DNA from: Candidatus Woesebacteria bacterium RIFCSPHIGHO2_02_FULL_42_20 | GTDB lineage: Bacteria; Patescibacteriota; Microgenomatia; UBA8517 | DNA: 64,000 bases | NCBI GenBank assembly: GCA_001792535.1 | Contig: MGGS01000007.1 | Coordinates: 44-64,043 of the forward strand | Reading direction: 5' to 3' | Part shown: positions 1 to 64,000 of the stretch, in pieces | How the letters are laid out: each line of letters opens with the position of its first letter | Numbering within the stretch: position 1 is the stretch's first letter | Position numbers and translations under genes: made by a program | Notes under the pieces: generated by a model | The model's input: only the letters and a program-made list of their open reading frames with translations | What the model was told of the DNA's origin: nothing | Databases searched by the model: none

Positions 1-166
1 TCTTGAAAACAGCGTCGTGGGCTTCGTTTAATTTACCGACATTTAGCCTTGGATCGGCGTCTCCAATCACCTCTTCGTCTATTCTGTTTGCGGTATTTAG
101 CGTTTCAAAAATCCCACGAACACCATAGACAACAAGTCCACCGACGATCACGACGGCAGCCGCCAA
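1..166 (-). CDS. Partial ORF (N-terminal part, runs off window): membrane-anchored hypothetical protein immediately downstream of pilO. Possible additional pilus-assembly component.
   Basis: Reverse-strand frame with candidate TTG start at ~166 gives AAAVVIVGGLVVYGVRGIFETLNTANRIDEEVIGDADPRLNVGKLNEAHDAVFK... (N-terminal TM helix then soluble part). Start abuts the pilO stop at 183-185. Partial at window edge. Confidence 0.25.
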   Translation of the reverse strand, partial: MAAAVVIVGGLVVYGVRGIFETLNTANRIDEEVIGDADPRLNVGKLNEAHDAVFK

Positions 167-182
167 AATTATGTAAAACCGG

Positions 183-707
183 TCAATTTCCCGAAAACTT
201 CTCATTTGTGTATAAAAACGCACTAACCTTAACTACTAATTTATCTTCATCCTTACTATTTAACACTTCTACATCGATAAACTTAACCATCTCCGACAAC
301 ACCCCGAATTTGTTGAGCGCTTCCCCTACTTCCGATTTTGTCCCTTTAAACTCCAAAAGAAGCGGCAAGCCCAAATATCCTTGCCTGTTTTTTACCGGTT
401 CTTGGGTTGCAAAGGAAAATGTCAGTCTTTCGTCACCAAAGCCGTCAAGTTTTTCAACATAGTCGATAAATCCCTGTTCGTCGACAAAAACCGATTCAAG
501 GTCCGAAATTGTCTTTTCATTTTGCTGCAAGTCCGACAAAACAAGCTCCGGACTGACCAGGCCCGCATACTTTATCTCAAGACTCCTAAGCTGGCTTAAT
601 TTCCGGGAAGAGGAAAGCGTGGCATTAAGTAAAATAAGCGACCCTACCACAAGCAGAACATCCAATACAACACCAAAGATTAGTTTGTTTTTGGTCAACT
701 TTTTCAT
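183..707 (-). CDS. pilO: Type IV pilus assembly protein PilO-like (bitopic membrane protein)
   Basis: 174 aa, N-terminal TM (LIFGVVLDVLLVVGSLILL) followed by coiled-coil/periplasmic-type domain. Gene order pilM/N then this ORF on minus strand is typical of pilMNO. Family call from position plus architecture, not from strong motif identity. Confidence 0.5.
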   Translation of the reverse strand: MKKLTKNKLIFGVVLDVLLVVGSLILLNATLSSSRKLSQLRSLEIKYAGLVSPELVLSDLQQNEKTISDLESVFVDEQGFIDYVEKLDGFGDERLTFSFATQEPVKNRQGYLGLPLLLEFKGTKSEVGEALNKFGVLSEMVKFIDVEVLNSKDEDKLVVKVSAFLYTNEKFSGN

Positions 708-710
708 GAT

Positions 711-2129
711 TTAAATTTGCAACTTAAGCTGTTTTTTAGTTCCTTTAGCCAATTCCAGAAAGCCAAAACTTGCTTCAAATTCCAAGTCCTTATCTTTTTC
801 AAAACTGGAGACAGGAATGCTAACGCTCGAAAACTTCCCGGTCTCTTCCAAATTCTTTTTGAAAGTAAGAAGTTGCTGCCGATCTACCGATGTCCCGCGT
901 ACCAGAATATTTCCCTCTTCCATGTCCAACCTGTAGTCGGTCACTTTGAGTCCTTCGGGCAAAGACGAACTAATAATATTGATTATTGTTTGCGGATAAA
1001 CTGTCCCGGAGGTGATCTTGATAACGTCGTCGCCCAGTTTGTTTGCACTTTCAATTTGTCCAACCACACTTTGCTGGGCACTATTTTTGCCGTTAGTTTG
1101 CGACTGCTCCAAGACCCCGATTTCGGCGCTTATCAAAATAAAAACAACTAAAGCAACAATAAAGTTGGCCAAAATAACCAAGGTCAAGACAACCAGCAAA
1201 CCTTTAATTTGGGCCATGAATTTTTTGGCTCTGTGAGTTTTGACCCACGCCGGTGGTAATAAGTTGATTGAATTTTCGTCCTCCGGCTCGGCCGGATCCC
1301 TTAGTTGCAACGAAAGCGGGATAAGATATTCCTGCAGACTTTTTGGGTCAAAGCCTTTCACTTTCGACTGTATCCACTCCGCCGGCATTTTCAGATTTTG
1401 ATTTATACCGGTAAAGAGTTCTTTAGTGATTTCCATCCCGCCAATTTGCACTTTCTTAATTTCCACTCTCTCGAAGTGCCCTATCATTCGCATTGCGGTC
1501 TGCAATATCTCCCGTTGGTTACTCGAATCAATAACAGAACTTCCTAAAATTTTTTCTCCTTCACGGACCAACAATATCGTTTTGCCCAAATTTGCATAAA
1601 TCACCAACGCGCCGCTGCCGTCGCCATCCGCGACTCTGGAGAGCGACAAGGAAGGCGTTTCAACGACCACAGGGAAAAGGCCAGCGAGGCTTACGGCATC
1701 AACAAATCCGGACAGCACATCTTTGGGGATCGCGACAGATAGTATTTGGTAACTTGTCTCGCCTTTTTGGGTAATTTTCCAATCCATCACAGAGTCTTTT
1801 GCTTCGGTCGGCAAAAAGTCCTGGGCTTCCCAGCGGACGGCTTCGTCCAATTCAGGAATGGGGACCTGCGGAAGTTCGATCGATTTGGTAAATGTGGAAA
1901 ACTCGGGCACAACAAGGCCGACAAGCTTTTCTTTTATATTCCGCTCTTGCCAAACTTTTTTGATGATTTCCGAAAGTGCTTTTGGATCTTTAACCTTGTA
2001 GTTATCGACTAGCCCCGACGGGATATCAATCGAGGTAACTAACCCCACTCGGTCACGGTCTTTAGTCAGGCTTACTAACTGGAGTTTATCTTGCGCAAAA
2101 TAAACAGAAACAAACTTTTTCTTTACCAT
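711..2129 (-). CDS. pilM: PilM-PilN fusion: actin-like ATPase-fold type IV pilus assembly protein PilM fused to a C-terminal TM plus PilN-like domain
   Basis: 472 aa. N-terminal ~330 aa shows the PilM pattern (VGLVVPEFSTFTKSIELPQVPIPELDEAVRWEAQDFLP). A hydrophobic helix follows (LLVVLTLVILANFIVALVVFILISAEIG), then a ~130 aa PilN-like periplasmic region. Divergently oriented to the pilin genes. Confidence 0.65.
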   Translation of the reverse strand: MVKKKFVSVYFAQDKLQLVSLTKDRDRVGLVTSIDIPSGLVDNYKVKDPKALSEIIKKVWQERNIKEKLVGLVVPEFSTFTKSIELPQVPIPELDEAVRWEAQDFLPTEAKDSVMDWKITQKGETSYQILSVAIPKDVLSGFVDAVSLAGLFPVVVETPSLSLSRVADGDGSGALVIYANLGKTILLVREGEKILGSSVIDSSNQREILQTAMRMIGHFERVEIKKVQIGGMEITKELFTGINQNLKMPAEWIQSKVKGFDPKSLQEYLIPLSLQLRDPAEPEDENSINLLPPAWVKTHRAKKFMAQIKGLLVVLTLVILANFIVALVVFILISAEIGVLEQSQTNGKNSAQQSVVGQIESANKLGDDVIKITSGTVYPQTIINIISSSLPEGLKVTDYRLDMEEGNILVRGTSVDRQQLLTFKKNLEETGKFSSVSIPVSSFEKDKDLEFEASFGFLELAKGTKKQLKLQI

Positions 2130-2192
2130 GGCAGGTCCTCGCTACCATTATACATAATCGAAATAATGAGAGGGTGCTATACTGAAAATAGG

Positions 2193-3518
2193 ATGCAAAA
2201 AGGGCAAACTTTCTTGGGTTTTTTGATTTCCGTTGCGATCCTTACCATTCTTTCCTCGGCATTATTCACATTGGTTTTGACAAGTTATGAACTGATTACC
2301 TTTACCCGGGCTCGGGTTACCGCTCGCCATATTGCTCAACAAAAAATGGAGAATGTCAGAAATCTACCCTACGACACCATTGGTACGGTCGGAGGAATCC
2401 CAACGGGAACGCTGGCCCAAATTGAAAATACCGTTCAAAACGGGCTTAATTACAGAATCAAGACCGACATCGTTTACGTAGACGACCCGTTTGACAACGT
2501 AGCTCCAACTGATCTCCTCCCGACCGATTACAAAAGAATCAGAGTAGACGTCTCCTGGGAAGGCTTGGCTGAGTCTGACATTAACCCTGTGACAATGATA
2601 ACCGACATTGCGCCCAAGGGGTTGGAAACGGCTGAAGGTGGCGGCACGCTATCCATACTTGTTTTTAACGCCAACGCCCAACCGGTCGACCAAGCGGCTG
2701 TAACTATTAGTGCAACCGAGACAACGCCACAGATTAATTTGAACCTGATGACTAACCAGTCAGGAAGAGTTATTCTGCCCGGTGCACCAATCTGCAACTC
2801 CTGTTACCAAATTACAGTCACGAAAGAAGGCTACAGCAGCGACCGCACTTACTCTACACTGGAAGTGGCAAACCCTCTCAAACCCCGGGTTACTGTTCTC
2901 GAAGGACAGGTGAGCGAAGTAAGTTTTGCAATAGACAGGCTTTCGGCAATTAATATCTCAACCCTTACAGACAGGGCAAACGGCTTTATAAACTTACCCA
3001 ATGTCGAGATGACTCTTCGCGGCAACAAGACAATCGGAACAGATGTCGCCGATTTCCCGGTCTATAAATACGAAGAAGGTTTGACCACAGACGCCAACGG
3101 ACAACTTACCGCCCAAAACCTGGAATGGGACAACTACACCATCATCTTGAGCGAGACTTCTCCTTTTGACATAACCGGTACAAACCCCCTGAATCCGTTT
3201 ACGGTCGACCCGGCGCAAACTCTTGGTATAGACGTCGCACTAACTTCGCACACCGACAATAACCTGCTTCTCGTTTTTACAGACCAAGCCGATAACTTAC
3301 TGGAAAATGTGGATGTGACACTGTCAGACGGCGCGGGCTTTGAAAAAAACACTACAACCGGCCTCCTTGATACGCCGGATTTTGGCCAAGCCTTCTTCGG
3401 CAGTCTTGAAAACAAGACTTATACAATAGATGCAACAATTACAGGCTTTTTGCCCCTCAACGGCAATTTTCCCGTAAGTGCGCAGACAGTTGAGAAAATT
3501 ATTTTGACACCGGAGTAA
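2193..3518 (+). CDS. Pilin-like protein with degenerate prepilin N-terminus and carboxypeptidase-regulatory-like repeats (putative minor pilin / tip protein)
   Basis: Longest ORF starts at 2091 but overlaps pilM. Internal start MQKGQTFLGFLISVAILTILSSALF has the short basic leader plus Gly plus hydrophobic helix pattern of class III signal peptides, but lacks Glu at +5. Remaining ~400 aa is Thr/Asn-rich beta-type sequence. Confidence 0.5.
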   Translation: MQKGQTFLGFLISVAILTILSSALFTLVLTSYELITFTRARVTARHIAQQKMENVRNLPYDTIGTVGGIPTGTLAQIENTVQNGLNYRIKTDIVYVDDPFDNVAPTDLLPTDYKRIRVDVSWEGLAESDINPVTMITDIAPKGLETAEGGGTLSILVFNANAQPVDQAAVTISATETTPQINLNLMTNQSGRVILPGAPICNSCYQITVTKEGYSSDRTYSTLEVANPLKPRVTVLEGQVSEVSFAIDRLSAINISTLTDRANGFINLPNVEMTLRGNKTIGTDVADFPVYKYEEGLTTDANGQLTAQNLEWDNYTIILSETSPFDITGTNPLNPFTVDPAQTLGIDVALTSHTDNNLLLVFTDQADNLLENVDVTLSDGAGFEKNTTTGLLDTPDFGQAFFGSLENKTYTIDATITGFLPLNGNFPVSAQTVEKIILTPE

Positions 3519-3520
3519 TA

Positions 3521-4147
3521 ATGAACAAATCACAAATCCCAAATCTCAAACACGGTTTCACTCTAGTCGAAGTTTTGGTTACAGGCTTTTTGGCGGTTGC
3601 CGTCGGCGCAGCCCTGGTGGGTTTGCAATATATTCTGACCCAGAACCAGTTAACCGTTTTTAGCAATTATATAAATGTCGATGAAGCCAACTTCGGCATC
3701 ACAAACTTGGAAAGAGAACTTCGGTCTGCCCGGTCGGGAGACAATGGTTCATATCCACTGGAAATCGCCGGCGACTGGGAAATCATCTTTTACTCCGACA
3801 TCGATTACGATGGCAACGCCGAGCGCGTTCGCTATTTCCTGGCCGACTCTACACTGACAAAAGGCATTATCGAGCCAACGGGGTTTCCAATCACTTACCC
3901 TGCCGGAAACGAGTTTGTCAAGATAATTAGCGAAAATGTCCGAAACGGAATCGAGCCAGTGTTTTATTATTATAATAGCAATTGGCCACTGGACACAGTA
4001 AATAACCCGCTTGCCCAGCCCTTGAGACTGTCCGATACCAGACTTATTGGAATATTGCTAAGATTAAATAGCGACTCATCGGGTCCCGATGATGACTATA
4101 TACTTGAATCAACTATTGCAATCAGAGAACTGAAAGACAATTTATAA
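3521..4147 (+). CDS. Type IV pilin / pseudopilin (prepilin-type N-terminal cleavage/methylation domain)
   Basis: MNKSQIPNLKHG|FTLVEVLVTGFLAVAVGAALVG: canonical leader ending in Gly, Phe+1, Glu+5, hydrophobic helix. 208 aa. Confidence 0.75.
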   Translation: MNKSQIPNLKHGFTLVEVLVTGFLAVAVGAALVGLQYILTQNQLTVFSNYINVDEANFGITNLERELRSARSGDNGSYPLEIAGDWEIIFYSDIDYDGNAERVRYFLADSTLTKGIIEPTGFPITYPAGNEFVKIISENVRNGIEPVFYYYNSNWPLDTVNNPLAQPLRLSDTRLIGILLRLNSDSSGPDDDYILESTIAIRELKDNL

Positions 4148-5509
4148 ATGACCAGGGGATCAATAACACCGGCATTACTTATAATTACCAGCGCTTTTGT
4201 AGTAGTCATCTATGGGATGCTTTCCGTCTTGTCACTTCAGCTGGATTCTTCCCACAGGCAAACCGCGCAAGAAGAAGCGCTCAATATCGCCGAAGCAGGA
4301 ATCAACTACTACCGCTGGCACCTTGCACACGACCCCAACGACTTTCAGGACGGAACGGGAAACCCCGGGCCGTATACTCACGATTACCACGATCCTCAAG
4401 GTAACATTACAGGAAGCTACACATTAGACATTACTCCACCCATTAATGGGTCGTCAGTCATAACCATCAAATCTACGGCGCGTACTTTGCAATACCCGAA
4501 TGTCCAAAGGACCATAACTGCCCAGTACGGAAAACAGTCGCTAACCAAGTTTTCATTTCTGCAAAACTCATCCAGCTGGTACGGAACAGGTATCACGGTC
4601 AACGGTGAAGTTCATTCAAACAACGGAATACGAATGGATGGGATAAATAATTCGCTGGTTTCAAGCGCCCAGGAAACTTATACCTGCGGCGGAGAAACCG
4701 GATGCAACCCGCCCCAAAGCCGACCGGGAGTCTGGGGTTCCGGGCCAAACAGCTTTTTGTGGGATTTCCCCATCCCCGCAGTCGACTTTGACTCAATATC
4801 TTTTGACTTTGCCAATATGCGTGACAGCGCGATTGCAGACGGACTTTATCTGGCACCATCCGGAAGCCGAGGATACCACTTGATTTTCAATGGAAACACA
4901 TTTGAAGTCCGCAGAGTTACAGGCACGAACTATTACAACGGTTATTCGGCCGATGACGGTTGCCAAAGGCGTTATCAAATAATAACCAGCGAAACGTCAA
5001 CAGGCACATATAACATAGTCGACAACCCTATAATCTTTGCCGAAGACCACCTCTGGGTTGAAGGATTGCTGGACGGACGGACAACCGTGACAGCGGCAAG
5101 GTTTCCCATCGACTCCAACCAAATGAATATCTGGCTCCGGGGGAACATAACCTATGCACAATATGACAACAGCGACTCAATGGGTTTAATTGCCCAAAAC
5201 GACATTTATTTCGTCAGAAACCTGCCTAACGACTTCAAGGTTGACGCGGCATTAATGGCTCAAAAAGGCAAAATAATCAGACACGGATATTTGAGTTGGT
5301 GCGGTGGCACGAGCCAGGCTGTCAAAAACAGCCTCACGATCAACGGCAGCGTTATCTCGTTTTACAAGTCGTACTGGAACTTTGGCTCCGGGCCATCATC
5401 CGGGTTTATTACAAGAACCATCACCTATAACTCCGACCTTTTATATAATCCTCCTCCGTATTTTCCGGTCACCGGCGACTTTGAAATTATCTCGTGGAGA
5501 GAAGAGTAG
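4148..5509 (+). CDS. PilX-like minor pilin (PilX N-terminal domain) with large C-terminal domain
   Basis: N-terminus ITPALLIITSAFVVVIYGMLSVLSLQLDSSHRQTAQEEALNIAEAGINYYRWHL matches the PilX_N signature (hydrophobic helix then Q..A...AEAG). 453 aa. Third pilin gene in a row. Confidence 0.6.
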   Translation: MTRGSITPALLIITSAFVVVIYGMLSVLSLQLDSSHRQTAQEEALNIAEAGINYYRWHLAHDPNDFQDGTGNPGPYTHDYHDPQGNITGSYTLDITPPINGSSVITIKSTARTLQYPNVQRTITAQYGKQSLTKFSFLQNSSSWYGTGITVNGEVHSNNGIRMDGINNSLVSSAQETYTCGGETGCNPPQSRPGVWGSGPNSFLWDFPIPAVDFDSISFDFANMRDSAIADGLYLAPSGSRGYHLIFNGNTFEVRRVTGTNYYNGYSADDGCQRRYQIITSETSTGTYNIVDNPIIFAEDHLWVEGLLDGRTTVTAARFPIDSNQMNIWLRGNITYAQYDNSDSMGLIAQNDIYFVRNLPNDFKVDAALMAQKGKIIRHGYLSWCGGTSQAVKNSLTINGSVISFYKSYWNFGSGPSSGFITRTITYNSDLLYNPPPYFPVTGDFEIISWREE

Positions 5510-5591
5510 AAATAATAGGCACTTTGATTACAATTAATATATACAGGGGTCACGGCACATCAGAAAATGCTCCGCCCTTGGCTCCAGTTTT

Positions 5592-5915
5592 TTAAGGAGA
5601 AGATATGGGTCGGTCACCACTCTCTCTAAGTCGCTCTAATATCCACATTCTAATAAGCGTGGTGGGGCCAATTCCCTGATTGCGGGCTTGCAAACGTAAT
5701 TTATTTAATGTTCGATCGTCTAATCGAATTGTTATGCCTCGAGACAAATTCTTTGCAAAACTGACTTTCACAGGCCTGAAGTCACCCCAATAATCCGCCA
5801 GATCGTGAGTATCCCAGAATTTCTGTTCCTCATCAATAGTTTTAAATTTAGGAATAGTTTTGGTTTTTTGTTTCGTGCCATTAGCCATGCTTTTCACCAC
5901 CTTTCTCTCCCTCAT
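5592..5915 (-). CDS. brnA: BrnA-type antitoxin (CopG/RHH-like) of a BrnT/BrnA type II TA pair
   Basis: 107 aa. TIDEEQKFWDTHDLADYWGDF ... RLDDRTLNKLRLQARNQGIGPTTLIRMWILERL is the characteristic BrnA pattern. Overlaps upstream toxin gene by ~35 nt. Confidence 0.75.
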   Translation of the reverse strand: MRERKVVKSMANGTKQKTKTIPKFKTIDEEQKFWDTHDLADYWGDFRPVKVSFAKNLSRGITIRLDDRTLNKLRLQARNQGIGPTTLIRMWILERLRESGDRPISSP

Positions 5916-6099
5916 AATTTTTCCTCATTCTTCTACTCGCCGTATAAGCAGTAACTGGATAATACTTATCTCTGCCTTTCGAAGCCAGTATGATAGCCAA
6001 CATCCTCCCGGATTTCGTCGGACCAACCAGAATTATGCGTTCCGCATATCTCAGTCTACTCATCAAGGCGTGGGGCTGGGGGTCGGCTCTTTTACGCAA
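5881..6099 (-). CDS. brnT: BrnT-type toxin (DUF497 ribonuclease), short form
   Basis: 72 aa ending ...YYPVTAYTASRRMRKNYEGEK, resembling the conserved BrnT C-terminus (I.ISARKA.KKER..YE). Sits directly upstream of and overlapping brnA. N-terminus shorter than typical, and the start overlaps the preceding gene. Confidence 0.55.
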   Translation of the reverse strand: MRKRADPQPHALMSRLRYAERIILVGPTKSGRMLAIILASKGRDKYYPVTAYTASRRMRKNYEGEKGGEKHG

Positions 6100-6797
6100 A
6101 GAGTGTTTGATATCACCGTCCGCTGCGTTACGGTACTGTCCCCAAGATCACAGTCGTAGACTAAATTCGGAAAAGGGTTGGCCGTTCCGGATGGAGTTTG
6201 GGTAGGTGTAGGTGTTCTTGGGTAAACACAATAAGACAGTCTCCAAAAAGGGCAATCGGGGTCCGGCCCGGGCACCGGAGTACTTGACCCTCCACTCGAG
6301 CCGCCCGATCCGCCTGACCCACCGGAACCTCCGCCACTTCCACCGCTTCCTCCGCCGCCCGATCCTTGCGTCGCAGCCGGCGTAGAAGTTGGATTTTCAT
6401 CTTCAAAATAAGTTAAGACTTCATCCTCATCTTCATCGGTTAAGACTATTGTGTAGGTCACGCCGTCTTTGGTGTAGATGACCAAAAAGCTTCCATCCTC
6501 CAAAGTTTCTGTCCCCTCAATGAACTCACCGCTTTCAAACTTGTCATTAATAATCTCAAAAAAAGACTTCGTCTTGGCAGTATCCCAAAAGTCCTCACCG
6601 GATAACGTTTTCGATCTCAAAAAAACTTTTCCGCTACTGTAAACCGTCGCCGAGTCGCTCCCCTGCTCTATTTTAATGTTGTCGACCGGGTCATCGGCGC
6701 CACTTTTAAAAATAGAGCCTTTTGACAAGAATAATACCAGCAAAAGCAAAACACCCAAACCCGCAATAACTACTATGTAATTTTTGGGCAACTTCAT
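6063..6797 (-). CDS. Membrane-anchored hypothetical protein with long Gly/Ser linker and Pro/Thr-rich Cys-containing C-terminus
   Basis: 244 aa. N-terminal TM (IVVIAGLGVLLLLVLFL), acidic middle, (GGS)n low-complexity tract (DNA 6290-6370 is a simple GGN/CCN repeat), then a PT-rich tail with 4 Cys. Directly downstream of pilC with 4-nt overlap. Confidence 0.5.
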   Translation of the reverse strand: MKLPKNYIVVIAGLGVLLLLVLFLSKGSIFKSGADDPVDNIKIEQGSDSATVYSSGKVFLRSKTLSGEDFWDTAKTKSFFEIINDKFESGEFIEGTETLEDGSFLVIYTKDGVTYTIVLTDEDEDEVLTYFEDENPTSTPAATQGSGGGGSGGSGGGSGGSGGSGGSSGGSSTPVPGPDPDCPFWRLSYCVYPRTPTPTQTPSGTANPFPNLVYDCDLGDSTVTQRTVISNTLCVKEPTPSPTP

Positions 6798-8011
6798 TTT
6801 TTGATACTACTTTGCAAGGACCCCACAATCGAATAGATTGGGGCAATAACCAAAATTACCATCGCACCCACCGCAACGCCGATAAAAAGCATCATCAAAG
6901 GCTCAAGTAAACTGGTAAGTCTCTTAAGATCGTTTTCGACTTCATTTTCGTAAAAGCCAGCCATCTCCTCCAAAACTTCATCAAGCCTGCCAGTCTTTTC
7001 CCCGGCCTTTATTGTCTGGATTACAACCAAAGGAAATGTACCCTTGGCGCGCGAAAGGACGCCGGAAAGCGACTCTCCTTTGGATACTTGCTCGGCAAAC
7101 TCAGTGGCTTTTCTTTTCAAGCCCGGCTGGCCCAAAGTATCTGCCGAAACATTTAAAGCGGTCGTTATCTGGACTCCACTCCGAAGAAGCGTAGATAATG
7201 TCCTTGAAAACCTGGCCACGTCGACTTTTAATGCTACCTTTTTGAGTAACGGGAGCTTAACCGCAAAATGGATAATTGCGTCTCGTGATTTTTTTATAAC
7301 AATTGTCAAAACCCCTAACAAACCAAGAACACCAACAATGACCAGGACAAGAACAGTGTTTTTCCCGACAAAATTACCAAAATTAAGAATGGCGGTAGTT
7401 AACGCCGGAAGAGGAACATTAAGCTTTATAAAAACAGTTGATATTTTTGGCAGAACAAATAGCAACATTAACAAACCCACACCAATCATCGACATAAAAA
7501 TCACAGCGGGGTACATCATTGAGTTCTTTACTTTTTGTGTAAGTTCATAGTTGGCATAAAGTTGCTTCGAAAGGTAATCGAAGGCTTCATCTAAGGTTCC
7601 GGACTCTTCTCCCGCCTTAATCATGGTTAAAAAAACCGGGTCAAAGTCAGACTTGTATTGCGACAAAACCGACGAGACGTTGTTCCCTTTTCTGGTCTGA
7701 AATGCAATATCGGAAAGTATTTTTTTCATTTTTTGGTTTTCCGATTCCTGTTTAATTATTTCCACCGCCTCCGGAAGCGAAAGGCCACTCCGAAGCATCG
7801 TCGCCATAAACCTGCAAAACGCCGCCTTTTCCGACACTTTTATCCCCCGACCGAAAATCCCCTGAACGTTACTTTCAAGTGACTTCACACTCAAAACCTT
7901 GTATCCGTTGGCCTTGAGCGACACAGCCGCATCCTCACGACTTGCAGCCTGAATAGTATCCTCACTTACTTTTCCCTTTTGATCCAAGACTTTGTACAAA
8001 AACAGCGGCAT
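6794..8011 (-). CDS. pilC: Type IV pilus inner-membrane platform protein PilC (GspF/T2SS-F family)
   Basis: 405 aa with two T2SSF-type repeats and 3 TM segments. Typical PilC length. Immediately downstream of pilB. Confidence 0.85.
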   Translation of the reverse strand: MPLFLYKVLDQKGKVSEDTIQAASREDAAVSLKANGYKVLSVKSLESNVQGIFGRGIKVSEKAAFCRFMATMLRSGLSLPEAVEIIKQESENQKMKKILSDIAFQTRKGNNVSSVLSQYKSDFDPVFLTMIKAGEESGTLDEAFDYLSKQLYANYELTQKVKNSMMYPAVIFMSMIGVGLLMLLFVLPKISTVFIKLNVPLPALTTAILNFGNFVGKNTVLVLVIVGVLGLLGVLTIVIKKSRDAIIHFAVKLPLLKKVALKVDVARFSRTLSTLLRSGVQITTALNVSADTLGQPGLKRKATEFAEQVSKGESLSGVLSRAKGTFPLVVIQTIKAGEKTGRLDEVLEEMAGFYENEVENDLKRLTSLLEPLMMLFIGVAVGAMVILVIAPIYSIVGSLQSSIKK

Positions 8012-8012
8012 A

Positions 8013-9692
8013 TCAACTCTCCCTTACGACTCTTATCATTTCGTCTATCGTAGTCAACCCGCTTGAAACTTTATTTAACCCGTCTGCAAGCATTGTCAGC
8101 ATCCCTTCCTTAACCGCGAGTGTCTCTAAATCATCCAGGGCGGACTTTTGAGTAATCAATTTGCGAATACTTTCAGACACCCGCATCACTTCGTAAATTC
8201 CGATTCTGCCCGCGTATCCCGACTTGTGACACTCGCCGCACCCCGTACCACGGTAAAATTTCTGGTCTTTGAGGTTAAGGTTAAATTCCTTTACAAACGG
8301 CCCCAACGTATTTTCATCGGGAGAGTATTCAGTGATGCAACTTGTACAAATTTTTCGAACCAGCCTCTGGGCGATTACCGCGTTGACCGTTGAAGCCAAT
8401 AAATAACCCTCAACGCCCATATCCAAAAATCTTGGGATTGCACCAGCCGCGGTATTGGTATGCAGCGTCGACAGGACCAAATGCCCGGTCAAGGCTGAGT
8501 GGACGGCAATCTCTGCGGTTTCTCTGTCTCGAATTTCACCTACCATAATTATGTCCGGGTCGTGCCTAAGCAGAGAGCGAAGGCCTGCTGCAAAATCCAG
8601 CCCGGCCTTTGGGTTTACTTGAATCTGGCTAACCCTCTTTACTCCATACTCAATAGGATCCTCGATGGTACAAATTTTGACCTTTACAGTATTTAAAATA
8701 TTCAGTATCGAATAAAGAGTCGTTGTCTTACCCGAACCCGTAGGGCCGGTCACCAAAAGCATGCCATTGGGTTTTGTTATATTATCTCTGACCACTTCCA
8801 GACCCTTGCCCGTAAGTCCCAATTCCTCCAAGCTCAGTGGCCTGCTGGTTTCGGGCAACAGCCTCATAACCACATTTTCGCCATAAAAACCCGGTATGAT
8901 CGAGATTCTCAAAGCAATCGTATCGTCGTCAATACTAAACCTGTGTCTGCCGTCTTGAGGAATTCTATGCTCGTCAATTTTGAGATTTGACAGAATTTTT
9001 ATCCTGGCCACCAAAGCAATCTCAATTCCTCTGGGAAGGCGGATGATGTCGCGAAGTATGCCGTCGATCCTAAACCGCACGACCACTTCTTCGGAATAGC
9101 TTTCGATATGAATGTCACTTGCCCTCTCTGCAGCCGCAAACTCGAAAATAGTATCCAGAATTTTAATTACCGGCAGCTCTTCCGCTGCCTTGGCAGGGTC
9201 TTTTTCAAGCTTAGTCTTGCTAACGTTTTCTTCAATTACTTTATCGAATTCCTCTCTAATATTTTTCTTATACTGACCCAGTGCTTTCCGCATCTCATCC
9301 GGGCCGGCATAATACGGCACAATTTCGAGGCCGGTTTGGCGTTTTGCAAATTCAATCGCCTCAAAGTCCGACGGATCCTCCATCGCAAGATTAAGCTTGT
9401 TATCCTGCCTGTCAAACGCAAGGATACGGTAGCTCCTCGCGGTCTTTTCCGGTATGAGCCGTAAGACTTCGTCGGCGGTAACTTTGTGGTTAAGATTCGC
9501 GTGCAGAACCTTTAGATGCTCTGCAACCAATTGTCCCAGCGTAGATTCACTTAAAAAGCCTTTAAATATCAAAATGTCTTCGGCACTTCTGCCAAGCTCC
9601 TGCGAAGACTTGGCAGCCTCATCAAAATCCTTTTCAGGCACATAGCCGGAGTCAACCAAGATTTTTTTGAGTGCTTCAATAGGGAGTTTCAT
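8013..9692 (-). CDS. pilB: Type IV pilus assembly ATPase PilB (GspE family)
   Basis: 559 aa. Walker A LLVTGPTGSGKTTTLYS, Asp-box, Walker B, His-box and C-terminal tetracysteine (CTSC...CGEC) typical of GspE/PilB. N-terminal GSPII-like domain. Confidence 0.9.
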   Translation of the reverse strand: MKLPIEALKKILVDSGYVPEKDFDEAAKSSQELGRSAEDILIFKGFLSESTLGQLVAEHLKVLHANLNHKVTADEVLRLIPEKTARSYRILAFDRQDNKLNLAMEDPSDFEAIEFAKRQTGLEIVPYYAGPDEMRKALGQYKKNIREEFDKVIEENVSKTKLEKDPAKAAEELPVIKILDTIFEFAAAERASDIHIESYSEEVVVRFRIDGILRDIIRLPRGIEIALVARIKILSNLKIDEHRIPQDGRHRFSIDDDTIALRISIIPGFYGENVVMRLLPETSRPLSLEELGLTGKGLEVVRDNITKPNGMLLVTGPTGSGKTTTLYSILNILNTVKVKICTIEDPIEYGVKRVSQIQVNPKAGLDFAAGLRSLLRHDPDIIMVGEIRDRETAEIAVHSALTGHLVLSTLHTNTAAGAIPRFLDMGVEGYLLASTVNAVIAQRLVRKICTSCITEYSPDENTLGPFVKEFNLNLKDQKFYRGTGCGECHKSGYAGRIGIYEVMRVSESIRKLITQKSALDDLETLAVKEGMLTMLADGLNKVSSGLTTIDEMIRVVRES

Positions 9693-9760
9693 GGGTAGTA
9701 ATTTAGTGTAGCACGCAGGGTGGCAAAAAAGTATAAACCCAATAACCTACGCCGCGCTAA

Positions 9761-9994
9761 TTATTTCCGGTTCTTCCCGCAAATTTTGCAATCCTCGCCA
9801 TGGGTAGCAAAAAGGTAAACGGCAGACACGCCCACCAAAATATAAACCAGCCTTTCCAATTCCGGGACAGATCCGAGTAGTGCGCTAACCAAATTAAAGT
9901 TAAAAATCCCAACCAAACCCCAGTTGAGCGCACCCACGACGGTCAGTGGAAAACTTACAAGGTGTAGTAGTTCCTTAGTTTTCATTCCTCTCAC
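9761..9994 (-). CDS. DUF378 family small membrane protein
   Basis: 77 aa. VVGALNWGLVGIFNFNLVSALLG matches the DUF378 signature (GALNWGLVG..FNLV). Two TM helices. Confidence 0.7.
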   Translation of the reverse strand: MRGMKTKELLHLVSFPLTVVGALNWGLVGIFNFNLVSALLGSVPELERLVYILVGVSAVYLFATHGEDCKICGKNRK

Positions 9995-10062
9995 CCCCCT
10001 CCGGGCCAGTGGCCATTCCTATTTAATTATTACTTGATAAAGGTGTTAAAATAAAGCAGCGA

Positions 10063-10371
10063 ATGAAAATCGAGATAAAGACCAAGGATCTCGAGATTAC
10101 CGACTTCGTCCAAAAGTTGGTTGACAACAAGCTAAAGCCCAAAATTGACAGGCTGCTTAAAAAGCTTCCTGCCGACAGAAAATCTGCGTTATTGCGACTG
10201 ACCACTAGAAGCCGATGGGGCTATAAGGCTAGCTTGTCGATGAGCCTACCCGGAAAGGTTCGGATTTTCGGCAAAGAAATCCATAAAAATTTAGAGTCAG
10301 CGATAGTGAACCTGCGAGAGGAAGTCGTGCGCCAAATTAGAGAATACAAAGAAAAACGCAGTTCCAGCTAG
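10063..10371 (+). CDS. hpf: Ribosome hibernation-promoting factor / ribosome-associated inhibitor (HPF/RaiA/YfiA family, short form)
   Basis: 102 aa. MKIEIKTKDLEITDFVQKLVDNKLKPKIDRLLKKL resembles the HPF N-terminus (MNIQITG.N.EIT.ALR.YVE.KL.KL.R). Confidence 0.7.
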   Translation: MKIEIKTKDLEITDFVQKLVDNKLKPKIDRLLKKLPADRKSALLRLTTRSRWGYKASLSMSLPGKVRIFGKEIHKNLESAIVNLREEVVRQIREYKEKRSSS

Positions 10372-10541
10372 TTTTCACAATTCAGTTTTTTATACTCATT
10401 ATCAAAAAATCGAGTAATTTTTAACATGAAATTAAACAATCTTACTGCCAAGTAAAAAATAGCCAGCTCCGCTAGCCAGGACAACACACACCCGACACTG
10501 TACAATGCCAAACTACCACAGTGCAATTTTACCAAAAGAGT

Positions 10542-10895
10542 TTAATATCTGCTCCGGCCTCGTCCGCCTCCACCGCGATTGCCGCCGTCGCGCCTGAAAC
10601 CGCCTCTATTGTCGCCTCCTCGAAAACCTCCTCGGTCTTCCCTGTCGGCCATGGGCCGGGCTTCGTTAACGTTAATCGTTCTTCCGTCCATTGAGTAGTT
10701 GTTGAACTTTTCAATTGCAGCCTTGGCTTCCTCTTCAGAACCCATTTCCACAAATCCAAAGCCTTTTGATTTTCCGGTAAACTTGTCGGTTATAACTGTC
10801 ACGGATACGACGTTTCCGGCCTGCGCGAAAAGGTCGCGTAGGGCATCTTCTGTCGTCCCCCAGGACAATCCCCCAACAAATAGTCTAGTTGCCAT
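10542..10895 (-). CDS. RNA-binding protein with RRM domain and Gly/Arg-rich (RGG) tail
   Basis: RNP-2 LFVGGL and RNP-1 KGFGFVEM motifs. C-terminal RGGFRGGDNRGGFRRDGGNRGGGGRG. Confidence 0.85.
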   Translation of the reverse strand: MATRLFVGGLSWGTTEDALRDLFAQAGNVVSVTVITDKFTGKSKGFGFVEMGSEEEAKAAIEKFNNYSMDGRTINVNEARPMADREDRGGFRGGDNRGGFRRDGGNRGGGGRGRSRY

Positions 10896-11035
10896 ACATT
10901 ATCACCTCCTTTATTTAAACTGCCTTTATACAAACCGCTCTCCACTGGCTATTTTGGGAAATAATCCTTGAGAAACCTAAATAAGCTGTAAAAGGAGCTA
11001 ACAAGAAGCAGTATAGCTTATTTTCACCAAAAAAG

Positions 11036-11311
11036 CTACATTGAAGCGGGCTCAAGCATGCCGACGCGGTTGCGCTCGAGGTCCGTAAGCATTACAAACT
11101 TGCCAATACCGGGAATATCCATCGGTTTGCCTAAAATCTTGCCGCCGGCTTTTTTAACCACAGCTATATGCTTTTCCAAATTATCTACCGAAATTATTAA
11201 ATGGGTACTCTTGGAACTTTTGCTTGCGGGATAAAAGCCGCCGTTAATTACGCCGTCTTCTTTTACGATCCCCAAAAGAAAGTAATCGCGTTTAGGTTTG
11301 TAAAACAACAC
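11036..11311 (-). CDS. VOC (glyoxalase/bleomycin-resistance) family protein, single-module / truncated
   Basis: 91 aa. HLIISVDNLEKHIAVVKKAGGKILGKPMDIPGIGKFVMLTDLERNRVGMLEP matches the VOC C-terminal module. An in-frame stop 5 codons upstream of the Met shows the first beta-alpha-beta-beta-beta module is absent. Confidence 0.5.
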   Translation of the reverse strand: MLFYKPKRDYFLLGIVKEDGVINGGFYPASKSSKSTHLIISVDNLEKHIAVVKKAGGKILGKPMDIPGIGKFVMLTDLERNRVGMLEPASM

Positions 11312-11868
11312 GAAAAAGGTGTCTTTAAACTTACTAAGGAAAGGTCTGCGGCTACTGTTTCAGTATTGTCATTCATTAAAGCGAATAAACTAAATCGGAA
11401 AAATTTTCTCGGGTGGTACGACAGGGAAAAAGTTTCAATTCCGGAAATAGGCGAGGTTTATGTTCTCCAACTTGACAAAAAATGAAGCAACTATTAGAAA
11501 GTATTTCGAAAATATCCGCAAGATTTAGTATCAAAAAAATCTTTAACAATTACACTTCCAACTCAAATAATAAGGTTGAGCTTCATTTTCACAGCCCCGT
11601 TAAATTCATCGATAAAAGACCTAAACAAATAAAGGACAAAAACTAGCTCGCAAAGAAGCCATTTCCTTTATCACTCATCTCTTGAAGTTTTGGGGGAATC
11701 GGGCGGCACGAGCAGGCCTTCGCATGGGCCAAATGCCACGCAATTCTATGTTCAAGCGTAGCGTTTTTCGGCATTTTGTTTTTTAAATGCCACTCTTTAT
11801 TAATTTTCATAAAAATATGATCTCATTTTTAGCCACAAAACCATTTTAACAGATGTTAAAATGGTTTA

Positions 11869-12603
11869 ATGCTTAAAAAGTTTTTTCCACTGGCGTTTGT
11901 TCTTGCCTTTAACCTCTGGATATGGAAAATTTTTGCTTTTAACGCTGCTGTCGGCTTGGTAGTCATCGGGGCATCGGTTTCTCTCTGGCTTGAGTTTCAG
12001 GAAAACACTAAATTCCACTTTTACGCCACGGCCGGATTATTTTTTATTCTTCTACTTTTTCAGTGGAAAACAAGCTCTGTTACCTCCCTCACTTATTTAA
12101 CAGAACATGAAAAACTCGGGCAGCAAGTGAGAATGCGAGGCTACCCTCCGCTTGCTTTTAATATTGCCGGTAAAACCGTTTGGTTGCCGGCAGCTAATTG
12201 GCTAGAGAAGCGAAAGGAAACACTCATCTTCTATAAAATTCAGACCAATATTTCAGAAATCATTGACCCAAACCTTTTTTTCTTCGCAAATCACCCCAGA
12301 GAAAGGGTTGGTGTAGTCGAATTTGAAAAGTTTCCCTACATATTCCTGCCAGCGTTCTTGTTAGGTCTGGCTTCGATACAAAAAAAACAGGTCAAAGACC
12401 TGTTTTTGGGCTTTTTACCAATAGCACTGATTGCCTTAATCGGCAACAGTAATCCAGCCGGGCCTTTTGCCTTTTTTCCAGTTTTTGCCGTCCTGGTAAG
12501 CATCGGCCTTGCGCCGTTATTTCTAAAGAAAAAACTGCTCATTGCTTGTGCAATTGTTTTTGTACCAGTCTTTATCCAAGTTGTTTCTTATGCAAAGTAT
12601 TAA
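11869..12603 (+). CDS. Polytopic membrane protein, hypothetical (co-oriented with and overlapping the downstream glycosyltransferase)
   Basis: 244 aa with ~7 hydrophobic segments and no recognisable motif. A 10-bp palindrome lies just upstream. Confidence 0.45.
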   Translation: MLKKFFPLAFVLAFNLWIWKIFAFNAAVGLVVIGASVSLWLEFQENTKFHFYATAGLFFILLLFQWKTSSVTSLTYLTEHEKLGQQVRMRGYPPLAFNIAGKTVWLPAANWLEKRKETLIFYKIQTNISEIIDPNLFFFANHPRERVGVVEFEKFPYIFLPAFLLGLASIQKKQVKDLFLGFLPIALIALIGNSNPAGPFAFFPVFAVLVSIGLAPLFLKKKLLIACAIVFVPVFIQVVSYAKY

Positions 12604-14245
12604 ATTTACTAAAATCGAACCGGTATTACTCTTGGTAATTGTTACACTCGGAGCGTTTCTTTATTTACACAAACTTGGGGAAACTCCTCCTGGGCTTTAT
12701 CTTGACGAAGCCGGGACCGGCTACAATGCTTACTCACTTTTAAAAACAGGTAAAGACGAATACGGAATGGCCTTCCCCGCCGCCATGCGGCTTTTTGGCT
12801 CATACACACCCCCTCTTCATATTTATTTAAGCATCCCTCTAATCACCCTTTTTGGCCTAAAGGTTTTTTCAGTAAGGCTCCTTTCGGCCATCTGTGGAGT
12901 CTTGGCAATTCCAGTTATTTTCCTGATTATTAAAGAGCTTCAAATAACAAAATCGAAATTTACTCCTCTTTTGTCCAGCTTGTTTTTTACAATCACTCCC
13001 TGGGCGGTTTTTTACAGTCGTATGGGCTACGAGCAAAACCTCGCTTTTCTGTTCCTTGCCTTCTCCGCACTTCTCATTGTCAAGTCCCTAAAAAAGCCAA
13101 AATTGCTTGCCCTGGCTATCCCGGTACTATCACTTGCCACTTATGCCGACTATGCCCAGAGATTTTTAGCCCCGATTTTTTTGGCCGGTAGCTTGGTTTT
13201 ATTTTGGAAAAAACTTCTCAACAAAAAATATATCAAATACGCGATAATAGGCGGCGTTGTCGCTTTTTTTATTCAACTTCCAAATTTGACACTACTTAAC
13301 ACAGCCTCGTTTTACACCAAGACCGACCATTTTTATTCCGAAGTAATAAAGGCACAAGCTGAAAAAATTAACCATTTTCTACCCCCTGCCATCGCCGTGC
13401 CGCTGGCATTTGTTCGCGAGTTTACCTCAAAAACGGCAACTTACTACTCTCCCAGATCGCTTTTTTTTCTGCCGGACCCTGACCCCCAACGCTCGACTCC
13501 AGAGCTTTCTGTCTTTTACCCTTGGATGGTAATCCCTTACTTAATCGGGCTATATTTTCTCTGGAAAACCAAAAAGGCTCCGTCGAGTAAACTCATCTTT
13601 TTTCTTCTACTCCTTACCCCGCTCCCCGGAACCTTAACCCATGAACCATTTCATGTTCAAAGAACTTTGGGGCTACTTTTACCAACAACTTTGGTTATCG
13701 CCATCGGCATTGACAAATTAATTAATGCCAAGCGAATCAAATTTTGGCTTCCCGTTGCCCTCTTTTTCCTTGGAACGTCTTTAATTTTACTTTGGCGCTC
13801 TTACTTTGTTCTCCTTCCTCAGGAAAGAGCGGTTATTTGGGGTTACGGGTACCCGCACCTCGCCCAAATAATCAAAGACAATCCCGACAAAGTTTACGTA
13901 ATTGACCAATCAAAAAGACCCAAGCCGCAGGATATCGCCTACATACAGTTAGCATTTTATCTGAATTTGCCTCCGGAAAAACTCCAAGCCTACTACGGCA
14001 ATGAAGTCACGGGCGGTTACTATACTAAAACGGAAGTTACTTTTACACACAAATTTGCCAATATTGAAACAAAACCGATTGACTGGGGCGAAGCCGTCTG
14101 GCGAGATGTTATTTTAGTCGGTGACTTGGTTGCAATCTCCGATCCGGAGGTGAAACTCCACAACCTTACGCAAGTTTTCGAGATCAAAGATCCAAACAAC
14201 CAAATTATCTACCGAGGCTTCCAAACCAATCCAAAACCAAAATAA
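12590..14245 (+). CDS. PMT/ArnT-family (GT39/GT83-like) membrane glycosyltransferase
   Basis: Starting at MQSIKF: multi-TM N-terminal half with PPGLYLDEAGTGYNAYSLLKTGKDEYG, resembling the conserved DE-containing first loop of ArnT/PMT glycosyltransferases. ~550 aa, soluble C-terminal domain. Confidence 0.65.
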   Translation: MQSIKFTKIEPVLLLVIVTLGAFLYLHKLGETPPGLYLDEAGTGYNAYSLLKTGKDEYGMAFPAAMRLFGSYTPPLHIYLSIPLITLFGLKVFSVRLLSAICGVLAIPVIFLIIKELQITKSKFTPLLSSLFFTITPWAVFYSRMGYEQNLAFLFLAFSALLIVKSLKKPKLLALAIPVLSLATYADYAQRFLAPIFLAGSLVLFWKKLLNKKYIKYAIIGGVVAFFIQLPNLTLLNTASFYTKTDHFYSEVIKAQAEKINHFLPPAIAVPLAFVREFTSKTATYYSPRSLFFLPDPDPQRSTPELSVFYPWMVIPYLIGLYFLWKTKKAPSSKLIFFLLLLTPLPGTLTHEPFHVQRTLGLLLPTTLVIAIGIDKLINAKRIKFWLPVALFFLGTSLILLWRSYFVLLPQERAVIWGYGYPHLAQIIKDNPDKVYVIDQSKRPKPQDIAYIQLAFYLNLPPEKLQAYYGNEVTGGYYTKTEVTFTHKFANIETKPIDWGEAVWRDVILVGDLVAISDPEVKLHNLTQVFEIKDPNNQIIYRGFQTNPKPK

Positions 14246-14491
14246 AGCCAAGAAAACAGCCCTTTGATTGACGATAAAAGCGCATAAATCTAAAAACCGC
14301 CCGTTCTTTTTCATCCGCAATCTGACAAGCTTTTTTATTAACGCGACGGGAAACGAACAGTAGCTTTGGCAGTTTCATACCCTAACGTATTTGTCCAAAA
14401 ATTTTCCTAACACCTCATTTACTTCATTCACAACTTCCGGGTAATATCGGTAGTCGTGATTTCCTTTGTTGAATAAAACATCATAAATACT

Positions 14492-14806
14492 CTAAATTTT
14501 TTTAATCAAACCTACTCTCGCGTGACCCGATAGATAAAATTTTTCAAACCTAGTAAAAATCTTATAACCCTGCTTAAGATAAAGGCTTGCCGCTTCATAT
14601 CCTGCCGTCCATGTCCAAAAATATTCCACGCCCGATAGTTGCATTTTATTTTCCAATAACTTTAATAGTTTTTCCCCATAACCTTTTTTTCTGTATTCCT
14701 TTTCAACTAAAAGGTCACTTAAATAAAAATATCTCCCATATTGACTGTTGTTTTTTTGTACTAATCCGCTTGATGCGCCTACAAATTTTCCATCGTCTGT
14801 TGCCAC
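14492..14806 (-). CDS. GNAT family N-acetyltransferase (short; C-terminal core)
   Basis: YRKKGYGEKLLKLLENKMQLSGVEYFWTWT contains the GNAT motif A (R/Q-x-x-G-x-G/A). In-frame upstream extension reads ...FDEHSLEFGNPPDLQERFGFV with a possible GTG start. Total would be <=130 aa. Confidence 0.55.
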   Translation of the reverse strand: MATDDGKFVGASSGLVQKNNSQYGRYFYLSDLLVEKEYRKKGYGEKLLKLLENKMQLSGVEYFWTWTAGYEAASLYLKQGYKIFTRFEKFYLSGHARVGLIKKI

Positions 14807-14900
14807 AAACCCAAAACGCTCTTGTAGATCTGGGGGGTTACCAAACTCTAAACTATGTTCATCAAAAGCAGCCTACTCCCGTTTATACTCCGTGTCAGTT

Positions 14901-15770
14901 ATGCTACGAAATTTAATTGTTATGGCCATGGCACTTGAAGTATACCAAATGACTTCTAAATTCTTCTCAAGCAAATTACGCGCTAAAAGTTGTATAGTTG
15001 GGTTAATGCTGCAAAAGGCCCTGCCTGCCGGCAGGCGGGGATTTGGCTCAATACTTCTAATAGTTATTATTTTGGGTGCTTTTGCGCTTGGGTTTTTCCT
15101 TTTAAAATCAGTTGCCAAATATTCGTCTAGGAACTATGGAAGTCAGCAGGTTTTAAATCCCGATGAACCACCGCTAAAACTAAAGACTATCGGAGTCAAT
15201 TTTGAGGATTTTAAATTTACAAAACAGAAACTGCAATTCGACAGGCTCTTTATGGAGTATGGCTTCGTTATTCCCGCTGGTAATTCAAGTACAGGTCAAG
15301 ACAAACCTAACCCGCAGCCAACTTTTGTTGTACCTCTGGGTACTTCGATTCGTTCAATTGTGGATGGGATAGTGGTTGCCATACCAACTCTTTGGAGTGG
15401 AGACTTCTCTGTTCAGGTAACCCAAGATGGTAAGATGCAAAAATGGATTTATGAAATGGAACACGTAATAAATCCCAAGGTGAAAGTAGGCGAAAAGGTA
15501 ACAGCCGGTCAGGTAGTTGGAGAAGTCAGCGATTTCAACCATGGGGCGCCTGTAGGATTCGGAGCCACGGAGATCGGAATTTTAAAAGGAGGTCAAGCAC
15601 CAGAACATGTTTGTCCGTTTGCTTACCTCGACGACTCTATAAGAGAGGAAACTTTCACAAATTTGGGGAATCTCTTAAAAGCCTGGGAGGAATACATTGG
15701 AGACCAAAAACTTTATGATGAATCCTTAACTATTCCGGGGTGTTTAACACTAAATCCCATAGAAGGTTAA
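14901..15770 (+). CDS. Membrane-anchored protein with degenerate M23/LytM-like (peptidase_M23-like) C-terminal domain
   Basis: Internal start MLRNL chosen to avoid overlap with the divergent GNAT gene. TM (GFGSILLIVIILGAFALGFFLL). C-terminal PLGTSIRSIVDGIVV...EMEHVINPKVKVGEKVTAGQVVGEVS follows the M23 fold pattern but lacks the HxH metal site, so probably non-catalytic. Confidence 0.45.
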   Translation: MLRNLIVMAMALEVYQMTSKFFSSKLRAKSCIVGLMLQKALPAGRRGFGSILLIVIILGAFALGFFLLKSVAKYSSRNYGSQQVLNPDEPPLKLKTIGVNFEDFKFTKQKLQFDRLFMEYGFVIPAGNSSTGQDKPNPQPTFVVPLGTSIRSIVDGIVVAIPTLWSGDFSVQVTQDGKMQKWIYEMEHVINPKVKVGEKVTAGQVVGEVSDFNHGAPVGFGATEIGILKGGQAPEHVCPFAYLDDSIREETFTNLGNLLKAWEEYIGDQKLYDESLTIPGCLTLNPIEG

Positions 15771-15855
15771 AAAGTGTATCAGAACTTACTTTTGACCAAA
15801 GCTTGCCGGGCCTAATGTTTTCGTGAAAGGTGGTGGGGGTAAGCGATACCCGCCA

Positions 15856-16431
15856 TTAGACCCTTAGCGAGCCACGGAACCCCCTGACGCCATAGTAAGA
15901 TTCTGCGCCGTTGTGATACACGAAGACATGGTCGTAGCGACGATCGGCAAAGAGTGCGCCGCCAAGTTTTCTAATGTCAGTTGGTGTTTTCACCCAGCTC
16001 GACGTCTTCGTATCAAAATTTCCAAGTTTCTGCAACTTTCGATATTGTTCTTCCGTTAAAAGTTCAATGCCCATGGCAGCTGCCATATCAATAGCACTAT
16101 TTTGCGGTTTATGTTCTTTCCTTGACTCCAGCGCTTCATGGTCGTAACAAACATTTCTGCGGCCGCGAGGCGTTTCCGCGCAGCAATCATAAAAAAGGTA
16201 TTCGCCCGTTTTTTTATCGAGACCCGCAACATCCGGTTCACCGCCGGTTTCTTCCATTTCCCTAAGTGACCACAGTTCTTCAGCATTAGCTTCCAGCTTT
16301 ACTTGTACTTTCGCCCACTCAAGACCTTTATGGCGGTCCATGTTTTTCTCAAAACGGGCTTTCAACGCTCTAAGTAGTTCTTCACGTTGTTCTGGTGACA
16401 ACTCCTTTTCATTACTCTTAATGTTGTTCAT
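15856..16431 (-). CDS. DUF4256 family protein
   Basis: ELSPEQREELLRALKARFEKNMDRHKGLEWAKVQVKLEANAEELWSLREMEETGGEPDVAGLDKKTGEYLFYDCCAETPRGRRNVCYDHEALESRKEHKPQNSAIDMAAAMGIELLTEEQYRKLQKLGNFDTKTSSWVKTP closely follows the highly conserved DUF4256 sequence as I recall it. Start taken at MNNIKS. Confidence 0.7.
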   Translation of the reverse strand: MNNIKSNEKELSPEQREELLRALKARFEKNMDRHKGLEWAKVQVKLEANAEELWSLREMEETGGEPDVAGLDKKTGEYLFYDCCAETPRGRRNVCYDHEALESRKEHKPQNSAIDMAAAMGIELLTEEQYRKLQKLGNFDTKTSSWVKTPTDIRKLGGALFADRRYDHVFVYHNGAESYYGVRGFRGSLRV

Positions 16432-16550
16432 ACCTTTATAGTCAACAAACCCGAGTTTGCAACTTTTAACGAGGGTTTTTGAATATATAACCATCGCGGC
16501 TTGCTTTGCAAACCGAAGTTAGATGGGTATATATTACCTCTATTGATACT

Positions 16551-17210
16551 CTAAAATAAAGTGTGTCTAGTACCCATTTCCCTAGACGAGCCGTCTTTCA
16601 TTTCCTGGGATCCTTTCCTGAACTGCTCCGGCGACATTTTCATAGCTATATGGATTCTTCCAGTATTGTAATACAAGACAGCCCCGGATATGCCTTCAAT
16701 TAACTCTCCCAACTCCCCGAATCTGTCTGTACTTCCCAGATCTACTTTGAATTGAGAGTAAAAAGACTCCTGGTAAGCGTTTTTCCAGGGAGAGGACTTT
16801 GTACTCATTGAGATTTTGGTTCCCAAGCCTTGGACTGAGTTAGTATACTTTTGGGAATCATACTCTGTTCCCTGATCGAAGTGTAGATAGTCAGGAGGAG
16901 TATTTTTCTTCAGGGCATCCTCCAGGGCCCCCAGGACTAACTCAGAATTGTGGAATCTGGAAACATTAAAGCCAACTATTTCCCGGGTGAATAGATCCAT
17001 AATGGTTGCCAAGTAAATAAACCTCTCTCCAAAATTAAAGTAAGTAAAGTCAGAGACCTAGATTTGATTTCTTCCGGTTGGACCAAGCCCTTTGATCAAA
17101 TTCCGGTATTTGGTTGCTGGTTTACCTTCATCACCTTTCTTCCTGGGCTTTTTGATTCTTCTCTTGTAAGGCTTAATCCCGAACTTCTTCTTTTGAAGGT
17201 TCCATCTGCC
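16551..17210 (-). pseudogene. IS3-family transposase (OrfB, rve integrase core) remnant: 5' truncated and carrying an in-frame stop
   Basis: Reverse strand reads ...KPATKYRNLIKGLGPTGRNQI*VSDFTYFNFGERFIYLATIMDLFTREIVGFNVS...HFDQGTEYDS...SMSTKSSPWKNAYQESFYSQFKVDL...GRIHIAMKMSPEQF. The DDE/rve pattern is clear but a TAG replaces the conserved Trp and orfA is absent. Confidence 0.7.
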
Positions 17211-17691
17211 TTTTTAATTTCCAATAAGTACTCCAGCGGCTCATGAGAGAAAACATTTTAAGTTCTGTTTCGATTCTGGTAACCTTAATCTTCACTCCCT
17301 TTACATTAATAATTGTCATCTCGTCACCTGACGCGTCAAAAATTTCACTCCATACTGACCCATCCTTTACTACCCCTGACTCTCTCCTCTTTTTAACCTG
17401 CCAGTTGCCATAAACTTCAACCAATACTCCCCCAATCTCAAACTTGCCAAAATAAGATTTAAATTTTTCTGACTCTTTGTAAGAAACTTTTTCAACCAAA
17501 AAATCTCCTAGCAATTTATTACACGCCAGTGCAACCGTTTTGTTCCCCAACACATCTACATCGTCCACGTTCATGTCAAACCCTTGAAGAAAGATACTTG
17601 CGGTACCCCGAACAGCATACTGCCTATTTATTAGTTTCGAGGCAATCACTTTAACTACCCCTTCTAATTTATTTCTGGGGATTGAGGCCAT
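17173..17691 (-). CDS. Nucleotidyltransferase-domain protein (pol-beta-like NTase superfamily), hypothetical
   Basis: RGTASIFLQGFDMNVDDVDVL fits the hG[GS]-x(9-13)-[DE]h[DE]h NTase motif. 172 aa. Its 3' end runs into the IS3 remnant, so the C-terminus may be truncated or altered. Confidence 0.4.
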   Translation of the reverse strand: MASIPRNKLEGVVKVIASKLINRQYAVRGTASIFLQGFDMNVDDVDVLGNKTVALACNKLLGDFLVEKVSYKESEKFKSYFGKFEIGGVLVEVYGNWQVKKRRESGVVKDGSVWSEIFDASGDEMTIINVKGVKIKVTRIETELKMFSLMSRWSTYWKLKRQMEPSKEEVRD

Positions 17692-18994
17692 ATTGGCTTA
17701 GAACCTTAGCTATCTCTTTAGGAAGATTTCCGATCGACCCTCTTTTTAAGGCTTCTTTAAAAAGAGTATTCAGTTGTGTATTTATCCCTGTCGGCCCATC
17801 GTTGGTTGCGTCCGCCAAATACCAAGTTTGGGAATATCGCGCTTGCTGTATTGCCACTCCAAAGTATGGGTTATTTATATAGTCGTCTCCCATGTCGACC
17901 CGCGAAGGCGGGGATACAAAATGACCCTCGCTCAAAGCTTTACTGTAGAGCTTATCAAGCGTCTCTTTTGACGAAATAAACTTCAGAAAGTCCCATGCTG
18001 CGCGTTTCGATTGACTTTGTTTCCAAACCCCTTCCACCCAATAGACAGAATACGTTGCCGTCGGCCGCTCAACCAAAACATCGGTCGGAAGTTGAGGGAC
18101 AGGAACAACTTTAAACTTGAGGTCTGGATTAAGATTTTTTATCTGCATCGCCCGCCAAGTAGGGCCAAAATACATAGCAAGCCTTCCTTGAGCAAAGTAT
18201 TCTGTCGAGCGCGGAAGGGTCGTATCCCAAACTCTTTCCTTACTTTGAAAAGTATTAAAATAGGTAAACACATCTCCTGCGTTAGTCCCGACAGGATTCG
18301 ACAGGCGAACTCCGTTTTGAAGCATTAAAGTTGCCACAAATTCCTGCCAGTGGTCAACGTTTTCGGTTTCCCCAAGTGCCACTGCCGACTGCTGGATTCT
18401 ATTTCTGTTATCGCGAACCACAAAACGAGGGACGATGCTTCGGAAGTCGTCCCAAATTTCGGGAACTGCAACACCATTTAGTGTAAATAGATCTTCGTTG
18501 ACAAAAAGAGCCAAATTGTCAAACTCAAGAGGGATTCCAAACATACCGCTTCCACTCGACAGGTCATTGCTTGCCACCTGATAAAAAGTTTTGGTAAAAT
18601 CCTCTGCAGTCATAACACCCCCGGGCATCGGGTCAAGATCTTTTTTGAACATTGGCACCCAGGTATTATGAAATCTAAAAATGTCGGGTCCGTTACCTTT
18701 AGCAAAAGCGTTGGTTAGCCGTTCTCTATAGTCGTCTTCGGGTTTAATTATGTAAGTAATCTTAATATCCGGGTGGTCTTTTGAATACTGCTCAATTAAA
18801 AAGACCGCCAGGCTTTCATCCATTGTACTTCCCCACCAAACCAACTCCTTACCTTCTTGGCCACCCTGATCTCTCCTTCCGGAGAGCGACCTAACAACCA
18901 ACAAAATCAGTAAAACTAGTATCAAGACAACCGGAATCAACAACAACTTTTTAGACAGCTTCGGCATAAGTTCCTTCATGATATCATACAGCAA
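17669..18994 (-). CDS. Extracellular solute-binding protein (ABC transporter SBP family 1, sugar-type), membrane-anchored
   Basis: N-terminal TM anchor. KDHPDIKITYIIKPEDDYRERLTNAFAKGNGPDIFRFHNTW and KRAAWDFLKFISSKE match conserved blocks of family-1 SBPs. No cognate permease genes adjacent. Confidence 0.6.
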   Translation of the reverse strand: MLYDIMKELMPKLSKKLLLIPVVLILVLLILLVVRSLSGRRDQGGQEGKELVWWGSTMDESLAVFLIEQYSKDHPDIKITYIIKPEDDYRERLTNAFAKGNGPDIFRFHNTWVPMFKKDLDPMPGGVMTAEDFTKTFYQVASNDLSSGSGMFGIPLEFDNLALFVNEDLFTLNGVAVPEIWDDFRSIVPRFVVRDNRNRIQQSAVALGETENVDHWQEFVATLMLQNGVRLSNPVGTNAGDVFTYFNTFQSKERVWDTTLPRSTEYFAQGRLAMYFGPTWRAMQIKNLNPDLKFKVVPVPQLPTDVLVERPTATYSVYWVEGVWKQSQSKRAAWDFLKFISSKETLDKLYSKALSEGHFVSPPSRVDMGDDYINNPYFGVAIQQARYSQTWYLADATNDGPTGINTQLNTLFKEALKRGSIGNLPKEIAKVLSQYGLNPQK

Positions 18995-20726
18995 AGGCGT
19001 TATGAAGAAAGTTGCACTCTTTATCTTGGTTACTTTTACCCTAGTAACCGGGTTGTATTCTATCTACAACATAATTTATTCCGGAAAAATTTACCCCGGC
19101 ATAACAATAGCCAATGCGGACATATCAGGAACGATTCCTGCCGATTCCAAATTTAAATTAATCCAGCACATTGCAATGCCCACAGAAATCACTTTGAGTT
19201 TCCAAAGTCAGGCATTTAACATCCCTACATCCTCGGTTAAGTTTGGTTATGACCTCGACAAAACTGTTGAGGCTGCCTATAGGTTTGGTCGGTCCGGAAA
19301 CGTTGCTGTTGACATCAAAAACAGTATCGCGGCACCGTTTTTAAAACCAAACTATCCCCTAAGATTTAACCTCGATCAAGAAAAACTAAACGACCTTCTT
19401 TCAACCATAGCCGAACAAGTTACTGTCGAGCCGGCAAGCCCTTATGTGGAACTGACCGACACTGGAAAAATAATTGTCAACAGAGGTAAAACCGGCACAA
19501 GCATCGATAAAGCGAAAATAGAAAAAGAAATCTTAGAAAACTTTTCTAGAAACACCTTCTCGCCCATTGTCATTTCTACCATTGAAGTAGACCCGACAAT
19601 CAACGAGCAACAAGCAAAGGTTTTGGAGCAAAGAGCCCAAAAAGTACTTGGCAAAAACGTAGCCCTGACCAGCGACAATTACAAACTCAAAATAACAGAC
19701 AAGGAAATAATCTCTCGCCTTAACGAAAACGGTTTTGACCAGGAAAAAATTTTACAAAAAGTCGCCGAAGTTTCAAGAGCCCTTAATCAGCAACCGCAAA
19801 ACCCGGTATTTATCGAAGAGAACGGCAAAGTAAAAGAGTTCACACCTTCCAAAAACGGCGTGTCGGTACTTAGCGAGATACTAGCCAAAGACATTTTGGC
19901 GGCTTTCAAACTGCTCGAGGCTTCCGAGGAAAAAATCGCCAACATTAACGTTTCAGTTGAAATTGCCGAACCGGCTATTAAAACGGAGGACATAAACAAT
20001 TTAGGAATCAAAGAACTTCTTGGTATCGGAACTTCCACTTTTAAAGGGTCTATTCCCGGAAGAATTCATAACATTGAGCTTGCCGCCAGCCGCTTAAACG
20101 GTGTACTAATCGCTCCGGGTGAAACCTTTTCATTTAACGAAGCTCTTGGGGACGTGTCACGCTACACCGGGTACCAGTCGGCCTACGTAATAAAAGACGG
20201 AAAAACAATTTTGGGCGACGGGGGCGGTGTTTGCCAGGTATCGACCACCTTCTTTAGAGCGGCTCTAGACTCTGGACTTCCAATTGTGGAACGTAGAGCC
20301 CATTCTTACCGCGTTTACTATTACGAACAGGACTCCGGTCCTGGACTGGACGCAACTGTTTACGCACCGACAACAGACCTTAAGATACAAAACGACACCC
20401 TGGGGCATATTCTAATCCAAAGCTCTACCGACACCAAAAATCTTGCCTTGAGGTTTGAGTTTTATGGCACCAGCGACGGAAGAGTAGCAACCACTACAAA
20501 ACCGGTAATCTTAAATTCCATTGCTCCACCCGAGGACCTCTATCAGGACGATCCTACACTTGCCAGCGGGGTTGTCAAGCAAACCGAACATAAGGCTTGG
20601 GGAGCAAAAGTTATCTTTGATTACTCCGTAGAGCGAAACGGAGAAAATATCTATAAAAAACAATTCGTGAGTAACTACCGCCCCTGGCAAGCCATATTTC
20701 TGCGAGGTACGGCCCCCGCTCAGTAG
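18978..20726 (+). CDS. VanW family protein (membrane-anchored, cell-wall associated)
   Basis: C-terminal half GVLIAPGETFSFNEALGDVSRYTGYQSAYVIKDGKTILGDGGGVCQVSTTFFRAALDSGLPIVERRAHSYRVYYY is the VanW domain signature. N-terminal TM. 582 aa. Confidence 0.75.
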   Translation: MISYSKGVMKKVALFILVTFTLVTGLYSIYNIIYSGKIYPGITIANADISGTIPADSKFKLIQHIAMPTEITLSFQSQAFNIPTSSVKFGYDLDKTVEAAYRFGRSGNVAVDIKNSIAAPFLKPNYPLRFNLDQEKLNDLLSTIAEQVTVEPASPYVELTDTGKIIVNRGKTGTSIDKAKIEKEILENFSRNTFSPIVISTIEVDPTINEQQAKVLEQRAQKVLGKNVALTSDNYKLKITDKEIISRLNENGFDQEKILQKVAEVSRALNQQPQNPVFIEENGKVKEFTPSKNGVSVLSEILAKDILAAFKLLEASEEKIANINVSVEIAEPAIKTEDINNLGIKELLGIGTSTFKGSIPGRIHNIELAASRLNGVLIAPGETFSFNEALGDVSRYTGYQSAYVIKDGKTILGDGGGVCQVSTTFFRAALDSGLPIVERRAHSYRVYYYEQDSGPGLDATVYAPTTDLKIQNDTLGHILIQSSTDTKNLALRFEFYGTSDGRVATTTKPVILNSIAPPEDLYQDDPTLASGVVKQTEHKAWGAKVIFDYSVERNGENIYKKQFVSNYRPWQAIFLRGTAPAQ

Positions 20727-20745
20727 TTTGTACAAAGTTACAACG

Positions 20746-20777
20746 TTGACAAAGTTCACAAAATATTTTATTATAAT
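20746..20777 (+). promoter_or_regulatory. Putative sigma70-type promoter for phd-vapC (TTGACA-17-TATTAT) with flanking ACAAAGTT direct repeats
   Basis: ttgaca at 20746-20751, 17-nt spacer, tattat at 20769-20774. caaagtt repeats at 20732-20739 and 20750-20757 could be an antitoxin operator. Confidence 0.35.
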
Positions 20778-20863
20778 CCCATACCCAAAATACTCTGGTT
20801 TGCATCTAAAAATGACATTTTGGGGGATCAAAATCACTAACGAAGAGTTACAAACTCAAGTTA

Positions 20864-21142
20864 GTGGAGTTTATGCAAACAATAACCATTAAAGAAACCA
20901 GAAACAATTTAGCTGAATTAATTGAAAAGGTCGCTGTGGGAAATAAAACCTTTATCATCACAAAATTTGGTAAGGCTAAAGCTCAACTTACTCCAGTAAG
21001 CAAGAATATGTCTCAAAAACAAAAAAAGAAAGATTTCCCCGGATTTGGCATGTGGGCAGATAGAAAAGATATGCAAGATTCAGCAAAATGGGTAGCCAAA
21101 ATAAGAAGTGAGTGGAAAAATAGGTATGAACCAACTCCTTGA
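20864..21142 (+). CDS. phd: Phd/YefM-family antitoxin
   Basis: 92 aa. TIKETRNNLAELIEKVAVGNKTFIITKFGKAKAQL matches the Phd/YefM N-terminal fold consensus. Overlaps the downstream PIN toxin. Confidence 0.75.
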   Translation: MEFMQTITIKETRNNLAELIEKVAVGNKTFIITKFGKAKAQLTPVSKNMSQKQKKKDFPGFGMWADRKDMQDSAKWVAKIRSEWKNRYEPTP

Positions 21143-21506
21143 TACTACTGTTTTTGTTGATTACTACAGAAAAGCTCCTCGGGCACAGCAATTCCTTCAG
21201 AATGAAACTGCTTTACTCTGCTCGGTTATCACCGCTGCAGAACTCATCCGGGGTTCCCGAAATAAAAATGAACAAAGAAACGTTGAAAAGTTGCTGTCAA
21301 AAATCGAGCTTGTACCACTTAACACTCAAATAGGAACCATTATGCTCGAACTAATGAAAAAGTATTATCTTTCGCACGGGTTGCAAATCCCCGACGCTTT
21401 AATAGCTGCGACTGCAATAGAAGAAGCTTTAACATTGGTTACCTCAAACGTCAAACATTTCTCTTTCATAAAAGGATTAAAGCTTGAAGACTGGAGTAGG
21501 CTTTAG
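21126..21506 (+). CDS. vapC: VapC-type PIN-domain toxin
   Basis: MNQLLDTTVFVDYY (first acidic residue), ...PDALIAATAIEEALTLVTSNVKHF (PIN C-terminal Asp and T.N.KdF block). Confidence 0.8.
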   Translation: MNQLLDTTVFVDYYRKAPRAQQFLQNETALLCSVITAAELIRGSRNKNEQRNVEKLLSKIELVPLNTQIGTIMLELMKKYYLSHGLQIPDALIAATAIEEALTLVTSNVKHFSFIKGLKLEDWSRL

Positions 21507-21581
21507 AAAAATCAGAAAGTCATCTTTGAAAGAGTTTAGTCATACTCCATTTTTGCTTCGAAATGATATACTACAGGATCT

Positions 21582-22196
21582 ATGCGAGAGTACGAAACCA
21601 GAGTTGCAACTCCTCACGACATAACTGGGATGGCTCAGTTTGAAACCAGAAAATTACTGGAATTGATCATGAACGGTGTTTTACCGGAGTGTGATTTAAG
21701 TTTTGGGTCAGACGAAATTTGTCCAAGAATAGATTTCAATCAACTTCGAAGAATGAGGGCAACCCATCTGGAAAACGATCAAGGTCAAAACGGTAGGGTG
21801 CAAATTGTTTGCCTAGACCGCAATGGCCAGATAACAGGCTCTGGTAAGGTGCGAATTGTACCTGAAGAAAAAAGAGCCGTTTTCTATGGAAATTATGCTG
21901 ATAGGAATACGGGATTACATGTACTAAGAGCTTCCATTAAAGAACTTGAAAAGTTAGAGTCGGAATTTGGAACAACCATTACTACGGTGTCAATTAGCCG
22001 ATATGAACAATCAGAGAATTCAAAACCATTTTTTAAAACAATAGCAGGTTGGGTAAACGGAGCAAAAACAGATTCAATAATAATAGATACTTACAAATGG
22101 AAAGGGCACAACGTTTTCCGTTTTACAACCAGCAGAGATGTATTTGAAGATTTAGTAGAAGAATTTGCTCCGAAAGTATCTGCTTTTCTTTCTTGA
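21582..22196 (+). CDS. Hypothetical protein (204 aa, soluble, no recognised motif) carried with the Phd/VapC insertion
   Basis: Clean ORF with the local codon style. No family recognised by inspection. Confidence 0.45.
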   Translation: MREYETRVATPHDITGMAQFETRKLLELIMNGVLPECDLSFGSDEICPRIDFNQLRRMRATHLENDQGQNGRVQIVCLDRNGQITGSGKVRIVPEEKRAVFYGNYADRNTGLHVLRASIKELEKLESEFGTTITTVSISRYEQSENSKPFFKTIAGWVNGAKTDSIIIDTYKWKGHNVFRFTTSRDVFEDLVEEFAPKVSAFLS

Positions 22197-22306
22197 AACG
22201 CCCCGACTATGCTAAAATTACATTGTAAGCAAAGATTTCATACAAAACTATAATGAGTAATATATTTCTTCTCTAGTACATTTTTGTTGTTGAAATACGG
22301 AATATA

Positions 22307-22590
22307 TGAACATTAAGAAAATTAGCGAAATTGAAGTTGACGAGATTGTGAAAACACTTGAAAAGGGTTGGTCATTATGCCGACCGAAACGGTTTACGGC
22401 GCGTTTACCGATGCGACACTGCCAACTGGAACATTTAAGCAAGTTGAGCACAAAGCCTGGGGTGTAAAGGTTATATTTGATTACTCCGTAAAGAGAAACG
22501 GAGAAGAAATCTATAAAAAACAATTCGTGAGTAACTCCCAGCCATGACAAGCGGTGTTTCTGCGTGGTACAAACCCTGTTCAGTAATTAG
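22307..22590 (+). pseudogene. Chimeric gene relic: degenerate 5' fragment of tsaC (22307-~22420, frameshifted) fused to a degenerate 3' fragment of vanW (~22420-22590, with internal stop)
   Basis: 22307- encodes MNIKKISEIEVDEIVKTLEKGWSL/MPTETVYGAFTDAT, compared with tsaC MKTIKTGSIEKIVDTLKNGGLVIMPTETVYIAAVDAT at 23871. 22433-22586 is ~85% identical to 20574-20726, the last ~50 codons of vanW: ...EHKAWGVKVIFDYSVKRNGEEIYKKQFVSNSQP*. Confidence 0.65.
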
Positions 22591-22614
22591 CAACGTTGTT
22601 GTAAATAAGACTTT

Positions 22615-23817
22615 TTAAGACCCGAGCTCTATAGCCGCCTTCACATAAACCTCTAAAATTTTAACTAAAGAGTCTATTTTTAAATACTCATCTGAAGAAT
22701 GAGCCCCTTCGCCTTCCACACCGAAACCACACACCGTAGGTATACCAACTTTGTTGAACAAGTAGGCCTCGTTAATTGGCCCTGATCCTTCAATTACAGG
22801 TTGAGTCTTTAACACATTTTTTGATAAAGATTGTAAAATCTTAACTATCTTTTCGTTTCTAGAAATTACTGAACCCTGGACGCTCCTTATTAACTTTGGC
22901 TTAATTAGTATTTTATCTTTCGATTTTTTCTTAGCTAACTTCTTTATCCACTTTATATAAACATCTCTATCCTGATTGGGTAAAAACCTTGCGTCTATGA
23001 TCAGCTTTACACTATCCGGTACTATTCCTACAGCAGAACCCCCCTTAATATAAATTGGTGTTTGTATAAAACAATAACCTGGAAAGTCCTTGTGATATTC
23101 GGTTTCAAAGTGAAATTTATCCAAACTTTGTAAAAAATCGACTGTGGCGGTTATTGCACTTTTACCTTTTTTGCCCAACTGCCAAGATTTAGAACCTACA
23201 TGTGCTGCCTCACCTAGTACCTCTATAGACATTTTTACCAAGCCCCTATGTCCAATTTTAATTGCGTCTAACCCTGGATATGTATAAATCGCGGCCTCCG
23301 CGTTAAGCCCTTTCTCTAACAAAAATTTACTACCCAAAGGAGAATCTGCTCCAACCTCTTCATCAGAAGATGCCACAAATTTTGCGATGTCATTGTAGCC
23401 CAAATCCGATATGATCTTAAGCGCGTAAATCGAAAGAGCAATACCTCCTTTGCAATCAATTGCGCCACGTCCGAATAACTTACCGTCCTCAACTTCTGCA
23501 GCAAAAGGTTTATGCTTCCACAACCTTCTATCTCCTACTGGGGCCGTATCCAAATGCGCGGCAAACAATAATCCTCTTTTTTGCGAATAATTAGTACCAA
23601 TAAAAACATTGGGTCTTTCTTTGTCTAAAGCAACAATCTGTACCGGTAAGCGCAACCTCTGTGCTTTTTTAAAAACTAATGCAGCAACATGTTTTTCCTT
23701 GTCCAACCCATTGACTGAAGGTATTCTAACCAGCTCTTTACAAAAATTTACCAGGTCATCTTCATATAAATCTATTTTCTTTTGGATTGTTTTGGAGGCA
23801 CGACTGCTTAACATCAA
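22615..23817 (-). CDS. M20-family metallopeptidase (ArgE/DapE/CPG2-like)
   Basis: 400 aa. AAHLDTAPVGD (metal-binding His/Asp block) and GRGAIDCKGG match the M20 signature. Confidence 0.8.
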   Translation of the reverse strand: MMLSSRASKTIQKKIDLYEDDLVNFCKELVRIPSVNGLDKEKHVAALVFKKAQRLRLPVQIVALDKERPNVFIGTNYSQKRGLLFAAHLDTAPVGDRRLWKHKPFAAEVEDGKLFGRGAIDCKGGIALSIYALKIISDLGYNDIAKFVASSDEEVGADSPLGSKFLLEKGLNAEAAIYTYPGLDAIKIGHRGLVKMSIEVLGEAAHVGSKSWQLGKKGKSAITATVDFLQSLDKFHFETEYHKDFPGYCFIQTPIYIKGGSAVGIVPDSVKLIIDARFLPNQDRDVYIKWIKKLAKKKSKDKILIKPKLIRSVQGSVISRNEKIVKILQSLSKNVLKTQPVIEGSGPINEAYLFNKVGIPTVCGFGVEGEGAHSSDEYLKIDSLVKILEVYVKAAIELGS

Positions 23818-23870
23818 TCTGAATTATAAACTAAACTAAGTCTGTGTTAAAATTTGTTTTTAAAAAAACC

Positions 23871-24914
23871 ATGAAAACAATAAAGACTGGCTCCATCGAA
23901 AAGATCGTTGACACCCTTAAAAACGGCGGACTTGTAATTATGCCCACGGAAACCGTCTATATAGCAGCTGTCGATGCAACAAACCACGCGGCAGTCCAAA
24001 AACTAATTAAATATAAAAACAGGCCGTTTGGAAAGCCGTTTTCAGTCGGCGTTGCCGACCTTAAAATGGCACAAGTTTTGGCCAAAATGAATCAAACCGC
24101 GCTTAATCTTTATAAAAACTTTTACCCCGGACCAGTCACAATTGTTTGCAGTGGTAAACATAAAGTTGCAACAGGGATAGAATCAGAACTGGGGACATTG
24201 GGCATATTTGTTACGGATCACAAATTAACAATTGACGTTATTAAGGCTCTTGGCAAACCAATTACTACTACTTCTGCAAACGCAAGTTACCAAAAAAGAC
24301 CTTTTAAAATTAAGGATTTGTTAGATTTTCTCTCAATTAAACAAAAGGGGCTGATTGACCTAATTGTTGATGCCGGCGAGATTCCTTACCGGGAAGCTTC
24401 TACCGTCATTGACACGACAATCGACGATCCAGCAGTACTGCGACAGGGTGAAATCAGACTAAAAGACAAAAACGAAGTACTAAGCAGAAGCGAAGAAAGT
24501 ACCCAAAATATAGGGAAAGAACTTTGGCAAAAATTTGAAAAGTACTTCGGGCAAAGAGCGCTGGTCTTTGCCTTAGAGGGACCGATGGGAGTAGGAAAAA
24601 CCGTCTTTACAAAAGGGCTGGCCCGCGCAATGGGAATAAAGGATGAAATAGTATCCCCTACTTATAATCTGGAGGAAGAATACGATAATGGAAAGCTTCA
24701 CCACTTCGATGCGTGGAGAATAGAGAATAATGAGGAACTTAACAATTTAGAATTCTCCAAAAAAATAACTGACAAAACTGTTATTGCAATTGAGTGGGCG
24801 GACAGAGTTGCGGATGAAATAAGAAAGTATAGCGAAGAAGCAATAATCATATGGATCAAAATAGAATATGCTAGAGGGGAGAATGAGAGAATAGTGTCTT
24901 GGGGAACTTTATGA
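23871..24914 (+). CDS. tsaC: Fusion protein TsaC (YrdC/Sua5, threonylcarbamoyl-AMP synthase) plus TsaE (YjeE P-loop ATPase) of the t6A37 pathway
   Basis: N-terminal ~200 aa has YrdC blocks (MPTETVYIAA; KNRPFGKPFSV; TTSANASYQ; STVID). C-terminal ~140 aa has TsaE blocks (LEGPMGVGKTVFTKGLARAMGI; VSPTYNLEEEY; HFDAWRIE). Start taken at MKTIK, supported by the relic copy. Confidence 0.75.
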   Translation: MKTIKTGSIEKIVDTLKNGGLVIMPTETVYIAAVDATNHAAVQKLIKYKNRPFGKPFSVGVADLKMAQVLAKMNQTALNLYKNFYPGPVTIVCSGKHKVATGIESELGTLGIFVTDHKLTIDVIKALGKPITTTSANASYQKRPFKIKDLLDFLSIKQKGLIDLIVDAGEIPYREASTVIDTTIDDPAVLRQGEIRLKDKNEVLSRSEESTQNIGKELWQKFEKYFGQRALVFALEGPMGVGKTVFTKGLARAMGIKDEIVSPTYNLEEEYDNGKLHHFDAWRIENNEELNNLEFSKKITDKTVIAIEWADRVADEIRKYSEEAIIIWIKIEYARGENERIVSWGTL

Positions 24915-25975
24915 AGATACTTGCGATAGACACATCGACTGACGAGACAGCCGCTGCAGTAACGCAAGGAATTAAAGTTTTGTCAAATATTATTTGGTCA
25001 CAAGCTTCGCTTCACGCTAAATGGGGTGGAGTTTACCCGTCACTTGCAAAAAGGGTACACCTGGAAAGAATTGATTGGGTTGTGTCAAAAGCACTTTCTT
25101 CTGCTAAATGTGAAGCTGATAATATTAATGCTATCGCGGTCGGCACAGGACCAGGACTCGCCGTGGCTATCGAAGTAGGCCTTGCCAAGGCAAAGAAGAT
25201 TAGCTTGTTGCTTAACAAGCCTTTTATAGCAATAAATCACGTCGAGGGCCATTTATTAAGCGTTCTTGCAAAACCTAAAACTTCACGTCAACAAAGACCT
25301 AAAGACATTGTCGGTTTTCCGGCAATTGGCTTGGTTGCCTCGGGAGGGACTACGCAGCTGGTTTTAATAATGCGAGTGGGAACTTATGAAATTCTTGCAC
25401 ATACAATAGATGACGCTCTGGGAGAAGCGCTTGATAAAGCTGCCAGAATGCTGGGCCTCGGTTATCCAGGAGGGCCTATTCTTGAAATAATGGCGAAAGA
25501 AGGCGATCCAAAAACCTATAATTTACCAATTCCGATGCTTGGCAAAGAAAACAGGTCAAGGTTCAGCTACTCAGGAATCAAAACCGCAATGTACAAACTG
25601 GTACAAAATGAGCAACCTCTCACTAAAGAGAAAATACATAATCTTGCCGCCTCTTTTCAAGACAAAACATTTCAACATGTCGAAAGACTTATCCGAAAGG
25701 TATTGGAAACATATAAAGTCAAGGAGTTTTTTTTGACGGGAGGGGTGTCAGCAAACATTGAGCTTCGAAAAAGGATAAGAAAAATTTGCAATGAAAGAGA
25801 AATTATCTTATCTATCCCCTACTCTAAAAAACTTTGTACGGACAACGCCGCAATGATTGGAATTGCTGCTAACTTTAAATTTCAAAGAGGAGAAATTGTA
25901 ACATCAACTAACCTTGACTTGGTTGACAGAGTTCCGAGAGCAAGGGTCGATAAAAAGTTCCCTTGGGAAAAGTAG
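24911..25975 (+). CDS. tsaD: tRNA N6-adenosine threonylcarbamoyltransferase TsaD (Kae1/Gcp family)
   Basis: MKILAIDTSTDETAAAV; metal-binding INHVEGHLLS; GGVSAN block. ~355 aa, compatible with TsaD rather than TsaB. ATGA overlap with the upstream gene. Confidence 0.85.
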   Translation: MKILAIDTSTDETAAAVTQGIKVLSNIIWSQASLHAKWGGVYPSLAKRVHLERIDWVVSKALSSAKCEADNINAIAVGTGPGLAVAIEVGLAKAKKISLLLNKPFIAINHVEGHLLSVLAKPKTSRQQRPKDIVGFPAIGLVASGGTTQLVLIMRVGTYEILAHTIDDALGEALDKAARMLGLGYPGGPILEIMAKEGDPKTYNLPIPMLGKENRSRFSYSGIKTAMYKLVQNEQPLTKEKIHNLAASFQDKTFQHVERLIRKVLETYKVKEFFLTGGVSANIELRKRIRKICNEREIILSIPYSKKLCTDNAAMIGIAANFKFQRGEIVTSTNLDLVDRVPRARVDKKFPWEK

Positions 25976-26039
25976 TCGCTTTTTTTGGAGCGGTTTAGGA
26001 CTTATAGTATTGCACGTGTTAGGAAAATATACATACTTT

Positions 26040-26068
26040 TTGTCTATCATGAATTCAGGCGGTATAAT
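26040..26068 (+). promoter_or_regulatory. Putative sigma70-type promoter (TTGTCT-17-TATAAT) for valS; near-leaderless GTG start
   Basis: ttgtct at 26040-45, 17-nt spacer, tataat at 26063-68. The valS GTG lies at 26080. Confidence 0.35.
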
Positions 26069-26079
26069 AGCCCAGTAAC

Positions 26080-28338
26080 GTGGATAAAATTTACGATCAC
26101 AAAAAATACGAGGAAAAGATTTATAAACTTTGGGAGAAGTCAGGTGCTTTTACCCCAAAAGTCGACAATAACAAAAAACCTTATACGATAATTCTCCCTC
26201 TCCCCAATGCTAGCGGTAAAATGCATACCGGCAATGTTTTAATGATTGCTATTGAGGATTTACTTATTCGCTGGAAGCGAATGCAAGGCTTTAGTGCCCT
26301 TTGGATACCGGGGACGGATCATGCAGGAATTGAAACTCAAGTTACCTTCGAACGTCATTTGAAAGAAACAGGAAAATCGCGTTTTGATTTTGACCGGCAG
26401 ACTCTATACAAAATGATTTGGGGCTTTGTTCAAGAAAACAAACACCTAATTGAAAGCCAAATACGAAGCATGGGGGCATCAGTCGACTGGACGCGCTACA
26501 AATTTTCACTAGACCCCGATATTGTCGACACTGTTTTAACCACTTTCGAGAAATTACATGCCGACGGCTTAGTTTACAAGGACGATTATATGGTCAACTA
26601 CTGTCCGGGCTGCGGTACTACTTTCGCTGACCTCGAAGTAGTTCATAAAGAAAGAAAGGACCCTCTTTACTACGTCCGATACCCCTTAGTTAACAAGGGT
26701 AAAAGTGAGCCAGACTATATAGTTGTCGCGACGGTACGGCCTGAACCGATCTTTGTAGATACGCATCTGGCTGTCAATCCCAAAGACAAGAAAAATAATT
26801 GGCTTGTGGGCAAAAAAGTAAAAAATCCGTTGACCGGCAAAGATATGGAAATTATTGCCGACGACTTTGTTGATCCAAAGTTTGGAACCGGGATCGTCAA
26901 AATGACTCCTGCTCATGACAAAGTTGATCTGGAAGTAGCTAAAAAACATTCTCTGCCAATAAACAAAGCACTTGACCTTAATGGGAAAGTATTGCCAGAG
27001 GGAGGAAAACTCACAGGACTCAACGTAGTGCAAGCACGCAAAATGGCTGTTAAAATCTTGGGAGATAAAGGACTGCTGGAAAAAGTCGACCGAAACTACA
27101 GCCACTCGGTGGCAGTTTGTTACAAAGTCGGCCACGACATCGAGCCGACAATCCTTCCTAATTGGTTTGTAAAAGTAGCAACTTTAAAAAAACCGGCGCA
27201 TGATGCCGTCAAGAGGGGTAAAGTCAGAATATTCCCCAAATGGCAGGAGATTAAATATCACAGGTGGATGGAATCGATGCTCGACTGGCCGGTATCTCGG
27301 CAAGCCGTTTGGGGCATTCGGATCCCCGTTTGGTATAACCTCAAGCAAAATCCAAAAATTGCTCTTTCATTCATCAACAAAAAAGGAAAAACGGTTAGTG
27401 GACCAGTCGATGAACTTACTAAGAAATATTCCCTCGCCGAAATCGAAAAAGGCCTGCAAACACTCATTGCGCCTCACGATGCACAGTACAGGATCTCTAA
27501 AAAAAGTCCGGGGAAAGGATACTTGCAGGAAACAGATACTTTCGACACTTGGTTCTCTTCCGGCCAATGGCCATTAGTAACACTGGGATATCCTGCCTCC
27601 GCTGACTTTAAAAATTTCTATCCCACGGATGTGCTCGAAACCGCGTGGGAAATCTTGCGTCTTTGGGTATCCAGGATGATTATGTTCGGAATATATTTGA
27701 CAGGCAAATCACCTTTCAAAGATGTCTACTTGCATGGAGTTGTTCGGGCGTTGGACGGCAAAAAGATGAGTAAAAGTTTGGGCAACGTAATAAACCCCGA
27801 CGACTATCAAACAGAATTCGGCACAGACGCTTTGAGAATGGGACTTGTTATCGGCAATGCCAACGGCCACGATTTTAATTTTCCCCGGGACAAAGTAACT
27901 TCGGCAAAAAACTTCGCCAATAAAATTTGGAATATGGGAAGGTTTATGAAGTTCATGTTTGAAAAATGTGAAACCAAAGTGCCTTTTTATTCACCAGATT
28001 TAACCTCAAATCTTAAAAAAGAGGATAAAATAATAATTAAAAAATTAAACACACTTGTCAATAAAACTGACTCTTCATTGGAAAAATATCGCTTTGCAGA
28101 TGCAGCTGATGCAATATACCACTTTATGTGGCACGAACTGGCAGATAAATATATAGAGACAATGAAGAACAGAGCAGATAAAGATATTGCACTGTCGGTG
28201 TTAAGACATATTTATTTAAACTGTCTCAAACTTCTACACCCATTCATGCCGTTTGTCACCGAAGCCATCTGGCAGGAGCTTAAGCCTTTACGCAAGAAAA
28301 AGGGGTTGCTGATTACCTCCCTCTGGCCGAGAAGCTAA
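26080..28338 (+). CDS. valS: Valine--tRNA ligase (class I aaRS), compact form
   Basis: HIGH-region variant PLPNASGKMHTGN and KMSKS motif (KMSKSLGNV). N-terminal YDHKKYEEKIYKLWEKSGAF and AHDKVDLEVAKKHSLP resemble ValRS rather than IleRS/LeuRS. 752 aa, lacking the long C-terminal coiled coil. Confidence 0.7.
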   Translation: MDKIYDHKKYEEKIYKLWEKSGAFTPKVDNNKKPYTIILPLPNASGKMHTGNVLMIAIEDLLIRWKRMQGFSALWIPGTDHAGIETQVTFERHLKETGKSRFDFDRQTLYKMIWGFVQENKHLIESQIRSMGASVDWTRYKFSLDPDIVDTVLTTFEKLHADGLVYKDDYMVNYCPGCGTTFADLEVVHKERKDPLYYVRYPLVNKGKSEPDYIVVATVRPEPIFVDTHLAVNPKDKKNNWLVGKKVKNPLTGKDMEIIADDFVDPKFGTGIVKMTPAHDKVDLEVAKKHSLPINKALDLNGKVLPEGGKLTGLNVVQARKMAVKILGDKGLLEKVDRNYSHSVAVCYKVGHDIEPTILPNWFVKVATLKKPAHDAVKRGKVRIFPKWQEIKYHRWMESMLDWPVSRQAVWGIRIPVWYNLKQNPKIALSFINKKGKTVSGPVDELTKKYSLAEIEKGLQTLIAPHDAQYRISKKSPGKGYLQETDTFDTWFSSGQWPLVTLGYPASADFKNFYPTDVLETAWEILRLWVSRMIMFGIYLTGKSPFKDVYLHGVVRALDGKKMSKSLGNVINPDDYQTEFGTDALRMGLVIGNANGHDFNFPRDKVTSAKNFANKIWNMGRFMKFMFEKCETKVPFYSPDLTSNLKKEDKIIIKKLNTLVNKTDSSLEKYRFADAADAIYHFMWHELADKYIETMKNRADKDIALSVLRHIYLNCLKLLHPFMPFVTEAIWQELKPLRKKKGLLITSLWPRS

Positions 28339-28637
28339 CCTCTTGAAGTTAGAACCAGTATCGAGCCACCAATTGCAATCGCTACCTCGACAAGAATCAG
28401 GATTACCCAAAAAACCGGCCGTGCAACTTTTTTCTCTTCTTCCACAACAGCCACCTGAGCTTGGCCCGGGAGGCCGACAATCGACTGGTTCGACACAATA
28501 GGTTGGACTACAGCCTGGGTCTGCCGGTGGTCTTCCGGGGCAACAGGTATATTTTTACTCGACGAATACTGGCCACCACCGGAAGCGGGGAAAATCGGGT
28601 CGTCTACCGGAGCTGTTAACTGGGCAGAGTCTGTCAT
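28335..28637 (-). CDS. Small hypothetical protein with C-terminal TM
   Basis: 100 aa. Gln/Val-rich N-terminus, TM FWVILILVEVAIAIGGSILVL. Last gene of the minus-strand operon. Confidence 0.35.
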   Translation of the reverse strand: MTDSAQLTAPVDDPIFPASGGGQYSSSKNIPVAPEDHRQTQAVVQPIVSNQSIVGLPGQAQVAVVEEEKKVARPVFWVILILVEVAIAIGGSILVLTSRG

Positions 28638-28638
28638 C

Positions 28639-29454
28639 TTATTCTAATTTAAAACTGGAAATATATTTGGCAAAGTCATTTAATGCCGCTTCGACTTCGT
28701 CTTCCGGATAGTTATTAGCAATCAGCGAAACAACAAAAATGTCATCCTTTTGATAAAACGCATAATAACGCTTTACTTGAGTATCTTCGCCTACTTCAGA
28801 CCTAAGTTCGACTCCTTTGACCTGCCTACCCAATATTTGTACATTCAAATAGTCCTCTGGTGATTCACTTTCACCAATAACCGCCAACCATTTATTTAAA
28901 CAGTCATCGTCGCCTGAACAGAAAATCGTTTCGCCTGTCTCGTCTGTAGGGTTGACTTTAACGCCCAGAATAACTACTGATGCAGGGTCATCCTCGCGAA
29001 CACCACCACTGAACGAAACATCATCCGACTGGCTGTAAAAAGTCTCCGGCAGATCAGTACCCGAAACTTTAATAAGCGAAAAATCCTGCGGATAAGCTAT
29101 TGTATAACCATACATTGTATTAACATAATAATTGGCCCCAGATATTACGTCGGTGGGTCCTGCATCGGTCTTCTGACCGGTGTCAGTTATCTTAGTAGCT
29201 GAGCCTTGGCCCATACGAGTCAAAAGAAAAGCTGCAACGGCTATTACTATAATCATCAATAAAAGCAGTAATACTTTCGGGGAACCGCGACGAGCGGACA
29301 CGGATGCAGTTGCCGGAGGCAATTTTTCAGGAGCGGGAGTCGTCACTGCAGCTACAGGTTTTTCTTGACTTGGTGTCTGCTGCGACCTCAGCTCACTTAG
29401 TTTAGCTTCAAGACCTTCTACTTTAGCCTCACTAGTATTTTGTTCCATAAACAC
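28639..29454 (-). CDS. Membrane-anchored hypothetical protein (N-terminal coiled coil, TM, extracellular domain)
   Basis: 271 aa. TM LLLLLMIIVIAVAAFLL. No recognised domain. Confidence 0.45.
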   Translation of the reverse strand: MFMEQNTSEAKVEGLEAKLSELRSQQTPSQEKPVAAVTTPAPEKLPPATASVSARRGSPKVLLLLLMIIVIAVAAFLLTRMGQGSATKITDTGQKTDAGPTDVISGANYYVNTMYGYTIAYPQDFSLIKVSGTDLPETFYSQSDDVSFSGGVREDDPASVVILGVKVNPTDETGETIFCSGDDDCLNKWLAVIGESESPEDYLNVQILGRQVKGVELRSEVGEDTQVKRYYAFYQKDDIFVVSLIANNYPEDEVEAALNDFAKYISSFKLE

Positions 29455-29517
29455 TCACCAAAACCATTATAGCAGAACCCAAAAAAACCGCGAGCTTTTG
29501 GGTCGGGTTTGTAAACT

Positions 29518-30222
29518 CTATTTTTTACCAGAAGCATCTTTGGTCGAAAGGTTCTCCTGAACGTCTCCTTCAGTTTTTGCTTCTGGAGTCTCTTCGGCTT
29601 TTACTTCCCCTTCGGTCTGGGGAGCAGCTTCGCCTTCAGCCTTGGGTTGTTCGATTACTTCCTCTTTTTGTGGTGGCTCAACTTTGACTATAATGCTTTC
29701 AAGATCGGTCTTTATCTCAACCTTAAGTTTATCTACATCTAAGTCTTTAACAAAGATTGCCTGGTCAACCTCGATTAGTTTGGACACGTCAACAACAAAC
29801 TTTTCGGGCAAGTCCAGTGGGAGTGCGCGTACTTCAATCTCATTAAGCTGAGCAACGATCGTGCCAAGCCCGCTTTTTTCGGCAGGAGACTCTCCACTAA
29901 TTTCCACTGGCACAGTCGCGTTCACCTGCTCTTTTAAGTTAACCTGCAAGAAATCCGCATGAATCGGTTCACCCGACACCGGGTTTAGTTGAATATTATG
30001 AATAAGAACCGGTTTTTTAGAAGAACCGATCATAAGCTCGACAATCCCAGTCTCCCCTGCCTTTTTGTAAGCATCTTGAAATGCCTTAAGAGCCACACAC
30101 ACCGAAGCCGATTTGACACCTTTGCCATAAACTACTCCCGGCAGCAAGCCCACTTTTCTCAAAGTCTTTACTTTTCTACCGAGTATCTTACGCTCGTTTG
30201 CTTTTAAAATTATTTTGTCCAT
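29518..30222 (-). CDS. rplY: 50S ribosomal protein L25 / general stress protein Ctc, with long acidic C-terminal tail
   Basis: MDKIILKANERKILGRKVKTLRKVGLLPGVVYGKG... matches the L25/Ctc N-terminal domain. 234 aa. Confidence 0.85.
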   Translation of the reverse strand: MDKIILKANERKILGRKVKTLRKVGLLPGVVYGKGVKSASVCVALKAFQDAYKKAGETGIVELMIGSSKKPVLIHNIQLNPVSGEPIHADFLQVNLKEQVNATVPVEISGESPAEKSGLGTIVAQLNEIEVRALPLDLPEKFVVDVSKLIEVDQAIFVKDLDVDKLKVEIKTDLESIIVKVEPPQKEEVIEQPKAEGEAAPQTEGEVKAEETPEAKTEGDVQENLSTKDASGKK

Positions 30223-30225
30223 TTA

Positions 30226-32655
30226 TTAATAATTCGTCGAAACCGAAAAATCCCGCCTAAGATCTGTATTATAGAAAATACCATGGCCACCGGTCAAGGA
30301 GCCAGTTTCAAACTCCGTTTTTACGGTAACCGGCATACTAACAAAACCCGGCTGTTTAACAATATACAACTGATACTCCCTGGAGGTTTCGCTTCTTGGA
30401 ATTTTCCAAACATAACTAATAAGAAGCCCTGCCGTGTCTGTATTGTCAACAACGATTGACGTCTCTGATCTGTCACCGTAAATGACTTTGTTTCCAGAAA
30501 TTTCTTTTGACACGCCACCTTCTTTAGTAACTATTTTTACCAACTCGGAATTTTTTGGCGAAACAAGTCTTAGTTGTAATTTGCCCGGAGCCTTTTCACT
30601 TTTAACCCAATAAGTAAGAGTGTTTACTATTTCGTTTTGCCCCACCAGTGTGTTTAAACTTTGAGTCCTTTCAATTTTTGAGCTTTGATCCCCCTCCAGC
30701 CAGGACTCAATCACAGCATACATATTAAAATCACATTCACACCTTCTGGTGGGGAGGGTGCCGCCATACCCTGCAGAATTTAAAGCCGTCCTTGTACTAA
30801 AATTATTAAAGTATACCAATAAGTGTTTTTCATTTAGTGCACTTAAAGTCTGCCTTAAAACCGGTAAGTAAAGATTATTGGGAGTATCAACGACCACCTC
30901 GATAATATTTTTTGCCCAGTCAATTCTGGCGGCGGCGCTACTTTCTTGGGCTATCTGTTCCAAATTATAAAGACTGCTCAATCTGTTCATAAAAGTTGTA
31001 TCGACAGCAATAACTCCGCTAACTTTCTCGCCTATCTGTCTGTCCAAAAACCACTCAGCGACTTCGGCAGAAATATTAAAATCACTGCTCCAATTCGAGT
31101 CCTTCATCGACCAATAATTACTTCCTGAAAATATTTCAAAATCTTTTGGCGCTTTCACCACTCCCTTCAGCTGTTTATCAAGGCTGTCTATGCTGCTTAT
31201 TGAAAAGCTGTCAAAACGGCCGTTTTTAAAATTCACAATGCCGACAGCGTACACCAAACCCCCGGAGGGTCTTGGAACGGTACTATTTTGAAAAAGCACC
31301 ATGTACGAGCTGTGGCCACTTGACTCAAGTAGATTTTTTAAATCCAAACCAATTTGTCTGCCCACAATTGCCAGTCTGCTAACATCGCCGCTTTCCCCCG
31401 CAAACGCCAAGTCCTTGTATAGAGAGTCTGAATCAAGATAAATATCTTCTGACAGCCTATCGATGCTTTCTTCCTTTCTCCCCAAAACAAGATCTATTAA
31501 AGAAAAGTTGTCTTTCAGTAACTTTTGCATCGACCGGTCTATTTGTGTAACTAGTTTAAAAGTATAAAAACTGTCCAGTTTTTGCTCGTAAACTGGCCTT
31601 AGCAATGGATAGTCTTCATAGCTCTTCTGAAGTCTTCTAAACGAATAGTCCGCTAATTTGACGCTTGCCGAAGATAGCTGGGTAGCAAGACCAACGGATC
31701 CGTACTTTATAAAAATGCGAGACATACCTAAAAAATAATTGGCGAGTGACATCGGCAGCAGCGGTAACACAAAAAACCAAAAGAGCAAAGCCGTAACAGT
31801 CAAAAGGGTACAAAATCTAAAACCACCTTTCAGTTTCACACCTTTGCTATCAGCTTTTTTAACTAATTTTGCTTTTGGAATAATGGGTTTTGGCTTTTCA
31901 TTAACGTCCTTCAGAACAACAAGTGCGGGTTTTTTCGCCTCAAAGTTTAATTGATCAAAGTCGTTTTTCAATTCGGCAAAGTTAGCCCTAGCAAATTTCT
32001 GAACAACTGGCGGAGAAGATAAAATAGGGCTCGCAACTATTTTAGGGTCAGTCAAACTATAACCGCAAGACTTTGCTAATTCAAGGCCGAAAATTTCCGA
32101 ACTCATCTCTTCGGCAAAAAAATTTTCGTTGCCGTTAGAGAACGAAAAAGTGTGTTTTAATATAAACTCGGCAGTTTTTTTTGCAGGTGCGATAAACAAT
32201 TCGAGGTCTTTTTCATATTTTACAAGCCTGCCAAAATGTGTAATTTCACGCAAAAGAGCGTTTGCGGGGAATCTATTATGCCTTGCATATTCATCACCAA
32301 TAACTTCTCCTATATAGAAATTAATTACAGCTTCATCCTGGACTGCCCCGGTAACCAACCTTTGCTCCTCTAAATCATAGATACTTTTGACAGCGACAGT
32401 TTTACAATTTGCACTGACTACTGTCAATTTGGCTAAATTAACATTTCCAAAAACAAAAACGTAATTAAACACAACATTTGCAGGAATCGACGTTGAAACG
32501 ACAATGTTTACCCCGAGCACTTCCGTTGGCAAATGTTTTATCCAAGAGTCCGTCCGTGCAGATTTTATATACACTTTTGCACCACCCGCGATAAGTTTTA
32601 CAACAAGACCACAAGCAACTAAATTATATTCTGACTCCACAAAAATGTTTGGCAT
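30226..32655 (-). CDS. Large bitopic membrane protein: ~290 aa cytoplasmic N-domain, one TM, ~490 aa extracellular domain, possibly DUF4012-like
   Basis: 809 aa. TM at FCTLLTVTALLFWFFVLPLLPMSLANYFLG. Extracellular part has blocks (MVLFQNSTVPRPSGGLVYAVGIV; SNWSSDFNISAE; VDTTFMNRL) reminiscent of DUF4012 proteins. Assignment from memory only. Confidence 0.45.
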   Translation of the reverse strand: MPNIFVESEYNLVACGLVVKLIAGGAKVYIKSARTDSWIKHLPTEVLGVNIVVSTSIPANVVFNYVFVFGNVNLAKLTVVSANCKTVAVKSIYDLEEQRLVTGAVQDEAVINFYIGEVIGDEYARHNRFPANALLREITHFGRLVKYEKDLELFIAPAKKTAEFILKHTFSFSNGNENFFAEEMSSEIFGLELAKSCGYSLTDPKIVASPILSSPPVVQKFARANFAELKNDFDQLNFEAKKPALVVLKDVNEKPKPIIPKAKLVKKADSKGVKLKGGFRFCTLLTVTALLFWFFVLPLLPMSLANYFLGMSRIFIKYGSVGLATQLSSASVKLADYSFRRLQKSYEDYPLLRPVYEQKLDSFYTFKLVTQIDRSMQKLLKDNFSLIDLVLGRKEESIDRLSEDIYLDSDSLYKDLAFAGESGDVSRLAIVGRQIGLDLKNLLESSGHSSYMVLFQNSTVPRPSGGLVYAVGIVNFKNGRFDSFSISSIDSLDKQLKGVVKAPKDFEIFSGSNYWSMKDSNWSSDFNISAEVAEWFLDRQIGEKVSGVIAVDTTFMNRLSSLYNLEQIAQESSAAARIDWAKNIIEVVVDTPNNLYLPVLRQTLSALNEKHLLVYFNNFSTRTALNSAGYGGTLPTRRCECDFNMYAVIESWLEGDQSSKIERTQSLNTLVGQNEIVNTLTYWVKSEKAPGKLQLRLVSPKNSELVKIVTKEGGVSKEISGNKVIYGDRSETSIVVDNTDTAGLLISYVWKIPRSETSREYQLYIVKQPGFVSMPVTVKTEFETGSLTGGHGIFYNTDLRRDFSVSTNY

Positions 32656-32752
32656 TCACATTTAATATACTTCATTTCCAAACAAGCATTCCAGAAGAAG
32701 TCCATTAAGCGCAGGAAGTAAGCAAACCTTTACACAAAAATTTAAAAGTCTT

Positions 32753-33184
32753 TCAAGTGACAGCGGCTACTTTATCAAGCTCACTATTAACCAGCGCATC
32801 GGCAAGTGTATTCCGTTCGCGAGGAATATAATTATAGACCGCTTGGTAACTTGCTAGTGCGACCAATTGTTTGGTCTTGCTGACTATAGACTTAAGGTGT
32901 GACGATTTTATTTTGAAATTGCCGTTCAGCTGGTTGACCACGAGTTGAGAGTCGACAAAAAACTCCACCTTTGCTGGCTTTTCTGCCAAATTTCTCTGCA
33001 ACCATTCGTGTGCCATAAGTACTGCTGTATGCTCTGCGACATTATTAGTGGTAATTTCTAAAAATTTCGACTCCTGGTAAATTTTTTTCTTCTTGGAATC
33101 GAAAACAATAAAACCACCGGCTGCATGCCCCGGATTACCCCGCGACGCTCCATCTGTATAAATAATTAAATGATTAGAAAGCAT
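32753..33184 (-). CDS. rnhA: Ribonuclease HI
   Basis: IYTDGASRGNPGHAAGGFIV (DG.s.gNPG catalytic Asp block), ...VDSQLVVNQL, ...RERNTLADAL. Confidence 0.85.
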   Translation of the reverse strand: MLSNHLIIYTDGASRGNPGHAAGGFIVFDSKKKKIYQESKFLEITTNNVAEHTAVLMAHEWLQRNLAEKPAKVEFFVDSQLVVNQLNGNFKIKSSHLKSIVSKTKQLVALASYQAVYNYIPRERNTLADALVNSELDKVAAVT

Positions 33185-33191
33185 TGAAGGC

Positions 33192-33647
33192 TCATTTTTT
33201 CGGCTTGACTACCAAGTATCTTTCTTTACCCTCACCAAAAGACTCGGTACTAATAGTCTTTTCATTTGCCAAATACATGTGGATTGTCCGCCTTTGACCG
33301 GCATTTAAATTGTATAACGGCTGACCTTCACCTGTAGCCTTCGCCCTGCTCACCGCACTTGCCGCCAACGACTTCAAATAATCATCCTGTTTTTCCCGCC
33401 AGTCCCCGACGTTTACCACAACTCTATACCACTCGCCCGTTTTATTTTTTAAAGCCAAGGTCAAAAAAGTTTGAATCCCGTTTAGGGTGTCTCCTCTATA
33501 GCCAATAAGCAAACCCTTATATTTTTCGCTGTCAAGAGAAACACTCAGGGTCTCCCCTTGGGTGCTTAAACTTATTTTCGCCTCCACTCCCAGTAAGTCC
33601 ATGAGTTCCTCAGTTAATTTTTTGGTTTTGTCAATTGGAAGCTTCAT
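33192..33647 (-). CDS. jag: Jag/KhpB-type RNA-binding protein (KH plus R3H domains)
   Basis: 151 aa. Conserved position after yidC, and R3H-type block (NLNAGQRRTIHMYL). Confidence 0.7.
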   Translation of the reverse strand: MKLPIDKTKKLTEELMDLLGVEAKISLSTQGETLSVSLDSEKYKGLLIGYRGDTLNGIQTFLTLALKNKTGEWYRVVVNVGDWREKQDDYLKSLAASAVSRAKATGEGQPLYNLNAGQRRTIHMYLANEKTISTESFGEGKERYLVVKPKK

Positions 33648-33650
33648 ACC

Positions 33651-34478
33651 TCACGATTTTAGCATTTTTACCTTCTTAATCCAAGGAGTAAGACCTCCCC
33701 ACCCTGAAGAGCGGTATTGCGAAACTACCTGAAAAAGTGAAAACAAAAACCAATAAATCGCCAGTCCCGATGGGAAACTCATACCAATCAAAAGTGTAAA
33801 GATGGGAAAAGTTATAAGCGACGACTTCTGAAAGGCCGCACTAAAATCATCCGACCCTTGTGGTGTCTTTTGTGCCAACTTCTGTTCGCCTTCCACATAA
33901 GGGGTCATTATTTTTGCGGAAAGTACCTGAACAAAGGCAGCCAAAAACAAAACCGGACCTGGCAACGAAATTGGAAAACCGGGAATGGTAATTATATCAG
34001 GCTTGGTAACGTCTAAAAAAAGAAATTTTGTGTTAAGCACCGCGTCCCCGGAAAACCTTAATGGCTCAATTAACAAAGTGTTGATATTGTTTATCACTTC
34101 GCCGTCCCCCGACAGGACTCTGTTAAAAACATTGAACAATGCTATTAAAACAACTATTTGCAGTAAATACGGCAAACAACCCGCGGCAGGATTAATCCCT
34201 TTTTGTTTATAAAAATCTGCAGTGGCAGTCGCTTGTTTTTGTTTGTCGTTTGCGTGTCTTTTTTTAATCTTATTTATTTCTTTGGCATACTCCCGCATTT
34301 TTTTCATCGACTGCATATACGGCTTGGTCAGTGGATTTAAAATTATTCGCAACAAAACCGTGAAGCCAATAATGGCAAGGCCCATGTTCCCAAAAAGAAC
34401 TTTATAAAACACAATAAGTCCGTTGGTTAGAGGTTGTACAAGCAGTACTGTAAAAATATCCATAGTATTAATTTTCAA
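33651..34478 (-). CDS. yidC: Membrane protein insertase YidC (short Gram-positive/Oxa1-type)
   Basis: 275 aa. KPYMQSMKKMREYAKEINKIKKRH...FYKQKGINPAAGCLPYLLQIVVLIALF matches the YidC/Oxa1 conserved core. Confidence 0.85.
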   Translation of the reverse strand: MKINTMDIFTVLLVQPLTNGLIVFYKVLFGNMGLAIIGFTVLLRIILNPLTKPYMQSMKKMREYAKEINKIKKRHANDKQKQATATADFYKQKGINPAAGCLPYLLQIVVLIALFNVFNRVLSGDGEVINNINTLLIEPLRFSGDAVLNTKFLFLDVTKPDIITIPGFPISLPGPVLFLAAFVQVLSAKIMTPYVEGEQKLAQKTPQGSDDFSAAFQKSSLITFPIFTLLIGMSFPSGLAIYWFLFSLFQVVSQYRSSGWGGLTPWIKKVKMLKS

Positions 34479-34481
34479 TTT

Positions 34482-34691
34482 TCAAACTGGGTCCCAGCCG
34501 AAGCCGCCAAAAGGGTTGCATTTGATTAACCTTCCTAGCGACATAAAACCGCCTCTAAAAACGCCATACTTTCGTAGTGCCTGATGACAATACTCGGAGC
34601 ACGAGGGTTCAAACCGACATCCGCTTCCAAAACTGGCCTTCAAAAATCTTGAAAGGTATTTTTTGTAAAATATAAACATCTTTGTCTTCAT
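34482..34691 (-). CDS. yidD: Membrane protein insertion efficiency factor YidD
   Basis: 69 aa. RFLKASFGSGCRFEPSCSEYCHQALRKYGVFRGGFMSLGRLIKCNPFGGFGWDPV is the YidD signature. Confidence 0.85.
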   Translation of the reverse strand: MKTKMFIFYKKYLSRFLKASFGSGCRFEPSCSEYCHQALRKYGVFRGGFMSLGRLIKCNPFGGFGWDPV

Positions 34692-35035
34692 TTTATCAGT
34701 AACTGCGCTCTTTCCAGCAAGTTCTTGATACAGCTGTCAACCGTCGCCCTATCTTTATCAATAATAGAAGTTTTTGTCAAAAATACAATGTCAAAACCTT
34801 TTTTAATCTTCCTTATTTGCTTCCTCAGTGACTCCCTCACCATCCTCTTTATTCTGTTTCGCTCTACAGCCTTTTTGGATATCTTTAACGAAACAATTAT
34901 CCCTATCCTTGTTGGTAGCTTTTCACTTCTAGTGTAAACAGACAGGCCAAGCGGGCCACTGTTGAACAGCTTTCCTTTACGTTTTACGTTTTCGAAGTTA
35001 AACCTGCCGACGAGTCTATTTTCGCGAGGTAACAC
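34688..35035 (-). CDS. rnpA: Ribonuclease P protein component RnpA (GTG start, overlapping rpmH stop)
   Basis: [16 protein letters not shown]... and [20 protein letters not shown] (RNR.KR motif). Confidence 0.85.
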
Positions 35036-35168
35036 TCAAAATTTTCCTTCCTTTAAGTCTTTTTCGCTTTAAAACATTTCTACCGGACTTGGTCGACATT
35101 CGCCTTCGAAAGCCAAATTTTCTCACCCGCCTGATTTTGCTCGGCTGATAAGTTCTTTTGGTTGACAT
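34938..35168. repeat. 231-bp direct repeat, copy A (rpmH plus first 33 codons of rnpA); identical to 37465-37695
   Basis: Base-by-base comparison: identical from acagacaggccaagcggg... to ...gttcttttggttgacat. Offset 2527 bp. Flanks diverge on both sides. Confidence 0.9.
35016..35168 (-). CDS. rpmH: 50S ribosomal protein L34
   Basis: Translates to [50 protein letters not shown] (50 aa), a classic L34. Below the 60-aa ORF-track cutoff, so found by direct translation. Confidence 0.85.
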
Positions 35169-35180
35169 GGAGCTATTATA

Positions 35181-35420
35181 CTAAAAATTGTCGCTGTTGA
35201 AAACATCAAGGTCCATAAAGTTCGGAACAAGGAGTAATTTTTTCATTAGCCAGTTTGAATTTTTCAATACTGCCGTCAAACTCCCACCATTTGTCTTTTG
35301 ACCAACTTCATACTCGAACTGTTCTTGGCTTAATATCTTTTCTACAAACCTTACAGCGATACTCAGCATTACTTAATTTCCAGAACTTTTTACCCTTACA
35401 TTTAATACAAACGAGTTTCA
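35181..35420 (-). pseudogene. IS1595-family transposase N-terminal remnant (zinc-ribbon only)
   Basis: Reverse strand from ATG at 35420: MKLVCIKCKGKKFWKLSNAEYRCKVCRKDIKPRTVRV*, resembling the IS1595/ISXO2 N-terminal zinc ribbon (C..CGS.K..KL.dgRYrCK.CrK.F). Downstream frames are broken and no DDE domain remains. Confidence 0.45.
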
Positions 35421-35559
35421 TAGCCCGATTATACCGTAATATCGTAACTTTCTAATATTTAAAGGTGCTAGTTAATGTATATTGAACCCGTTTCAAAACT
35501 CCATTAAGAATATTTGACAAATAAAAATAGGCAGTGCTAGCCTCAAATGTGAATTAGAA

Positions 35560-36400
35560 ATGAGGTGATTAACACTGCCCAATTCATATAATACAGATGT
35601 TCTTTCAGAGGCTCAACTTGAATATTTGGCTTCAAATCTTCCCAAACCCAAGGCAGACACCGGAAGACCAAGTTATTCAAACAGAGAGCTTTTACCCGGG
35701 ATTTTAAGAGTATTAAGGAGTGGCATGAGATGGAGGGACTTGGATGACAAAAGGTTTGCCTCAGGAGTTACACACTGGAGAAGAATGAGGTTTTGGCAGA
35801 TAAGGTTCGGACTTAGGAATGTTTTGAGATTTGTACTTGATAAACTAAAGGTACAAAGAAGGCTGAACCTAAGTATGGCCTCAATTGATGGATCACTAAT
35901 ACCCAGCTTTAACTTTTTTGACACAACCGGATATTCTGGTAAGTATAAAAAGACAGGAACTAAAATATCAACCCTGGTAGACTTTTGTGGGACCCCTTTT
36001 AATGTTGTCTTTGCTTCAGGAGAAAAACATGATATGCCTCTTGCCATGCCAACCATAGCAAATAATTCTGTTGGAAAGCCTGGAACAATCATAGCTGATA
36101 AAGGGTATGATTCTGATAAGTTCAGGTTCAAATTAAAACAAAATGGAATTAATACCAATATTCCAATAAGGAATATTAAAAACAGAAAAAAGCAAGAAAA
36201 CTACAACATTCCACTCGGAAAAATAAGGTTTAAGATAGAAAGAACAAATGCTTGGATAAAAAGTTTCAGAAGACTTCATTTCAGGTTTGATTACACTCTG
36301 GCTTCATTCCAAGCATTAACATACTTGGCCTTAATAGTAATCTGCTTAAGAAAGCTGGTGTAAAAACATCAATTTTCCAAAGAAGATTAACCTAACATCC
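35560..36400 (+). mobile_element. IS5-family insertion sequence (IS427/ISL2-like group), apparently intact single-ORF element; ends approximate
   Basis: Carries the transposase below. Terminal inverted repeats could not be identified by eye, so boundaries are estimated from ORF limits and the disrupted DedA gene. Confidence 0.4.
35626..36363 (+). CDS. IS5-family transposase (DDE_Tnp_1)
   Basis: SEAQLEYLASNLPKPKADTGRPSYSNRELLPGILRVLRSGMRWRDL (HTH plus GRP block); DDE triad candidates in IDGSLIP, IADKGYDSDKFR, ERTNAWIKSFRRLHFRFD. The in-frame upstream extension to 35569 suggests a non-ATG start earlier than the TTG at 35626. Confidence 0.8.
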   Translation: MASNLPKPKADTGRPSYSNRELLPGILRVLRSGMRWRDLDDKRFASGVTHWRRMRFWQIRFGLRNVLRFVLDKLKVQRRLNLSMASIDGSLIPSFNFFDTTGYSGKYKKTGTKISTLVDFCGTPFNVVFASGEKHDMPLAMPTIANNSVGKPGTIIADKGYDSDKFRFKLKQNGINTNIPIRNIKNRKKQENYNIPLGKIRFKIERTNAWIKSFRRLHFRFDYTLASFQALTYLALIVICLRKLV

Positions 36401-36408
36401 ACATAGTT

Positions 36409-36882
36409 TTGAAACCAGTTCATTACCCTTATCTATTTGGAATAAGCGTTGTTTGGTATATGGCAATTGCAAGTGTTTTGGGTTTTGTAACTAATTTCTG
36501 GATAGCGAGGAAACTGGGTGAACCTATTTTAAGACACCTTGTAGATAAACAGTCCATTAGTCGTGTTAATAAGTTGGTAGCCAACTATGGAAGGCTTTCT
36601 TTATTGTTCTCCAGAGTTTTTTTGGGAGGGTTTAATAATGTGGTATCGTACGCTGCAGGTTTGACCTCGATGAGTTTTAAAGACTGTTTTCTTATATCTT
36701 TCTTCGGCATAATTCCAGGCACGTTTGTATGGTTTATGCTGGCAAAAGATGCAGATTCTCCGGAGGAATTTACTATTTTGTCTGTCGGAATGTCTTATAT
36801 AATGTTCGTATTCTTTGCAAGCAGGTTGGTTGTTGGAAAATTGAAGAACGGGCGTTTCAGGGAAAAGGCCGGGGTAGGTTAA
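36409..36882 (+). CDS. TVP38/TMEM64 (DedA/SNARE-associated) family membrane protein, N-terminally truncated
   Basis: LLFSRVFLGGFNNVVSYAAGLTSMSFKDCFLISFFGIIPGTFVW matches the conserved C-terminal half (R..P..P..lvnyaaGlt...f...t.lG.lP). The ~60 N-terminal residues expected for the family are missing. Gene begins right after the IS5 element. Confidence 0.5.
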   Translation: MKPVHYPYLFGISVVWYMAIASVLGFVTNFWIARKLGEPILRHLVDKQSISRVNKLVANYGRLSLLFSRVFLGGFNNVVSYAAGLTSMSFKDCFLISFFGIIPGTFVWFMLAKDADSPEEFTILSVGMSYIMFVFFASRLVVGKLKNGRFREKAGVG

Positions 36883-37091
36883 TTTCTGGTTAAGGGGTGG
36901 CAGGCGGATATTGGAACGCGGATCTGCGAAACTATCTCGGCGGCGGCTTGGTTGCCTACCCCCAGCTCCATTGCGTCTTTATATGCGTCGTCGATAGCTG
37001 GAAGATTACTACATACATCCTGTACGCACCATTTGCCTTTGTAAAATGGACAAAGCACGGGATACCTTCCAGCATATCCAGTTTCAGCCAT
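36879..37091 (-). CDS. Small Cys-containing hypothetical protein (~70 aa from MAETGY)
   Basis: MAETGYAGRYPVLCPFYKGKWCVQDVCSNLPAIDDAYKDAMELGVGNQAAAEIVSQIRVPISACHPLTRN. No family recognised. Upstream part of the longest ORF overlaps the IS481 remnant and was discarded. Confidence 0.3.
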   Translation of the reverse strand: MAETGYAGRYPVLCPFYKGKWCVQDVCSNLPAIDDAYKDAMELGVGNQAAAEIVSQIRVPISACHPLTRN

Positions 37092-37122
37092 AACGACATT
37101 ATAGAATATTAGGTAAAAATAG

Positions 37123-37464
37123 TCAAAAGTTTGTACGGGCCCAGTACTTTTTCGACATTCCTCCTTTCGTATACAGATACTCAAGTGGTGTCATGTAGTT
37201 TAGTGATTGGTGTACTCTTTGGCTATTGAAGAATAACAAATAATCTGTAAGTTTTACAGAGAAAGCTTTGGATTCGTGAATGAGGTGCAGGTTTTGGTCG
37301 ATAAACTCCTCTTGAATTGTTCTGTTGAATCTCTCAACAACTCCGTTGATCTTGGGGCATCTTGGATATGTAAAGACATGTGCAACACCTTGTGCCCCAA
37401 GGTAGGCATCAAATACTCCCAGGAATTCGAGGCCATTGTCTGTCTTCCATCTTCCCTATTATAT
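37123..37464 (-). pseudogene. IS481-family transposase C-terminal remnant (rve integrase core, last ~110 aa), 5' end replaced by the duplicated rnpA fragment
   Basis: Reverse strand: GRWKTDNGLEFLGVFDAYLGAQGVAHVFTYPRCPKINGVVERFNRTIQEEFIDQNLHLIHESKAFSVKLTDYLLFFNSQRVHQSLNYMTPLEYL...*. The DNG.EF / T.P..P..NG.VERF.RT / YN..R.H..L pattern fits the IS481 family. Confidence 0.65.
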
Positions 37465-37562
37465 ACAGACAGGCCAAGCGGGCCACTGTTGAACAGCTTT
37501 CCTTTACGTTTTACGTTTTCGAAGTTAAACCTGCCGACGAGTCTATTTTCGCGAGGTAACAC
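37465..37562 (-). pseudogene. rnpA 5' fragment (first 33 codons), duplicate copy fused out of frame to the IS481 remnant
   Basis: Part of repeat copy B. ORF 37254-37562 begins [34 protein letters not shown], identical to rnpA, then diverges. Confidence 0.85.
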
Positions 37563-37695
37563 TCAAAATTTTCCTTCCTTTAAGTCTTTTTCGCTTTAAA
37601 ACATTTCTACCGGACTTGGTCGACATTCGCCTTCGAAAGCCAAATTTTCTCACCCGCCTGATTTTGCTCGGCTGATAAGTTCTTTTGGTTGACAT
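37543..37695 (-). CDS. rpmH: Second, sequence-identical copy of rpmH (L34) within repeat copy B
   Basis: Coordinates are copy A plus 2527. Whole rpmH ORF lies inside the perfect repeat. Upstream flank, and hence the promoter, differs from copy A. Confidence 0.7.
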
Positions 37696-37743
37696 CAACG
37701 TATTGTACCAAATACTTCTGATCTACTCAATCTCAAAAAGCAT

Positions 37744-38555
37744 TTACAACAATTGCGGTTGCAGATCTGTACCACGGGGGAAATCGCGCAAGAAACCGTT
37801 GCTTAAAGCTGTCTTTTCAAGGTTTTTAATCTCATTAATCTCACTTCTGTAGTCGAAAGGATCAGACGCGAAGACCCGATCCCAAATATAACTTGCAGAT
37901 AGGTCTTTGTTGTCGACGGCCAAGACCTCTCCCCCCACAATCTCCATTTGCCGTTCATATTCAGGTACTAATCTATGCCCGAATTCGCAACCCAGCATGT
38001 TGATACCAAGTCTTCGGTAGATATCCAAGAATTCTTCGCTTTGCCCTGATTCAAGGGGTAAAACAAAAACTGTTTTCCTCCCACCTTAGCACTGAGACGT
38101 GCATGGCCCATATGCGGGGGGTCAAAAGCACCATGTACCAAGCCAACTTTGCCCCCCATATTATGTAGCTCGTCTGCACGTTTTACTACCTCATCCCAAG
38201 TTTTATACTTTCCACTGGCTTCCAAACTTGCCTCGGGTTTACGAAAATATCCGTCTCTTATCAAAACCAGTTCTCGACTTGTTACCAGACCGAATTCCTT
38301 ACCTAAAAATTCTATGAAAGGAAGTATTAATAAATGTTGGATAGGGTTTTGGGGATAGGTTTTATATCGAGGCTTATACATACCAATTAAATACTCCAAG
38401 AAAAGCCCGCGCTGTTTGCTCAACAAGGGACAATAGACATTTAATACCAGAAGCTTGTCTCTCAACAACTTCAAATTATCTCTGCTAAAAAAATTGGCTT
38501 CAAAATTGTCCGCAGGAACTTTCGCCTCAACTGTCATACTCGCAAATGAAGTCAA
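37744..38555 (-). pseudogene. Cytidylyltransferase-like (HxGH nucleotidyltransferase) gene, apparently frameshifted (two overlapping ORFs 37968-38555 and 37744-38028)
   Basis: GKVGLVHGAFDPPHMGHARL is a G.FD..H.GH cytidylyltransferase/adenylyltransferase signature. It lies ~150 aa into the first ORF. Reading continues in another frame (MDIYRRLGINMLGCEFGH...). Could be a sequencing error or a true pseudogene. Confidence 0.4.
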
Positions 38556-38567
38556 GTATACAACATC

Positions 38568-40646
38568 TTAGCACTCGGTTATTTTTTCATTAACCAGTAT
38601 GAACTTTTCAATGTCTTCATTAAACTCCCACCATTTTTCAACACGAGTATCGCTTCCGTGGTCACCGCACTCAAAAAGGTCGTATGCACGTCCTGCAACT
38701 GGATCGAATCTCCCTATCCAATCAGAATACAATCTCACCGAGTCCGTGGAAACATCATATCCGACTACCAAATTTTCATAAAAGCCGCAGCCACCCGAGG
38801 TCGTTGTCAAAATAAATTCATTTGCATTTCCATCACCTGTATAGTCCTTCAAATCAATCAGCTCTTCGACTTTTAATTTATTCTTGGTAGCGTCCCGATA
38901 ATCTTCATAGTCATAGTTGACGTAAACAAGCGCCAGCTTGTCTTCGCTTTCAAAATTGGCCAGATTTGGAACATTTACGTCACTTATAATCTTACCGTCT
39001 TCAACTAACGCGGCATGGTAGTCCCCAATCATCGCCTGGCCAAGAATCTGTGTGGGGCAAGAGATATTTTTGTAATTAGGGTCTCCTAATCTATATTCCT
39101 GTTCTAAATAAACAACTATGTACTTATCTTTGTCAAGTTTTTTAAAGTCGCGCAAAAATGCTCCATGCACCAAACTGTTTTCCAGCACCTCCCTAATTGT
39201 CTGCTCAAAAATATCAGGAGGATCAAACCAAGAAGGCATGTCTCCTTTTAATCGAATAAGTTGATCGCTCGGAAAACTGGAGATTACTAACTCTGCTTTA
39301 TCTTGGAACATAAAAAGCTTTTTATCGGGAGAGATCAAAAAATCAGACGGACCGGACAATTTCGGAGAATATTCCGGCGCAATCTGCATCAAATTTCCCG
39401 TCTCTAGGTTGTATATGCTTGTTGTCCCCTTCGCATCTAAGTAACCATTTACTTGATTAATTAAGATATTGGATTCATCAATCCAAGAAAAATACAAATT
39501 TTGCGCCTGAATGTTTAAGGCTTTTGGTACTAAAATCTCATCGGACAAAACCTCATCCAAGGAAACAACAGCGAGTCCGAATAAATTCTCGGTATCGTAA
39601 AACTCGCCCTCTTTGTAAATAAATGCAATATTTTCACCCGACGGAGACCACTGTGAATCTCTTAAGTAAGCATTGCCAACACCAACTCGGAGCAAGTGCT
39701 CTTTGGATTCATTTGTAGAAACAACCTTTTCTCCCAAGTTGGAAAAACTCTTTATAAAATAGTTTCTGTTTGGCGAATATTTTACTGTCGGGTCAAAATA
39801 TATACTGCTTCTATAAAAATCCGTTTTGGTTGCGCTTTTTCTATTTCCTTCGAGATCGGCGTAAAAATAATCTACCCTATCTGGCATTAAACCGGCCTGT
39901 TCGCCGATCAAAATCGGATTGTTATTCTGATATTTCTCATTAAAATATAGCCCCAAAGAATCCTTTGACCAAAAGACGTCTCCAAAAACCTCGGCAATTA
40001 AAAGTTCGCTTTGATAAGTTTCAAGGTCGATGACGTAAAGTAAGTAATTAAAACCAGCAGTTGTTGCCTTAGCTTCGGGTATAAGCGAAAAACTTGACTT
40101 TCCGCCATATTCGCCCTGAACAAGCGTTGCCAAGTATTTCCCGTCGGGTGACCACAAAAAGGGGTAGACATAACCATCCACTCCAAGGTCATATTCCTTG
40201 CTTGTTGCAAAATCATACAACTTCGGTCTGCCGTCAGCGCCGTTAAAGGCGAGTTTATTCTCAAAATAATTGCCGCTCAGAGAGTTAACGTCTGAATCTT
40301 CTGTTTCCTTTGAATCAGGCCAAAATGAACGAAATGTTGTTAAAGAAACCACCACACCAAACAAAAGACTGGCAACCAAAATCAATTTCATCCATTTAGA
40401 GCTGATTGCCTCCTTACCCGAGGATTTGAAAATCTTTGCAACAACAAACTTGGAAACTAAAAATAAACAGCTAACAAAGGCCGGAAAAAATAAAGGCGGC
40501 AGCAATATACCGCTGTAGATTATTCCTACAAATAAACCTTCTAGGCCTTCTCTGCTCCCAATCCAGAGTTTCAAAACAAGTAAAGCAGCCACAAACGCTC
40601 CGCCGCTTATCCAAAAAACTTTCTTCAAAAGTTGATTTTCGGTCAT
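38568..40646 (-). CDS. Membrane-anchored protein with large extracytoplasmic TolB/PD40-like beta-propeller region
   Basis: 692 aa. Three N-terminal TM helices. Recurrent WSPDG/SP.G..IAF-type blades (LWSPDGKYLATL, QWSPSGENIAFI, LISPDKKLFMF). Confidence 0.55.
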   Translation of the reverse strand: MTENQLLKKVFWISGGAFVAALLVLKLWIGSREGLEGLFVGIIYSGILLPPLFFPAFVSCLFLVSKFVVAKIFKSSGKEAISSKWMKLILVASLLFGVVVSLTTFRSFWPDSKETEDSDVNSLSGNYFENKLAFNGADGRPKLYDFATSKEYDLGVDGYVYPFLWSPDGKYLATLVQGEYGGKSSFSLIPEAKATTAGFNYLLYVIDLETYQSELLIAEVFGDVFWSKDSLGLYFNEKYQNNNPILIGEQAGLMPDRVDYFYADLEGNRKSATKTDFYRSSIYFDPTVKYSPNRNYFIKSFSNLGEKVVSTNESKEHLLRVGVGNAYLRDSQWSPSGENIAFIYKEGEFYDTENLFGLAVVSLDEVLSDEILVPKALNIQAQNLYFSWIDESNILINQVNGYLDAKGTTSIYNLETGNLMQIAPEYSPKLSGPSDFLISPDKKLFMFQDKAELVISSFPSDQLIRLKGDMPSWFDPPDIFEQTIREVLENSLVHGAFLRDFKKLDKDKYIVVYLEQEYRLGDPNYKNISCPTQILGQAMIGDYHAALVEDGKIISDVNVPNLANFESEDKLALVYVNYDYEDYRDATKNKLKVEELIDLKDYTGDGNANEFILTTTSGGCGFYENLVVGYDVSTDSVRLYSDWIGRFDPVAGRAYDLFECGDHGSDTRVEKWWEFNEDIEKFILVNEKITEC

Positions 40647-41803
40647 CAGTAATTTATTGAAGACAAAATCTCTTTAATAATATCAACATCACCTAGGTTT
40701 GGAAAACTGGCGGTAACCATTGGACTATAAGGCTGGCTGTAAAAAGAAGCTGTATAGGTTAGGCCAGAAACTTCAAAACTGAATCTGTACCCACCATTTG
40801 GATGGTCCAAAATGTCTGTTTCGTAAGTCTTCCCTTTGATCTTGACTAAAAACTTACCTGCATTCTCGCATCTCGTATTTGCACAAAGTGCACCTGATGT
40901 TGAAAAAATAAGTCCGTGGCCAATGTAAACATTGGTATAACTATTGTCATCCGAATCATCTCTGACACCAAAACTTTTATTGATTGGTCTATTGCTAACA
41001 AGCGTCAAGTACCCGTCACTTGTGTCGCTTCGCCAAACAGTCCAGCCCCAGGGCACCTGCACAGTAAAGCCTTGGTTTATATCAGTGTAGTAATTTTCGC
41101 CACCCATAATCTTTAATTCACTTCTTGGAACAAAAATTCCACTGTGATATTGAAAGCTATCAATTATCTCGTCAAAAATCGCTTTATCAGCCTCACCACC
41201 ACCCCAACCGTGATATTTTATTTCAAAAGTAAGATCATTTACCTCGAAAATCAAATAACCAAGAAATTCTATTCTTCCCAGCTCTTGAGCCAGTAAGGCA
41301 GTATATTTTTCGGCAGGAATTTTAACATACTTTTCTAAAGAAATATTTTCTTTCTGAAAATCGAAGTTTGTCGGAAGATTTGCCCGAACTTTTGAAATAG
41401 GTGTGTCACTTATGTCTATAGACAAGTCATACCCAAGCTCCACATAATAATGATTGAATCCAAGGTAATCAATAAATTCTTCATGACTAATTTCGTAAGG
41501 ATCTTGGTACTTAATGTAAAAGTTATACCTTTCATCTCTATAAAATCTCCAATTATCTTTAATTGTGTTGTTCAAAACATTTTTGCAAACACTAAGCTCT
41601 TGTTGACAGGAAAAATCACCTGCTTTAGGTGTAGGGGGGAGATTCATTATTTGAGTTTCAGGTAAAGGGGTCGTTGAAAACCTAAAAGGTTTTATTAAAT
41701 ATAAAAGCCCAAAAATTAACAAAATAACCAGGCCAGCTCCAGCAAGCAAGACTTTTCTGTTTACTAATTTATAAAAGAAATTTACGACAGAAATTATATT
41801 CAC
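40646..41803 (-). CDS. Membrane-anchored hypothetical protein (385 aa)
   Basis: N-terminal TM LLAGAGLVILLIFGLLYLI. Extracellular Tyr/Trp-rich domain. No recognised motif. Confidence 0.45.
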   Translation of the reverse strand: MNIISVVNFFYKLVNRKVLLAGAGLVILLIFGLLYLIKPFRFSTTPLPETQIMNLPPTPKAGDFSCQQELSVCKNVLNNTIKDNWRFYRDERYNFYIKYQDPYEISHEEFIDYLGFNHYYVELGYDLSIDISDTPISKVRANLPTNFDFQKENISLEKYVKIPAEKYTALLAQELGRIEFLGYLIFEVNDLTFEIKYHGWGGGEADKAIFDEIIDSFQYHSGIFVPRSELKIMGGENYYTDINQGFTVQVPWGWTVWRSDTSDGYLTLVSNRPINKSFGVRDDSDDNSYTNVYIGHGLIFSTSGALCANTRCENAGKFLVKIKGKTYETDILDHPNGGYRFSFEVSGLTYTASFYSQPYSPMVTASFPNLGDVDIIKEILSSINY

Positions 41804-41864
41804 CGATAATTAAAGTATACACAAACCCAAATTAGCGTATTTAGAAACACAATTCACCAAAAAG

Positions 41865-42314
41865 TCATTTTCTAGTTTTGTTTTTCTCGTACTTTTCCAA
41901 AAATTTCTCAATGTATTGGGCAAATTGGGCCAAGTCCGGAAGGCGGTTTTGAATATTATCATAAGTAATACCTTTTTTGACATTTAAGTACCCGTGCACC
42001 AACACATTCCTGTAGCCAGTCATACTTATCATCTTATCTGCAAAATCCCCGGGTAAAATATCCTCTTGCGCCAACTCATAAAAAACCTCGCTGTTTTTAT
42101 CAAACTCTCTGCTAAACCCTAGTGACGCAACAATATGATTAGCAATATCCAGACACGCTTGGATTGCTACTTGCAAATTGTGCTCGGCGGAAGAGTTCAA
42201 AACTTCGTCTTTAGTAAGCTCTTCTTCTAATAAAGGCTTAAATCTTTTCTCCAACAACCTAACGCGTTTTCTTATCTCCTTAACCCTACTCACAACTTTA
42301 TATGTATCCAACAC
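41865..42314 (-). CDS. hepT: HepT-type toxin (DUF86, Rx4HxY RNase) of a HepT/MntA module
   Basis: MTGYRNVLVHGYLNV contains the R-x4-H-x-Y catalytic motif. 149 aa. Overlaps upstream mntA by 17 nt. Confidence 0.8.
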   Translation of the reverse strand: MLDTYKVVSRVKEIRKRVRLLEKRFKPLLEEELTKDEVLNSSAEHNLQVAIQACLDIANHIVASLGFSREFDKNSEVFYELAQEDILPGDFADKMISMTGYRNVLVHGYLNVKKGITYDNIQNRLPDLAQFAQYIEKFLEKYEKNKTRK

Positions 42315-42735
42315 CCAACTCTCCTTTCCTTGCCATCTCTCTTAAGTATCTAAAATATTCATCTATGGAAGGCTTCATATCAAAAAACTCCCTTAAAATC
42401 TTTTCTTCAAAATCTACCCTGATCTTTGAGTCCAATCCTGATAAAATCTCTCCTTCTGAAATTACTCGGTGGGCAAAGTCAATAGGTGCCTTTTCCAAAT
42501 CCTGAACCTCTACTTCCTTCCCTAATAATTTTGAAAGGTCGTAAGTGTATCTGGTTTGGGGAATATCAAAGCCGCCAAAGGTTTTTCTGTCGGCAACAAG
42601 CGCTGCAAGGTCTATATCAGAGTCGCCTCGCGCAAAACCTTTTACTTGCGAACCATACAAATAAACCGCCGCTATTTCAGGCCTCCTTTCAAAAAATTTA
42701 ACAATCTGGTCTTTTTGTCTTTTGCCTAAATTCAT
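42298..42735 (-). CDS. mntA: MntA-type nucleotidyltransferase antitoxin
   Basis: VYLYGSQVKGFARGDSDIDLAAL: GS-x9-SD.D minimal NTase motif. 145 aa. Confidence 0.8.
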   Translation of the reverse strand: MNLGKRQKDQIVKFFERRPEIAAVYLYGSQVKGFARGDSDIDLAALVADRKTFGGFDIPQTRYTYDLSKLLGKEVEVQDLEKAPIDFAHRVISEGEILSGLDSKIRVDFEEKILREFFDMKPSIDEYFRYLREMARKGELGVGYI

Positions 42736-42796
42736 GATCTAAGTATACCAAAAACTCTCGTTGCCCCAAAAAATTGCTACAATAAAGGTGTAGCTA

Positions 42797-43195
42797 ATGA
42801 TTAAATATTTTTTCAAAGGCTGGATTAAAACTACTTTAAAATCTATTCTTCTGACGTTCGCACTTCTTATTGTTGTTATAATTTTATTTATGGTCATCCC
42901 TATGCCGCAAGCTATCGAACAAAAACTAGCCAATGCGGAGCTAGGAGCTCTATCTATTTTTGTACCTCCAATCTTAATATCCCTCACTTTATCCTCCATA
43001 ATTATCGGCCTTAAGGAGAAAGATAAAATAGAAATGGCAACAAAAAATAAAATAGGAATTATTGGCATTGGTATCCCAATAGCAGCAATGCTCTCGTCAC
43101 TATTAAGTCTTCCGATCTTCCTTATGCTTCTTCTGGTTATTGTTGAGACTACCGGATTAATACTGGGTTTACTGCTGGGCCGGTTTATAAATTAA
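42797..43195 (+). CDS. Small polytopic membrane protein, hypothetical
   Basis: 132 aa, 4 hydrophobic segments, plausible RBS (aaaggtg). Preferred over the fully overlapping antisense ORF 42739-43068. Confidence 0.4.
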   Translation: MIKYFFKGWIKTTLKSILLTFALLIVVIILFMVIPMPQAIEQKLANAELGALSIFVPPILISLTLSSIIIGLKEKDKIEMATKNKIGIIGIGIPIAAMLSSLLSLPIFLMLLLVIVETTGLILGLLLGRFIN

Positions 43196-43946
43196 GCATC
43201 ATTGACTCGCCGTTTGGTCTTCGGATTTCAATTTCGTTTTCCGAAAGCCAAGTTTTAATAAATGCTTCATTTTCTGAATAAACTCTTACTTTTTCTTTTG
43301 TCTTTGGATTATATCCCCAAATTCCTCCTCTTTTTTCTATCTCGCTATTCGGAATCTCAACAGTGTAAAGATCTGTCGAAACTCCTCTTCTTGACACCTC
43401 CGCAGAGTAATAAACAAGCTCGCAGTCTGGTGACCAGTAAACGTTGTCGACGGCAACGTATGACCAAGTGTTGTTAACATTCGAATAGTTTTCACCATAG
43501 ACCCCCATTGGGACCGGCCCGCACTTTTCAATTCCTTTTTTTAAATCCCAGGAAAAATCCTTATTTTCAGCCGCTTCCTCCTTACATCTTTCCCTGTCCT
43601 CCTGCCAAAAATCTTCCCTTCTGTCAATTTTCTCACACAGTGTCCGGTCTTTTAATTGAACCGCAACATTTATAATGCAACCATTTTTCTTCCATAAAGT
43701 TTGGACCATATCACAAATACCGACATTTTTTTGATAAGTAGCCACGCCAAAATAACAATCATCTTTATCTCCAATGATAAAATTGCAGTCGAAAAGTTGT
43801 CTGCAATCGTTTCTGATCCCTACAACGCCACCAACTTTCTTTATACAGCTACTGTTTGCCGAAAGAACAGTAAACAACAGCGCAATCAATCCCAACAGAA
43901 CCAGACCAACGAACAAGCGTTTCTTGGTAACAACTCCTCCAATCAC
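43185..43946 (-). CDS. Secreted/anchored Cys-rich hypothetical protein
   Basis: Start trimmed to the GTG before VVTKKRLFVGLVLLGLIALLFTVL (signal/anchor). ~12 Cys in the mature part. No family recognised. Confidence 0.4.
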   Translation of the reverse strand: MIGGVVTKKRLFVGLVLLGLIALLFTVLSANSSCIKKVGGVVGIRNDCRQLFDCNFIIGDKDDCYFGVATYQKNVGICDMVQTLWKKNGCIINVAVQLKDRTLCEKIDRREDFWQEDRERCKEEAAENKDFSWDLKKGIEKCGPVPMGVYGENYSNVNNTWSYVAVDNVYWSPDCELVYYSAEVSRRGVSTDLYTVEIPNSEIEKRGGIWGYNPKTKEKVRVYSENEAFIKTWLSENEIEIRRPNGESMMLNL

Positions 43947-43994
43947 TTCACTTTCATTGTTCCACAAACAAAGATTTGCTACAATAAAACCAGC

Positions 43995-44474
43995 ATGGCA
44001 GATACTTGGCCTGGCGCAAGAATGGGAAAGATGCAAAGATACCTAGACACAATAGCCGGTGCGAACCAATTACCAGCACTTCTTCGTCGAGTAGACGAAT
44101 TTGGTCAGCGCGAAGCCGCTGGAAGAAAAGACTCAGATTTTCTTGACCCAACGGAAAGAATGAGAACTCTTTTAAGAGATTTACCTGGCTCAGAGGAACT
44201 CTTGGTAACGATAACAACAACTAAAGGGAGGTTGCCTAATGAGGATTCTGTTGAGGGAGCAAGGGTCCGCTTGGCAATGGCTGCCAACCTTTGCTTTAAA
44301 GATAATAGAAATGCTATTAAAGAAGGTCAGGTAGAACCAATACAACCTGTGGGTAAATTTTTGGAGGCACAAATACTCTCAAGGGATCCTGGCATCAGAG
44401 AAAGGGAGGGTGTGCCAAGGCCAGAGGACATAGTTGAAGCTGAATTTAGCGTTGTTGGCCCTGAAGGGAATTGA
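43995..44474 (+). CDS. Hypothetical soluble protein (159 aa), acidic, more GC-rich by eye
   Basis: Internal Met of ORF 43701-44474 chosen to avoid antisense overlap. MADTWPGARMGKMQRYLDTIAGANQLPALLRRVDEF... No motif. Confidence 0.35.
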   Translation: MADTWPGARMGKMQRYLDTIAGANQLPALLRRVDEFGQREAAGRKDSDFLDPTERMRTLLRDLPGSEELLVTITTTKGRLPNEDSVEGARVRLAMAANLCFKDNRNAIKEGQVEPIQPVGKFLEAQILSRDPGIREREGVPRPEDIVEAEFSVVGPEGN

Positions 44475-44497
44475 GACACGTTGTAAAATAAACCCAA

Positions 44498-45034
44498 ATG
44501 GTAGATGAAACTGATACTGGTTTTACAGGAAAAACATTAAAGGCGGAGTACGAAAGTAGAAACCGTGTTCCATTTAGTGTGGATTTGACGGGACAACCGC
44601 TAACAAAAAAGTTAGACAGGGGGTCAATCCTACTTGTACTGGAAAACGCCAGAGGTTTCCATAAATCATCAGAGGCCAATAACAGAATGTTAAACCAACA
44701 TACTTCTGCACAAAAAGACAGGGAAATGACGACTCTTTTTGAAAGAGCATTAGAAGTAGCAAATGGAAAAAGGAAAAACACGGATAGTCTTAGAGAGTCC
44801 ATCCTTGTTTTGGCTAAAGAAGCCGAAACTGAGGCAAATAAAACTTACCAAAAACAACCATTAGATACAGATAACTCAGATACAGAACATGGGGGTACTT
44901 TATCAGACCCAGAGTTGTTAGAAGCCGAAAAAAAGCAGGTCGCTAGAGTGATAAGTTTTGTTAATGAAAATGCTGATCGCTGGGCCAGTGGCGATTTAAA
45001 GGATCCTGAACTTCCAAATCCTCCAACATCTTAG
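44498..45034 (+). CDS. Hypothetical soluble acidic protein (178 aa) immediately upstream of the dnaA promoter
   Basis: Clean ORF. No motif recognised. Confidence 0.4.
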   Translation: MVDETDTGFTGKTLKAEYESRNRVPFSVDLTGQPLTKKLDRGSILLVLENARGFHKSSEANNRMLNQHTSAQKDREMTTLFERALEVANGKRKNTDSLRESILVLAKEAETEANKTYQKQPLDTDNSDTEHGGTLSDPELLEAEKKQVARVISFVNENADRWASGDLKDPELPNPPTS

Positions 45035-45086
45035 CTTTTTTCAATTACTCAACAAAAATGACATATAAACATACACTTTTTGGGGG

Positions 45087-45133
45087 TTGACCTGTTGTGG
45101 GTAACTTTCTAATATGCCGATTAGAAAGTTACC
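45087..45133 (+). promoter_or_regulatory. dnaA promoter region: TTGACC-17-TAATAT with a perfect 14-bp inverted repeat (GGTAACTTTCTAAT-6-ATTAGAAAGTTACC) spanning the -10 through to 3 nt before the dnaA ATG
   Basis: ttgacc at 45087-92, 17-nt spacer, taatat at 45110-15. Palindrome arms at 45100-45113 and 45120-45133 checked base by base. Confidence 0.6.
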
Positions 45134-45136
45134 CCA

Positions 45137-46525
45137 ATGAAACTTGACAACGAGCGTGTTTGGAAAGATGTATTGGAAAGCGTACAAGTAAACGTCTCTC
45201 CGGCAATTTACAAAACTTGGTTCACCCAAACCAAGCTTACCAAACTCGAAAAAGTTGAGGGGGGCGTGATAGCAGCCGAAGTAGGCTGTGCAACAAACTA
45301 TGTAAAAGATTTTATCGAAAACAGATATTTCGGAATAATCCAAGACTCTCTCAAAAAAATAACAGAATCAAGTTGCAGTTTGGTCTTTGCGGTCAAGCAA
45401 TTTCCCTCCATCAGTAGATTGGAGCCAACCGGCGAATCCGCACCCCTTTTTAATCCCCAAGCCGCTTCCGTACAGATAAACCAAATGCTCCAGCGCTCGC
45501 GCATCCGCCCTGGTTTTACCTTTGAAAATTATGCGGTATCCGGCAGCAACCAAATGGCTTATGCAGCCGCAGAAGCTGTATCTAAAAACCCTGGTAACGC
45601 TTATAATCCGCTGTTTATTTATGGAGGTGTTGGGGTGGGAAAGACTCATCTTATGGTAGCTGTAGGACATAAAATATTAAGCGATAATCCTGTCTCTCAT
45701 AAAACACTTTTTGCTACAGGTGAAGAATTTACCAATGATATTGTAGAAGGTATACGTAATAAAACCACTCCCAGTGTCCGTGACAAGTATCGCAAACTGG
45801 GTTGCCTTTTAATCGATGATGTTCAGTTCATTGCAGGAAAGGATACTGTACAAGAAGAGTTTTTTCATACGTTTAATGCGGTTACTTCGGCGGGTGGGCA
45901 GGTCATCTTAACGTCGGACAGGCCACCCTCTGAAATAGCCAGGCTAGAGGAAAGATTAAGAAGCCGCTTTGAAGCAGGACTCATTGTAGACATTGCCAAC
46001 CCCGACTTTGAGCTGCGCTGTGCAATAACTCAAATCAAAGCGAGGGAGCGAGGATTGGACCTAGCAATGGATCTAGTCCAAACTATCGCCGGTAACATTA
46101 TAGCAGCTAGAGAAATACAAGGCTTTATAGTTCGCCTGGCCAGTGAAGTGTCGGTAAACAATGCCGAACTGTCAATCGAGTTAATTGAAAAACTCTTAAA
46201 TAAAAGTACTTTGGATAACGGGAATGTCACCATAAAATATACTCCCGAAGATATGATCTCGGCTGTTTCAAAATACTTTTCCATAGGTAAAAGGGTATTA
46301 CTTGGAACGTCCAGGGCAAGACCTGTCGCCATGCCCAGACAAATATTAATGTATTTACTTCGTCGTGACCTTAAACTTCCTCTTGAGGAAGTAGGAAGGG
46401 TAATTGGCCGTGATCACACAACAGTTATGCACGCTGTTAATAAAATAACAAATCTAGCTTCATCCGATGTGCATATCAGTGAGGATTTGATGGGGATAAA
46501 AAAAACGCTTTCTGGAAAACTCTAA
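45137..46525 (+). CDS. dnaA: Chromosomal replication initiator protein DnaA
   Basis: Walker A GGVGVGKTHLMVAVGH, Walker B LLIDDVQFIAGK, sensor TSDRPPSEI. Domain IV DNA-binding helix VIGRDHTTVMHAVNKI. Confidence 0.95.
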   Translation: MKLDNERVWKDVLESVQVNVSPAIYKTWFTQTKLTKLEKVEGGVIAAEVGCATNYVKDFIENRYFGIIQDSLKKITESSCSLVFAVKQFPSISRLEPTGESAPLFNPQAASVQINQMLQRSRIRPGFTFENYAVSGSNQMAYAAAEAVSKNPGNAYNPLFIYGGVGVGKTHLMVAVGHKILSDNPVSHKTLFATGEEFTNDIVEGIRNKTTPSVRDKYRKLGCLLIDDVQFIAGKDTVQEEFFHTFNAVTSAGGQVILTSDRPPSEIARLEERLRSRFEAGLIVDIANPDFELRCAITQIKARERGLDLAMDLVQTIAGNIIAAREIQGFIVRLASEVSVNNAELSIELIEKLLNKSTLDNGNVTIKYTPEDMISAVSKYFSIGKRVLLGTSRARPVAMPRQILMYLLRRDLKLPLEEVGRVIGRDHTTVMHAVNKITNLASSDVHISEDLMGIKKTLSGKL

Positions 46526-46527
46526 AA

Positions 46528-46668
46528 TGATATCCACTTATCCACAAAAATGGTTAATTTATCAACAATACTATCCACAATTCGGTAAGTTCAGTGTAAA
46601 CAATTCATTTCAAGTTCTCTGGAAATCGGCAATCCACATATCCACACTGCCTACTACTACAACTACTA
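46528..46668. promoter_or_regulatory. oriC core between dnaA and dnaN: five DnaA boxes plus a DnaA-trio array (3'-GAT-5' repeats) plus a downstream AT-rich stretch
   Basis: Boxes: aTATCCACt 46528-36, TTATCCACA 46537-45 (perfect), cTATCCACA 46570-78, caATCCACA 46630-38, aTATCCACA 46638-46. GC spacer ctgc, then cta cta cta caa cta cta at 46651-46668 (complement 3'-GAT-5' x5). An AT-rich stretch then runs to the dnaN start. Confidence 0.75.
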
Positions 46669-46710
46669 ATTGAAAGAGAAATACTACACTGATAGACTAA
46701 TACACTAGAA

Positions 46711-47817
46711 ATGAAAGTCGAAGTACTTCAAGAGAAACTGTCGAAAGCTCTGAATATATCCTCTCGGTTTATTGCCAATAGGGCACAGTTACCAATTCTT
46801 GCCAATGTGATGCTTGAAGCCACTAAAACAAAACTAACAGTGTTTGCGACCAATCTTGAAATGTCTTCTGTTGTTAGTATTGGAGCTCAAGTAAGTGTGC
46901 CAGGGAAAATTACCGTGCCCAGCCGGATATTATTTGACATTGTGGCGAATTTGTCTTCCGGAAAAGTGTTACTGGAAGCCCAGAGGGAACAATTGAAAAT
47001 GGAAGCAGGAAGTTTCAAAGGTAACGTAATGGGCATAAATGCTCTAGACTTTCCCAATTTACCTACCAGCCTTGGTAAATCAGCCTTTAAAATGCCCCAG
47101 ATTGAACTGATTAAATCGCTTACAAAGACCTTGTTTTGTGTGTCCGGTGACGAAGCCAGGCCGATTCTAACCGGTGTCTTGTTTGTTTTTAGTACAAATG
47201 GGTTGACTCTGGTTGCCACAGACGGTTTTAGATTGACCCTAACAAAGATTCCGGTAAAAACTGCAATAAAGGACATGAAAGTTGTTCTCCCCAAGGGGAT
47301 ATTAATAGAAATAGCCAAACAGCTTAAGTCGGAGCCAATTGGCGTGGAATTTAATCAAGAGAGTAATCAAGCCTTATTTGGCTTTGACGATATGGTGTTG
47401 TCTTCAAGGATAATTGAGGGGGAATTTCCTGACTATGAAAAAATAATTCCGAAAACTTCCAAGGTCACTCTGGCAGTGGACAAACAGGAGCTGTTGCAGA
47501 CGATCAAGCTTTCGAGTATTTTTGCGCGTGAGTCGTCAAATGTGATTAAAATGACAATCAACAAAGAGGGGATAACCATTTCTTCTGAAAGCGAAAAGAC
47601 AGGTACACAGTCATCGCAAGTGGATGCTAAAATTGAAGGCTTGGAAGAAAGTTTGCAGGTGGCTTACAATTTCAGATTTATTGAAGAGTTGCTTAATGTG
47701 ATTGAAGGCGATCTACTTAAAATTGAGCTTACGGACGGATCTTCACCGGGGGTTTTTAAGGACCCCAAAGATCCTGATTTTCTTCACTTGATCATGCCTG
47801 TCAAGGTTCAGGGCTGA
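46711..47817 (+). CDS. dnaN: DNA polymerase III beta sliding clamp DnaN
   Basis: MKVEVLQEKLSKALNISSRFIANRAQLPILANVMLEA... typical DnaN N-terminus. 368 aa three-domain length. Confidence 0.9.
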   Translation: MKVEVLQEKLSKALNISSRFIANRAQLPILANVMLEATKTKLTVFATNLEMSSVVSIGAQVSVPGKITVPSRILFDIVANLSSGKVLLEAQREQLKMEAGSFKGNVMGINALDFPNLPTSLGKSAFKMPQIELIKSLTKTLFCVSGDEARPILTGVLFVFSTNGLTLVATDGFRLTLTKIPVKTAIKDMKVVLPKGILIEIAKQLKSEPIGVEFNQESNQALFGFDDMVLSSRIIEGEFPDYEKIIPKTSKVTLAVDKQELLQTIKLSSIFARESSNVIKMTINKEGITISSESEKTGTQSSQVDAKIEGLEESLQVAYNFRFIEELLNVIEGDLLKIELTDGSSPGVFKDPKDPDFLHLIMPVKVQG

Positions 47818-48812
47818 GAGGAAATTGCCGGAAGATAGAACGAGATGTTTGTTGTCTTACCATAGAGCGAAACTTCACCATTCAAAAGAAGGATAGGGTA
47901 AAGATATTTGGATTTTACGTTATCTATTAAGTAAGCCAATTTTACGTTTGATATTTTTACGTTCTTTAAATCTCCAAGTTTTATTTCAACAAGGCCTTGG
48001 TTCCCATTATCTATACTTACAACTTTAGCTTCGTTTAGGGAGGAAATTATTTCGTCGTATTTTTTAATTTTATATCTGGTATCCGATTTAGATGTCCCCC
48101 CAAGTCTGTAAATGTCAACTCTAAAAACTTCGCCGTCGGGTAGTATCACGACGTTCACTATACTTGATAGTGGATTGTACGTTAATATATCAAATCCGCC
48201 AATTTTATATGTATAATTCACTTGGATTAGTTCAGCTTCAGCCTTTTCTGTTTGAGCCATGTGTTCGCCTTGAGGATCTTCTTTTTTCCAATAAACAAAA
48301 GATGAAAATTCAATCTTACCGCTGTCTAAGAGAGAGTGATTTAGCAAGAATTGTTTTCCTGTTTCAATTAAAGCATTATTGCTCAATTGTTTATTGATTC
48401 TATAAACGTCACTCTGTAGAGAGTATCTTATATGATTTTCTTGGGCATATATTGTAAGAAAATGTTTTTCTGTGCTTCCGAAAAACGTTTGTCCTACTCT
48501 AGTGTCGCTGACTTCCAACAGGTTCGTCTCGAGGTCAAAAGTTGATGCAATTTTTACAGCTTCGTCTTTAGTTATAAGAGGTGGAGTTGAAATTCCCAAG
48601 AGTGCGGCTGTTTGGGGTAAATTTAAAGTCACCTCCTCGATTTGGGTTTCGATTTTAGGGGTGTCTTTGATTAGATCGGGAAGTTCTATTTTGGGTATAA
48701 CAGTTGGTGTAACTGGTACAGGTTGGGTTTTGCGTGTTAACAAAACAATTGTAACGATAAAAGTAGACGCAAGAAGAAGTACAAGTAGGATTTTTTTATA
48801 TCTTTTTATCAT
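47808..48812 (-). CDS. Membrane-anchored hypothetical protein (334 aa), last gene of the T4SS-like minus-strand operon
   Basis: N-terminal TM ILLVLLLASTFIVTIVLL. No motif. Confidence 0.45.
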   Translation of the reverse strand: MIKRYKKILLVLLLASTFIVTIVLLTRKTQPVPVTPTVIPKIELPDLIKDTPKIETQIEEVTLNLPQTAALLGISTPPLITKDEAVKIASTFDLETNLLEVSDTRVGQTFFGSTEKHFLTIYAQENHIRYSLQSDVYRINKQLSNNALIETGKQFLLNHSLLDSGKIEFSSFVYWKKEDPQGEHMAQTEKAEAELIQVNYTYKIGGFDILTYNPLSSIVNVVILPDGEVFRVDIYRLGGTSKSDTRYKIKKYDEIISSLNEAKVVSIDNGNQGLVEIKLGDLKNVKISNVKLAYLIDNVKSKYLYPILLLNGEVSLYGKTTNISFYLPAISSQP

Positions 48813-48828
48813 ACTTAATCAGTATAAC

Positions 48829-50145
48829 TTAGGGAACATAACCGCATAAACCAACACCAGCAGAGTCGACACAACCTCTGAATGCTGACTCTGAGCTGAT
48901 CCCTTGTGGTCTGTATATATTTGGTTCCCACATTCTCAAACCGCCAAAATCATAGTGGATGTGTGCTCCTCTCGCTCCACCACCGGTTGCTCCACTGATC
49001 CCTATAGGATCACCAAGTTTAATCACTCCGTTTTGTGCAGTTACTACTTCAAGATGGGCATAGGTTGACCAGAATCTGACACCATTGCAGATTGAGGATA
49101 TTCTGACATAATTTCCGTAGCCCGCTCCTTCCCAGCCAACAGATGCTACACCCGAATGAGTGGCGACGACTTGTAAACCTGCTGGTGGTACGTCTACAGA
49201 TTCAGAAGGGTAATGTTGAGGACCAGGGCCCTGGCTAATTCTTAAACCCTGTCTTACTGGCCACGGTCCAGGACATTCATCAGGCGGATTTCCAATTCTT
49301 ACAGTTGCAGTACCCGACGCAGTGCTTCTGTTTGTACTGGTTCCCACCGGCGCATCTGCTGAAACAGTAAAAACATCAACAACTAGCGTGTCAGTATAAT
49401 CAGTAGGTGGCAGGGTAAAGGTCATTGTGTATGTAAAGGTAAAAGTGGTGCCGGCTGGTATGGCATCTGGTGGGTCCGGTATTGAGGCACTAGGACAGCC
49501 GGGGGGAGTCCCCCTGTTATTGTCCCAAATTACACTACATTCGTTGTTATAAGTTATGTTAGTTAGAGCCCCCTGTTTGGCTGTAATTTGAATAGTGTAT
49601 TGAACAGGATAGGGAAGTTGGTCATTGGTCAAAACCCTTGGTTCTGCGGTTTTAATAACGCGGATATAGGGTGACTCAACGTTTCCAGGAGCCTGCAAAA
49701 CTCCGCCAGTATAGGGAGGGACGATGTAGGCGCCCGAGTTGATGATAAATGAAATCGAAGGAACCAGTACAATAAGAGCGAGAATGGCAATCGCAACAGT
49801 ACCCAGTATAGCAAGGGGTATTGCCAGAAAAGCGCCGATAATTGCTAAAAAAGGGGCAAGAATGGCTGCAGCAATATGCTCTTTTTTCATCTTGCCGACA
49901 AGTTTTTCAACAGCCGCTTGTATGGCGGCTGCGGCTAAGGCGAGTCCTGCAGTTGCTGCTGCGGAAGCGGCGGTTGCGGCTACCTTTGCGGCCTGCGTAC
50001 CCATTTTAACGGCTTTAGCGGCGTTAGCAGCGGCTTTGGAAGCGTTTGAGGCGAGGTTTTTCCCGAGACTTTTTACGCCCTTTCCAGCCGCTTGTCCAGC
50101 CAGATCTCCAGCAGCGCTTTTTTGTTGCTTTTGTTCTTCAGCCAC
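48829..50145 (-). CDS. Membrane-anchored M23 (LytM-type) peptidoglycan endopeptidase with Ala-rich N-terminal region
   Basis: C-terminus GYGNYVRISSICNGVRFWSTYAHLEVVTAQNGVIKLGDPIGISGATGGGARGAHIHYD shows the full M23 signature including HxH. Central TM block AAAILAPFLAIIGAFLAIPLAILGTVAIAILALIVLV. Poly-Ala/Lys N-terminus. Overlaps virB4 by 8 nt. Confidence 0.7.
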   Translation of the reverse strand: MAEEQKQQKSAAGDLAGQAAGKGVKSLGKNLASNASKAAANAAKAVKMGTQAAKVAATAASAAATAGLALAAAAIQAAVEKLVGKMKKEHIAAAILAPFLAIIGAFLAIPLAILGTVAIAILALIVLVPSISFIINSGAYIVPPYTGGVLQAPGNVESPYIRVIKTAEPRVLTNDQLPYPVQYTIQITAKQGALTNITYNNECSVIWDNNRGTPPGCPSASIPDPPDAIPAGTTFTFTYTMTFTLPPTDYTDTLVVDVFTVSADAPVGTSTNRSTASGTATVRIGNPPDECPGPWPVRQGLRISQGPGPQHYPSESVDVPPAGLQVVATHSGVASVGWEGAGYGNYVRISSICNGVRFWSTYAHLEVVTAQNGVIKLGDPIGISGATGGGARGAHIHYDFGGLRMWEPNIYRPQGISSESAFRGCVDSAGVGLCGYVP

Positions 50146-52009
50146 TTTGTCCTCCTCGGTCTAATATTACACCGCCCTTGGCTCTCTGCTGCATCTCAAG
50201 CTTCTCCTGCGGCTTGGTGGTGACCAGTCTATGTTCTTGAGGAGAAGAAACGACTCTAATCGGTGCTCTGTGGGGTCCCGCAAAGAAGATCCCTTCTCCC
50301 ACATCAGCCGACATAAGGAGTTGTTTTTCTCCTTGAGACAGATAAAAAACTTCGGTAATCGAGTCCATAGCTGCAGCTGACTGTTTGAGTAAAAGCTTGA
50401 GCGAGGAATTGGTCAGAATTGCTTTACCCAAGTCGTGATTCAAAAAATCCTCAACGTCTTGGGTGATGGTGGTTAAGCCCATATAGTATTTTCTGGCTCG
50501 CTTCACCATTGACCACATAAAGGTAGCGGAATCCGGATGCCGCATCATCTGCCAAGCCTCATCGACAATCAAAATTCGCTTTTTAAGGTCTTTTTTGACT
50601 CTTGTCCAGACGTAGTCAAGAATGATAAACATGGCAATGGGCCGCAGGATGTCTTGCAGGTCGTTAACAGAAAAGACTGTAAAGGAATTGTCGAGCGAGA
50701 CATTTGTCTGTTTGTCAAACATGCCAACAAAGCTCCCTTTGACATATTTTTCAATTCTGGCAGCCAGGTCCAGTGCCTCGTTTGTTTCCATGCCGATGAG
50801 GGTTTTATAAAGGTCTTCCATCAAGGGTGGCTCTTTGTTTTGCGTTTCCGGATATTGGGTTATGCCTTTGTTGCGGTATGTTAGTACCAGCGCCCGGTCA
50901 AGCAATGCTTCACGAATAGGATCAAGCTCTCCCATGATTACTTTAAAAAGGGAATGCAGCGACAAAATTTTAAGGCCGAGCTGATTCTCACCTTCTTCAC
51001 GAACCTGTGCCAGGTCAAAAGGATTAATCTTGGACTGAGATGAGAACGAAAACGACACGTATTCACCGCCTACAGCGTCGCAAAGTGCCTTATATTCAAA
51101 TTCTGGGTCTAGTATTATAATTTCGGCGCCAAGCATCAAGGAACGCACTGCTTCCAGTTTTACGAAATAACTTTTGCCGGCGCCTGAAGTTGCAAAGACC
51201 GTCATGTTATAGTTTTCGAGAGAAAACCTGTCAAAGATGATAAATGAATCGTTTTCGGGATTAATACCATAAAGGACCCCCCTGTCGCTTGAGAGTTCGG
51301 TTGACGTGAAGGGGAAAGTTGTGGCGAGGCTGGTTGTGTCCATATTGCGTGTGACCGAGATTCTGTCTAAGCCAAGCGGCGATGTCGTCAGAAACCCGTT
51401 TTCTTGATCCAAAGCTGCCGTTCTACCGTTAATTAATAATGCACCAAGAGTGGAAAGAATTTGTTTAGAGACGTCATTTAGCTCGTCGATTGTCGCGGCT
51501 GGTATTGTAATGTAGAACGCAAACTCAAAAAATCGTTCAATTCCTTTGACAAGCTCTTCTTGCAATGCCTTTGCGTCATCAAGTTTTGCTTCGGTTGTTG
51601 CGTGGGCAATTCGGCCCCGCTCAATGTCGGTCTCGATTTCGGCTTCCATTTCCGTAATTTTTCGCCTAAGGTCGTCGAGAATTGTTTTTGCGTCGATAGG
51701 ATAGATATAGAAGGCGATATCCAAGGAACTGTCAAAATTCACGACAGGATCAAGCCAACCCGGGGAAACAAATCTAGGGTAACCCGATACATAAAGAGTT
51801 CTATAGTATTTACCGTTGATTATCAAGTAATCAAACTCTTCTTCAATCGTATTTGGAGAAATTATGTCAATGAGATAACTCTTTTTGGCAAGAAAATTGT
51901 CTACCGGCTTACCCATGGCTGGCTTGTATTGCTGGCTGTTAAGTTCGCCTGTTTGCCCTTTTTGCGCTGTGGTTTGAGCGTTAATTTGGTTTTGCTGGTT
52001 CGGGTTCAT
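50138..52009 (-). CDS. virB4: VirB4/TrbE/CagE-family type IV secretion ATPase (Gram-positive DUF87/AAA_10 type)
   Basis: Walker A FATSGAGKSYFVKLEA, Walker B RILIVDEAWQMM. 623 aa. Operon context with PrgI-like and a cell-wall hydrolase. Confidence 0.8.
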   Translation of the reverse strand: MNPNQQNQINAQTTAQKGQTGELNSQQYKPAMGKPVDNFLAKKSYLIDIISPNTIEEEFDYLIINGKYYRTLYVSGYPRFVSPGWLDPVVNFDSSLDIAFYIYPIDAKTILDDLRRKITEMEAEIETDIERGRIAHATTEAKLDDAKALQEELVKGIERFFEFAFYITIPAATIDELNDVSKQILSTLGALLINGRTAALDQENGFLTTSPLGLDRISVTRNMDTTSLATTFPFTSTELSSDRGVLYGINPENDSFIIFDRFSLENYNMTVFATSGAGKSYFVKLEAVRSLMLGAEIIILDPEFEYKALCDAVGGEYVSFSFSSQSKINPFDLAQVREEGENQLGLKILSLHSLFKVIMGELDPIREALLDRALVLTYRNKGITQYPETQNKEPPLMEDLYKTLIGMETNEALDLAARIEKYVKGSFVGMFDKQTNVSLDNSFTVFSVNDLQDILRPIAMFIILDYVWTRVKKDLKKRILIVDEAWQMMRHPDSATFMWSMVKRARKYYMGLTTITQDVEDFLNHDLGKAILTNSSLKLLLKQSAAAMDSITEVFYLSQGEKQLLMSADVGEGIFFAGPHRAPIRVVSSPQEHRLVTTKPQEKLEMQQRAKGGVILDRGGQSG

Positions 52010-52697
52010 TTTCCTCCCTTTCTATTCTTCGCTCGGTTAAAGTTCCGCTTTTTTCTTCTTCACCAATGTTATAGATTTGGTAAAAAAGCTCAACAAGTTG
52101 TGTAGTTGAAAGCTGTTTAAGCACAAGTCCGGCTCTTGAGGACTGGCGTATTAGGTGGTCTCTTTTTGGATAAAGGGAAACCTTGGCTTTTTTTACAACA
52201 TAATCCTTATTGTAAGGTAGTGGGCCCTTTTTTTTCTTTATGCTCGATGTAAATGATTTACTTAGCCCGAGCTCGAGTGCCGAAAAGGGTGCAACAATGA
52301 AAAACCTTTTTCCCAAAACCTGTTTTTTCTTTATAGTGTCTTTGATGAACACTTTGTATGTTTCCATGAGCGAAGCCAGTTTTGGACCTTTTATTTTTTT
52401 GGATTCTTGGTCTAGGTACATCAAGTAATTGGTAATGTCTTTTCGCTCAGACCGGATAACTATTTGGACAGGGAATGTTAGGCTGTTTAAAAAAGCTGCG
52501 TACGCCAGAATCACCGCTTTTTGCTCGGCAGGTGAGAGTAAACCGAAATTGAGTGATGTAGATTCTAAAACGATGCAGGCAGAGCCGTCTTTAAGGTAAA
52601 CAATGCCGTCTGATATTTCGGCTATAGGGACGTGCACCTGGGTCGTAGATCTGATTGGACTTTCTTTTACTTTAAACAGTGTTTTAATTAGGTTCAT
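51981..52697 (-). CDS. T4SS-associated hypothetical protein (238 aa), possibly a split N-terminal VirB4 domain or accessory factor
   Basis: Located between the PrgI-like gene and virB4, with a 29-nt overlap. ISDGIVYLKDGSACIVLESTSLNFGLLSPAEQ weakly resembles VirB4 N-terminal regions. Confidence 0.4.
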   Translation of the reverse strand: MNLIKTLFKVKESPIRSTTQVHVPIAEISDGIVYLKDGSACIVLESTSLNFGLLSPAEQKAVILAYAAFLNSLTFPVQIVIRSERKDITNYLMYLDQESKKIKGPKLASLMETYKVFIKDTIKKKQVLGKRFFIVAPFSALELGLSKSFTSSIKKKKGPLPYNKDYVVKKAKVSLYPKRDHLIRQSSRAGLVLKQLSTTQLVELFYQIYNIGEEEKSGTLTERRIEREENEPEPAKPN

Positions 52698-52699
52698 GC

Positions 52700-53647
52700 T
52701 TATTTTGCTCTCACCGCAATTGGAGGTACCAGCTCCCCTTCAGTTTTGAGTTTGATCGGCTCAAAGTCAAAACCTTCTTTTTCGACTAAGATTTTATAGT
52801 CGCCGTCGGCAAGGGGAGTAATCACCATAAAATGCCCCGCTTTATTGGATTTTAAGGCTCTGACAGGGCGACCTTGGTTATCTTTAATTTCAAGTATCGC
52901 TCCCTCGATTATTTTTTTGTCCTTGTCCATCACTTGGCCGACGATAGTATTGGGCAGCGTAGGCGGGCTTGGCGGGGCCGCATCTGGCGAGAATTGGGCC
53001 TGGGTTCCCTCTATTTGCCCCCTTGCAACAAGCGTTTGGTCGACCGCTTTAGTGGTAGCCTGGCCGGGTGGTGCTGCAGGCGTGCTTTCGGGAACCTTTT
53101 GTTTCTCAACTGCTGTGGGGACGCGGGAGGGAATAGCGCCGCTGATAGTGGGTACCGGCTGGGCAGACACTATTGGGTTGTGATGGAGCAAAAAGAGGTT
53201 TCCGATATTTTGCAAAATCGAGCGCTCTGACCGCTCCAAGTTTAGTTGTAAGTTAACTCTTGGCTCCTGGTTCGGTTGGATGTTTTCTGGACTGGTGGGT
53301 GTTACAGTTGTGACTGTTTTGGTTGGCTCCTGAAAATAAACAGGCTCTTTTTCTGTTTTTTTCCAGATAAACTCTGTCGGTGTATAAATTGCTTTAAAGA
53401 AAATTACAATCCAGGTTTCAAGTGGCCTGTCTTCGATGGTGAAAAAGGCGAAACCCACTCCGAGAAGAACAAACAGAGCAACAACTGGCCATTTGACAAT
53501 TGGTGGAAGTGGCGACGCGTAGGTGAGCAAGCCTAATACAACTCCCATCGCTACTTGGAAAAACTGCTTTAAGGTCATGTCGCCAACCAGCCTGAAGCTG
53601 TAGCTTGAGATTTGCTGCGGTATCGGGTGTTCCTGTTCAATTTCCAT
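52700..53647 (-). CDS. PrgI-family (VirB3-like) T4SS membrane protein fused to a C-terminal carboxypeptidase-regulatory-like beta-sandwich domain
   Basis: HPIPQQISSYSFRLVGDMTLKQFFQVAMGVVLGLLTYASPLPPIVKWPVVALFVLLGVGFAFFTIEDRPLETWIVIFFKAIYTPTEF matches the PrgI pattern (P.dIS.YE.K..G.lTlRQ..., second TM, G.P.E.W). C-terminus EGAILEIKDNQGRPVRALKSNKAGHFMVITPLADGDYKILVEKEGF resembles CarboxypepD_reg. Confidence 0.45.
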   Translation of the reverse strand: MEIEQEHPIPQQISSYSFRLVGDMTLKQFFQVAMGVVLGLLTYASPLPPIVKWPVVALFVLLGVGFAFFTIEDRPLETWIVIFFKAIYTPTEFIWKKTEKEPVYFQEPTKTVTTVTPTSPENIQPNQEPRVNLQLNLERSERSILQNIGNLFLLHHNPIVSAQPVPTISGAIPSRVPTAVEKQKVPESTPAAPPGQATTKAVDQTLVARGQIEGTQAQFSPDAAPPSPPTLPNTIVGQVMDKDKKIIEGAILEIKDNQGRPVRALKSNKAGHFMVITPLADGDYKILVEKEGFDFEPIKLKTEGELVPPIAVRAK

Positions 53648-53742
53648 GTTTCTCCTTCTAATTTACACCGTGAATAAAAGTTTTTCTACAGCTAGCTAAA
53701 AACCCTTGTGTGAATTTGCAGTTGCGGATATACTTTAGTTAT

Positions 53743-54156
53743 ATGGATCAGCAGGAAGTGAAAGCAAAGATTCAACAACTTAATGATGAGGCTTATAAAA
53801 GAGCCAAAGATAACGGCGTAGAATTAGATTTTACAAATGAAAGTGTAACTACAGTTGAAGCGATTTTACTCGAAATGTTTGAGGAAGCTCAGGGCTTGGA
53901 CTTAACCGAGCAAGACTATGAACGCATGGCCGAGGTTTGGGGGGCTTATTTGGGCGAGTCTTTAATCCGCAACCTCGGTAAGGGTTATTGGGACTTCGAC
54001 CAGGAAAGAAAAGCTTACGTTGTCCGTTTGGACGATTTATCTGTTTATTTTCCGACGGAAGTGTACCAGGTATTAAAAAGTGGGCTCGTTGAAAATGTGA
54101 TTGACCTTTATATTGACGTTTATAACCAACATTCTCCGGTTCCGATCCAACTTTAA
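53743..54156 (+). CDS. Hypothetical acidic protein P1 (~138 aa)
   Basis: Start at MDQQEV (the ORF-track GTG start at 53710 is also possible). No recognised motif. First gene of the plus-strand block inserted in the T4SS-like cluster. Confidence 0.4.
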   Translation: MDQQEVKAKIQQLNDEAYKRAKDNGVELDFTNESVTTVEAILLEMFEEAQGLDLTEQDYERMAEVWGAYLGESLIRNLGKGYWDFDQERKAYVVRLDDLSVYFPTEVYQVLKSGLVENVIDLYIDVYNQHSPVPIQL

Positions 54157-54286
54157 CCATTGATCTTCAGATTTTAGTAGTCTACTATCTTTGATTAGAG
54201 GTTGTGTTTAAGGAATGGGGTGCAAATCCCCAGCTGTGCCGCAACCGTAGAGCCGGAAAACTAGCAACCCTCTGGGCAGAAGGCCT

Positions 54287-55291
54287 TTGGATCCCGAGCA
54301 GGATATGAGTGAAAGACAAGCACTAGACATGTGGGCTTATGCTCGCCCAAATTCGGAAATTGACGAAGCTGGTCTTGGGTATTCATTAACTTCACTCTTT
54401 TTGGAAGCAGGAACAGAGGCGCCTACCTATTACAGAATTAGACTAACTCCCGAAGGAAGAGTTGTCGACGATTTTTCGGATGGAAGAGTAGACGTTCGTG
54501 AGCAAGTTGTTATGGAGGACGAACTTAGCCGTAAGGAAAGTTCTACGACGCTTGCTCGGATAAAGGTTATGCTTCAAAAAAGGGTCGGGACATTGTGTGT
54601 TTGGGTGAGCCCGCCAGGAGGGCCGTATGGCTATGAGGAAGGAAAAATAGACGTCGGCTATGTTACCGAAGAAGGCGGTGTTTTAGTCCATTGGGGTTAT
54701 GGGATAAAGACGCGTTTTGACAAACAGACGCATTTATTAATAGCGTCTAGAATAGGAGAGTTTGCTTTGACGTCATGGCCCTTAAATTCTCCCGAGGACC
54801 TTCGCGACAAACTTTTTGAAATTCAAACAGATGATCCGCTGGCATTGCTTCACGAAATTATACCGATGCCCGAAGCGCTGGACTCTATCGAAAACGGTGA
54901 AGCCAGGAGACTTAGAGAAATGATGTTTCAGAAAGCACGGCACGTTGTGAGGCATGTCAAACCGCTTTTAACTTCGGCAGCGACAAGGTGGGATTACATG
55001 CAGGCCGGTGCCCTGGCCGAGAGAATGATGGTGCAGGAAACGGGGATTGAGATATCCGATGGCCCATGCGGTTTGCTGAATTCAAGCTTGGTTGAGAATA
55101 GAAGCGGTACACAATTTGTTGTCGGTTTTGCCCAAATAGACTTTCGTGGAAAAGTTACTGATGTTTTTTCCGGGTCGGGAAATAGGGAAGGTAAATATGT
55201 CAAAAGCTGCGGCAAGTGCGGCAAATCTATAAATGCAGTTATTTCCAAAGGCTACAAATGCTCCTGCGGCGGAGTGTACGAAGGCTGCTAG
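54287..55291 (+). CDS. Hypothetical protein P2 (334 aa) with C-terminal Cys4-type zinc-ribbon (CGKCGKS...CSCGG)
   Basis: Clean ORF, GC-richer by eye. Ends ...KSCGKCGKSINAVISKGYKCSCGGVYEGC*. No enzymatic motif recognised. Confidence 0.5.
   Translation: MDPEQDMSERQALDMWAYARPNSEIDEAGLGYSLTSLFLEAGTEAPTYYRIRLTPEGRVVDDFSDGRVDVREQVVMEDELSRKESSTTLARIKVMLQKRVGTLCVWVSPPGGPYGYEEGKIDVGYVTEEGGVLVHWGYGIKTRFDKQTHLLIASRIGEFALTSWPLNSPEDLRDKLFEIQTDDPLALLHEIIPMPEALDSIENGEARRLREMMFQKARHVVRHVKPLLTSAATRWDYMQAGALAERMMVQETGIEISDGPCGLLNSSLVENRSGTQFVVGFAQIDFRGKVTDVFSGSGNREGKYVKSCGKCGKSINAVISKGYKCSCGGVYEGC
55245..55291 (+). repeat. Direct repeat copy 1 (3' end of P2) flanking the DUF433-DUF5615/HicB-HicA cassette; copy 2 at 56230-56268
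   Basis: ccaaag...tcctgYggcggagtgtacgaaggctgYtRg. The 23-bp core 55265-55287 versus 56243-56265 differs at 1 position. Both copies read CGGVYEGC followed by a stop. Confidence 0.8.
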
Positions 55292-55312
55292 GCCATGCTA
55301 TAATTCAGGTAT

Positions 55313-55564
55313 ATGGCAAGAAAGATTGTGGTTAATCCTAAAGTTTGTTTTGGCAAGCCCTATTTCGACGGTACTAGAATCCCTGTCGATATGGTACTCG
55401 AGCTTCTTGCAACCGGCATAGAGATTAAAGATATTGTGAAAGACTATTATCCTCGTCTCACGACCAACGATGTTAAAGAGGCTGTTAAATATGCTTCTCA
55501 GGTTGTCAAAAATGAAGAGGTGGTCGTAAACATTCCTCGTATAGGAAAACTGGCTGCGATTTGA
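55313..55564 (+). CDS. DUF433-family antitoxin-like protein
   Basis: CFGKPYFDGTRIPVDMVLELLATGIEIKDIVKDYYPRLTTNDVKEAVKYA matches the DUF433 consensus (cgGkP.i.GTRipV..vl..la.G.s.eeil..YP.Lt.edv.aal.ya). Confidence 0.75.
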   Translation: MARKIVVNPKVCFGKPYFDGTRIPVDMVLELLATGIEIKDIVKDYYPRLTTNDVKEAVKYASQVVKNEEVVVNIPRIGKLAAI

Positions 55565-55571
55565 AAAACAA

Positions 55572-56051
55572 ATGCGCTTGCTTGCAGATGAAAACGTTTA
55601 TTTTGTAATTACTAACCGTCTAAGTGGTCTGGGTTTTTCGGTAACGAGTGTTTATAAAGAAGGTCTTATTTCAGAAAGTGACTTAAATATTTTACTTTTC
55701 GCGCGAAAGAAGAATTTGGTTATTTTAACTCAAGACAAAGATTTTACAGTATTGCATAACGCATATTCCCACAAAGGAATAGTTTTACTGAGGAAAGTTG
55801 ATAAGTCATTAGGAGCTGTTATGGCAAATCTCATTAAGTTTTTGGAAGACGATAAAGGTAAAAGTGTCAAAGACAAGATTATTTCTGCTTTGGGTGTTGC
55901 CGATGATGGTGATACGGTGGAGGAAGCGTTAAGTAATGTCACGGGGGCGATTAAAACTTATGTTGATAGTTTGACTGAGGATAAACTTCCTGTTCCTCAC
56001 GATGAAACTCAAAAAGATATTATTACAACTACCCAGGTTGCCCCAAATTAA
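55572..56051 (+). CDS. DUF5615 (PIN-like, Mut7-C-type) toxin-like domain continuing in frame into a HicB/UPF0150-like antitoxin domain
   Basis: N-terminus MRLLADENVYFVITNRLSGLGFSVTSVYKEGLISESDLNILLFARKKNLVILTQDKDF is the DUF5615 pattern. From MANLIKF the frame continues as DKGKSVKDKIISALGVADDGDTVEEALSNVTGAIKTYVDSLTEDKLPVPHDE, resembling HicB N-domain (PGC.tQGdTlEEAl.n.keAl.l.le.l.edg..iPeP). No stop between the two parts. Confidence 0.55.
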   Translation: MRLLADENVYFVITNRLSGLGFSVTSVYKEGLISESDLNILLFARKKNLVILTQDKDFTVLHNAYSHKGIVLLRKVDKSLGAVMANLIKFLEDDKGKSVKDKIISALGVADDGDTVEEALSNVTGAIKTYVDSLTEDKLPVPHDETQKDIITTTQVAPN

Positions 56052-56226
56052 ACCCCGCCAAATCCAAAAAGTTTTACTTAAGTCAGGATTTGTTCCAAGA
56101 CCAGGAAAAGGGAGTCATACAGTGGTTCCCGTACACAATCGGCCGGTCAGAATAGGCACTTTGTATTCAATTCTTGGCCAAGCAGGGATTAAAGTCGGCG
56201 ATTTCCTGAAACTTCTGAAGAAGTAA
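56002..56226 (+). CDS. hicA: HicA-family mRNA interferase toxin
   Basis: IQKVLLKSGFVPRPGKGSHTVVPVHNRPVRIGTLYSILGQAGI matches HicA (l.k.Gf...rqkGSH..f.h.....tvP.H....l..gtl.sIlkqaGl). Start could be the ATG at 56002 or the TTG at 56038. Confidence 0.75.
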   Translation: MKLKKILLQLPRLPQIKPRQIQKVLLKSGFVPRPGKGSHTVVPVHNRPVRIGTLYSILGQAGIKVGDFLKLLKK

Positions 56227-56229
56227 TTG

Positions 56230-56268
56230 CCAAAGTTTTCCTGTGGCGGAGTGTACGAAGGCTGTTGA
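56230..56268 (+). repeat. Direct repeat copy 2 (relic of the P2 3' end) immediately upstream of mntA
   Basis: See 55245-55291. Confidence 0.8.
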
Positions 56269-56287
56269 AAATGGTACCATTAGGGCA

Positions 56288-56599
56288 ATGAAAGTAAATA
56301 ATAAGCAGGAAATATTGGAATTACTAGCCGGGAATAAATCTACCTTTTCAGGTTATGGAATAAAAAGGATTGGTTTATTCGGTTCGTTTGCGCGTGGTGA
56401 GCAACACGAAGGAAGTGATATAGACCTATTAGTAGAATTTGATAAAAAGAAAAAAAACTTTAAGAACTTTATTAAGTCAGCAGAATATGCGGAAAGTCTC
56501 CTGGGAAGAAAAGTTGAATTTTTAACCCCCGAATCGGTTAGTCCGTATATTTTTCCCTATATAGAGAAAGAAGTAAATTATGTCCAAATCTCCGGTTGA
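56288..56599 (+). CDS. mntA: MntA-type nucleotidyltransferase antitoxin (second copy in window)
   Basis: IGLFGSFARGEQHEGSDIDLLVEF. The longest-ORF N-extension (MAECTKAV...) is the repeat relic, so the start is taken at MKVNNKQ. Confidence 0.8.
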   Translation: MKVNNKQEILELLAGNKSTFSGYGIKRIGLFGSFARGEQHEGSDIDLLVEFDKKKKNFKNFIKSAEYAESLLGRKVEFLTPESVSPYIFPYIEKEVNYVQISG

Positions 56600-56924
56600 A
56601 TACCTGAAACACATTTCAGATGAAATTGATTACTTGGCTGAAACTACGGAAAGTCTGAGTGAACCTGATTTTGCAAAAAACCTTACTTTACAGAAAGCCT
56701 TTGTTAGAAGTTTGGAAATTATTGGTGAGGCAGTTAAGAACTTGCCTGAAGATTTCAAAGTTAAATATTCGCAGGTAAATTGGAAGTCTTATGCAGGTTT
56801 ACGGGACAGGTTAATCCATCATTATTTTGGTGTTGACTACGGGATTGTCTGGGATGTGGTCAAAAACGAAGCACCGGCATTAAAAGAAAAAATTAGTAAA
56901 ATTATTGAAGTACTTCGTAAATAA
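56580..56924 (+). CDS. hepT: HepT-type toxin (DUF86; Rx4HxY), second copy
   Basis: GLRDRLIHHYFGVD. 114 aa. Overlaps mntA by 20 nt. Confidence 0.8.
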   Translation: MSKSPVEYLKHISDEIDYLAETTESLSEPDFAKNLTLQKAFVRSLEIIGEAVKNLPEDFKVKYSQVNWKSYAGLRDRLIHHYFGVDYGIVWDVVKNEAPALKEKISKIIEVLRK

Positions 56925-56977
56925 TAAATCGTATTTTGTGTTGTTTGTTTCTCCCCCGGCTGATATAATTTGGGTGT

Positions 56978-59269
56978 ATGGTAGATGTAGATGACGAAGC
57001 ATTGCTACGACAGCCTGAGAATGCAGAAAATGGTTCTGAAGAACAAAGGCGTCTTTTTATGTTCAGGCCAGAACTCTACACAGTAAATGGTGCTGATTTA
57101 ATTGAGAATGTGAAATCGGCCGAGATAGGCGAAAATGGCGACATTAGTGAATTAAGTGCTGCTGTAGACGAGGCTCTTGCTTATCAGGAAGGATTGGTGT
57201 TGGGATCAAGGCTTTCTTTGCTTGAAATAGACCATCCCTTGGCAGATGAGCTAATTCAGGCCGTTGATACTTTATATAAAATTACATACGATCCTCAAAA
57301 ACCGGCTCCCGATGAAATAGAAAAGATTAGGAAAGCAGACAAAAGAGGCATTTTAGACTATCAAGTTGTCCAAGACTTTGCTTTTGGGTTGGCATCGGCC
57401 AGAAAACAAGCGGAAGCTGATAATCCTACCGATACCAATCGGAGGGAGGAGCAATTTAGAGAAGCGCATAAAGTTATGGAAGACTCGTCCAGAACACTCG
57501 CCGAACTGTTAAGTGACGAGAGCCGTGCCACTCTAAATCTTTACAAGGACATGTTCACCAACGCGAGGACAATGATTGAGAGACCTGATCCCAGAGGCAA
57601 CTTGATGGATGCCATTGAACACGCTTTGTCAGAGCCTGTGCGGAGGGCAAAAGAGTATGCTCGTGATAGGAAAGGCTGGGCCGAGAAAGAAAAGAGGAAA
57701 AGAGTAAAACAATACACAAGGCAGAATATGGCCGACAGAAATCCAAGGACAAGAATGTCTGAAAAGGAGATACCTGCCCTGGTAGATCTAGAAATAGAGG
57801 AAGAGGAAGAGAAGTTGCAGCGGTATGCTGAAGCCGCTCCTCACTTAGTCCGAAAATTGGCTCATGTGACAGCAAGAAGACATAACGATGAAATGTTTAT
57901 ACACCGTACGCAAGTTGGTGGAGATAAAGACAATGAGCCTAAAACTAATGAATATATGTCTGGCAGAATTCCTTTAATTGACTCTGAAGACTTCATTGCT
58001 GAGTACAGATACTCCGGCGAGTGGGGCAAAAAGGTGGACACTGTCATGAAAGAAATGCTTTTTGTGGCTCTTGGGAAGTATGAAACAAACGACCCTAAAA
58101 CTAGCATAAGCAGAGATGCTTATATAGACGGATTTACTACGGATGCTTTTAAAGGGTGGCTTACACCGATGTTACGGAAAGCCGGTGGAGACATGAGTGT
58201 GGTCTGGGCAGCTTGGCGGAATTTATTAACAAGTGAGCTCTTACTACCGTTTACCATGAAGGTAGTAGATACAGAGGTCAAAGATAAAGATGGTGGAGTT
58301 CGTAGAGAGAAGTCTTATAAGTTTGCCGATCCCCCGATTGCTACAGATTTAGGATCGCATTTGTATTTTTTTGAGGAGCACAGGAGAGACGAAAGGGGAA
58401 TAGATCCGGATGGTATAAGGCATCCAAGTAGGCCTTATTCCCGAGTTTCTCATTTTGGACATCCTTTTAACATGGGCAAGATATCAAGAGGTGAGGATGG
58501 TGCACCAAAGCCGCTTGTAGGCTCTTACTTTGAAGGTGCCAAAGTCAAGAACTGGCCAACTGGTAAGACTGATAATTCTGGACAACCCCTAAAAGGTGAA
58601 ATGCCACTTTATAATATTTGGATGGGGACTTCGGTGAGAAAGATGCAGGAGATTAGAGGGAGAGGTTGGCAAATGAGTGACGAAACGATTTTTGATAAAG
58701 GGGTTAGTCTTGCAGATAAGAAATTTCCCTTTGATGATACTGAAAAGCGCGATCCTAAAGACGCAAACGAGCCCGGTTCGGCTTCTTTTACTGCTTGGTA
58801 TGTTATTATAAGGTCTAGATGCGCCCAGATCAGAAAGATGATTTTAGGGTTTCCGCACGATGTAAAAGACATGGAGGGGACGACATTCCAGGAGGGTTTC
58901 CGAGCATTGGATAAGATGAATATGGTACGCCCCGACCACGAAATAAATCCAGATGACTTAGATCCCAAAGACCCTTCATTGTGGTTTCTGGCAAGTGTCT
59001 TGATATACCTTCACCCTGAAACCGCTGCACAATTGGAAAAAAGAGATTTTATGGTAAAATCTCGTATCGGTAAGCATAGGTTGTATAAATCCATAGCTCC
59101 GCCAATAATAGGTAAGACAGCACCGGTTCCCGCAGCCAGTGGAAGGACAGACGTGGTGAGTATGTCATCGGGTAATATCTACGAGAATTGGCAGACAGTA
59201 GGCTTGATTGGAGGCAACAAGAGAGCTTGGTTGGCCAACAATATCTTGTCGGAAACCCGGTTCACATAG
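56978..59269 (+). CDS. Large hypothetical soluble protein P3 (763 aa), no recognisable domain
   Basis: Uninterrupted ORF, GC-richer by eye. Acidic N-terminus, Lys/Arg-rich segment (KEKRKRVKQYTRQNMADRNPRTR), EEEEE tract, His-containing patch RHPSRPYSRVSHFGHPFNMG. No Walker A, HUH, DDE or RT motifs found. Confidence 0.5.
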   Translation: MVDVDDEALLRQPENAENGSEEQRRLFMFRPELYTVNGADLIENVKSAEIGENGDISELSAAVDEALAYQEGLVLGSRLSLLEIDHPLADELIQAVDTLYKITYDPQKPAPDEIEKIRKADKRGILDYQVVQDFAFGLASARKQAEADNPTDTNRREEQFREAHKVMEDSSRTLAELLSDESRATLNLYKDMFTNARTMIERPDPRGNLMDAIEHALSEPVRRAKEYARDRKGWAEKEKRKRVKQYTRQNMADRNPRTRMSEKEIPALVDLEIEEEEEKLQRYAEAAPHLVRKLAHVTARRHNDEMFIHRTQVGGDKDNEPKTNEYMSGRIPLIDSEDFIAEYRYSGEWGKKVDTVMKEMLFVALGKYETNDPKTSISRDAYIDGFTTDAFKGWLTPMLRKAGGDMSVVWAAWRNLLTSELLLPFTMKVVDTEVKDKDGGVRREKSYKFADPPIATDLGSHLYFFEEHRRDERGIDPDGIRHPSRPYSRVSHFGHPFNMGKISRGEDGAPKPLVGSYFEGAKVKNWPTGKTDNSGQPLKGEMPLYNIWMGTSVRKMQEIRGRGWQMSDETIFDKGVSLADKKFPFDDTEKRDPKDANEPGSASFTAWYVIIRSRCAQIRKMILGFPHDVKDMEGTTFQEGFRALDKMNMVRPDHEINPDDLDPKDPSLWFLASVLIYLHPETAAQLEKRDFMVKSRIGKHRLYKSIAPPIIGKTAPVPAASGRTDVVSMSSGNIYENWQTVGLIGGNKRAWLANNILSETRFT

Positions 59270-59277
59270 TTTTCTTA

Positions 59278-61128
59278 TTAAGCTACATCCTCTTTTTTAG
59301 TTACTGGTTTGGAAGCGGTTGTAGAACCTTTTCCTTTCTGGCCAAATTTAGGCATTTGGAACGGTGCCAACGGCGTTCCGGCTTCTTTTTCTTCACCTGG
59401 CACTTCCCTTCGCCACCACTGCGCTGCCGTTCCGGCTTTTGTACCAAACTTACCCACTCCTCCAACTACGGACCCTAGAACAGCTGACCCCTTGAGTCTT
59501 GTGCTGAATCTGGTTTTTGCTCCAGAGATACGTGTTCTTGCTGGTTCTGTGGCTCTTGCTACATAACCCCCTGCCCTTGTTCTTGCAAATCTTCCGCCAA
59601 CCCAACCGGCGGCTCCGCCGACAACAGCGGAAGTTGCGCTAAGGCCTGGAATAAGCCCTTTCAAAGTTCCGCCCGAAGTTCCAAATCTCATAAATCTACC
59701 CATGGCTTCACCGCCAAAACCTTTACCAACAACTGCACCAAGAGCAGCGGCGCCCAAGAGCTCTCCCCCATACTGGCCGCGAATGCCCAGTATAAAGTTT
59801 TTAGCCGCTTGGGAAAGGCTGGGCGTTGCTATCATTGTTGCCAGCCCTACCAAAAAGCCTATCGTAGCTGTGTCGCCAAAGCTAAACCCCGGGAGAATAC
59901 CCGTCCCTCCGACACCAGCCAACGAAAGTATATAGAAAGGATTGATCATTGGCCAGGTTTGAAGCACGCCGTAATACCCGTCCGGTGCCATTCCCCAAGC
60001 AAAAACATGGGCAGCAAAAACAAGGAAAGTTGCCATTACAAACACGGACAGGTTTGCGATAACGTGCTTCAGCCAGAAAGTGAAGCCGATCTGTTGGGCA
60101 ATTAATCCGCCCAGAATTATGAACGGGCCCGCAATGATCATAATCAAAAGCGTCGCATAGGCTTTAAGAAGCGTCCAGAAAATCCTGAATATGGTAATGA
60201 ATATTACCAAAAATAGGATTAATGACAGGATAAAATCCATTATATTACATAGAAGTGGAACTCTGGTTATTACACAGGCAATGCCGCCATATAATGTCGA
60301 TCTAATTATAGTGAGCCATGCGTAGGCGATAGTTCCACCGTTGATGTCTTGCAGTCTTGTGAAGGTAAATGAAGCTGCTCCTGTGGGGTCTAGTAAGCCT
60401 GAAGCTCTGGCAATTGAAACAACAATGCCTTGGGTAAGAAAGGCAAGATCGACCAGAAGCCCGGCGATTGCATAAGAAAATGTTATTAAAATAAGAACCA
60501 TTGCAATTTTAGGGATAGCTGACTGAATAGTAATCACAACTCTGGGCGCTATTTGAACCCGAAACATGATCAAGAATGCCATGATAATGATTACAAAGAT
60601 TAGGAATGTGTATGCAACGTTTCTCGTAGCCAACCACAAGGCTCTTGCAGGGACTAATGCGGAACTATAACCAAATCCTTGAGCGTTGGCCTCAGGGATT
60701 AGATGCAGGTCGGCAGCTGTGCTGGCAATATATTCGAGCCCGGACGCTGGTTTTTGATTGAGCAGAAGATCAGCGTATGATGCCAGCGAAAGGAGCGCAC
60801 CGGGGCTCTTATTACTGCTAATGGCCCCCGACCCTGGAACAAACATATCAGCGCACTCTGGTATTGTTTCAAAAATGCCATCTGAGACGTCAAGGCAGCG
60901 GTAAACGTCCATCGGTATAAACCAGAAGATAATGCTCATTATTATCCATCTGGTCTGTGCATAGGTGTACCTTTCACCGTATACTTCAGCGTCAGGAGGC
61001 TCTGCCACCCGATCGGCAAACTCGCCCATACTAGGTTCCCACCAAGTCTGTGCGATGGCTGTTGTGGGGAGGAACAGAGTATGAAAAGCAAAGGCTGCCA
61101 GAAGGACGATAAAGACCGATTTTTTCAT
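59278..61128 (-). CDS. Polytopic membrane protein with signal peptide, extracytoplasmic N-domain, ~6-7 TM helices and Gly-rich C-tail; VirB6/TrbL-like T4SS channel candidate
   Basis: 616 aa. Signal peptide MKKSVFIVLLAAFAFHTLFLPTTAIAQ. Multiple long hydrophobic helices. C-terminal GxGG-rich low-complexity region. Placement next to pilin-like genes and T4SS operon supports a VirB6-type role, with no strict motif. Confidence 0.4.
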   Translation of the reverse strand: MKKSVFIVLLAAFAFHTLFLPTTAIAQTWWEPSMGEFADRVAEPPDAEVYGERYTYAQTRWIIMSIIFWFIPMDVYRCLDVSDGIFETIPECADMFVPGSGAISSNKSPGALLSLASYADLLLNQKPASGLEYIASTAADLHLIPEANAQGFGYSSALVPARALWLATRNVAYTFLIFVIIIMAFLIMFRVQIAPRVVITIQSAIPKIAMVLILITFSYAIAGLLVDLAFLTQGIVVSIARASGLLDPTGAASFTFTRLQDINGGTIAYAWLTIIRSTLYGGIACVITRVPLLCNIMDFILSLILFLVIFITIFRIFWTLLKAYATLLIMIIAGPFIILGGLIAQQIGFTFWLKHVIANLSVFVMATFLVFAAHVFAWGMAPDGYYGVLQTWPMINPFYILSLAGVGGTGILPGFSFGDTATIGFLVGLATMIATPSLSQAAKNFILGIRGQYGGELLGAAALGAVVGKGFGGEAMGRFMRFGTSGGTLKGLIPGLSATSAVVGGAAGWVGGRFARTRAGGYVARATEPARTRISGAKTRFSTRLKGSAVLGSVVGGVGKFGTKAGTAAQWWRREVPGEEKEAGTPLAPFQMPKFGQKGKGSTTASKPVTKKEDVA

Positions 61129-61180
61129 TAGAATTAATTTAATACCATACCGGTTAATTTATCAATTATCAATTTAATAG

Positions 61181-63526
61181 TTAACCGCAGCAGACGCTGT
61201 TGCAAACGGCAGAGCATTGTGCGCCTGTTTCGGATGCGTCGCGTCTTACGCACACATTAGGGTTTGCGTAATAGCACCCATTGAAATCCGGATCGTCGTA
61301 AGTGTCAGGATCCCAGGTCTGTCTGTTGAGCCATTTGCATCCTGTCGAGCAATCTGCAGTTGGTACCGAGCATGGGGGAACATGATCAGTATAGTCTTTT
61401 GCCGGGCCCCATTCATAGGGGTTGCAACGCCTGCTTTCGCAGACAGGGTCTGTACAAAGTGTGGAGCTGTTAACCGGCTGCGGTCCACCGTATGAGGCGA
61501 TGGTGTCTATAGGGCAGTCGCCCCTTGGGTTACTACCTGAGTCATTTGTAAGAATTTCTTGGCATCTTCCACCGGGCACAAAATAATCGCACGAGCTGGT
61601 AACAGGATTCCAGTTGCAGGCGATAGGAAGTACAGCAGGCGGCGGTCGGCTTGCGAGTTGGCGGACGCGAGCCGAACTGGAATAGGGCAAAAGAGCTTCT
61701 CGGATACCTATCAAGAAATATTCGTAAATGCCTCCCAGGTGGGGATAGAATATGTCGGCGCGAGCCCCGGACCTTGTGAAGTTCCCTGCAAAAACTTGAA
61801 TATCAAGGTCGGTGGAGCTGTAGTTGGCTGTAGTTACTCCCGGCAGATCAAGTATTTCAAATGCTAATGTACCGATGTCGTCGGGAACGGGAATTATTCT
61901 AGGATAAATTCTTCTGAACACCGATTGCCTGCTTTCAACTGACCTTCCCCAGATTTCATCAAGTAATGGAGTCCTGGTATAGACCGAAAAAGGCGCGGTG
62001 GCAATTAGCACATCACAAGGAGGTATTGTACAAATTGCCGAACATTCGTTTCTACAATCGGTATATTCTGTTGCACAGCCAGCAATACATGTGACATCTC
62101 CTCCACAGGTGTTTTCACAATTTGTTCTTTGGGTTATACAGGTTGAGTCGCAAGCTGAAAAACACTCTGCTTCGCCGCAGTATTGAGTTCCACCCAAAGC
62201 AAAACAGGGTTTTTCGAAAGTACACTCAAAAGTGGAGGTGTAGGAAAAATCTCCGCTTATGTCCGGTTGTGGACTGATTTCGCCAAAGACATCGTCGCCA
62301 GTATTCCATCTCACGTTTGTCAGATCGCACCTATTCGTATTATAGTAGAGCTCGTCCCTGACTTCGGTGTAATTTACAGATAATTGCAGCGGCAGATAAG
62401 TTTGCGAAAGTATGTCAAGTAGGTCTCTGGATTCTTCCAGGTGGGAAAGGTATAGCCAGTCAATATCTCGGTCGGTAAATGTGTTATCAACAAATTCCAT
62501 TGTTGGGCCATAAATTTGAATATTGTCCGCATCAGACGGCGGTTGCGGGGGTTGAACTGGTATTGGACCTGTTGCTGCGTTTTGAAGATCTATTCCTCTG
62601 TATGTTTCGACAGACGAAGTCCTGTCCTCGGTAGACGACAATGGTACCAATGGAAAAGAGCTGATGAATGGTCGATCAATCCAAAAATCACCATTTAGAT
62701 AACTGAGCGCGCTAACCATTGGGAGGTAAATATCTGTAGTTCTTCTTTCTACGCTTCCCGGTACACCGCAAGGTACGGGACCCCTGAAGGGACCTGAAAC
62801 CAGCTCGCATTCCACTTTTTGGTTGTGTCTGGAGTTACCTGTCCTGTCTGCGGCGGCGATTTTATCGCGAAGCAGAACCTGGATAGGAAGAAGCTTGTTT
62901 AACGGTCCTGAATAAGTAGAAATTAGTCTGGCGCACTCGTCTGGGTCATATGACCCGCCAGTTAAAGATGAACACACTGAGTAGAAATAATCCGTTTCTT
63001 CCATGCGAAACATGGGCCCGTTCAAGTACCAGCTGACATACTCGGCTGTTCGGCGGTTATAAGCTAGGTTTTCAGGCTGTGGGTTGCCGTTGTTGACTTG
63101 ATTTGGAACAAGTTGTGTATTGCCCATGATGGGCAGCTCTGCATCGGCAAGATTGACTGAGGTTTGATAAGTTGACGGTCTCTCGTAGTAGCAAGTAAGG
63201 GTGGTGGCACTGTCTACACAGTAGACTGTGGTGTTTGCACCACCAGCCGGGGTTACTTGAAAAGATTCTAATCCAAGGTAGTCGTTTCCGCAGTAGAGCC
63301 TTGCAGGTTCAAGTGGGCGGCTCCAGGGGTCAGTCAAAACAGGAGGGGTTCCACCGAATTCACACGGACTTGCTTGATAAGGCCGCAGGGTGTGAAATTC
63401 TGGACTGCGAACGTCGCTGCAGCGGATGTAAGGCGGGGGAATCTGAGCGCTCACGCGACCAAATGATTTATGATAAATGATGTACGAGGTAAGAATGAAT
63501 ATAAAAAACAAAATCTTAAATCTCAT
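61181..63526 (-). CDS. Large secreted Cys-rich surface protein (781 aa), hypothetical; possible adhesin / pilus-tip component of the T4SS-like system
   Basis: Signal peptide MRFKILFFIFILTSYIIY. More than 50 Cys, many in CxxC/CxC clusters. No TM after the signal. Confidence 0.5.
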   Translation of the reverse strand: MRFKILFFIFILTSYIIYHKSFGRVSAQIPPPYIRCSDVRSPEFHTLRPYQASPCEFGGTPPVLTDPWSRPLEPARLYCGNDYLGLESFQVTPAGGANTTVYCVDSATTLTCYYERPSTYQTSVNLADAELPIMGNTQLVPNQVNNGNPQPENLAYNRRTAEYVSWYLNGPMFRMEETDYFYSVCSSLTGGSYDPDECARLISTYSGPLNKLLPIQVLLRDKIAAADRTGNSRHNQKVECELVSGPFRGPVPCGVPGSVERRTTDIYLPMVSALSYLNGDFWIDRPFISSFPLVPLSSTEDRTSSVETYRGIDLQNAATGPIPVQPPQPPSDADNIQIYGPTMEFVDNTFTDRDIDWLYLSHLEESRDLLDILSQTYLPLQLSVNYTEVRDELYYNTNRCDLTNVRWNTGDDVFGEISPQPDISGDFSYTSTFECTFEKPCFALGGTQYCGEAECFSACDSTCITQRTNCENTCGGDVTCIAGCATEYTDCRNECSAICTIPPCDVLIATAPFSVYTRTPLLDEIWGRSVESRQSVFRRIYPRIIPVPDDIGTLAFEILDLPGVTTANYSSTDLDIQVFAGNFTRSGARADIFYPHLGGIYEYFLIGIREALLPYSSSARVRQLASRPPPAVLPIACNWNPVTSSCDYFVPGGRCQEILTNDSGSNPRGDCPIDTIASYGGPQPVNSSTLCTDPVCESRRCNPYEWGPAKDYTDHVPPCSVPTADCSTGCKWLNRQTWDPDTYDDPDFNGCYYANPNVCVRRDASETGAQCSAVCNSVCCG

Positions 63527-63527
63527 A

Positions 63528-63827
63528 TTATCCAGGTATATTAAACGTTAATATTGAATTTACTCCGGTAAAGACGGCAATGAGTCTTAGGATCAAATAG
63601 GCTATGGCTATAAAAACAAGGCCGCCCACGGCCCAGGTAAGCACCCCTTGAGCTTCGGCGACTTTTTTTGGGTCGCCACCGCTGGTTATGAATTTAAAGC
63701 CTCCCGCAATTAACATTATAAAAAATACCACTCCTGCCAAAGCAAGGACGCTTTGTATTAAAAAGCCAAAAACAGTTTCCAGGTCTTTTAGAGTCGAAGC
63801 GTTGGTCAAATTAAGAGGTGGCATCAA
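63528..63827 (-). CDS. Small two-TM pilin-like protein (VirB2/TrbC-like candidate)
   Basis: 99 aa: hydrophilic leader, TM1 (VLALAGVVFFIMLIAGGF), short basic loop (SGGDPKKVAEAQG), TM2 (LTWAVGGLVFIAIAYLILRLIAVF), fitting VirB2-type topology. Confidence 0.35.
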   Translation of the reverse strand: MMPPLNLTNASTLKDLETVFGFLIQSVLALAGVVFFIMLIAGGFKFITSGGDPKKVAEAQGVLTWAVGGLVFIAIAYLILRLIAVFTGVNSILTFNIPG

Positions 63828-63879
63828 CTATAATTTTAGATAGCGAGAAGAATAATAGCAAGTAAGTTTTTTAAAGAAG

Positions 63880-64000
63880 CTAAAGTATATTGGGTATCGT
63901 AAAATTGAGCAGACTTACCCCAAACACATTCTGAACCAGGATTATTATTAACCATGCTGCAAAAACTATGATCAAGCCGATCAATGCCGCCGTGATTCTG
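63880..64000 (-). CDS. Partial ORF (C-terminal part): tandem paralog of the small pilin-like protein
   Basis: Reverse translation ...ITAALIGLIIVFAAWLIIILVQNVFGVSLLNFTIPNIL* resembles the C-terminus of 63528-63827 (...LVFIAIAYLILRLIAVFTGVNSILTFNIPG*). Runs off the window. Confidence 0.3.
   Translation of the reverse strand, partial: RITAALIGLIIVFAAWLIIILVQNVFGVSLLNFTIPNIL

Follow-up and report, generated by a model that had tools for sequence, protein, structure and literature searches.

Relics of a gene 3' end between toxin-antitoxin cassettes in a CPR bacterium

How chromosomal toxin-antitoxin (TA) operons spread and accumulate is still debated. In integron arrays, including the TA cassettes of the Vibrio superintegron, small cassettes stand in order with a repeated element between them and enter at the proximal end; the TA cassettes of such arrays have their own promoters and make the array more stable. 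Integrative elements at the 3' ends of genes (tRNA, tmRNA and protein genes) bring a replacement 3' end with them, and tandem arrays of such elements occur. In naturally transformable bacteria, homology-facilitated illegitimate recombination imports foreign DNA through a homologous anchor and a microhomology join, no mobile-element enzyme being involved. Moreover, insertion with long target duplication has been described for restriction-modification gene complexes (Nobusato et al. 2000; Furuta, Abe and Kobayashi 2010, PMC2853133). The repeats of the restriction-modification cases vary in length and often overlap the 3' end of a neighbouring gene, with 46-bp examples in H. influenzae, and most of the cases are from naturally competent species (PMC2853133).

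In this study, we describe a chromosomal locus of a CPR bacterium of the Woesebacteria at which the 3' end of a resident gene, P2, recurs between TA cassettes. The locus lies in a stretch of 64 kb that was analysed as a whole and is called the window hereafter. Together with related loci it forms a natural stepwise record, from an empty site to one, two, three and four cassettes, each step with a displaced gene tail, and no obvious mobile-element enzyme is present at the cassette site.

The repeated 3' end of P2

The region from P2 to its distal neighbour P3 comprises the following features.

54305..55291, + strand: P2, a conserved protein of 328 aa with a C-terminal CxxC...CxC zinc-ribbon-like tail
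55237..55291, + strand: copy 1, the functional 3' end of P2, with a 30-nt core at 55262-55291 that includes the TAG stop codon
55296..55304, + strand: extended -10 box TGCTATAAT, a predicted leaderless-type promoter 8 nt before the ATG of the DUF433 gene
55313..55564, + strand: DUF433 (COG2442) antitoxin-like gene (Pfam PF04255, E=1.2e-20)
55572..55887, + strand: DUF5615 (PIN-like) toxin-like gene (PF18480, E=1e-18; PIN_10, E=2e-4)
55888..56051, + strand: 3' remnant of hicB#2 with its final ~55 codons, joined in frame to the DUF5615 gene
56038..56226, + strand: crippled hicA#2 (three-way alignment with the related loci L251 and L021)
56222..56268, + strand: copy 2, a non-coding relic of the P2 3' end, with its core at 56239-56268, ending in TGA, and an 8-nt deletion in its upstream part
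56272..56280, + strand: degenerate extended -10 box TGGTACCAT, 7 nt before the mntA ATG
56288..56599, + strand: mntA nucleotidyltransferase antitoxin (Pfam PF01909 and PF18765), true start ATG 56288
56580..56924, + strand: hepT HEPN RNase toxin (Pfam PF01934, E=3e-26)
56961..56969, + strand: extended -10 box TGATATAAT, 8 nt before the P3 ATG, at the distal edge of the cassette stack
56978-59269, + strand: P3, distal neighbour of the cassette stack

The initial annotation reported that the 3' end of P2 is present twice and attributed the second copy to an insertion between P2 and mntA. Both points are borne out. A repeat search aligned 55262-55287 with 56239-56264 at 25 of 26 bases (26 nt, 96%), and the match extends to the 30-nt core that ends at the stop codon. 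Both copies read SCGGVYEGC plus stop in the P2 frame, encoded as tcc tgc ggc gga gtg tac gaa ggc tgc tag in copy 1 and as tcc tgt ggc gga gtg tac gaa ggc tgt tga in copy 2. Beyond the 8-nt gap the upstream homology goes on (agttatttccaaag versus agtaattgccaaag, 12/14), so that the relic spans about 56222-56268 and matches P2 55237-55291; core and gapped upstream part together give a direct repeat of about 47-55 nt. The first bases of copy 2 overlap the stop codon of hicA#2. Read as all synonymous, the differences between the copies are weak evidence: V->M and C->Y changes are found in the orthologous relic of L251, L021 and L255. Taking the all-synonymous differences as proof of two functional P2 alleles was rejected, since the sites are too few and orthologous relics have non-synonymous changes.

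The repeat is not a low-complexity match. The 17-mer GGAGTGTACGAAGGCTG occurs exactly 2 times in 64 kb, against a chance expectation of 0.06 matches with up to 3 mismatches allowed. Concerning an assembly artefact, the site is indeed difficult for assemblers, as a gap of 10 N coincides with copy 1 in the related scaffold L253; however, at least 10 independent assemblies, made from several samples, contain the repeat structure, which together with the low chance expectation makes coincidence or misassembly extremely improbable. A P2 relic at the position of copy 2 is also present in the independent assemblies L001, L252 and L254 (window type) and L256 (L255 type). An orthologous relic precedes mntA in the more distant L021, L251, L255 and L258, and copy 2 has orthologues in L256 and L258-L264 as well. 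In a scan of metagenome and genome collections with the 17-mer, a pattern too short for this purpose, almost all matches were chance ones, the real ones being L021 and L208. Viral contigs searched with the repeat core and an Rfam search at the repeat gave no match.

Homologues of P2 are rare, only about 10 among 5.8 billion proteins, and the most conserved part of the family is the final ~34 residues. That P2 might be a recombinase or nuclease was considered and rejected: the protein matched neither Pfam nor NCBIfam, and its AF2 model (pLDDT 81) matched no PDB fold at E<1e-3, the weak matches being PAS-like.

Cassettes, related loci and the order of events

Pfam agrees with the domains first assigned to the region, namely DUF433, DUF5615 with a weak HicB C-terminal match, HicA, MntA nucleotidyltransferase and HepT. 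The DUF433 and DUF5615 genes lie 7 nt apart behind one promoter and, judged by their domains, probably form a type II TA pair of the PIN-COG2442 kind with a predicted toxin; the PIN-COG2442 pair has been proposed to be a VapBC-family TA system (PMC3834315, PMC2701414). The PF18480 match covers DUF5615 residues 1-93 and profile positions 1-94 of 110, and the gene is devoid of its own last codons and stop, its C-terminus being replaced by the HicB fragment. Alignment of this fragment with the intact hicB of L251 and L021 begins at 55888, and by tblastn it is 87-92% identical to intact HicB. HicAB is thus not intact in the window. The 5' half of hicB is missing, a 50-nt deletion at 56032-56035, between CCCA repeats, took away the hicB stop and the hicA ATG, and 10 codons from the core of hicA were lost through an in-frame deletion of 30 nt at about 56118, so that the HicA Pfam match is gapped (44 residues versus 56 profile positions). 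Both genes are intact in L251, L021 and L255. The mntA and hepT genes overlap by 20 nt and by Pfam constitute a type VII MntA-HepT system. The 118-aa mntA call starts from a GTG at 56243 within the relic, and since the closest homologues have 103 aa from the ATG equivalent to 56288, its N-terminal extension is spurious, as initially suspected. Gene-end relics therefore matter for annotation: they cause false N-terminal extensions of this kind and break assemblies.

On the + strand of the window there are only 3 TGNTATAAT sites, one of them the box at 55296..55304, and the promoter layout found at the DUF433 gene follows every P2 end or relic in the related loci. The TGGTACCAT box is identical in the window, L251 and L021; L250, which has an mntA-hepT cassette at another locus, reads TGCTATAAT-N8-ATG. 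The -10 element before P3 is also found in L002, L006 and L258. A sigma-70 scan is blind to the cassette promoters because these have no -35 box.

The related loci, mostly metagenome contigs of 1-2 kb, form a graded series. In L006, P2 is followed by P3 without a cassette, and in L002 by hicBA#3 and P3. L251 shows the P2 end, an intact hicB (90 aa) and an intact hicA (75 aa), together hicBA#2, then the relic and mntA-hepT; where L251 has a single P2 end followed by intact hicBA, L021 and L255 have an extra cassette and relic. The richest array is that of L255 and L258, overlapping contigs of one sister lineage with four cassettes and five P2 tails: P2, hicBA#1, relic 1, hicBA#2, relic 2, mntA-hepT, relic 3, hicBA#3, relic 4 and P3. 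In L255 the duplicated unit measures about 95 nt. This series took the place of the empty site predicted at the outset, since P2 followed directly by mntA-hepT, the pre-insertion form for the window's own repeat, was not found among the related loci.

The series also decides against a single insertion in place. The initial annotation took the interval of ~950 bp for one mobile TA module whose entry between P2 and mntA had duplicated ~35 bp of target, and the two copies in the window do bracket exactly the block of DUF433, DUF5615::HicB and HicA. However, in L251, L021 and L255 the same relic occurs beside an intact hicBA, DUF433/DUF5615 being absent, and the fusion and two deletions in the window are secondary. 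The hallmarks of transposition are absent as well. No terminal inverted repeats were found at the cassette ends, Pfam detected TA domains only and no transposase in the interval between the copies, and the duplications are long and variable (relics of about 35 to 55 nt), for which reasons a DNA transposon or insertion sequence was rejected. The only mobility gene in the window is one IS4/5 transposase, 20 kb away. We regard the single event as very unlikely; the locus comparison indicates that two events, not one, produced the interval.

Since L251 has the relic together with intact hicBA, the duplication was made by the hicBA insertion, which is older than the split of the window and L251 lineages. 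DUF433-DUF5615 came later, replaced the spacer and the hicB 5' half, was fused in frame and made no new repeat. Initially, mntA-hepT would have stood directly behind P2. Then hicBA#2 entered before mntA-hepT, whereby the resident P2 tail was left as a relic and the repeat arose, the state displayed by L251. Finally DUF433-DUF5615 entered with its right-hand join within hicB#2, giving the truncated and fused hicB and the dead hicA seen in the window; because this join lies inside hicB#2, no new relic resulted. The ATG and 10 codons of hicA were lost after hicB had been overwritten, and hicB#2 is the only cassette without its antitoxin, its toxin gene being inactivated too, which speaks for addiction.

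Divergence and decay bear on the history of the relics. Between the window and L251, mntA is about 8-10% different and the third positions of mntA and hepT have diverged by about 0.2. The last 33 nt of P2 are identical; third positions differ at 13/25 just upstream of the P2 tail versus 0/10 in the last codons, a contrast that suggests mosaic ancestry of the tail. In the sister array, decay is by far strongest in the relic adjoining P3 and weakest in that adjoining P2, a trend compatible with cassette addition on the P2 side. The overall rise in decay toward P3 is broken by relic 3, which has decayed less than relic 2, and gene conversion between relics appears to have blurred the order of addition. 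The cores might also be kept as functional parts of promoters, given that TA operons need constant antitoxin expression. In all copies the invariant TGTACG is followed by a -10 box at a constant spacing of 17-18 nt, even the most decayed relic 4 keeps the spacing, with TATACG, and the relic parts upstream of the core are deleted or scrambled with the core retained. Yet TGTACG matches only 3/6 of the -35 consensus, and extended -10 promoters usually manage without a -35 box. Moreover, relic 2 differs between lineages at 5/30 sites, near the third-position value of its neighbours, so there is no measurable extra constraint. Purifying selection on the relic was accordingly set aside as unsupported, and we consider the promoter explanation, although compatible with the one that we prefer, doubtful.

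Recombination or a dedicated insertion site

We moderately favour repeated recombination with related genomes, with the P2 tail as homology anchor, a microhomology join and TA addiction favouring stacking. The interval from P2 to P3 would be a hot spot at which TA cassettes pile up, each with its own TGnTATAAT leaderless-type promoter, and copy 2 would be the old P2 tail, displaced downstream by a new cassette entering directly behind P2. The DNA of a hypothetical donor, a relative whose genome has another cassette at this position, would recombine with the chromosome by a homologous left crossover within the conserved last 30-55 nt of P2 and an illegitimate right-hand join at a microhomology of a few bases, 35-55 nt upstream of the resident P2 stop. 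The route could be homology-facilitated illegitimate recombination, or else a circularised fragment could integrate by a single crossover; the product would read P2, new cassette, P2 relic, old cassette. Loss of the resident TA operon or its promoter would probably be lethal, so that recombinants keeping the old cassette survive and cassettes stack; the stepwise record supports such a rule, that cassettes which cannot be lost are stacked and not replaced. The relics may then act as portable homology for more shuffling.

Microhomology is seen at the junctions, between the hicA#2 end gaagaagtRatt and P2 gaggcagtaatt, and between the hepT end acaaaaatg and P2 tacaaRtg. Relics 2 and 3 of the sister lineage have the derived GGAATG in common, L260 has a hybrid relic, left like relic 3 and right like relic 2, with an mntA-hepT unit on each side, and L256 is a mosaic of both strain types; even though L260 and L256 could be chimeras, these patterns suggest that relics recombine. 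The window encodes PilB, PilC and PilM/N, type IV pilus genes that are compatible with DNA uptake.

A second case lies in the same window. Behind a VanW-like gene stands a Phd-VapC cassette, and downstream of the cassette the end of the VanW-like gene recurs as a relic of 180 nt with 76% identity. Its differences by codon position are 8/7/21, which points to two alleles and not to an in-place duplicate, and a synonymous-pattern test was significant only here, as compared with P2. Like flanking duplications are found at two unrelated loci of the window, with repeats of 180 nt and 257 nt.

Some regularities speak against the recombination model: five different cassettes start 3-5 nt past a P2 or relic stop with equal promoter spacing, and a number of breakpoints fall together, some about 33 nt and others about 52 nt ahead of the stop. 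These would also fit a defined recombination site. In a site-specific platform, comparable to an integron or to tandem integrative elements, an attachment site would be formed by the final ~30 nt of P2, and a recombinase encoded elsewhere would insert circular TA cassettes with a matching site, restoring P2 and leaving the old site as attR. Up to five well-preserved 30-nt cores per array, at a constant distance to the next promoter and ATG, are in keeping with this, as would be the addition of new cassettes beside P2, like that at an integron attI site. However, no integrase or recombinase was found in the 38 ORFs scanned across the 64-kb window or inside any cassette. The core is no inverted repeat, and ssDNA folds of six copies or strands (z-scores -0.3 to +2.3) revealed neither an attC-like nor a terminator-like hairpin at the repeat. 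Relic lengths and left junctions vary, with microhomology at the junctions, and the two unrelated loci have duplications of the same kind. Finally, distant P2 family tails are conserved as protein and not as DNA; synonymous sites vary in distant members, and DNA-level conservation beyond protein constraint across the whole family was rejected. An integron proper would have intI and attC hairpins, but neither intI among the 38 ORFs nor an attC hairpin nor inverted repeats were found. As for a site-specific integrative element at the gene 3' end, an identity block is present but no integrase, and the left junctions differ between relics. We judge the platform to be fairly unlikely. Unlikely too is a related reading, in which the P2 tail and the adjoining promoter would be a dedicated acquisition site, an integron-like CPR platform that stacks promoter-bearing defence or TA cassettes by an unrecognised recombinase or by host recombination on a portable site of roughly 30 nt. 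If true, the same process would be expected at other gene ends of the genome, e.g. the VanW locus.

Comparison with known systems

The locus resembles an integron in its ordered array of small, promoter-bearing TA cassettes with a repeated separator. It is unlike an integron in that no intI, attI site or attC hairpin was found in it, what is repeated is coding sequence from the 3' end of a resident gene and the junctions are imprecise. With 3'-end integrative elements it shares a gene kept intact by an incoming 3' end, a displaced native end as direct repeat and tandem arrays; in contrast to these, neither the elements nor their surroundings were found to contain an integrase, the size is only 0.6-1 kb and the boundaries vary. 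The mechanism that we favour differs from usual homology-facilitated illegitimate recombination, since the join would lie upstream of the anchor end and, judging from the sequence, give a duplication and not a deletion.

Insertion with long target duplication of restriction-modification genes is the closest known case. As in those cases, an addiction-type gene pair stands between direct repeats of more than 30 bp (47-55 nt here, ~95 nt in L255, 180 nt at the VanW locus) that are single-copy in genomes with the empty site (L251 compared with L021/L255; L006), P2 directly before mntA not being among the states found. Likewise, the insert is far below the 20 kb of Furuta et al. 2010 (0.95 kb) and is without a mobile-element or other mobility gene (TA domains only). 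Unlike in those cases, the cargo consists of type II TA operons and other TA genes (DUF433/DUF5615, HicAB, MntA/HepT) and not of restriction and modification genes, insertion recurs at one site, where as many as four cassettes and five copies of the repeat are stacked, the host belongs to the CPR and the repeat copies appear to derive from different alleles. Insertion with long target duplication would thereby be extended to TA systems and to CPR bacteria.

The P2-P3 interval

The 3' end of P2 (54305-55291, + strand; a 328-aa protein) is repeated directly in front of mntA, as the initial annotation had described. Positions 55262-55287 and 56239-56264 form a direct repeat of 26 nt with one mismatch, and in the P2 frame both copies read SCGGVYEGC followed by a stop codon. 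The central 17-mer of the repeat occurs exactly twice in the window, against a chance expectation of 0.06 matches with three mismatches tolerated. Since similarity resumes upstream of the repeat for 14 nt more across an 8-nt gap, copy 2 spans approximately 56222-56268, the counterpart of the final 55 nt of P2. Pfam searches bore out the toxin-antitoxin (TA) genes proposed between the copies.

Pfam assignments between P2 and P3 (56978-59269)
55313-55564, DUF433
55572-56051, DUF5615 with a weak match to the HicB C-terminus
56002-56226, HicA, gapped match
56288-56599, MntA nucleotidyltransferase
56580-56924, HepT

The mntA ORF of 118 aa starts with a GTG at 56243, within the repeat; as the nearest MntA homologues have 103 aa, its N-terminal extension is spurious, in agreement with the annotation. 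After every P2-tail copy comes a stop codon, then a gap of 3-4 nt, a TGnTAnAAT box, another 6-8 nt and the ATG that opens the following gene. The + strand of the window has only three occurrences of TGNTATAAT, two of them at the P2-P3 locus. The genes at 11869, 33647, 44498, 55313, 56978 and others have a TAnAAT box so close to the start codon (5-8 nt) that a ribosome-binding site cannot fit; this spacing suggests that leaderless transcripts are frequent in this genome.

The P2-P3 locus belongs to the chromosome, with dnaA and dnaN at 45-48 kb of the window, genes for type IV pili at 1-10 kb, and VirB4/TraG-like and PrgI-like genes just upstream. Public entries for the identical MntA protein carry names that assign the organism to Candidatus Woesebacteria, a CPR lineage. 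L254, a JGI contig, matches window 51315-61599 at 100% identity. Two observations concern copy 1, the functional P2 end. In the related scaffold L253 a gap of 10 N (~2966-2975) takes its exact place, and the sole difference between L001 and the window over 4376 nt is a V to A change inside it (equivalent of window 55276), which suggests that the population is heterogeneous here or that assembly had difficulty.

P2 is rare (~10 relatives in 5.8 billion proteins); it could be assigned to no family, and its confident predicted AF2 model matched no solved structure. By far its strongest conservation lies in the final ~34 residues. Just upstream, at 54199-54270 (+), is a candidate AdoCbl-II cobalamin riboswitch aptamer (RF01689), whose score in a 301-nt search, 34.6 bits (E=1e-6), falls short of the gathering score of 36.5; the whole-window search at the gathering threshold missed it. 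A similar leader precedes an intact P2-like gene (258 aa) of a distant genome (L208, minus strand), and this uncharacterised family may be regulated by vitamin B12. Within L208 690-3310 an internally deleted P2 pseudogene lies 1.8 kb downstream of the P2-like gene, retaining the middle and C-terminus followed by TGTTATAAT; the stretch separating the two carries efp and an epmA-like gene on the other strand.

Related loci as a series of states

Related loci, mostly on short metagenome assemblies, form a series of states. An empty site with P3 directly behind P2 is among them; the empty site that the annotation had called for, with mntA-hepT directly behind P2, was not found.

States of the locus (relics are displaced P2 3' ends; hicBA#1-#3 are hicB-hicA cassettes)
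L006 (P2 40% identical): P2 stop, 56 nt, P3; empty site
L002 (P2 47% identical): P2, hicB-hicA (#3), P3
L251: intact P2 end, spacer, intact hicB#2 (90 aa), intact hicA#2 (75 aa), the same P2 relic as in the window, spacer, mntA-hepT
L021, L255, L258 (overlapping contigs of one sister lineage): P2, hicBA#1, relic 1, hicBA#2, relic 2, mntA-hepT, relic 3, hicBA#3, relic 4, P3

The sister lineage thus has four TA cassettes and five P2-tail copies. Decay is greatest in relic 4, which adjoins P3, and least in relic 1, which adjoins P2. The duplicated unit of L255 runs from P2 codon V-I to the stop and on through the spacer and ATG to the first 21 nt of hicB. In the window, the hepT-P3 spacer (56925-56977) holds tttctcccccggc, which aligns weakly, with ~25 nt absent, to the beginning of L258 relic 4 (gttcctctgcggcgg); it may be a very decayed additional P2 relic. 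Elsewhere, an unrelated locus (L250 2950-3610) has an mntA-hepT cassette, 71% identical, lodged between fusA and rpsG with its own promoter TGCTATAAT-N8-ATG; reading the sequence by eye, no P2 relic is visible upstream of it.

A three-way alignment shows that the arrangement in the window derives from one like that of L251. Homology to hicB#2 begins at ~55888, where DUF5615 joins the last ~55 hicB codons in frame; a 50-nt deletion between CCCA repeats took out the stop of hicB together with the ATG of hicA, and an in-frame 30-nt deletion cost hicA 10 codons. The repeat therefore stems from an older hicBA#2 insertion, made before the window and L251 diverged (mntA divergence ~8-10%); DUF433-DUF5615 arrived later, overwriting the front of hicB#2 and making no new repeat. 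The annotation's reading stands in part: insertion left the P2-tail repeat, but the interval is not a single mobile TA cassette, and the cassette responsible was not the DUF433-DUF5615 pair. Loss of the hicB#2 antitoxin coincides with a dead hicA toxin, a pairing predicted by the logic of addiction modules.

Other gene-end duplications in the window

Gene-end duplication around inserts is not specific to P2: two further inserts of the window lie between long copies of the end of an adjacent gene.

Duplicates and the features between or near them
20549-20728 and 22409-22588, 3' end of the VanW-like gene, 180 nt, 76% identical
20864-21142, Phd-family antitoxin, between the VanW-end copies
21108-21506, VapC PIN toxin, between the VanW-end copies
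34929-35185 and 37456-37712, rpmH and first 34 codons of rnpA (minus-strand genes), 257 nt, 96% identical
35234-35295 and 38578-38639, extra repeat near rpmH-rnpA, 62 nt, 81% identical

The VanW-like gene (18978-20726) has its final ~60 codons and stop repeated 1.86 kb downstream, with an in-frame stop. The copies also enclose a TTGACA-18-TATAAT promoter and a 204-aa ORF; here, then, another TA cassette is accompanied by a gene-end relic. The differences between the copies are enriched in third codon positions (8/7/21); most of their divergence therefore arose under coding constraint in separate lineages, before the copies were brought together, which directly supports recombination between lineages. 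The rpmH-rnpA duplicate flanks a 101-aa ORF, a DedA/VTT gene and an IS4/5-family DDE transposase (35626-36363).

Proposed recombination at the P2 tail and known systems

Nothing points to a dedicated enzyme. Terminal inverted repeats are absent, no single-strand hairpin formed in any P2-tail copy folded, and relic lengths vary. A site-specific system with its recombinase encoded elsewhere would account for five different cassettes beginning 3-5 nt past a P2 stop, for recurrent breakpoints near 33 and 52 nt before it and for the well-preserved 30-nt core of relics 1-3, but we consider it unlikely, no integrase or recombinase being present among the 38 ORFs scanned in the 64-kb window. The core may also be retained as part of a promoter, for TGTACG is invariant 17-18 nt upstream of every -10 box; against this, relic divergence (5/30) is no lower than that of nearby third positions.

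Junctions show short microhomology between cassette end and P2 (gaagaagtRatt and gaggcagtaatt; acaaaaatg and tacaaRtg). The P2 tail is also a boundary between differently related DNA: when the window is compared with L251, its last 10 third-codon positions are all the same, as against 13 differences in 25 just upstream and ~20% in mntA and hepT. Relics also seem to recombine among themselves: a derived GGAATG is common to relics 2 and 3 in the sister lineage, L260 has a hybrid relic flanked by two mntA-hepT units, and L256 is a mosaic of both strain types. From the missing signs of an enzyme, the microhomologies, the tail boundary and the recombining relics, we infer that the stacks arose as DNA of related genomes recombined with the chromosome. 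A homologous crossover within the conserved P2 tail would be paired with a second join at microhomology upstream of the resident tail; equivalently, a circularised fragment would integrate by a single crossover. Cassettes would stack because loss of resident TA operons or their promoters kills the cell, so that surviving recombinants retain them.

The array is similar in layout to an integron, but no intI was found among the 38 window ORFs scanned and no attC in the P2-tail copies folded. The closest described phenomenon is insertion with long target duplication, known for restriction-modification gene complexes without mobility genes, with flanking repeats of >30 bp that often overlap a gene 3' end and with most cases in competent species (PMC2853133). 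A full-text literature search combining this term with 'toxin-antitoxin' returned only papers citing the restriction-modification work. The P2-P3 locus works alike, but its cargo is TA operons instead of restriction-modification genes, and the event was repeated, building an array.
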